Positions 1 through 32,000 of a stretch of DNA of 32,000 nucleotides are shown here, in pieces (position 1 is the stretch's first letter; each line of letters opens with the position of its first letter). The stretch is from Haloquadratum walsbyi C23 (GTDB lineage: Archaea > Halobacteriota > Halobacteria > Halobacteriales > Haloferacaceae): assembly GCF_000237865.1 (NCBI RefSeq), contig NC_017459.1, positions 1,080,001 through 1,112,000 of the forward strand, in the 5' to 3' direction. The notes beneath the pieces are model-generated. The model worked only from the letters and a program-made list of their open reading frames with translations. It was not told where the DNA came from and did no database searches. The position numbers were made by a program, and so were the translations under genes.

Positions 1-155
1 TTGTGTTCACTCTTTGATTTATGTACATGCGATGGATTGACATCGAGGTTATCATATGTCTCAAAAAGATTATCATCAACGCTCTCACGTCCAGCGAAAT
101 TTTGTTTAATCGTTAGCATCTGCTCATGCAGTTCTAGTAGTTCATCCTTGTGCAT
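1..155 (-). CDS. UPF0058-like small protein, N-terminal part (gene runs off the left edge of the window)
   Basis: Absent from the ORF track because no stop lies in the window. The reverse-strand ATG at 155-153 gives MHKDELLELHEQMLTIKQNFAGRESVDDNLFETYDNLDVNPSHVHKSKSEH. I recall this as the conserved archaeal UPF0058 N-terminus. The listed + ORF 1..216 is Cys/Ser-rich and non-acidic, so it is probably the antisense artefact. Confidence 0.5.
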   Translation of the reverse strand, partial: MHKDELLELHEQMLTIKQNFAGRESVDDNLFETYDNLDVNPSHVHKSKSEH

Positions 156-212
156 ACGTATTGATACAACAGAGCGAAATTTAAGGGTTGTTGGTGATTT
201 ATGCCACACCAA

Positions 213-422
213 TTAAAAGACGTACTCGTCTTCGTGACCCATCATACCATCATCTTCGAATCGATCCTCATCATCCATCGGTCCACTTGTTTTAAATGCT
301 CGAATACCAGTTGAGAGGAGTTCCTCAATTGCTTCTTCACGATCGACGAACTCATCCTTATCGACAAGTTGTGCAATCTGCGTTTCGAGATGCTCGGGGA
401 CGTTAATATCTACATTTGGCAT
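213..422 (-). CDS. small acidic ribbon-helix-helix (CopG-like) protein
   Basis: 69-aa ORF. The N-terminus MPNVDINVPEHLETQIAQLVDKDEFVDREEAIEELL has the beta-strand then helix pattern of RHH proteins. The tail is acidic and haloarchaeal in style. Confidence 0.55.
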   Translation of the reverse strand: MPNVDINVPEHLETQIAQLVDKDEFVDREEAIEELLSTGIRAFKTSGPMDDEDRFEDDGMMGHEDEYVF

Positions 423-753
423 CTGAGTATTCGGTCTTTGAATCGGGTTTATTTAAACCCTACGCCAGTAATTTTCGATTGAGAGAGCTTTCGTTTTCAA
501 TAAGAAATATATAAATTTCCATTCTACCAGAATAGTTTGTAAAATCAATAGCTAAGCACGCAGAATCAAAAACCTGCTCAATAATCTCTATGTAATCATG
601 TGAGCTATTTTCACCCAGTATTATAATTCCTTTGTCGAATCTCCATTTGCTGAGAGATGATGAGATATAGCTAATATATGAGATATATCCTGACTAATAG
701 GCTATTGTATGACCACGATAGTCAGGTAAAAGAGGATGAAAACCTGAATACAA

Positions 754-2442
754 ATGATGGAATCACGCCAGACCAGACTTGACGATGTCACTCTCGTCAG
801 TCGGTCAGCCCGCATTCCCTCATTGTCATCTTCAGTTCGGGATATATTTGATATTGCAACCTCACCTCGAGTTGTCTGGAGTGCACCAGACGAGACAACA
901 GTGCTTGGAAGTGGTGCTGCAGCGACGATTGTTGCCACAGGCTCTGATCGATTTGAGTCTGTCCGTGATGCTGCTGAATCGCTGTTTAGTACCGGTGATG
1001 TCCATGCAGGGAGTGAGGTCGCTCGCCCCCGTCTTTTTGGTGGTTTTGCCTTCCATGCTGAACGCGCAGATAGCAAGCCATGGAAGCAGTTCCCCAATGC
1101 ACAATTTATTTTTCCGCGAGTACAGATAACATGGTCAACAGACACGCATACCGAGACAGACACCGCTGATAATGATTCACATGCGTGGATAACAGTCAAT
1201 GCTGTGGATCCCGGTGCGACACCTGATGCTGTTGAGTATCGATTGAGTCAGGAAATTGAGCGAGTAAAAACGCTTGAGTCAACAAACAATTCTCGATCTC
1301 CGCCAGGTGTCACATGCCGTCATCGACGCACATCCCGGGACGCATGGAATCGTGGCGTCACTGCAGCTATTAATCGAATTTCTGCTGATAATCTCCAAAA
1401 AGTTGTTCTTGCACAGGCACTCGAAGTTGAACTTGAGGAGACACCAGTGCTTGGTGATATTATTACCCGTCTCGGTGAGCACTATCCCTCGTGTTACCGG
1501 TTTATCATCGAACCGGTACCCGACACACCGGTCGACCAGAGAATACATACAGATGTTAATGCAATGACTACAGTAGGGTCTGAGGATATACACAATACGT
1601 CTCAGTCCCCGGCTTTCTTCGGGGCAACGCCAGAACGACTCGTCTCTGTTCGTGGTCGCACCGTTGAGACTGGTGCACTTGCTGGGACAACTGGTCGTGG
1701 CGAAACGACCGCTGAAGATGAATGGCTTGCTGCAGAACTTGCACGCGATGAAAAAAATGTTCATGAACACGAACTTGTTGCTGAGACAATTCGTGAACAA
1801 CTTTCGCCGTATGCAACTGCTATCACAAGTGATTCTCGACGCGTTCGCAAACTGGCGACCGTTCAACATCTGTGGACGCCAATCACCGCGACTCTTGAAG
1901 AGCATAAACATGCACTTTCACTCGTTGAAGCATTACATCCAACACCGGCGGTAGGAGGACTCCCACCAACAACGGCTGCTGAGACGATTCGCGAGACAGA
2001 GCCATTTGATCGAGGATGGTATGCTGCGCCTGTTGGATGGATTGATGCTGCCGGATATGGTACCTTTGTGGTTGCGCTTCGATCAGCAGTCGCCCATGAC
2101 GATGCCGCCACACTTTTTGCCGGCGTCGGAATCGTCGCAGATTCAAATCCCGACAGTGAGTGGGATGAGGTTCAACTAAAATACCGACCAATTCTTGATG
2201 AGCTCGAAAGTAATGATGCAGATGATGATACAATCAATCAAGCACAATCCGAAATATCTACGCACACACAGGGTACTGTCGATGATACGATGAATGAGTC
2301 CGCTTCGACATCAATATCTACACCAGATACAACAGTTCCGTCAGAGTCAAATTCACAGTCGAATACAACAATGGAACCGACTTCAGACGCAGACGCAGAC
2401 GTAGACGCAGACACAAACACAAACATAGACGACACCGAGTGA
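754..2442 (+). CDS. menF: isochorismate synthase (menaquinone-specific) with a long acidic low-complexity C-terminal tail
   Basis: Chorismate-binding family motifs are present: FFGATPERLVSVRG, LHPTPAVGGLP, FDRGWYAAPVGWID and FAGVGIVADSNPDSEWDEVQLK. It is the first gene of a men cluster. Its stop overlaps the menD start (GTGATGA). Confidence 0.85.
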   Translation: MMESRQTRLDDVTLVSRSARIPSLSSSVRDIFDIATSPRVVWSAPDETTVLGSGAAATIVATGSDRFESVRDAAESLFSTGDVHAGSEVARPRLFGGFAFHAERADSKPWKQFPNAQFIFPRVQITWSTDTHTETDTADNDSHAWITVNAVDPGATPDAVEYRLSQEIERVKTLESTNNSRSPPGVTCRHRRTSRDAWNRGVTAAINRISADNLQKVVLAQALEVELEETPVLGDIITRLGEHYPSCYRFIIEPVPDTPVDQRIHTDVNAMTTVGSEDIHNTSQSPAFFGATPERLVSVRGRTVETGALAGTTGRGETTAEDEWLAAELARDEKNVHEHELVAETIREQLSPYATAITSDSRRVRKLATVQHLWTPITATLEEHKHALSLVEALHPTPAVGGLPPTTAAETIRETEPFDRGWYAAPVGWIDAAGYGTFVVALRSAVAHDDAATLFAGVGIVADSNPDSEWDEVQLKYRPILDELESNDADDDTINQAQSEISTHTQGTVDDTMNESASTSISTPDTTVPSESNSQSNTTMEPTSDADADVDADTNTNIDDTE

Positions 2443-4301
2443 TGAGCGCGCCAAATCAGAATACCTTGTGGGCACGCACGTTCGTTTCAGAACTTGCCGC
2501 TAGTGGTGTTGATACTGTCTGTATCTCGCCGGGAAGTCGATCAACACCACTCACGGTTGCTTTTGACCGTCATGATAGTATCGAGACTTTTTCACACTTA
2601 GATGAGCGTTCTGCTGCATACTTTGCGCTTGGACGGGCAAGAAGAACTGGGTCGGTTACCCCTGTAGTCTGTACCTCAGGCACAGCAGCGGCAAACTATC
2701 ACCCTGCAGTTATCGAAGCTTCACAGGCACGCGTCCCGCTTCTAGTATTAACCGCTGATCGCCCTCCAGAATTACATGACTCTGGTGCAAATCAGACCGT
2801 CGATCAAACAAAGCTCTATGGCGATGCAGTCAGGTGGTTTCATGACATTGGGGAGCCTGAACCGACAGCAAGAAAACTCCGATCACTCCGGACGACAGCA
2901 GCACGTTCAATTATGACTGCGACAGACACGCCAGCTGGACCGGTTCATCTAAATTTCTCTTTCCGGAAGCCACTTGAACCAACGCCAGTGCCGGGAGATA
3001 TCCCTGATGACCTGTCCGAAGAGTCAATTACAGGTCGTGATGGTGCATTTGTTGAGTCGACGACAGGTAATCGAGTGCTCGATGAGAATAGCGTTAATAG
3101 AATAGCACAGTCGCTTTCAACATCTCGTGGACTCATCGTTGTTGGTCCGATGACGATACCCGGAGTTGATCCTGAGGCAGTAGCGGCGTTTGCACATGCA
3201 AGCGGATTCCCCGTTCTTGCGGATCCACTTTCAGGCATTCGTTACGGTGGGCTGACTCGAACAACACCAATTATTGGTGGATACGATGGCTATCTTACTA
3301 GCGAGTTATGGGATCAGTGGCCAGATCCAGATGTTGTGCTTCGGTTTGGCGCTTCACCTACATCAAAGCCACTCAGACAGTATCTTGAATCCACATCACC
3401 GACTCAGTATCTTGTCGACCCTGCTGGAGAGTGGCGTGAGGCAACATTCACTGCGACAGATATCGTTGTTGCTGATCCAACACAGCTTCTATGGCAGCTA
3501 TCAAGAGCTCTCAATACTCCTGGATCATCAACATGGCGACAACGTTGGATTGAAGCTGATAAGGCGCATACAGACGTACTCGCTAACACTGACTCCTTCG
3601 CTCATCAGTCTCTAGCAGCGACTAACTCGGATTCATCGACCGATGATATGATTGAAGATACGGATGAGGAGGGTAGCAATGAGAGTGATAGATGGTTCTG
3701 TGAGGGTCGTATTCTTTCGGATGTAATGACAGCAGCACCGGATCCCGCAACAATTTTTGTCTCGAACTCAATGCCGGTTCGGGATCTTGACCGCTTTGGA
3801 AGTCCAACAACGCAGAATAGGACAGTCCTTGGAAATCGCGGAGCATCAGGGATTGACGGTATTGTTTCGACAGCACTCGGTGCTGGCTCAGCCCTTGCCA
3901 CCACTGAGCATCTCATTGCAATAACGGGTGATCTCGCGTATTATCACGATATGAATGGACTCGCAGCACTCGAACGTTGTGATGTCACAGCAACCATTGT
4001 TCTAATCAATAATGATGGGGGTGGAATCTTTCACAAACTCCCAATCGAATCGTATGACCCACCATTCACAACTCAGTTTGTCACACCACATGGACTTGAT
4101 TTTGAACCGACTGAGGATATCTACGACCTCTCATTTGCGCGGGTCCGTGGCACAGATCGTGATGGATTTCACACAGCATTTACTGAGGCAACGACAACCA
4201 CTGGATCACACGTTATCGAAGTCGTCACTGACTCTGAGTCAAGCCATCGCGTTCGAGAGCAATTACATGATCGTGTGATTAAGCGCATTCTTGATAATTG
4301 A
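2442..4301 (+). CDS. menD: 2-succinyl-5-enolpyruvyl-6-hydroxy-3-cyclohexene-1-carboxylate (SEPHCHC) synthase
   Basis: The N-terminus carries NTLWARTFVSELAASGVDTVCISPGSRSTPL. The ThDP-binding motif GDLAYYHDMNGL...LINNDGGGIF is present. The ATG at 2442 overlaps the menF TGA; the GTG at 2439 is an alternative start. Confidence 0.9.
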   Translation: MSAPNQNTLWARTFVSELAASGVDTVCISPGSRSTPLTVAFDRHDSIETFSHLDERSAAYFALGRARRTGSVTPVVCTSGTAAANYHPAVIEASQARVPLLVLTADRPPELHDSGANQTVDQTKLYGDAVRWFHDIGEPEPTARKLRSLRTTAARSIMTATDTPAGPVHLNFSFRKPLEPTPVPGDIPDDLSEESITGRDGAFVESTTGNRVLDENSVNRIAQSLSTSRGLIVVGPMTIPGVDPEAVAAFAHASGFPVLADPLSGIRYGGLTRTTPIIGGYDGYLTSELWDQWPDPDVVLRFGASPTSKPLRQYLESTSPTQYLVDPAGEWREATFTATDIVVADPTQLLWQLSRALNTPGSSTWRQRWIEADKAHTDVLANTDSFAHQSLAATNSDSSTDDMIEDTDEEGSNESDRWFCEGRILSDVMTAAPDPATIFVSNSMPVRDLDRFGSPTTQNRTVLGNRGASGIDGIVSTALGAGSALATTEHLIAITGDLAYYHDMNGLAALERCDVTATIVLINNDGGGIFHKLPIESYDPPFTTQFVTPHGLDFEPTEDIYDLSFARVRGTDRDGFHTAFTEATTTTGSHVIEVVTDSESSHRVREQLHDRVIKRILDN

Positions 4302-4429
4302 GCGCTGGTATTACAGAAAAATGATAACAAAACGTCGCGCTTTAGCGCTGGGAGGATATCAAAATATCAGATAAATAGGTCTGAGTCAAGAGGCGAATCC
4401 TTTTCTCGTGTCCGCGCTGGCATGTCAGT

Positions 4430-5347
4430 ATGGTTTCAGAGCTTTTCGACCCCGCACAATGGGATGACGTCGAGGGGACCGAAGTATTTGATGACATTAC
4501 CTATCATCGCGGACATGAGGTCCCAGTCGTCCGAATTGCATTTGATCGTCCAGAGCAACGGAATGCATTCCGCCCAGGAACCGTTGATGAATTGTATGCT
4601 GCCCTTGATCACGCGCGCAAGCAGGCAGATATTGGGTGTATTCTTCTCACTGGGAATGGTCCATCAGAGGATGATGGTGGATGGGCATTCTCTGCTGGCG
4701 GTGATCAGTCTGTCCGCGGTGAGTCTGGATATGAATATCGTGATGATGATGAGCCAGCAGATGATGAGGACACACTCGTCCGTGAGGCAAAAGCAGGACG
4801 ACTCCACATCCTTGAGGTGCAACGACTGATCAGATTTATGCCGAAGCCAGTGGTTGCTGTTGTTCCAGGATGGGCTGTTGGCGGTGGACATTCATTACAT
4901 GTTATCTGTGATCTCACCCTTGCATCGAAAGAACACGCCAAATTCCTTCAGACAGATCCGGATGTTGCCTCATTTGACGGTGGATTTGGATCAGCATATC
5001 TTGCCAAGCAAATCGGACAGAAAAAGGCACGAGAGGTATTTTTCCGTGGAAAAACATATTCCGCTGCTGAAGCGGTTGAGATGGGAATGGCAAATGAGGC
5101 GATCCCGCATGCAGAATTAGAGGATATTGCGATTGAGTGGGCAAATGAAATGGCGACAAAATCGCCAACAGCGATGCGCATGCTAAAATATGCATTCAAT
5201 CTTGCCGATGATGGTCTTGTTGGTCAGCAGGTATTCGCAGGTGAAGCAACCCGACTTGCCTATATGACTGATGAAGCACGCGAAGGTCGGAACGCATTCT
5301 TAGAAGGGCGTGACCCAGATTTCTCATCATATCCGTGGCACTACTGA
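4430..5347 (+). CDS. menB: 1,4-dihydroxy-2-naphthoyl-CoA synthase (crotonase superfamily)
   Basis: Motifs RIAFDRPEQRNAF, FSAGGDQ and VAVVPGWAVGGGHSLHVICDLT are present, plus a C-terminal RDPDFSSYPWHY. Context is the men cluster. Confidence 0.9.
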   Translation: MVSELFDPAQWDDVEGTEVFDDITYHRGHEVPVVRIAFDRPEQRNAFRPGTVDELYAALDHARKQADIGCILLTGNGPSEDDGGWAFSAGGDQSVRGESGYEYRDDDEPADDEDTLVREAKAGRLHILEVQRLIRFMPKPVVAVVPGWAVGGGHSLHVICDLTLASKEHAKFLQTDPDVASFDGGFGSAYLAKQIGQKKAREVFFRGKTYSAAEAVEMGMANEAIPHAELEDIAIEWANEMATKSPTAMRMLKYAFNLADDGLVGQQVFAGEATRLAYMTDEAREGRNAFLEGRDPDFSSYPWHY

Positions 5348-5488
5348 TTAACATTGATCTATCCCGTCTTTCATCACCACTTGTGTGTAGATACGACAAT
5401 CACACTTCTCAAGGATACAATCTCGCGTGAGAAGAAAGTCACTTGATGAACCGAAGTTTCACGCAGCCACAGCGAATAAATGTAGTTA

Positions 5489-6448
5489 ATGAGCGCACAG
5501 ACACAGTCTATTAGCCGTCAGAAGGCATGGGTGATGGCAGCACGCCCACAGACACTTCCAGCAGCGGCGGCTCCTATTCTTGTTGGGACTGGGGTTGCGA
5601 TTCATGACGGTGTTTTCGCCCCACTCCCAGCACTTGCTGCATTACTTGGTGCTGCTCTTATTCAGATTGGGACGAATTTTGCGAATGATTACTATGATGC
5701 ACTCAAGGGTGCAGACACCGCTGATCGCGAAGGATTCACCCGTGTGACCGCAGGTGGACTCATCGATCCCCCCGCAGTCAAGCGAGCGATGTATCTTACA
5801 TTTACAATTGCCATTCTTGTTGGTGCGACCCTTGTGTGGGTTGGTGGAATTCCGATCCTAATCGTTGGGCTTCTCTCCGTCGGCTCAGGAATTGCATACA
5901 CCGGTGGACCATACCCGCTTGGATATCATGGTCTTGGTGATGTGTTTGTGTTTGTCTTCTTTGGTCTCATTGCTGTGACTGGAACGTACTATGTTCAAGC
6001 AGCGGCACTTACTGCAGGCACATTTCCGCTTGGAATTCCCGCTGGGACAGTTTCATTGACGGCTATCGTTGCATCGCTGCCAATTGCTGCACTTTCGACA
6101 AACATTCTTGTCGTAAATAATGTTCGCGACCGTGATGAAGACGCAACGACGGGAAAGCGAACGCTCGCAGTTCGATATGGGTATACTTTCGCGCGCGCAG
6201 AGTTCATCACACTGTTGATACTTGCATACAGCGTCCCAATCTGGTTTCTGTCTCGCACAGCATACACACTTGCTGTGGGACTTCCACTTGTGACGCTACC
6301 AATTGCGCTATCACTTATGCATACTATATGCACCGAAACTGCCGGTGATATGCTCAACCCAACGCTTGAGCGGGTTGGAAAACTACTGGCTGGATATGCA
6401 CTCTTATTTAGTATTGGACTTGCTATCAAAACACTTCCAGTAGTATAA
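5489..6448 (+). CDS. menA: 1,4-dihydroxy-2-naphthoate polyprenyltransferase (UbiA family)
   Basis: Polytopic membrane protein with both UbiA Asp-rich motifs (NFANDYYDALKGAD and NNVRDRDEDATTGKRTLAV). It lies between menB and menC. Confidence 0.85.
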   Translation: MSAQTQSISRQKAWVMAARPQTLPAAAAPILVGTGVAIHDGVFAPLPALAALLGAALIQIGTNFANDYYDALKGADTADREGFTRVTAGGLIDPPAVKRAMYLTFTIAILVGATLVWVGGIPILIVGLLSVGSGIAYTGGPYPLGYHGLGDVFVFVFFGLIAVTGTYYVQAAALTAGTFPLGIPAGTVSLTAIVASLPIAALSTNILVVNNVRDRDEDATTGKRTLAVRYGYTFARAEFITLLILAYSVPIWFLSRTAYTLAVGLPLVTLPIALSLMHTICTETAGDMLNPTLERVGKLLAGYALLFSIGLAIKTLPVV

Positions 6449-7539
6449 TGAACGAATTAGATTGTCTTGAGACAGCCTCTATTAAGATCGATCCATTCAC
6501 CCTTGAGTTATCACGCTCACTCTCAACGGCTGTAGGTGATATCGAACAACGGCGCGGACATGTCGTGTGTGTAGATATTAATGGCACTGTCGGCATTGGC
6601 GAGGCAACACCACTTCCTGGCTGGACAGAGCGCTATCCCGATTGTCAGGATGCTCTTCGCTCAGTTTCAACGGACAGCACATCAACATCAACATCAACAT
6701 TAGCATCGGAAATAACACCAGATACAACATCAGCGGCACATCATGGAATTGAGTTAGCTTGTGTTGATGCGATGGCTCGCCATCATGACAGTTCACTCGC
6801 CAGGTTTCTCTCGACAGACACACCAGCTACATCGATCCCAGTCAATGCAACGATTGGTGATTGTGACTCCGAGCAGACATATAAAAAAGCAGAATCAGCA
6901 GTTGAAGATGGATATACGACAATTAAATTAAAAGTTGGCGCCAGAGATATTGAGTCTGATTGTAACAGAGTCATTGCTGCTCGATCGGCAGTCGGGGAAG
7001 ACATCACACTCCGCGTTGACGCTAATGGTGCGTGGAATAGAACTACTGCTGAGCGGTTTCTTGAAACGGCACGGACAGTCGATATTGCATATATTGAGCA
7101 GCCTCTCCCAGCATCAGATCTCGATGGACATGCTTTACTCCGTGGTCGTGGCGTTGATATTGCAGTTGATGAATCGATGAATCGAACTAGCCCAGAGCAG
7201 ATTTTTGCTGCCGATGCAGCCGATATTATTGTTTGTAAACCAATGGCACTTGGTGGTCCAAAACAGACGCTTGCAGTCGCACGTAAGGCAGAAGCCGTCG
7301 ATATCGATACTGTTGTTACGACAACAATCGATGGTGTAATTGCTCGTATGGGGGCAGTTCATATTGCTGCGGCGCTCCCCGGCTCAGGCTCAAACGCACG
7401 TGCATGTGGTCTCGCCACAGGATCAATGCTTGCGGATGATCTTACAGCGAATCCGGTATCTATCAGTGACGGCGAGATATCCGTTCCGACAGGACCTGGA
7501 TTAGCTGGTGGGGCACTCAGGTCATGCTGTAATCGATGA
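6448..7539 (+). CDS. menC: o-succinylbenzoate synthase (enolase superfamily)
   Basis: Enolase-superfamily signatures are present: IKLKVG, LRVDANGAW, IEQPL, VDES and CKPMALGG. The start overlaps the menA stop (TAATG). It carries an STSTSTST insert. Confidence 0.75.
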   Translation: MNELDCLETASIKIDPFTLELSRSLSTAVGDIEQRRGHVVCVDINGTVGIGEATPLPGWTERYPDCQDALRSVSTDSTSTSTSTLASEITPDTTSAAHHGIELACVDAMARHHDSSLARFLSTDTPATSIPVNATIGDCDSEQTYKKAESAVEDGYTTIKLKVGARDIESDCNRVIAARSAVGEDITLRVDANGAWNRTTAERFLETARTVDIAYIEQPLPASDLDGHALLRGRGVDIAVDESMNRTSPEQIFAADAADIIVCKPMALGGPKQTLAVARKAEAVDIDTVVTTTIDGVIARMGAVHIAAALPGSGSNARACGLATGSMLADDLTANPVSISDGEISVPTGPGLAGGALRSCCNR

Positions 7540-7734
7540 TAATAATAATGTTGCGCAATCGATTCTATCAGTTAATTCGTATTTTGATAAGCTCAACGTC
7601 AAAATTCGGGGTTCTCGCCCTGTTCCGCCTATAGAAAATTAATATATGTTAGTTATTGTTTTGATTCAATCGCATGAGTTCATGTGAATATTCTTTAGAT
7701 ATCGTTATTTCGTCGGCTGGCAATATACGGAATA

Positions 7735-7848
7735 ATGGCTGATCCGACCCCAACACAACGCCGTCTTCTCATTGGATTATTTATGTTTGCGATATTCATC
7801 TTTATCGCCGGACTTGTTGTGGTTGCTTATCTCGCTGGAACATTCTAG
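7735..7848 (+). CDS. possible 37-aa single-pass membrane protein
   Basis: Too short for the ORF track. ATG 7735 to TAG 7846-7848 gives MADPTPTQRRLLIGLFMFAIFIFIAGLVVVAYLAGTF, a charged head followed by one clean hydrophobic helix. There is no other support. Confidence 0.3.
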   Translation: MADPTPTQRRLLIGLFMFAIFIFIAGLVVVAYLAGTF

Positions 7849-7877
7849 ATCTAATATATCCGCAACTCAACTCTCCA

Positions 7878-8720
7878 CTAGTCAGGTCGATGAGTCACTC
7901 CATCGCGGTTATCAGCGTTCATTCGTCGTAATGCTGCAGCTGCGTTTGAGGCATCATACCCGAAGTATACATTTGTGCTGTATGCATCTGCCACCTCCGT
8001 GGCGTGTATAAGATCATCAACATCGACATCAACTGCATATAATTCAACAGAAATGTCCACATCGCGTTCAATTGAATCGATTCGGCTTTGAAATCCCTTC
8101 ACAATCGTTTCTAGCCAGTATGTGGTTCCATAGTGAATGTCATATAATGGTATCACAAATTCATCAACATACTTAGCGATTCGTTCAACATTGATACCGC
8201 TGCGTTCAGAAAGATGCCCCGGGTATGGGTCTGGATATAATGTAAAATATGTCCGTCCTGGAATTAATGCCGTTGCTGTCTCAACAAATTCTGTAATAAT
8301 ATCATCGCGCCACGATTGCCACGTTTCTGCGGTGCTGTTATCAAACTGTCGTTGACATCGGTCGCACCTACAATATCCCTCTCGCGGAAACCCAACGTCA
8401 TCAAGTCGAACAGCATCATTTACCGCCGCGCTATCTTCGATGATCTCAAGTAAGCCATTTCGATATTTGTCATGCGTCGGACAAATATACCCCCAATCAA
8501 AATATGGCTGCTCTCGCGTCGCAAGGGTACCATCTTCATTAATTGGCACCAATTCTGGATCTGAGTTCGCCGCTGTATTATCACCAAAACAGGAGACCAT
8601 ATTGACTGCATCTGAGAGAGGTTCAGCAGCACGCCCACTCACATCTTTCACCTCATAAAATCCAATACCGAAGTCGTCCCACTCAATTTCTTCTTCGTTC
8701 CGCGTTACGACCCCATACAT
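7878..8720 (-). CDS. acidic cytoplasmic protein of unknown function with a CxCxxC cysteine cluster
   Basis: 280-aa ORF with typical halophilic acidic composition. It contains GYCRCDRCQRQF. I do not recognise the family. Confidence 0.6.
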   Translation of the reverse strand: MYGVVTRNEEEIEWDDFGIGFYEVKDVSGRAAEPLSDAVNMVSCFGDNTAANSDPELVPINEDGTLATREQPYFDWGYICPTHDKYRNGLLEIIEDSAAVNDAVRLDDVGFPREGYCRCDRCQRQFDNSTAETWQSWRDDIITEFVETATALIPGRTYFTLYPDPYPGHLSERSGINVERIAKYVDEFVIPLYDIHYGTTYWLETIVKGFQSRIDSIERDVDISVELYAVDVDVDDLIHATEVADAYSTNVYFGYDASNAAAALRRMNADNRDGVTHRPD

Positions 8721-8977
8721 ATATTTATCTCAGGATATCGCTGCGGTGCGTATCAGTCGTTCGGATACCAGTTCCATGATTCTACCGTTATTCTAAGATG
8801 ACAATCGACACTCGGGTGAGATTTTGATCTCAAATAAGCCACGATAAAAATAATAATCTAACATATCATACCAGCAAGCACACCGCAAAATGCTGTGAGT
8901 TGGTCATCTCTTCGTGTACGGTCTGATATCAATATTATCTGCAATCTCTCACATGTCGTTGTGCAACTACTGTGAAC

Positions 8978-9073
8978 CTAACTGGTACTATCACCGTCAG
9001 AACGACTCGCGAGGATTGTGTATGTCAATGCAATAACAGCAACTACGACAATAATTTTTGCTCGTCTCGACAT
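8978..9073 (-). CDS. possible 31-aa membrane peptide
   Basis: A reverse-strand ATG at 9073 gives MSRRAKIIVVVAVIALTYTILASRSDGDSTS. It lies in an otherwise empty 600-bp AT-rich spacer. The call rests on hydrophobicity only. Confidence 0.2.
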   Translation of the reverse strand: MSRRAKIIVVVAVIALTYTILASRSDGDSTS

Positions 9074-9333
9074 ATGTAATTGTCATATCGTTCTGATACA
9101 TATTAATGATTTAGTAATTTAGCCCCATTAGCGCATCAGGGGTTGTGGATGGAAAGCGCGTTATCGAAACAGGAAACCTCACGCTCAAGAAAACCGATAC
9201 AGCAGATGTAGCGGCTGAGTAGCATGGAGTCGTTCACAAGTACGTATCTTGGAATTTGTATATCAGTCCACCTGCGCACATCGGGATGCAACAGGGTATC
9301 TCGATACAACCAGTGGAATAACTGTATGATCAA

Positions 9334-9870
9334 TTATGCAACATCAAGATATGTTGGTACTTCGCTTTCACGCACAATCGATCCACAGTAATCACACTGT
9401 AGCCCTTCATCAAGGACAATAAAACGGGTGTTAATCGGTTCATTAGCGTTTGTAATACAGTTTCGATTGGGACAAAAAAGAAGTCCAGTGACCGCCGTCG
9501 GGCGCTCAATTCGTTTTTTATCGACAACCGCGTAATCTCGGATAATATTGATTGTTGCCTCAGGAGCAATCACCGCAAGTACGTCGACTTCAGATTGACT
9601 TAGCTCACGATCCTCGACTTTAACAATATCTTTTCTTCCCAAGCGGTCAGAAATAACATTCATACCGACAGAGACACCCTCACCGCTTGACCCATCAATC
9701 CCAAGAATGGCAAGAACATTTAGTGCTTCTCCAGCGGTAAGATGATCAATCACAGTCCCATCACGAATCTTCGAGACACGTAATTGTTGATCATCGATTT
9801 TCCTTGCTCTTGGCACGGCATCACTGACAGATTCCTTACTCTCCTTTTGATTTGGCTCACGATCGTTCAT
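9334..9870 (-). CDS. pyrI: aspartate carbamoyltransferase regulatory subunit
   Basis: Contains [15 protein letters not shown] and the C-terminal zinc site CPNRNCITN...CDYCG. Its ATG overlaps the pyrB TGA (ATGA on the minus strand at 9867-9870). Confidence 0.9.
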
Positions 9871-10784
9871 TTTGCCCTCCCAATCAATGCATCAAGCAGC
9901 GCCATTCGAACCGGTACCCCATTGTGTGCTTGCTCGAAATACGCCGCATGTTCGGTCGTATCCACCTCTGGCGCGATTTCATCAACTCGCGGGAGCGGGT
10001 GCATCACGGTCAAATTATCGTCTGCATGTGATAAAATATCAGTATCGACACGATATTGTCCAGCGACTCTTTGATATTCATTTTCATCTGGGAACCGCTC
10101 ACGCTGAATTCGTGTGACATATAAGACATCAAGTTCGGGAAGTATTGACTCAATATCTGTATGTTCACGCACCTGTGAGCCGGAGTCATGAAGATCATAT
10201 CGTATATTTCGAGGGAGCTGAAGACTTTCAGGGCTGATGAAATGCTGTCGAACATCAAAATTACTCAATGCTGCGGCAAGTGAGTGAACCGTGCGACCAT
10301 ATTTTAAATCACCAGCGATTCCAACGGTGATTTCATCGAGTCCGACATTCTCTCGCATTGTATACAAATCTAAGAGTGTTTGTGTCGGATGCTGTCCGGC
10401 ACCGTCACCGGCGTTGATGACAGGAATATCAACGAATTCAGCAGCTAGCTTCGCTGCCCCTTCAGATGGATGTCGCAACACGATGGCGTCAGCGTATCCG
10501 GCAATGACACGAACCGTATCAGCGAGTGTCTCGCCCTTCGATATTGATGAGTTGTCGACGCTACCCATATCGATTGTGCGTCCACCGAGTCGTTTCATTG
10601 CAGCATCGAAACTCATACGCGTTCGAGTGCTTGGCTCAAAAAAACATAATCCAAGTACCGTCCCACTATATTGCGCCTCCCACCCATCTGGATTCATTTC
10701 AATCGCCGCCGCCCGGTCAAGAATGGTCTCGATATCCTCCCGTGATAATTGTGTTGTGGAGAGTAAGTGGTCCTGATGCATCAT
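9867..10784 (-). CDS. pyrB: aspartate carbamoyltransferase catalytic subunit
   Basis: Motifs [26 protein letters not shown] and HPLPRVDEI are present. Confidence 0.92.
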
Positions 10785-10980
10785 ATATGCCAGCGTGTGG
10801 AACTAACTTCAATGGCTCGGGATGGATTATTTTCCTTTTTATCTCTCCAACATTGCTGATAATTTCATTTTTTGATTTATATAGCGTGATCGTTCACTCA
10901 CATGTTTCAATATGCATGCAAATCTACAGTGTGCGGTTTTTGTCTCGATATGCAGAGATCACAGTACTTCTCAAAATCCG

Positions 10981-12240
10981 CTATGGCCACGTACCTTGTC
11001 GGTCGTATGCCTCAATAACTCGCTCAATCGCAACGGCATATGCAGCTGTTCGGAAGTTCGGGAGTTCACGTGACTCATACGCTTCAACAAGATCGTCAAA
11101 TGCATTCGTGATGATTGTCTCCAGTTCTTGTTTGACTCGTGATTCTGCCCAGTAGAATTGCTGTCGGTTTTGTACCCACTCAAAGTACGATACAGTGACT
11201 CCTCCAGCGTTTGCAAGGACATCTGGGAACACAGCGACATCACGGTCAGTTAATACAGCATCTGCATCCGGCGTTAACGGTCCATTTGCTGCTTCGACAA
11301 TCACATCAGCGCTAACATCGACTGCGATTGACTCATCAATAGCGTTCTCCAGTGCTGCTGGAATTAATACATCAACATCAAGCGTCAATAGCTCGCGATT
11401 TGAGCGAACCTCTGTTTCTGCTCCTTCATACTCGATAACTGAGCCTGTTTTACGTTTATGTGACTTCACTGCACGCGTATCTAATCCTGTTGGGTCGTAG
11501 ATTGCACCTGATGAGTCTGAAACAGCAACAACAGTTGCCCCTTGATCTTCAAGTAGCTCAGCAGCGACAGATCCGGCGTTACCATATCCTTGTACCGCAA
11601 TAGTTGCATCCGCAATATCTCGTCCACGATATGTGAATGCCTCTCGAGCGGTCAACATGGTCGACCGACCTGTTGCTCTGACACGACCCGCACTGCCACC
11701 TGCTGAGAGTGACTTTCCGGTGACAGTTCCTGGTGCAGTTGTATTCTCAAGCGTTTCGTATGTGTCTTTAATCCAGTCCATCTCTCGCTGTCCGGTGTTC
11801 ACATCTGGGGCTGGGATATCAACATCTGGACCAATCAGTGGACGAAGTTCGGTCGCGAATGAACGCGTCAATCGTTCTAATTCTCCAGCGGAATATCTAC
11901 TTGGGTCAACAGCAATACCTCCCTTTCCACCGCCGTATGGAATATCCACAAGTGCGCATTTGTATACCATCCATCCTGAGAGTGCCTTTACCTCATCGCG
12001 TGTGACACCTGGATGATACCGAATCCCTCCCTTGTATGGTCCGCGATCGCCATTGAACTGCGATCGAAATGATTTGAAATGTTCGATTGTCCCGTCATCC
12101 ATCTCAACAGACAAATTCGCTTCAAGAACGCGTTCAGGTCGTTTTAACCGCTCGACAAGGTCACTACGAACATCAAGATATGCTGATGCATCATCGATTT
12201 GTTCTTGTAAGCTCTCAAAGGGATTCGCCTCGGATGTCAT
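10981..12240 (-). CDS. gdhA: glutamate dehydrogenase
   Basis: Motifs [19 protein letters not shown] and the dinucleotide fold VQGYGNAGS are present. Confidence 0.92.
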
Positions 12241-12353
12241 ATGTCAAATTCGTGGGTCACCTCGGTTAAGAATATCGACCAAATGTGCAGTCGTGAGCGC
12301 TGAGAGCACTAAACTGCACTATCCAATCACAAATCAAGTTAAATCAACTATTT

Positions 12354-13271
12354 TCACTCGGAATCGGCTTTCCCTGCGAGCGCACCTTCGAGTCGCTCAA
12401 CGAGTGATGGTGTTCCGACGTAGACCGGTGTTCGATCATGAATATCGTTTGACTCGACCGCAAGCAATGATTGCGAGCCATCTGAAGAGGCTCCACCGGC
12501 ACACTCAATGATATATCCGATAGGATATCCCTCAAATTGAACACGAAGTTTTCCGGATGGGGCGTTCGTGAGCGCTGGATACCCGAAAATCCCACCATAT
12601 GTAAGTACCTGATTCACATCACCAACCATTGCCCCTCCGTATCGGAGCTTCATCGATGTGTCAGACTCAATATCACTCACAAATGAATTGAAATCACGAG
12701 GCCAATTTGGCACACGTCCACCAAAGCCATACACTGTTGGCTCAGATGGGACGCGTACTTCCTGTTCAATCGGTTCATAACTCCCATCTTGATAAATAAT
12801 ATAATCTGCGACATTACCCTCGACGGCTGCAACCATTGTTGTTGTTGCGCCATAGAGAACGTATGCTGCAGCAACGAGATCAGACCCACGTGCTGGAAGT
12901 GGCGCATCGTATACCGCTGCGATTGTTCCCATTGCAGCATTTGATTTCAGGTTTGAGGATCCATCAAGTGGGTCGATACAGACCGACAGTCCTGACCCGG
13001 TATCATCAGCTGATGAACGTTCCTCGCTGGCGTATTCTCCAATTCCGTCAAGCGAGCCAAGACGATTACGAAGAAGTTCATCAGCAAATACATCCGCCTC
13101 CATTGGTGATTCCCCAGATGGATTTTCCTCATTAGTTTTGACCCGTCTCCCTGGAAGCCCGTTTCGAATCTCTGGAGCCGTGCGAGCAAGTATATCGAGG
13201 ATTGAGTTTATTATTTCATCATCTGTAAGTGAAAATGACTCGGACTCGGAATCAGCTGTTGACTCAGTCAT
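12354..13271 (-). CDS. fbp: fructose-1,6-bisphosphatase, class I
   Basis: Motifs [21 protein letters not shown] and GGIFGYP are present. The ORF is open up to 13388. The ATG at 13271 ([10 protein letters not shown]...) is the more plausible start because the upstream 39 codons are basic and Cys-rich. Confidence 0.8.
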
Positions 13272-13541
13272 GTGTGAGTCAATTGACGAAGCCATTCGGT
13301 TAACATCTCCGGTGAAACACAACTTTTGTGACATTGTTATCATACAACGTAGATGACGGGCGGCTGTGATGAATGCCTGCATCACCACCGACAGGATGAA
13401 TCTGAGAGCCCTGAGACACTTAGCACCGGTGACGACCCCGATTTCCTCTGTGTGATAAGATACTATGATGGTACTTTCTCATAATAGCTGACATCTGAAC
13501 TAGTCGGAATATACAGGTAGTTCGATAATTATTCATATTGT

Positions 13542-13853
13542 ATGGGATTGGGAACAACTGCGAAGAAATTACAAAAAGTAACCGAGATGGCAGAAAATGT
13601 CTATCAGCGATTAAATGAACTGCGAACGCAGATCTCAGAAATGCGGGAGACGACCGGTGAGACGCAAGCTGCTGTTGACCGTCTTGAGACCGAAACCGCT
13701 GAGATTCGAGCCCTTGTTGAAGCAATCGCTGATGAGGAGGATATCGACACTGAAACTATCATCGCAAACGCGCATATCACCGAAGCAGAAGCAAAAGACT
13801 CCGGATCTGAATCTGAATCTGAATCTAAAGTCACCTCAGACGACCCGCAATAA
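13542..13853 (+). CDS. small coiled-coil acidic protein conserved in haloarchaea (function unknown)
   Basis: The sequence MGLGTTAKKLQKVTEMAENVYQRLNELRTQISEMRETTGETQAAVDRLETETAEIRALVEAIA has a heptad-like pattern. A SESESES tail follows. Confidence 0.6.
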   Translation: MGLGTTAKKLQKVTEMAENVYQRLNELRTQISEMRETTGETQAAVDRLETETAEIRALVEAIADEEDIDTETIIANAHITEAEAKDSGSESESESKVTSDDPQ

Positions 13854-14064
13854 CTCGCTCTCTGCTAGACTGTGTATTGAGTTGAGATCCTCAGCAACAT
13901 GCGACCATTGGGGTGAGTCTTAAGGGCTATACACAAGCCTGTGAGTCTCTTTTCATTTCTGATGATATTGAAGACTATCTGACAACATATACTGGTCACC
14001 CGCGAATATGGCTTGTACCATCGAGAAGTGCACACAGAGTGTAGTCTTCATAGACATGTTTCAA

Positions 14065-14553
14065 TCAACCTAGTGCATCAGAATCAGCTTTTGTGTGCGC
14101 TTCATGTGCAACTTTGAGACAGCGGTCCTGGACAACATCAATTCCTGTTTTGCTTGCTTTTGATGCTGCTGCATTATCTCTAATCCCACGCTGCAACCAG
14201 ATGATTTCCGAATCACCAACCTGAGTATGTCGTTCAATCACCGACTCAACGATACTTGCTACCTCCTCGCTCGGCCGAAAAACATTGATAACATCGATTG
14301 TGTAGTCATCTGGAACAGCCGAGAGTGAATCATACGCTGTGGTGTCGAAAATCTGTTTTGCAAACGGATTAATCGGAATGATATCGTATCCGTATTTGAT
14401 AAGATACGCAGGGACGTCATGTGCTGGTTTCCCTGGCGACGTTGAACATCCAATAACAGCAATCGTTGTTGCTGTCAGCGCTTGTTCAATGAGTTTATCT
14501 GTCGACTCCTCTTTTATTGTCATTGATTGAACCTCCGTTTGTGACTGATGCAC
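14065..14553 (-). CDS. CoA-binding domain protein (YccU-like)
   Basis: IAVIGCSTSPGKPAHDVPAYLIKYGYDIIPINP...IDVINVFRPSE...IWLQRG matches the CoA_binding_2 pattern. The start could instead be the internal ATG at 14523. Confidence 0.75.
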   Translation of the reverse strand: MHQSQTEVQSMTIKEESTDKLIEQALTATTIAVIGCSTSPGKPAHDVPAYLIKYGYDIIPINPFAKQIFDTTAYDSLSAVPDDYTIDVINVFRPSEEVASIVESVIERHTQVGDSEIIWLQRGIRDNAAASKASKTGIDVVQDRCLKVAHEAHTKADSDALG

Positions 14554-14646
14554 ATATAGATATAATGATTAGTATATTCTCTCTTATTCTTCACTTTACT
14601 CAATTGTTGATTTGACGCTCGGACCGTTTTCTTGATTGTAGATGAC

Positions 14647-15510
14647 TCATATTCCAGCAACGACCACAGCCCGCCCAACAACAAATGCTGCTGCTGCGAC
14701 GAACATCCCGCGCTTTAGTAGCTGTTGCCCTTGTGTGGGGTTGTCAGGCGCCTGCCATACTCCAATCAACATAATCATATCTGCAGGCACGACCAAAGTA
14801 AGATACCATATCCCAAAAATGCCTATAACGTATGGCACTATGCTTGCGATGACAGCAGCTAAAAGCACTCCTGTTGCAACGCGATATGCAGGTGTCACTC
14901 CAATCACAATCGGTAGTGTCTGAAGTCCTTCTTCACGATCACCGTCAAGATCCTCAATATCTTTAATAATCTCTCTGGTCGCTGTTGCGAGAGCAGCCAA
15001 AATAAACAGAACAACGACACCAAAATCGGTTATCCGACCAATCGCTGCGGCTCCAAATAAAAATGTTGAACCAGTAAGATATGCAACAATCGCATTTCCA
15101 ACACCAGGAAGACCCTTGAATAACTCGGTATATGCGACTAATGCGAGTAGATTCATCAGCGCAAGCACAATCGCAATCAGCGGAAGCACCGACGTTGAGA
15201 CGACTGCAGCAACAAACAAGAATCCACTGAATACAATAGCTCCTCGCTCACTGATAGCTCCACGAGGAATTGGTCTCATTGGGCGATTAATTTTGTCAAT
15301 TGCCCGATCGAAATAGTCATTAATCGCATTTCCAGCCGCAGTTGCGAATATCGTTGCCGCAACAGCACCGGTTACATGAGCAGTTGTCACTGCGAACCCT
15401 CCGGCGACGAATGCCCCAGTAAATGTGAGGACACCCGCTGCGACCGCGTTCCCAATCCGCATCAGGTCAATAGCCCCACGGATTGTCCCCCGGACATGAG
15501 TATCCATCAA
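14647..15510 (-). CDS. UbiA-family prenyltransferase, most likely digeranylgeranylglyceryl phosphate synthase
   Basis: Polytopic membrane protein with NAINDYFDRAIDKINRPMRPIPRG and a second Asp-rich motif, IKDIEDLDGDREEG. Confidence 0.8.
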   Translation of the reverse strand: MMDTHVRGTIRGAIDLMRIGNAVAAGVLTFTGAFVAGGFAVTTAHVTGAVAATIFATAAGNAINDYFDRAIDKINRPMRPIPRGAISERGAIVFSGFLFVAAVVSTSVLPLIAIVLALMNLLALVAYTELFKGLPGVGNAIVAYLTGSTFLFGAAAIGRITDFGVVVLFILAALATATREIIKDIEDLDGDREEGLQTLPIVIGVTPAYRVATGVLLAAVIASIVPYVIGIFGIWYLTLVVPADMIMLIGVWQAPDNPTQGQQLLKRGMFVAAAAFVVGRAVVVAGI

Positions 15511-15709
15511 TTTAATTTGCTATAATCGAGAAAATAAGTGACCCGAAATCATTTCTCGCCCTAACCAATATCTGTACTTGCAGACGATTTCGATAGCTCA
15601 GATTCACTGTATCGGTAATGATCACTGTATATTCGCTTGACCTCACGAACTATTCTTAATTGAATTCAGCTGTTTTCTTGATGAGTATTATTGACATCCT
15701 CCTCCGCGT

Positions 15710-15821
15710 ATAGTACTCCATGAAACATTTTGAACCATCGGTCCTACGCAACAGTATCAGCAGCTACTCTATGACAAGATTTTGAATTGAATTCCTCAAT
15801 AAGTTTTCAGGAGCACCAAAC
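15710..15821. repeat. 112-nt repeat element, copy 1, clamped by the 9-bp inverted repeat TCCTCCGCG (15700-15708) / CGCGGAGGA (15821-15829)
   Basis: Identical to 30258-30369 apart from 15799 A/G and 15819 A/G (constant offset 14548). Its own ends are imperfect inverted repeats: GTACTCCATGAAAC at 15713-15726 and GTTTTCAGGAGCAC at 15803-15816. Confidence 0.9.
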
Positions 15822-15825
15822 GCGG

Positions 15826-16360
15826 AGGAATCCTGAGCCTGAGCGTGAATGGTGGAGATTGCAGGTTTGCAGCTCCACCGAACCCCGGCACGGTGAGAGT
15901 TCGTGTGGGGTTCACGTACTGTGGCGAGTCGAGTGGGACTGCTGGGACTGCTGGGAGTGCCACATCTCAGCCCCCGGTACTCCTATCTCCCATCGTGTTC
16001 GGACTCCCGGAGTTGGTTGTGCCGGAGAATCCGGCAGATTTCGACGGCTCGGACTTACTTTCTGCGGTGTTTGCAAGCAGTCGGGCACTGCAACTGCAAC
16101 TGCATCGGTTCAGTATATTATATGAACCGACCGTTCACCTGACTGATTCCGATTCCTGTCTGAGTGCTTGGGGCGGACAGGCCGCCCTCGTCGGAGTGAC
16201 CGGAATCGCCCTGCTCTGTTCCCGATCTGATTCCTATCTACACATAGGCTTGCCTGTCACTTCAAGCTCCGGAGTCCCAAGTCTCAGCGTGGCTATTGCA
16301 GCGCAGATTTCCTCCGGGGTGTCGAATTCATCCTGTGGCTGGACCCGCAGGTATTCTTCT
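15826..16360. other. GC-rich orphan segment: decayed foreign gene remnant or structured RNA
   Basis: There is no TAA, TAG or TGA on the + strand from 15849 to 16122, so all three + frames are open. Perfect hairpins: TGCCGGA-GAA-TCCGGCA at 16020-16036 and CGGTTCA...TGAACCG at 16106-16128. Tandem repeats: GGGACTGCT at 15935-15955 and CTGCAA at 16088-16104. One minus frame reads QEEYLRVQPQDEFDTPEEICAAIATLRLGTPELEV but has 3 stops and no start. Confidence 0.4.
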
Positions 16361-16508
16361 TGACCCTATATAAGCAATAATACGATACGCACTTTCTCTG
16401 AGCAAGCTTTCCGAGATATGTTGTGTTCGTTCAATTATACGCAACGGTACAGCAGTGATGTCATTCACCGATGCAATGTATTATGCGTGTTGCACTAGTG
16501 ATACACAT

Positions 16509-16979
16509 ATGACAATATCTACTGGCGACTCTGTGACGATTGAGTATACTGCTCGGACAGGCGATGGTACTGTTTTCGACACTTCACGTCAGTCAATTGC
16601 AACAAAAACGGGGCTCACTGAGACACAACCCGACCGCGAGTATGAAGCATTTACATTCGAAGTTGGAGGCGGAATGGTCATCGAAGGACTTGATGAGGCA
16701 TTGATTGGACTTGAGGAGGGGGCTCGTTCCACTGTTACCGTCTCACCGAAGAGAGCATACGGTGAATGGAAACAAAGCCGCGTTCGCGAATATGATGCAG
16801 ATAATGTTGAGATAGCTGGTGGTACCATTGAGAAGGGTTCGCGTGTCAAATCTGATGATGGCACCGTTGCAAAAATCACACACGCTGGTCCGGATACCGT
16901 CCGAGTTGATCATAATAATCCACTTGCTGGCAATACGGTCCAATTTGAGGTTGAAATCGTTAGTGTAACCACCGCATGA
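16509..16979 (+). CDS. FKBP-type peptidyl-prolyl cis-trans isomerase (SlyD-like, no obvious metal-binding tail)
   Basis: Motifs GDSVTIEYTARTGDGTVFDTS and FEVGGGMVIEGLDEALIGLEEG are present, followed by an insert-in-flap region. The ORF is open from 16455, but the ATG at 16509 fits the family N-terminus. Confidence 0.85.
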   Translation: MTISTGDSVTIEYTARTGDGTVFDTSRQSIATKTGLTETQPDREYEAFTFEVGGGMVIEGLDEALIGLEEGARSTVTVSPKRAYGEWKQSRVREYDADNVEIAGGTIEKGSRVKSDDGTVAKITHAGPDTVRVDHNNPLAGNTVQFEVEIVSVTTA

Positions 16980-17259
16980 CATCCTCTGTGCCGCGAACGG
17001 CAGGATTCTCTCGCTATTAAAGATAAATTTGCTATTTCGAATCCAATTTCCAAGCATTCAATAAGCGTGTCCTCTATCGCTAAAAGATATTTGTGGCTGG
17101 ATATCACTACGCTGCACATGTTATTACAACATAGCATTACGTCCAGATCTAGCATCTATCTGATTAAATTGATAATATTCTTCATAATCTACACGGTTTT
17201 ATCATGATAAAAACTGATTGTGTATCCTGTTTGTGATGAAATAAGAAACACAGTAAAAA

Positions 17260-17335
17260 CGGGCCGGGAGGGATTTGAACCCTCGATCCTCTGGTTAAAA
17301 GCCAGATGCTTTGGGCCAATCTAAGCTACCAGCCC
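17260..17335 (-). tRNA. tRNA-Lys (anticodon UUU)
   Basis: Folded by hand. Acceptor GGGCUGG/CCGGCCC, D stem GCUU/AAGC, anticodon stem UCUGG/CCAGA with loop CUUUUAA, T arm GAGGG-UUCAAAU-CCCUC, discriminator G. No CCA is encoded. Confidence 0.9.
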
Positions 17336-17785
17336 ATATTGGATTCCTGGTAACTCAGGTATAAAAGGGCTTCAATTTATCATCTTGAATTCAACCGATT
17401 GAGACATGTGTATTATTACCACTATGTAAACTACCTCACCATACTTCTTGACGTTCCGCGCCTCGGTGCTTGAACTCGAGGGTTCCCCCTCAAAAATGCT
17501 GGCGAGTAACGCTATAATTGGTTTGAGATTGTCCGTTTGCTTGTTTTCAGAGTTATATTGCCGATCTTCAATGTAGAAATGTAAGATTGCCATACGAATC
17601 CACTATCAGTCAATCAATAACTTCACCCTTCAGATGCTCCGTCTTCACAGGTGGAAATCGACTCATCTGACATTCATTATCTCTCTGTCATACTGATTGA
17701 ATTCAGGAGATAATATGGCTCAGAAGCGCAGAGTAATAAAAAGAGAACAAGATTTAATCTTTTATCGAACAAGTCAACAAACACC

Positions 17786-18091
17786 ATGATAACTAAACTC
17801 GACGAAGAGGTGAATATGCTGAATCGTCACGTTGAGATCCTAAGGTTGGTCATTGATAATGAACCGATTGGCATTGTCACAATGTCAAATGAAACCGGAT
17901 ATGCGCATCACAAAGTTCGATATTCTCTCCGTATTCTTGAAGAGGAGAATCTCATCGACCCGTCCAGTCAGGGTGCAATTACGACTGAACAAACAAATGA
18001 ATTCGTTGAGAAACTGGATACCAGGCTTGATGAAGTTGAGAGCAAATTAATTGAGATGAAGATCGAAAACCCAGTGAATATTGAAAGTTAG
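17786..18091 (+). CDS. small HTH-domain transcription regulator conserved in haloarchaea
   Basis: RHVEILRLVIDNEPIGIVTMSNETGYAHHKVRYSLRILEEENLIDPSSQGAITT fits a winged-helix pattern, followed by a C-terminal coiled coil. Confidence 0.65.
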   Translation: MITKLDEEVNMLNRHVEILRLVIDNEPIGIVTMSNETGYAHHKVRYSLRILEEENLIDPSSQGAITTEQTNEFVEKLDTRLDEVESKLIEMKIENPVNIES

Positions 18092-18358
18092 GATTTACCG
18101 ATAGTTTCGTTTGAATACACTTTCTCCACTCGATTCCTCTGTCCGGCATGCTGATAGACAAGAGTGACAAATCGTAGTTAAATATCTCTGCGAACAATAT
18201 ATGCACTGTTGAATCCTGAGTGAAGCTGCGGTACCGAAGCAAAAAGTTAGCTCATAACGATAGTATCGCGAAGCTGGACGAAAGGCATGGGCGGTGCGAT
18301 GAGAAACAAACATAAAGGCCGATACATTGTAATTAGTTGAAGCCGAAAAACAACAACC

Positions 18359-18433
18359 GGGCGCTTAGCTCAGTTTGGACAGAGTGCTTGGCTTCGGACC
18401 AAGCTGTCGCGGGTTCAAATCCTGCAGCGCCCA
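18359..18433 (+). tRNA. tRNA-Arg (anticodon UCG)
   Basis: Folded by hand. Acceptor GGGCGCU/AGCGCCC, D stem GCUC/GAGU, anticodon stem CUUGG/CCAAG with loop CUUCGGA, T arm GCGGG-UUCAAAU-CCUGC, discriminator A. Confidence 0.9.
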
Positions 18434-18815
18434 TAGCCGCTCTCCTTATTCAGAATTCGCAGTACGGAAGCCGGTTGTTTATAAATACTGTCGACCTCCT
18501 AACTGCTGATTTCAGCCCGCTGCGGGTCGCACCCTTTCGCCGTCTTGGATTTCGCGAGATACGAGAGCCCGTAGGCTTATAATATATAAGCTTACAGACA
18601 AGCTTTTCAGAGATTGTACTGCTTGTTTTCGGTGTTCGTGACCCGCCTGCGTGTGCCGCTAAAACGGGTCTGTGCTCCCCCGCCCCTTACTGTTGACCCC
18701 GTTTTCTCAACCGAGAGAGCCGCATAGATCGATTCTTCTCTTCCTCGGGTCGCTTTCCCCACGGAGCACATTCCTCACAAGATAGCGGTCGCTACGCCGT
18801 CTGCTAGTTTTGGGT

Positions 18816-19340
18816 CTATACGATGTCGTTTTCTTCCTGATACCGGCGATAGTATGCCTTCTCGACGGTGCGGAGGTCAAAGTCGTCGGGGTTCCGGTCG
18901 CGGAGTTCCTCCAGTAACGTGGTGTAGTCACTACGTCGGAATCCACGGTCTTCTCCGAATAGCACCTCTATGATATAGCGGTCACCCACTGCGTAGGTTG
19001 TCGGATCGTAGAACGCCAGCACGACAGTCGCTGTCGCGTCACCGATGCCGGGGATCGAAGCGAGGGTCTGTAACTGGATCTTCGGGTCGTCCGGGAGGAG
19101 GGCCGCCTCCGTTACTCGTCGGACAAATCCCTTTGGGGTCGACCGCATCATTTCGATATGGCGATCCCTCCGACCAGGCTGGTTATCTAGTTTCCACTCC
19201 ACTACGCTTGCCAGTTCGTCCTGCGTGAGATACCCCTTCTCGTTGAGAGCCCCCCCAACTTCCTTTTCGATTTCCTGATGTTCGTCTGGGTAGCCGTCGC
19301 TATATCGCTCGCTGTAAGTCCGTATCTCGTCGGTATTCAT
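18816..19340 (-). CDS. helix-hairpin-helix protein, possibly OGG-fold/DNA-glycosylase-like
   Basis: 174-aa ORF. It has the HhH-like LASIPGIGDATATVVLAF followed by DPTTYAVGDRY. It is the first gene of the GC-rich region. The family assignment is from memory only. Confidence 0.6.
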   Translation of the reverse strand: MNTDEIRTYSERYSDGYPDEHQEIEKEVGGALNEKGYLTQDELASVVEWKLDNQPGRRDRHIEMMRSTPKGFVRRVTEAALLPDDPKIQLQTLASIPGIGDATATVVLAFYDPTTYAVGDRYIIEVLFGEDRGFRRSDYTTLLEELRDRNPDDFDLRTVEKAYYRRYQEENDIV

Positions 19341-19436
19341 ACCACCTATTACAGCCCTGCGTGTGATAGGTCTCCTGATACGGGGCTATCCGTCTCCGAC
19401 GCAGGTGTTATTGGTATACCGTTCCGAAGATTTTGT

Positions 19437-19571
19437 ATGCCTGAACGTCCCGACGAGGACGCAAGTGCCGCAGAGATAGCGCGGTGGATGGAGGAGGACT
19501 TCGGTGAAGCCCTCGCTGAAGGAATCGAGCAGGCCACCGAAGAAGACGAAGGCGACGAGCACGACGAGTGA
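19437..19571 (+). CDS. possible 44-aa highly acidic protein
   Basis: The internal ATG of ORF 19278..19571 gives MPERPDEDASAAEIARWMEEDFGEALAEGIEQATEEDEGDEHDE. It is divergent from 18816..19340. Confidence 0.3.
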   Translation: MPERPDEDASAAEIARWMEEDFGEALAEGIEQATEEDEGDEHDE

Positions 19572-19738
19572 GCCGGCACGACGCGCTACGCCTGTATGGG
19601 GTTGTGTAGATCTGGCTCTTGTGGACGTAACCCCCACACATTAGACACCACAAAGACCGCAAGCAGACTGACCTCCAAACCGTCGTTTAATCCTTTTCAG
19701 GTGGATTGAAGTAAACGGCGGCAGTTATATCTTGAATA

Positions 19739-21209
19739 ATGAATGGTGAGGCAGTCAAGAACTACGTCGGGCAGTCTCAGACGCTGTTGGAGGCCTCACC
19801 GCAGATGGACGAGGAGAACACGAAAGTAAAAATTATTCAGCCATTTGTAGACCTTCTCGGGTGGAACTTCTACTCAACCGAGGTACAAGTTGAATATACC
19901 GTTCAGATGGGGACGCAGTCGTCGAAAGTCGATTAGGCTCTGATGGTGGGAGATACACCAGTAGTGTTTATCGAGGCAAAGCCCGCACGGTCGGACCTCA
20001 GCGATGGAAACGTTCGACAAATTCAGAGTTATATGCGACAAGACTTTTCCGTCGACTGGGGCGTCTTGACCACTGTCTCTTACCCACAAAACGAGTCAGG
20101 ATTTTAGCGGAACGGGATCGGCGAGCACGACTGAGCACGACTGAAATCCTTTGTATCTACAGTTTCAGCATCTCCTTGGAACAATTGTAGTGGAGTTGAT
20201 TACCGGCGTTTTATAACCCCCACAGCCGATATCACTATCTGAATCGCTTCTCTCCTCGATTTTTTGCGTTCAAATACCTCTGAAAGCGTCTGAAATGTCC
20301 GGTTACGACTCCACGAACTTATGGGTAAGAGACAGGTCTTGACCAACGGGAAAGAGTTCGAGATTCTCAGCGTCACCGGTGACCACAGGCAAGACGGAGA
20401 AACCTCGATTGTCACTTTCGACTTGGACGAGATGGCGGATAACCCCGATATTCTGGAGATACTGACGAAAGACGCCATTCAGTCGGGGAGAGCCGACGAC
20501 ATAGCACGGCAACTCACACAAACGAACCGGGCTATCAGTCGATTAACTGACCGCGAAACCCCGATTGCCGAACGACTTACCGACGTACTTCAGGACGAAC
20601 TGGATGAGACGCCACTCGATCTCGAAGAACAGAGCCTCGACTTCGTCAACGAACTACGACACACCCTCCGCGAACAGCGTGAGTTTATTGGAGAGTCAAC
20701 TGACGACAGGGACAACATATCAGGTGACAACGTATCTGAGGATGACCCCGATACCGAAGAAGGCGAGATTGAGCCCGTCGAGAATAACGTCGCCGGGACG
20801 ATGCGACGTACCGACATAGAAGTTGGCGAGGAAGCACAAGTGGCTGTCTTTCCAACCCGTGAGTCCGGCCTCCCGTTCCTGTTTGAGAACAACGCTTGGG
20901 GGGTTCATTCGTATCGGGCGCGATTTCGATTATGTGGCGATGTATGTCACACAAGACGCTCGTGAGGTACAGTATTTTGCTACAGTCCGCGATGTCGTTG
21001 CACCGGAGGATGCTGAACTCGTCCGTGAGCCAACTGAGTACCTCGATAGAGACGAGATTGCTGATAACAAAATGGTAGTGAGGTTCAAAGCCGACAGCCT
21101 CTATCGACTCGAAGATCCGATCCCATACGAGACTAAATACCCCCAAAGCCACCGATATACGACGCTCGGAGAGTTCAGAACAGCCGAAACAACCAACGAT
21201 ATACTGTAA
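19739..21209 (+). pseudogene. HsdR_N-like (PD-(D/E)xK) nuclease-domain gene, inactivated three times
   Basis: The N-terminus EENTKVKIIQPFVDLLGWNF...SSKVD*ALMVGDTPVVFIEAKP...DWGVLT/NGKEFEIL matches the type I restriction R-subunit N-terminal domain pattern. Three lesions are visible. (1) TAG at 19934-19936 where the family has Tyr (DYAL). (2) A 264-bp insertion at 20072-20335. (3) A +1 frameshift at the G6 run 20898-20903, where WGFIRIGRDFDYVAMYV continues in ORF 20823..21209. Confidence 0.75.
20072..20335. mobile_element. 264-bp MITE with IS4/IS50-like termini and a 9-bp target duplication
   Basis: The terminal inverted repeats are CTGTCTCTTACCCA (20073-20086) and TGGGTAAGAGACAG (20322-20335). 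The direct repeat GTCTTGACC flanks it at 20063-20071 and 20336-20344. There is no ORF inside. Removing the element plus one duplication copy restores DWGVLTNGKEFEIL in frame. Confidence 0.85.
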
Positions 21210-21343
21210 GGATCAGCAACTCCGGACGGTGGCTGACACTACAAAGACTGCTGAGACCCGCATAGATATCGATAATCCTGAAACCGTCCGCGAACTCACT
21301 CGCACTGAGCCGACGAGAACGGTATATAAACTATTAGAAAGGC

Positions 21344-21553
21344 TTGGTACTTTCACACCGTCTCTCGAGCACAGTAGTAGCGCGAGTTGCCGGCGTAGTA
21401 ATGCGGGTAATGCAAAAACAAGACCTCGTAACAGCGACTAACGCGTCAGAACGAACCGTTCGGCGAATCCTAACAGACTTACACAGTCGAGGATACGCGG
21501 AAGAAGATATGAAGCCGGGACCATACCCGACGGCATATCGGTGGAGTTACTGA
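21344..21553 (+). CDS. small winged-helix DNA-binding protein
   Basis: DLVTATNASERTVRRILTDLHSRGYAEE reads as a recognition helix plus wing. It has a TTG start. It may be a frameshifted continuation of ORF 21229..21441 (MADTTKTAETRIDIDNPETVRELTRTEPTRTVYKLLER). Confidence 0.5.
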   Translation: MVLSHRLSSTVVARVAGVVMRVMQKQDLVTATNASERTVRRILTDLHSRGYAEEDMKPGPYPTAYRWSY

Positions 21554-21620
21554 CGGGAGAAAGGGTGGCCAAATTCGCTTATATATTAGATGGGATTCTG
21601 GACACCCTTCACAACTATTG

Positions 21621-21842
21621 TCACACTTCATAGTCACTGTCCTCTGTTGACGATATGAACCGTTCTCCGTTGTCGCCGTACTGTTCGAAGCCGTGTTCTT
21701 CGGCAACGTCCCGGACGAGGTCGGCGTCGTCTGGGTCGAGCAGGTCGAAGGTGACACGCATACTCCGTTCGGATCTTTCCGCGCTGATGTTCGCTACGTC
21801 GGCGCCCAAGGCCGCGAGTGCGTTCATAATATCTTCACTCAT
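21621..21842 (-). CDS. small acidic protein, unknown function
   Basis: 73-aa ORF with halophilic composition (MSEDIMNALAALGADVANISAERSERSMRVTFDLLDPDDADLVRDVAEEHGFEQ). Confidence 0.45.
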   Translation of the reverse strand: MSEDIMNALAALGADVANISAERSERSMRVTFDLLDPDDADLVRDVAEEHGFEQYGDNGERFISSTEDSDYEV

Positions 21843-21903
21843 TATTTTGCTATCGATTATTACTATCAGTCTTAGCTAAAGACGAATGGGTCAAAAACAG
21901 TAA

Positions 21904-22479
21904 GTGGGTGAAACACATCGGTATGCTATGACACGGACAACCTTGGTTTTCGGGAAACTGTTGACCGAACCTGGGGAAGACTGGGGCGTGTCTGTGTCAT
22001 ACCTCACGTACGGGCTGACTGTCGTCTTTCTCGGGCTGTATATCTTCGGAACGTTTGAGTATGCAGACCAATACTCGTCGGTGTTACCTGCAGTCGAGTT
22101 CGGTTTGGCTGTGTTCTTTCTGTTTGAATACATATCTCGAATAGATTATGCCGATGATACGTGGGCGGAACTGAGGAGTCCATACGCGATTGCCGACCTC
22201 TTGGCCGTTATCCCCGCGCTGTTGATTTTCATCTTTCCCGCAGCCGGACAACTGGCTGTTCTGCGAAGCGTACAGATTCTGCGAGTGTTCCGATTCTTGC
22301 GACTTGGTCTCGAAAACAGGAGAGTATTCGATTATTCACTCACAGCCAGACAAGTGGTCGTTGCGGAGGCTATGACGGCCATCGCGGTTATCGTAAATCT
22401 ACACGCGGGAATCGTATACGAACTCGAAAAGGGCGTGAATCCACAGTTTCAGAACTTTGCCGATGCGTTCTACTACTCT
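21904..22479 (+). pseudogene. voltage-gated-type K+ channel, 5' part (S1-S5 and pore-helix start), cut by an IS
   Basis: Several hydrophobic helices are present. The S4-like LRSVQILRVFRFLRL has a basic residue at every third position. The frame ends ...QNFADAFYYS exactly at the IS left end. The likely start is the ATG at 21928. Confidence 0.8.
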
Positions 22480-22553
22480 CGGTACTTCACGAACGGTGTA
22501 ATGGGCCGAATTAATCCGGTGAATTAACCGGAAAGAAATGTCTGGTTCTGGAT

Positions 22554-22988
22554 GTGTTAGACCTTACAGACCCAGACGGGTACCTTTCGGCATCAGAAGT
22601 CAAAGATACCGCGGAAGCGGTTATTTCTCCGCTCCCACTGCCGGGTGTCGAGGGGAGCCCCCTCGACCCCGGCGATATCTGGCCCGTTGTTATCTTTGCC
22701 TGCGTGAACGAAACCTCAATCTGGGAAACCTGCAACGAACACGATGGAACACCCTGCGATGATACTGTTCTGGCGTGGCTTCACACACTCAATCGTGGGT
22801 GGCTCGAAGTCATTGCTAACCTCCAGCTTAGCCGCCTCGCTATGACGATTCTCGACGCAGAGCAGTCGAGAATCGTCTCTATCGACTTCATCGACAACCC
22901 CTATCACGGCGACCATTACGACGAGGAAGGAGAACTCTGCTCGATGGCTCCGAAAGATGGCACGACTAATGGCTTAGAGAACTTTTGA
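22554..22988 (+). pseudogene. transposase, N-terminal fragment
   Basis: ...RIVSIDFIDNPYHGDHYDEEGELCSMAPKDGTT carries the first catalytic-Asp region. After codon 22965-22967 the frame runs into unrelated sequence and stops. Confidence 0.75.
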
Positions 22989-23264
22989 AAACTAAGACGT
23001 AGCAAGAAAATAACAGACTAAGACAGCTGTGCACCAAGTGCACAGCGATTTAACAGCGTTTTCGGATCACTATTACTCTACAGGAATCTTCTTTTTCTGA
23101 GTTACCGGGCTCCAAAACCAGCCGGGAGAAATCTTGATACGGTAATTTTCACCGCTCACGTATAAACCACAAATTCACCGTACCACGCTCCCTGAGAATA
23201 ACGAATAGAGACCGGTTACCTCCAGAATTGAGAATTAATTTGCAAATCGCGTCGCGGTCATTAC
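22968..23264. other. ~300-bp AT-richer non-coding insert interrupting the transposase gene (boundaries approximate)
   Basis: It separates KDGTT from CHRYCTAYVV, which I expect to be nearly contiguous in this transposase type. It contains the perfect hairpin GCTGTGCAC-CAA-GTGCACAGC at 23016-23036. I found no clear terminal repeats or target duplication. Confidence 0.45.
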
Positions 23265-23312
23265 ACGTGCCATCGATACTGTACAGCGTACGTCGTTTCC
23301 AACGGAAAACCG

Positions 23313-24029
23313 GTGACGCTGGCGATGACGTACGTTCGTAACGACGAGACAGAGGCTGACGCGGTCGAGCGCGTGCTCGCCCGCGTCGAGAACTACCCCT
23401 TTGAGATCGAGTTGCTGCTTGCTGACAGCGGCTTCTTCAATGAGCGTGCGATTCGTCGGTCACGAGAAATCGCTGCCACAGTCGTTCACGTTCCAAAGAA
23501 AGGAGATCGCATGAAAGAGAAACTCGACGTGCACAAGTCGTACATGACGACCTACCGCATGTACAAAGACAGCGAGCGGGAACTCCGTGTCCCGCTCGCG
23601 GTCTCTGTCTCCTACCAGAACGGTGATCGGAACAAACACGGCGAGGTTGTCCATGGCTACGTGGCTTGCGGCGTTACCGATCATACCGCCAAACAGGTCG
23701 AACGGATCTATCGGAAACGATCAGGCATCGAGACGACCTACCGGCTGATTCGGCAGGCACGAGGGGTCACGACAACTCGTGACCCCATCGTTCGGTTTGC
23801 CTTCATGCTCGTGGCTGCTATTCTGGAGAACCTCTGGTTGGTGCTTCGCTGGGCCGTCGTCGCCCGCCCGCAGCGGGGCGGGCGCGAGTTACCTGAAGAG
23901 TTCACGTTCTCTGTGTTTTGCGATTGGATTCGGAGGGAGTTGGAGGAGCAGTTGGAGCGACGGTGGAAGATCAAGATGAACAGGAACGGGACAGGTATTC
24001 CACCGTCATACCAAACGGCCGCGGGCTGA
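23313..24029 (+). pseudogene. transposase, C-terminal fragment
   Basis: The DDE region LLLADSGFFNERAI and the signature YRKRSGIETTYRLIRQ are present. The frame is open from 23232, and recognisable sequence (TCHRYCTAYVVSNGKPVTLAMTYV) begins at about 23265. Confidence 0.8.
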
Positions 24030-24241
24030 CCACGGTCAGCCCTGGCCAGTCTGCCTCTGTATGAGCAACAGCTCTCTTCGAGAAGTAGTCGAAAACGGGG
24101 GAAACGAGCTATTTGAGTGCGTACTCTGTTCGAAGTGGAAAGCAACTCACTGATTTTTGTAACTCACCCGAGAAACCATATAGAATATGACCATTCGGCC
24201 GTCACTGTCGCTGGAAGTTTCGACTTATTCGTGAAGTACCG

Positions 24242-24501
24242 ACTCTATCGTTGTCCTGACGACGACTGGATTCGGCAACGTCGTCCCACAGACGCGCCTC
24301 GGACAGACCGTCACTTCCGTCGGATTGATTTTAGCCATCACTATTATTCCCTGGATTGTCTTTCGGGGTCGCAAAGGCAAAATTCGAGGCAACAGCTGTC
24401 CTCGGTGCCGCTCAGAGGGACACAAAACCGAGGCGAATTACTGCTACGAGTGTGGAGAGGACCTCTCCACTGAGGGATTCTCGATAAGCATAGAAGATTA
24501 G
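24242..24501 (+). pseudogene. voltage-gated-type K+ channel, 3' part (selectivity filter, S6, C-terminal zinc ribbon)
   Basis: Not in the ORF track. The frame from 24247 gives IVVLTTTGFGNVVPQTRLGQTVTSVGLILAITIIPWIVFRGRKGKIRGNSCPRCRSEGHKTEANYCYECGEDLSTEGFSISIED, with the stop at 24499-24501. It joins in frame to 22479 once the IS and one ACTCT copy are removed. Confidence 0.85.
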
Positions 24502-25195
24502 CAAAGCGTTTGACGCCGACATATTTCGATTGGTCGCGCCTGAAGACGCTGATTACGTTACTGAGGATGTTATCGGAATAGATATTCACTTTCCCAACGA
24601 CGCCGTCTATGTGGATCGGAGAAATGAAATCTTTGAGGATCAAGTGAACTACCCTGATCTACCACGCTCAGGGCTATCAGCCCCTCGCTTGCTGAGGACA
24701 GGGCTTCCTGCTTCCATGTCGGAACTTACATCTAACGTGGACACATCGGTTCTTGACTCCACAGGTGACTTCCCTTCACTGGCGGTTCGGAGTGACCCAC
24801 TCCTACCGAATCGACAATCAGCCACAACCAACGGTGCGCGCTTCTTGTCGCGCTTGAACACTGTCAAACACGTGTGAGTATCATACTGTCGAATACAACA
24901 AGCAGGATCCTAAATGTGCTGGTGGAACTGTATGAATAGATGATGACGGCACTTTATCCCCGCCCTCGTCCTACTCACTTGCTTCACTCGTTCCTTGAGG
25001 ACGGGGGCTTAGCGTCTGTATTCAGCTAAATAATTCACACGTCTCGATTTACGGCTTGGTCGAAGATCTTGAACAAGCCACAGACAACCAAGTTGAGGTA
25101 ATCGAAACAAACTATAATCTTCAGGGACTGTGACCTGGCTGATTCGTCTCTGAGCCGTGTGCTCTCGGACCGAGAAACGATAGAGGGCGTAGCGG

Positions 25196-25426
25196 TCAGT
25201 CCTCAAAAGGCGGTCGGAGGTCACGGTAACGAAGGTTGAGGGTGTGGTCGTGGTCATCGAGGTCGACACGATAGAGCCGGCTGTCCCGGTCGTCGCCAGT
25301 AACCTCCCCGGCGTCGTCTTCGAGCACTTCGACAACCTGCCCGTGTTGTCCGTGCCAATTGAAGTCTGTGTCGGTCGTGTCGGTAATGTCGAGTCGGACA
25401 CGATCCCCCGGTTCGAAGGTCGGCAC
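25196..25426 (-). CDS. small acidic protein (SH3/KOW-like beta pattern), unknown function
   Basis: 76-aa ORF: MPTFEPGDRVRLDITDTTDTDFNWHGQHGQVVEVLEDDAGEVTGDDRDSRLYRVDLDD. The longer overlapping ORF 25009..25452 is basic and implausible. Confidence 0.6.
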   Translation of the reverse strand: MPTFEPGDRVRLDITDTTDTDFNWHGQHGQVVEVLEDDAGEVTGDDRDSRLYRVDLDDHDHTLNLRYRDLRPPFED

Positions 25427-25489
25427 AGTCGCTTAGTCAACCCAAGACGCACAAAACATTACTGATGCCGGTGTGATAGCCTATCCGGT

Positions 25490-25735
25490 ATGATAGAGAA
25501 CCTCGAATACGAGACAGACAGACGGCAAGATATCACAGACGGTCGGCGTCGAAACTTCAAGCAGGGCTGGACGCGTGCCGTAGAGGGACAGGAGTATCAA
25601 GACGTTCTCGAAGAACTGACGTGGAATAACCTCGGTTGGCGACTCGGCAAAATGTTCGGTGAAACACCCGACGACCTTCGAGAGGAGATCCTCGACTGGT
25701 GTGTCGAACAACGAAATGCGACGGGTAGCCAGTAG
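25490..25735 (+). CDS. small conserved-looking protein, unknown function (plasmid/provirus style)
   Basis: 81-aa ORF: ...RRRNFKQGWTRAVEGQEYQDVLEELTWNNLGWRLGKMFGETPDDLREEILDWCVEQ. It is Trp-rich with a balanced acidic composition. It is divergent from 25196..25426. Confidence 0.6.
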   Translation: MIENLEYETDRRQDITDGRRRNFKQGWTRAVEGQEYQDVLEELTWNNLGWRLGKMFGETPDDLREEILDWCVEQRNATGSQ

Positions 25736-25739
25736 GCAC

Positions 25740-26194
25740 GAACACGGGGACTGCGATCCGTCTGCTTCGTCAGAGAGACGCGAGGATGGTTCAAGCGCGG
25801 AATGAGTGTGAGGGTAGGTCAGATGTGTCGTAGTAATCTCTGCTTCCGACGAAGGCCGTGGGTACAGACTCAACACGGCGGGATACGGATCAGCGTCGGG
25901 CGGGAGCAGCGAGAGATCGAATCCATCGACGGCGTTACTGATGCGCTCGTGGAGCGTCTCGAACTGGTCACGCTGGAGCGGCCGTGTCTCGTCCACGTCG
26001 CGGTCGAGAGACTTGACGACGATTCAGTGTTCCTGCACGTCGGTGATCCAGAAGCGACTTTGGGAGCATGACATGAGCAGAATTGCATCCTCGGCGAGAT
26101 CCTCGCATTTGTCGAGGAGCGTGTGCCATGTGACGCTGAACGGTATTACCGGGGAGTATCGTTGGAAGACAGGTAAAGCGTGAGGGTGGTTCGC
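25740..26194 (-). pseudogene. coding-looking segments downstream of, and in the same frame as, the zinc-finger gene; separated by TGA codons
   Basis: Segment B (26194-26027) reads ANHPHALPVFQRYSPVIPFSVTWHTLLDKCEDLAEDAILLMSCSQSRFWITDVQEH and has no usable start codon. TGA lies at 26026-26024. Segment C runs from 26023: IVVKSLDRDVDETRPLQRDQFETLHERISNAVDGFDLSLLPPDADPYP. The lower boundary is uncertain. Confidence 0.4.
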
Positions 26195-27190
26195 TCAGAC
26201 GCCAAGGTCGCGGAACGTCCAGTCGTTCGGCAGGTCGGCGCCGAATCCAGTCTCCTCGACGAGTTCACGGATGCGCTGCTCGACCGTTTCGTCCAGTTCG
26301 AACGTGTAGTCGAATTCCTCGTGCCAGTTGTAGTACCGCGGCATCCCCGGCCAGTGGTCGTCCGTCTTCAGCCCGTAGACGCAGTCGAGCAGGTACCGAC
26401 GATACGGCATATCGTCACGGGTAACTCGTGGAAGCGTCCCGTCGATCGACTCGTCTCTCACCAACTCTTCGAGCAGATCGACCGCCGCGTACTGGTCGGC
26501 GTAGAACGCGTGTTCGAGCGTCGGGTTGACGGAGAAGATGTCTTCCGAGGTGCGGGCGTGGAGACGGTCGGTGACCGAGTGAGCGGGATGGTCGATTCCC
26601 CACCCGTACGCGTGGACTTCCTCCCGCGCGGAATCGGCCGTATCGGGAGCATTGACTGCGATGGCATCGAGGTATTCAAGCGCCGCAACTGAAATCGCTT
26701 TCACGCCGTCGGTCAACCGCGTGCGGATCAGATGCCGTCCCACGGCGTTCGCGACCGCGGGCGTCACGAGCGGAATCTCGTCGTCTTGAGCGGGATCATG
26801 AGCCTTGGTCACATCCGCGAGGAATGACCAGCCCTCTGATCGCGCCGCCTCGTTGAGAGCGTCACTGACGCGCTCGTGGTACGGCCAGAACACGTCCCGA
26901 TATGTGTCGCCACTGTTGTCTTCTTCGAGTGCAGCCGAGAGTGCCGACTCAAACTCGACGACTGCGCAGTGAAGGGCATCTATGTCACCGTCCGAAAACC
27001 GGTCGAGTAAGTTATCGAGTTCGGCAACGGACGCGTTTCGCTCTTCGGTTGGCGATGAATAGCCGGAGTCAGACCGATTTGGCTCCGACGAAGTAGAGAA
27101 TGTCTCCGATTGGACATCGCCACAGTCGTGGAGTCGAAGACGCGTGAGTGTATTGAACGACTCACCGCAATCGTCGCATTCGTGAGACAT
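26195..27190 (-). CDS. C2H2 zinc-finger protein, unknown function (possibly a truncated form of a longer gene)
   Basis: The start MSHECDDCGESFNTLTRLRLHDCG is a classic C-x2-C...H-x-C finger. The remaining 331 aa are acidic. The ORF is open to 27259, but the ATG at 27190 sits directly before the finger. Confidence 0.7.
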   Translation of the reverse strand: MSHECDDCGESFNTLTRLRLHDCGDVQSETFSTSSEPNRSDSGYSSPTEERNASVAELDNLLDRFSDGDIDALHCAVVEFESALSAALEEDNSGDTYRDVFWPYHERVSDALNEAARSEGWSFLADVTKAHDPAQDDEIPLVTPAVANAVGRHLIRTRLTDGVKAISVAALEYLDAIAVNAPDTADSAREEVHAYGWGIDHPAHSVTDRLHARTSEDIFSVNPTLEHAFYADQYAAVDLLEELVRDESIDGTLPRVTRDDMPYRRYLLDCVYGLKTDDHWPGMPRYYNWHEEFDYTFELDETVEQRIRELVEETGFGADLPNDWTFRDLGV

Positions 27191-27471
27191 AGTCCTACTA
27201 CAGGTATGTGGGCAAAAATGTATTCCCTCTCTCGTGTCGGAGTCTTCGAGGATACGCAAGACCGAGATCAGTTCGTCGACTCACCTATCGGCAATTCCTT
27301 CTGTTGTGATATGCCCTTAGACGAGTCCGACAATTCTTTATGTTCGGGTTCCGCAGACGCACATCCGACCTGTCCGACCGACTGATTCGGAGATTCGCCC
27401 ATCTCTCTGTTCCTACTTTAGAAATAAAAGTGAGAACAGAGATTAGATATTCCCACGCCATTGTTTCGGAT

Positions 27472-27720
27472 ATGAGTGGAGAGGTGCGAACGGACAAGCG
27501 TGGGCGTGTAACGATTCCGAAGGAGGTACGCGACCGCTACGGCAAGAAATTCCGCCTCGTTGAGCTGGACAGCGGTATCAAACTGGTGCCGATCCCGGAC
27601 GATCCACTGGAGGAACTACGAGCGGCCGCTTCCAATGAGCTTCGCGAGGCGCCGCTCGATGATCTCGAAGAAGCGGCTCGCGAAGAGGCACGCGAACAGG
27701 CCAGCGAACATGTACGCTGA
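27472..27720 (+). CDS. vapB: AbrB/SpoVT-type antitoxin
   Basis: MSGEVRTDKRGRVTIPKEVRDRYGKKFRLVELDSGIKLVPI has the swapped-hairpin motif, followed by an acidic tail. Its 3' end overlaps vapC by 11 nt. Confidence 0.8.
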   Translation: MSGEVRTDKRGRVTIPKEVRDRYGKKFRLVELDSGIKLVPIPDDPLEELRAAASNELREAPLDDLEEAAREEAREQASEHVR

Positions 27721-28096
27721 TCTCGACTTCTGGCTGGCGCTCCTGAAAGACGGCGACTGGCTGACCGATCGCGCCGAGTCACTTCTCAAAGAACACGAGG
27801 ACGATCTTGAGGTTTCGCTGGCGACGTTCATCGAACTGTTCCTCGTCGAAGAACGGCTCTCCTTCGACCGCGAACGTGCCGTGACGGCCATTCTCGAATT
27901 GGCGACGTACGAGGGCAACCCAAATGTCGTGTATCAGGCCTCGGAGAACATCGATGAAGGGTTGAACACGTTCGATGCGTTCCACGCGGCGCTCTCCAGT
28001 GGCAGCATCATCTCCAGTGACCGGGCGTATGACGAACTTACTGGCGTGAATCGTATCCGGCTCGAACCCGAGGAGAACGAGGATTCGACGGCCTAA
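27710..28096 (+). CDS. vapC: PIN-domain toxin
   Basis: MYADLDFWLALL..., TFIELFLVE, TFDAFHAA and SSDRAYD place acidic residues at the four expected PIN positions. The ATG at 27710 lies inside ORF 27560..28096. Confidence 0.8.
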   Translation: MYADLDFWLALLKDGDWLTDRAESLLKEHEDDLEVSLATFIELFLVEERLSFDRERAVTAILELATYEGNPNVVYQASENIDEGLNTFDAFHAALSSGSIISSDRAYDELTGVNRIRLEPEENEDSTA

Positions 28097-28193
28097 GTCC
28101 ACATCATCCCCCGATCCACGTTCTCCTCCGGATTGTCGCGAACGATTATCTCACCACACACCAACGCAGCCCCGGAAAAATCAATGGAACCTG

Positions 28194-28300
28194 TCAGTCC
28201 TCGTCGTCTTCAAATCCCTTCTTCTCGGTCTCCTTGCCGGTGAACTCTTCATCAAACCATTACCGCCGCACCTCCATCTTCTGCTTCTTGCTGAGTTTGT
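28194..28300 (-). pseudogene. short gene remnant (C-terminal end of an unknown acidic protein)
   Basis: The minus frame reads DKLSKKQKMEVRR*WFDEEFTGKETEKKGFEDDED*, with an internal TAA at 28261-28259. Nothing upstream continues it. Confidence 0.3.
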
Positions 28301-28302
28301 CT

Positions 28303-28329
28303 TAGAGCGTTAGAGCGTTAGAGCGTTAG
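28303..28329. repeat. tandem repeat (TAGAGCGT) x3.4
   Basis: Read directly: TAGAGCGT TAGAGCGT TAGAGCGT TAG. It lies in non-coding DNA at the point where GC content drops. Confidence 0.9.
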
Positions 28330-28664
28330 CAATACTATTGATGCTGCCATTGAGTGGACGAAATCCTCCGATATGTGTAGTGGCTGCTGTGATGGTCGGT
28401 GTTGGCGCTCATTGCTTCGACAGCGGCGAATGAGTATCTTGACAGGAACGAATCATTTTAATTATATCACGATACACATATTACTGCTATAGGTTCTGAT
28501 AATAATGTCATGACCCTGATTGAGCGTGACCCTAGCACAATTCTTCACTGTCGTGTGACGCTTCACGAAGACCTCATATTGTCACGACTGATGCTCTCAT
28601 TCGTACCGTCGCTAAAAGATCACGACTGTATTTCTATTCGACTATTGCCCAAAGAGTGTGAAGT

Positions 28665-29186
28665 ATGACGACAGGTCATCAGAAACTAGACAATCATCGT
28701 TGGATAATCGTGGTTTGTATCCTGATTTGCGTGAGCATCCTTGTGGTTATCCTTGTATCCCTTCCTTTCTTTCTGCAGATTGTCTCTGGCGGAGCGTATT
28801 ACTCAACGACCGGATCGCCATTGCCAGTCAATCAGTCAGCTGAGTTTGAGCCAACGCAGACAGCAAGTCTAAATCAGTCTCAGTCCCCCGAGGACGCGAC
28901 GTTCAGAGTCACTGTGGAGAATGAGACACAATACACGGTGAGTCGTCAGGATGCTGTTGCAAACCCATCACACAGTCTGCAACCAGCAGATGCACGGGTC
29001 ATTGGCACAACACTGGTCATCTATGAAAAATCACTCAATAAGAGTAATTCGAACACACTGTCCCCAAGCGTTGTCTCAACGGGATCATACACCGAACAAT
29101 GGAATATCACAATCCCAATTGACCGCGTTGCTGTGTATCATCCATATCAAGAACACCCCTATGTCAAGTCGGTCGAGTCAAATTGA
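28665..29186 (+). CDS. N-terminally membrane-anchored extracellular protein, unknown function
   Basis: 173-aa ORF. One strong TM helix (WIIVVCILICVSILVVILVSLPFFLQIV) is followed by a Ser/Thr/Asn/Gln-rich domain. Composition is host-like. Confidence 0.5.
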   Translation: MTTGHQKLDNHRWIIVVCILICVSILVVILVSLPFFLQIVSGGAYYSTTGSPLPVNQSAEFEPTQTASLNQSQSPEDATFRVTVENETQYTVSRQDAVANPSHSLQPADARVIGTTLVIYEKSLNKSNSNTLSPSVVSTGSYTEQWNITIPIDRVAVYHPYQEHPYVKSVESN

Positions 29187-29330
29187 GTCACAGACACGCC
29201 CCGTGAGAGTTGGTGTGAGCAAGCGACCGACAGGACCCCTCCTCATGTACTGCGTATTGATATGTCGACTTGCACAAGATGATAACGCTCACTCAATACT
29301 CAGCCGCTGTTTTATTTCACACCCTCAGTA

Positions 29331-30140
29331 TCAAAGAGCATTCTTCCGCCAGACTTCGACGTTCGCGTCGATGACTTCGAGTGCAGCCATGCTCCCGGCT
29401 GCCTCGCCCTTCTCAAAGTCCTCTTCTACCTGTCCCATCTGGTTAGTCACATGGGCAAAACAGACGACTGGCTGGTCACGGACAGTAGCAAACGTGTACA
29501 GTGCCGCGGCTTCCATCTCGACAGCGAGTATTTCATCGGTGCGAGCGCGCTCGATCGCCAGTTCTGTCTCACGGAAGGGTGCGTCAGTTGTCCACGTCGT
29601 ACCGGTGTGAACCGGCTGTGAGACGTCTGTACACGCTTTTTCAACTCGCTCCTGTAGTTGGTTATCAAGCGAGGCGTATCGTGTCGGTTCACGGTAATGA
29701 TAGCTCGTTCCTTCGTCACGCAGTGCTTGCTCTATCAACACGAAGTACGGCGGGTCCCCGCAAGAGTGGATCTGTCCCGAAGATGTGATACTGACGAGAA
29801 ATTCACACCCGGTTGTGAACAGTTGCTCTGCGACGAGAACGGCGAATGGGGCACCGACCGCGCATCCGATGATACCTACTTGTGAGCCCCGCCGCTCGGT
29901 CGTATACAGCTTTGTGTGATAACCAGGCCACGTCTCCAGTTCTGATGCCTCCCCTCTGTCACGGAGGTGCCGGAGGATATCCCCGTCCGGGTCAAGCACG
30001 CAGATATCCGGCATCTCTTTATCCGGGAGATTCTTCTGCCGACGAGCTTGCTTTATTAATGACGCTGGTGAGAAGACCGATTGCTCGTCGTAGGCTTTTG
30101 CCCTCTGAAGTGGAAACTGTGAGGAGTGTTCGTCTGACAT
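29331..30140 (-). CDS. PNP/UDP-family nucleoside phosphorylase-like protein
   Basis: Motifs GIIGCAVGAPFAVLVAEQL, SITSSGQI, TTWTTDAPFRET and AVEMEAAALY are typical of the phosphorylase superfamily (uridine/purine nucleoside phosphorylase fold). Confidence 0.8.
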   Translation of the reverse strand: MSDEHSSQFPLQRAKAYDEQSVFSPASLIKQARRQKNLPDKEMPDICVLDPDGDILRHLRDRGEASELETWPGYHTKLYTTERRGSQVGIIGCAVGAPFAVLVAEQLFTTGCEFLVSITSSGQIHSCGDPPYFVLIEQALRDEGTSYHYREPTRYASLDNQLQERVEKACTDVSQPVHTGTTWTTDAPFRETELAIERARTDEILAVEMEAAALYTFATVRDQPVVCFAHVTNQMGQVEEDFEKGEAAGSMAALEVIDANVEVWRKNAL

Positions 30141-30257
30141 AGATAAAACTCCAGTTAAATGTTCAAAGACCCATCGCCATCACAAAATGAACCGATTGGT
30201 GAACTATCCTGCCCACTTAGATCTACAGGCGGAACAGACCGAGTGCCTCGGGGCTTA

Positions 30258-30369
30258 ATAGTACTCCATGAAACATTTTGAACCATCGGTCCTACGCAAC
30301 AGTATCAGCAGCTACTCTATGACAAGATTTTGAATTGAATTCCTCAGTAAGTTTTCAGGAGCACCAGAC
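30258..30369. repeat. 112-nt repeat element, copy 2, clamped by the 9-bp inverted repeat GCCTCGGGG (30245-30253) / CCCCGAGGC (30369-30377)
   Basis: 110/112 identical to 15710-15821 and in the same orientation. Its right clamp arm is part of a GACCCCGAGGC motif copy. Confidence 0.9.
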
Positions 30370-30384
30370 CCCGAGGCGGTTCAC
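30367..30384 (+). repeat. motif copy 1: GACCCCGAGGCGGTTCAC
   Basis: Read directly. It overlaps the last 3 nt of repeat copy 2. Confidence 0.85.
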
Positions 30385-30651
30385 AGCGGATTCTTGAAGC
30401 AAGGACTTCGTAATTCTCAGATGCACTTTGTAGACACAACCGCAGCGTCCATTATTCGGAGTGCTTTTAGAGATTCTCGCAACTGTCATTGCTCTCGGAC
30501 ATCTTCACGCCCCATTGCGTCTTGACAAGAGACAGAATCGATCCTCGCCACCCACGGTCACCGGGAGGCGGTTATCAGTAGACATAATTTCTATGTATGG
30601 ACAGCTCTGCCAATATTAACAGTTCGGGGGGTCCCTATTTTATCAAAATCC

Positions 30652-30661
30652 CCTCGGGGTC
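30652..30661 (-). repeat. motif copy 2 (core only): reverse strand ACTTGACCCCGAGG
   Basis: The + strand CCTCGGGGTCAAGT at 30652-30665 is identical to 31514-31527. Confidence 0.8.
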
Positions 30662-31600
30662 AAGTGATCTGGGACGCTGGGGGGTGTCTCATCATCCAAA
30701 GTGCGTTTCGCTCTCTCGAACGAGCATGAGGCACTCGACCTGCTCCGTCTGTAGAAAGATTACGGAGCAACCACCCGTGGTATGGCGATACTGTTTCTAC
30801 TACCGGCTGGAGTACTGACTTGGTGCTGGCACTTCGGGTATGTCCACCAGACATGAACAGGATTTTCTCACATCCTCGCTCCGCGGCTGCGAGCGACATC
30901 TCGTTGAGGTAGTGGTTCCGCAATGTCTCACAGACTTCACATCACGACGACCGGGAGAACGTCGCAGTCCCACGGCAAATGACCGCCCCGAATCCATCTG
31001 AGATCCTGAACGTCGAGGGGGTCTGCACCTCGTTGTCTCTCGCCGACCCCCTCACACAGCAGCAGATTGAGTTTTGTTTGACCCCACTGGTGGTCTCGTC
31101 TCGATCGCGATTACACGAGAGGGCTTGCGCGGAACGAGCGAATTCTTCTGGAATAGGTGTCTCGCAGTAGTTCCCACGCCTCGTATAATCGTTTCACACT
31201 CAGAGGAAATTCTCCCGATGGTATAGAAACTCGTCCGGCGCTACACTCGTCATCTCTTCACGGCGCAACCCAGCATAGCCCGTGCACCAAGCCGGAAGGC
31301 AATCTCTCACCTGAGGGACTTCGACTCACTAATGATGGCATCGACCTCGTCATTTTCGTCGGTCTGGTTTAACCGGACTCGCTTCCTGTTTCGTTCGTCG
31401 TAGTTGTCGAGTCGAATTTGGGATTAACCAGCTACGCCTACATATTAATCCATGCAAGACTACCCGTTCAGGGGCATCTGAGCGTTTGGTCGAGCCGAAT
31501 CAGTAGTGAATCGCCTCGGGGTCAAGTCCCGGAGTACTCGCTTTGCTTTCTCTGTAGGATTGGAAGAAATCATACCCCGGCGCTTAGCGGTCAGTATGAC
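30660..31600 (-). pseudogene. tyrosine recombinase (phage-integrase family), multiply frameshifted
   Basis: I translated the minus strand by hand. The pieces are RLDNYDERNRKRVRLNQTDENDEVDAIISESKSLR, GYAGLRREEMTSVAPDEF (Arg-I region), RGNYCETPIPEEFARSAQAL, VQDLRWIRGG and CETLRNHYLNEMSLAAAERG (catalytic Tyr region). They lie in different frames with stops between them. The largest intact ORF is 87 aa. Boundaries are approximate. Confidence 0.65.
31506..31523 (-). repeat. motif copy 3: reverse strand GACCCCGAGGCGATTCAC
   Basis: It matches copy 1 at 17 of 18 positions and is in inverted orientation, 1157 bp end to end. Confidence 0.85.
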
Positions 31601-31698
31601 TGTGGTCTCAGTGTAAAACCCCGCGTGTATATCATTGCGTATATGTCCTATTTTCGTTTTACAAGCGGTACGAGGCGAATGCCACGGGGCTTTGATGT

Positions 31699-31716
31699 GA
31701 CCCCGAGGCACTTCAC
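31699..31716 (+). repeat. motif copy 4: GACCCCGAGGCACTTCAC
   Basis: It matches copy 1 at 16 of 18 positions. The following CAG is also shared (..TTCACAG). Confidence 0.85.
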
Positions 31717-32000
31717 AGACAACTATATGTATTTTACATATAAGTGAGGCTACTCTGTATGTGTTCGAAGCGAGCGCAGATTGCGTCACTATCCGTGTGG
31801 ACGTGAGTCTCTTATCAAAAGACACAATCTCATGATCAATAGCAACTCATGAGCTAATTGCCACACATATTAAATAAGAGTATAAATCCAAAATTGGAAG
31901 TAAAGTATGACATCGATAAATCAAAGTTAACTAATTAGTTAGAAATAGTACGCAACGAAGACTGAATGATAGATAACTAGTGGCAAGTGGAATTATATAA

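Follow-up and report, generated by a model that had tools for sequence, protein, structure and literature searches.

The closest described relatives of the element studied here are the SMR-A repeats of Haloquadratum walsbyi. HqIRS43 was described as an SMR-A small mobile repeat of this species by Dyall-Smith et al. (2011, PLoS One 6:e20968; PMC3119063); Table S8 of that paper gives a length of 108 (range 107-109 bp) and a terminal repeat of 16/23, and the terminal repeats are related to no transposon of the genome. Two other SMR-A families, HqIRS42 and HqIRS55, are ~110 bp long, have prominent terminal repeats, cause no target duplication and have the same target preference, yet share no sequence similarity with HqIRS43 (PMC3119063). 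The annotated copies in the complete C23 and HBSQ001 genomes number 26+36 for HqIRS43, 29+41 for HqIRS42 and 54+51 for HqIRS55. Repeats inverted in place are the 'switch repeats' of that paper. HqIRS42 and HqIRS43 are tagged 'SMR-B' in Table S8 but SMR-A in the main text (PMC3119063), which looks like a label swap within the supplement. The original paper called the mobilisation of SMR-A repeats 'enigmatic' (PMC3119063); in the literature searched, it is the only paper that mentions these elements.

The window analysed here is a stretch of 32,000 nucleotides from the chromosome of H. walsbyi C23 (NC_017459.1, positions 1,080,001 to 1,112,000). It contains two copies of a repeat that is very probably HqIRS43, the 108-bp non-coding mobile repeat of the SMR-A class:

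15711-15818, plus strand: HqIRS43 copy 1, 108 nt, TAGTACTCC...GGAGCACCA (covariance-model match, 137 bits)
15711-15733, plus strand: left terminal inverted repeat of copy 1, 16/23 positions equal to the reverse complement of the right end
15796-15818, plus strand: right terminal inverted repeat of copy 1 (...TCAATAAGTTTTCAGGAGCACCA), from the sequence of the copies and the relative
30259-30366, plus strand: HqIRS43 copy 2, 108 nt (covariance-model match, 134.9 bits)

The assignment to HqIRS43 is made because a copy in HBSQ001 that is 99% identical to the window element (L120:10401-10508, corresponding to AM180088.1 473202-473309) coincides exactly with an HqIRS43 entry, row 102 of Table S5: 'INSERT_REPEAT 473202-473309, 108, in_transposon, HqIRS43' (PMC3119063). 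The length of 108 and the terminal repeat of 16/23, counted by eye from the two ends, equal the values of Table S8, and among ten variants the length is 108 nt in nine and 109 nt in one. We found no evidence that contradicts this identity. HqIRS43 is already known, having been catalogued in 2011, and the observation made here is a rediscovery that adds little on its own. The element is too short to encode a transposase: its only ORF, found by eye, has 21 codons and is not conserved in the Halovenus copy described below.

The sequence-only reading of the two copies was accurate in its description: positions 15710-15821 and 30258-30369 are identical at 110 of 112 positions (mismatches at 15799 and 15819), a perfect 9-bp inverted repeat surrounds each copy, the outer flanks of the two copies are unrelated, and target duplications are absent at both. 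A repeat search of the window returned a 119-nt family with 97% identity and a spacing of 14548 nt. The element's own ends, GTACTCCATGAAAC and GTTTTCAGGAGCAC, form 10/14 Watson-Crick pairs, and the pairing rises if G-T pairs of the minus strand are counted (by eye). The conserved ends of HqIRS43 are TAGTACTCC ... GGAGYACYA. On the C23 chromosome, copy 1 is at about 1,095,711-1,095,818 and copy 2 at about 1,110,259-1,110,366. The site of copy 1 is also filled in HBSQ001, to which the window is 98.4% identical across copy 1; copy 2 is within a block common to C23 and HBSQ001 (Table S5 row 225) and its locus was found again in three metagenome contigs (L013, L021 and L024). For the neighbouring DGGGP synthase, relatives are at 41-63% among the matches listed, and the HBSQ001 and C23 proteins fall into one 90% cluster.

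The same 108-nt repeat is present at at least ten unrelated loci, as well as in HBSQ001 and on a Halovenus plasmid. The family thus reaches beyond Haloquadratum: the relative on the Halovenus salina plasmid is 72% identical to HqIRS43, is located inside an 11-bp palindrome, has a perfect 9/9 terminal repeat and has kept the nine terminal bases TAGTACTCC. A comparison of this copy with the termini of the IS1634-family element next to it showed no common repeat. Eight variants were combined into a covariance model; in 1.49 Mb (80 other archaeal genome loci, mostly from haloarchaea, plus the Halovenus plasmid and the locus of J07HQW1) it revealed no new relatives, matching only the known, duplicated Halovenus copy. 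Viral contigs (pattern scan) and a phage collection (BLAST) contained no HqIRS43 copies. An exact 22-mer had zero matches in the genome-contig collection; this reflects a gap in the collection, since HBSQ001 carries the exact 22-mer.

The 9-bp inverted repeats had been read as clamps of the element. They are located outside HqIRS43 proper: each pair is a host hairpin split in two, and the host hairpins of the two copies differ. These are near-terminal hairpins of PATEs (IS200/IS605-type derivatives), with HqIRS43 sitting in the loop:

15691-16368, minus strand: HqIRS56-type PATE with copy 1 inside, non-coding and derived from the IS200/IS605 type (end match to Table S9)
15700-15708, no strand assigned: left hairpin arm at copy 1, TCCTCCGCG, part of the 3'-terminal hairpin of the HqIRS56-type PATE
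15821-15829, no strand assigned: right hairpin arm at copy 1, CGCGGAGGA, which pairs with TCCTCCGCG
30227-30384, plus strand: terminal-only (core-deleted) HqIRS46/ISHwa23-type PATE that hosts copy 2 (comparison with Table S9)
30245-30253, no strand assigned: left hairpin arm at copy 2, GCCTCGGGG, part of the HqIRS46/ISHwa23-type PATE
30369-30377, no strand assigned: right hairpin arm at copy 2, CCCCGAGGC, which pairs with GCCTCGGGG

The PATE that hosts copy 1 has 678 bp when filled and 570 bp minus the insert. It is oriented with the 3' end (TTGACATCC...) to the left and the 5' end (...CCCTA|TATAA) to the right, its termini match the HqIRS56/ISHwa21 3' end of Table S9 (PMC3119063), and the entire PATE is absent from the corresponding intergenic region of the related genome J07HQW1. 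When the host hairpin of copy 1 is reconstituted in its empty form, it folds with -11 kcal/mol (z -4.8). The PATE of copy 2, 50 nt minus the insert and preceded by the target pentanucleotide TCTAC (30222-30226), was compared with the 'core del' sequence TCTAC AGATTAACAGGCAGAGTGCCTCGGGGCTTGACCCCGAGGTACTTCAC of Table S9 (PMC3119063). The sequence-only reading had placed both copies on a border between AT-rich and GC-rich DNA and had suggested a link of this position to integration or recombination. The border has an ordinary cause, the nearby end of a PATE: one side of each copy is host DNA because the copy is only 20-32 nt inside the PATE end, and the GC-rich, ORF-poor stretch 15826-16360 at copy 1 is the body of the HqIRS56-type PATE.

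That the repeat is a small non-autonomous mobile element entering palindromes or hairpin loops had been one of two earlier interpretations, and this one is confirmed by empty hairpins, which exist both as paralogous and as orthologous sites. One paralogous empty hairpin (L029:12011) has the loop TAAA where the filled counterpart has TA[108 nt]AA; this hairpin, together with 10 variants at more than 10 sites, was used to set the limits of copy 1. Empty CCTCGGGG...CCCCGAGG hairpins were seen in five more cases, and the hairpin of copy 2 has empty paralogues with the loop CTTGA or TCAAG (L008:1056, L019:10645, L019:10984 and L020:4218). The limits of copy 2, too, were refined from empty sites. 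Orthologous empty sites are present on two contigs (L133 and L135), which carry the C23-type allele minus exactly 108 nt; filled and empty alleles thus differ in length by 108 nt, with zero duplicated bases.

The insertion points share no bases across sites (GTA|AAC, TAA|GAC, CAG|GTG, CTT|CAG, CAA|AGG, CTG|AAG, CCG|GGG); HqIRS43 is inserted at the dyad centre of a hairpin or within ~1.5 nt of it, with no target bases duplicated or lost. Self-complementary flanks, noted earlier for the two window copies, are present at all seven sites that are neither hybrid nor ambiguous (A, B, C, G, H, HBSQ001 position 1,084,6xx and the Halovenus site): all seven are palindromic and carry HqIRS43 at the dyad centre, and a random junction pair has a chance of 0.0011 of showing an inverted repeat that measures 8 bp or more and comes within 7 nt of either junction. 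Sites D, E and F are without a flanking palindrome; for E and F the explanation is a PATE 5' half-hairpin followed by the element and a PATE 3' half-hairpin, a reading that does not cover D. In H. walsbyi, the target hairpins are almost always near-terminal palindromes of IS200/IS605-type transposons or of PATEs: at sites A, B, G, E and F the flanks agree with the published termini of HqIRS56/ISHwa21 and HqIRS46 (Table S9), the flank of site C resembles, in our own comparison, the published 5' end of HqIRS44/ISNph6, and site H adjoins a C-terminal remnant of TnpB. With respect to the host element, HqIRS43 copies point either way. One identical 108-nt variant is found in four unrelated hairpin types, which argues for real transposition and not just for conversion within one PATE family. 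At site H, filled and empty alleles differ in addition by three transitions beside the junction.

The interval between the two window copies contains strain-variable DNA. Here the window agrees to the base with C23-specific features of Table S5 (PMC3119063), which also supports the identity of the element as HqIRS43:

18764-21694 (chromosome 1098764-1101694): C23-specific indel
22480-24241 (chromosome 1102480-1104241): ISHwa13
from 24242 (chromosome 1104242-1108746): next block

An ORF in this interval (18816-19340) was considered as a mobiliser and rejected, its faint IS110-family match being a mere helix-hairpin-helix motif.

Direct repeats that are 14.5 kb apart and bracket two tRNA genes, strain-variable DNA and a supposed integrase remnant could be the attachment sites at the two borders of an integrated island that carries an integrase. 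We give this explanation hardly any credence: a 108-nt repeat that recurs at ten or more loci without relation to each other, and also in HBSQ001 and on the plasmid of Halovenus, is not a two-copy attachment site, both copies are inside blocks common to C23 and HBSQ001, and the strain-specific segments between them have boundaries of their own, unrelated to the copies (18764-21694, 22480-24241 and 28747-28751; Table S5 rows 220-224). The link to integration proposed from the sequence is not supported. The 'integrase remnant' at 30.4-31.7 kb could not be confirmed either, as six-frame Pfam scans of 30380-31760 detected neither an integrase domain nor TnpB. The second earlier interpretation was a structured small RNA gene in two copies, with a closing helix kept by compensatory changes. 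The minus-strand RNA of copy 1 plus flanks indeed folds well (-50.3 kcal/mol, z -4.9), and the A-to-G differences between the element ends would be G-U pairs on the minus strand (by eye). However, the 'closing helix' is pre-existing host DNA that belongs to PATE/IS605 ends and is present without the element at many loci, the copies have varying orientations relative to the host element, and the consensus fold of eight variants reaches only -9.35 kcal/mol, with three compensatory pairs, every one of them due to a single sequence. Rfam, searched at the gathering threshold and at E<=10, returned two tRNAs as the only matches and none to the element. A structured RNA is therefore very improbable. 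Of the 'long rod' that had been expected from the pairing ends, the host hairpin with the terminal stem is stable, but the 108-nt element alone is not (z +1.1 and -0.6); as DNA, its stability is no better than that of shuffled sequence, and the interior has no robust conserved fold, neither in the consensus of the variants nor in single-stranded DNA folding. Bulge-helix-bulge junctions, as in archaeal introns, were rejected as well: the helix at the junctions is near-continuous, and its internal loops are small and symmetric, not staggered 3-nt bulges.

Among explanations by mobility, HqIRS43 could be a MITE of the ordinary kind, belonging to a Tc1/IS630-like DDE transposon with duplication of TA (TA-GTACTCC...GGAGTAC-TA), and several variants from H. 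walsbyi as well as the Halovenus copy do have TA...TA around a perfect GTACTCC/GGAGTAC repeat. We nevertheless hold a TA duplication to be highly unlikely: TA is missing from the insertion point of empty hairpins (CTT|CAGG, CTG|AAG, CCT|CTGG), the 108-nt difference between orthologous alleles leaves no duplicated bases, and the identical variant ends on the right in CA, not TA, at four different sites, so that these bases must travel with HqIRS43. The original study found no transposon with ends related to HqIRS43 (PMC3119063), and our search for an autonomous element with the ends TRGTRCTCC/GGAGYACYA gave only chance pairs in the 2.1 Mb searched. Less improbable, but still unlikely, is a spread carried mostly by homologous recombination or gene conversion among PATE paralogues after breakage of the hairpin tip, a homing-like process that needs no dedicated transposase. 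The targets are multi-copy, near-identical PATE ends, 9/19 and 12/23 HqIRS56 copies carry an insertion (PMC3119063), and the three clustered substitutions beside the junction of site H, which a clean insertion does not predict, could result from co-conversion. Yet the same 108-nt variant occupies at least four hairpin families without common flanks, in addition to the unrelated Halovenus palindrome, and each such family requires at least one homology-independent insertion.

The reading that we prefer, insertion of a mobile element into hairpin loops, may tentatively be extended to a mechanism, although we rate the complete scheme at somewhat less than even chances. The target hairpin would be recognised by its structure and not by its sequence, and one strand of HqIRS43 would be joined into the single-stranded loop of the hairpin or cruciform; such joining would account for the zero duplication and for both orientations. 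The movement may be a single-strand cut-and-paste or copy-and-paste that resembles IS200/IS605 chemistry, with the enzyme supplied in trans, and the copies could afterwards serve as substrates for homologous recombination. The enzyme could be a host- or IS-encoded HUH-type single-strand nuclease/ligase, or something new. Canonical TnpA cuts beside hairpins and not within loops. C23 has no intact IS200-type TnpA and nevertheless has strain-specific HqIRS43 insertions (PMC3119063), which argues against a simple dependence on TnpA. It is conceivable, with about the same reservation as for the scheme itself, that the SMR-A repeats use an undescribed chemistry, namely structure-directed zero-duplication joining at the hairpin tip by an enzyme in trans, shared across haloarchaeal families. 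Recombination between HqIRS43 copies is plausible in general: sites E and F look like PATEs with the core deleted between two copies, and the repeats can drive deletions within PATEs. The 108-nt repeats also cause misjoined contigs in public saltern metagenome assemblies.

If the chemistry is indeed distinct, zero-duplication insertion at hairpin tips would be a new way of moving DNA, and IS200/IS605-TnpB elements would have in HqIRS43 a natural antagonist or a passenger. These elements are of current interest as ancestors of the Cas12 nucleases. An insertion in the right-end hairpin is inside the source region of the TnpB guide RNA and could modulate RNA-guided TnpB activity.

The window copies agree with the published HqIRS43 (PMC3119063) in coordinates, length, terminal repeat, absence of duplication and insertion into PATE/IS605 palindromes; what goes beyond the published description is the relative on a plasmid of Halovenus salina, a dyad-centre insertion wherever the case is clear, and an interior that is not unusually stable. 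Canonical MITEs, such as HqIRS35-39 of H. walsbyi, are likewise short, non-coding, multi-copy elements with terminal inverted repeats that rely on a trans-acting function, but their ends match a known transposon and they have target duplications of 5-9 bp (Table S8, PMC3119063). HqIRS43 has neither such ends nor a target duplication of fixed length and was thus rejected as a canonical MITE. PATEs and IS200/IS605 elements, which move as single strands by TnpA ('peel and paste'), resemble HqIRS43 in the absence of duplication and in the dependence on hairpins. They differ in having no terminal inverted repeats, subterminal hairpins and insertion 3' of a fixed sequence of 4-5 nt (PMC3119063). HqIRS43 has terminal repeats and no target consensus sequence, with varying bases at the insertion point, and is inserted in the loop; it was therefore rejected as a PATE or IS200/IS605 derivative as well. 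The lack of duplication in both would follow from a single-strand mechanism. Palindromic targets, entered inside or alongside, are also known from bacterial insertion sequences: IS1397 and ISKpn1 (IS3 family) enter the loops of BIME/REP sequences, with a 3-4 bp duplication for IS1397, and members of the IS110/IS1111 family enter REP or attC sites, IS110-family members being RNA-guided and causing no or minimal duplication. All of these are autonomous and sequence-specific, whereas HqIRS43 is non-coding and enters unrelated hairpins.

The repeat occurs twice in the window, with 15710-15821 and 30258-30369 identical at 110 of 112 positions (mismatches at 15799 and 15819), and its identity is secure: it is HqIRS43, one of the three families (HqIRS42, HqIRS43 and HqIRS55) of type-A 'small mobile repeats' whose mobilisation was termed 'enigmatic' (Dyall-Smith et al. 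2011, PMC3119063). Its length (108 nt) and its terminal repeat (16/23, ends compared by eye) both agree with what Table S8 of that paper gives for HqIRS43 (107-109 bp and 16/23, counting 26 copies for C23 and 36 for HBSQ001, the second H. walsbyi strain). A 99% identical HBSQ001 copy, which adjoins a TnpB remnant (contig L120:10401-10508, AM180088.1 473202-473309), is row 102 of Table S5 ('473202-473309, 108, in_transposon, HqIRS43') and absent from C23 (PMC3119063). Table S8 tags HqIRS42 and HqIRS43 as 'SMR-B', against the main text (PMC3119063); this looks like a swap within the supplement. As the element is already catalogued, the window itself holds no novelty; what keeps it interesting is how it is mobilised, and a newly noted relative outside Haloquadratum.

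Each copy is clamped by its own perfect 9-bp inverted repeat, as described in the sequence-only reading; direct duplications are absent at both copies and the flanks beyond the clamps are unrelated. A perfect inverted repeat of at least 8 bp, no more than 7 nt from both junctions, is expected at about 1/1000 random junction pairs; the G+C content of the window is about 48%.

Clamps and host element of the two copies (window coordinates)
15691-16368, minus strand: PATE hosting copy 1, 570 bp without the insert
15700-15708: left clamp of copy 1, TCCTCCGCG
15821-15829: right clamp of copy 1, CGCGGAGGA
30245-30253: left clamp of copy 2, GCCTCGGGG
30369-30377: right clamp of copy 2, CCCCGAGGC

The clamps are halves of host hairpins, a different one for each copy, and lie outside the element, the hosts being PATEs (non-coding IS200/IS605-type derivatives with near-terminal hairpins). 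Copy 1 reads TTGACATCCTCCTCCGCG-TA[108 nt]AA-CGCGGAGGAATCC, the reverse complement of the published HqIRS56/ISHwa21 3' end (...GGGATTCCTCCGCGTGAACGCGGAGGAGGATGTCAA), and copy 2, TCTAC-AGGCGGAACAGACCGAGTGCCTCGGGGCTTAA[108 nt]GACCCCGAGGCGGTTCAC, is built like the ~50-bp 'terminal-only' HqIRS46/ISHwa23 PATE (Table S9, PMC3119063). The DNA beside copy 1 is GC-rich and ORF-poor because it is the body of the HqIRS56-type PATE that hosts this copy; J07HQW1, a related genome, lacks that PATE altogether in the corresponding intergenic region. The suggested link to integration is rejected. A supposed integrase remnant at 30385-31700 has no Pfam domain in six frames and, with two further IS605-type end motifs (31506-31521, reverse; 31701-31716, forward), resembles a mosaic of degraded mobile elements. 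Just inside the PATE of copy 1 (15830-15850), a hexanucleotide repeat GAGCGT/CCTGAG of about 2 to 5 units differs in unit number among contigs and strains (same place in L005, L007, L009, L017 and L027). At 7597-7635 there is a lone ~30-nt fragment like an HqIRS46-type 5' end in reverse orientation (TCTAT AGGCGGAACAGGGCGAGAACCCCGAA), with no complete hairpin.

A metagenome scan and exact-protein look-ups yielded 10 sequence variants of HqIRS43 at more than 10 distinct sites.

Palindromic targets of HqIRS43
Site A: palindrome, stem CGCG
Site B: palindrome, stem GGGG/CCCC
Site C: palindrome, stem CCACGGGTCA/TGACCCGTGG
Site G and HBSQ001 1,084,6xx: HqIRS56 5' hairpin, CCACGG...CCGTGG
Site H: long imperfect hairpin, 3' end of an IS1341-type TnpB remnant

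At all of these the insertion is at the dyad centre or at most 1.5 nt away, and the junction bases have nothing in common. Empty palindromic sites exist in both paralogous and orthologous form. The paralogous hairpin TTGATATTCTCCTCCGCG-TAAA-CGTGGAGGAATCC (contig L029:12011) is empty, and its loop fixes the insertion point at TA|AA; five more empty hairpins read CCTCGGGG-loop-CCCCGAGG. At site H, the TnpB remnant is present as its C23-type allele in two contigs (L133 and L135), which lack precisely the 108 nt; the remnant has 136 aa there and 140 aa when its frame enters the element. Unexpectedly, three transitions separate the filled allele (L120:10395-10515) from the empty one (L133:1895-1910), all of them no more than 5 nt from the junction, and the surrounding 100+ nt are identical; these changes could be an insertion footprint, exposed-loop deamination or co-conversion. 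The supplement table also has cases of 5 nt 'replaced' by 108-111 nt (PMC3119063). In the loops of HqIRS46-type 3' hairpins (CCTCGGGG...CCCCGAGG) there are short tandem expansions, variable in length, for example of GATACT/GAGACT-like units, and sequence gain in general, not HqIRS43 alone, seems to favour the hairpin tip.

Loop expansions
Window 31685-31716
L013:7208-7266 (contig)
L008:673-723 (contig)
L015:4388-4444 (contig)

Empty hairpins, when reconstituted, are highly stable (z -4.8 and -3.9). The element folded by itself as single-stranded DNA shows no such stability (z +1.1 and -0.6), and a consensus fold of eight variants supports the terminal stem only. The ends of the element do pair (10 of 14 Watson-Crick positions), and what had been seen as a long rod is thus the host hairpin plus a terminal stem of 9-14 bp. 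Of the two interpretations offered from the sequence, a mobile element inserting into hairpin loops is correct, HqIRS43 being known and empty hairpins having been found; a structured RNA is not upheld, as the clamps are host hairpins, an Rfam search gave no match for the element and covariation is slight.

The DGGGP synthase encoded nearby falls into one 90%-identity cluster with proteins of both HBSQ001 and C23, and window and HBSQ001 are 98.4% identical across 4650-17186. Their differences match C23-specific features of Table S5 (PMC3119063) to the base, which places the window at about 1,080,001-1,112,000 of the C23 chromosome.

Differences from HBSQ001 (Table S5, PMC3119063)
18764-21694 (C23 1098764-1101694): 2931-bp indel
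22480-24241 (C23 1102480-1104241): C23-specific copy of ISHwa13

The ISHwa13 copy encodes a DDE transposase domain (DDE_Tnp_1, ORF 23313-24029) and interrupts an ion-channel/ion-transport gene (ORF 21904-22527). Opposite 28747-28751, only HBSQ001 has an HqIRS56 insertion, a 647-bp PATE (1084550-1085196; contig L125:444-1088), whose 5' hairpin already houses a diverged HqIRS43 copy; it seems that a PATE either moved with this passenger on board or was lost along with it.

On the DGGGP-synthase side of copy 1, ten public metagenome contigs agree with one another, and beyond it they run into seven different right flanks (ENA MEGAHIT contigs concerned: L002-L011, L119 and L121). In L119 (1-10509 versus 10400-20423), one side is 99.7% identical to HBSQ001 at ~473 kb and the other 98.9% to the window, the two meeting in the 108-nt repeat. 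Misassembly at the repeat is the probable cause of the divergent flanks, with real recombination a lesser possibility. The genome-contig scan missed an exact 22-mer that HBSQ001 carries, and its H. walsbyi negatives are untrustworthy.

A 72% identical relative lies on a plasmid of Halovenus salina, family Haloarculaceae (NZ_CP112975.1, 19496-19603), and a large segmental duplication repeats it at 106217-106324. Its ends are perfect (TAGTACTCC/GGAGTACTA), and it shares with HqIRS43 conserved internal blocks that include AACATTTTGAAC, GAATTGA and TCTCAATA. It occupies the midpoint of a perfect palindrome of 11 bp (ACTCTCTCACC-G|G-GGTGAGAGAGT), and the gene of an IS1634-family transposase follows 25 nt downstream. 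No relatives were found in 80 other archaeal genome loci (mostly haloarchaea), a phage collection and viral contigs. The Halovenus copy is a first sign of the repeat family beyond Haloquadratum.

HqIRS43 has conserved ends, no coding capacity and recent activity, and its insertion is precise, at hairpin tips, in both orientations and with zero duplication. The target would be recognised by its structure, and the most economical chemistry would join one element strand into the unpaired loop of a hairpin, whether that hairpin forms in single-stranded DNA or as part of a cruciform. We put this forward tentatively, as a possibility of some weight. Recombination products between HqIRS43 copies are present; at sites E and F the non-complementary flanks are a 5' and a 3' half-hairpin of an HqIRS56-type PATE, most simply read, for these two sites and leaving site D aside, as a PATE that lost its core between two copies, one in each of its hairpins. 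Homing-like spread through recombination between PATE copies is improbable as the main mode, and the remaining weight falls on some other mechanism. One identical 108-nt variant occurs in four unrelated hairpin types; the element therefore truly transposes, and conversion inside a single PATE family is not its only way of spreading. TnpA normally cleaves beside hairpins and not within loops, which counts against simple TnpA dependence. C23 also has no intact IS200-type gene (PMC3119063). Joining of a single strand into a hairpin loop would parallel the way IS200/IS605 elements transpose as single strands, likewise leaving no duplication.
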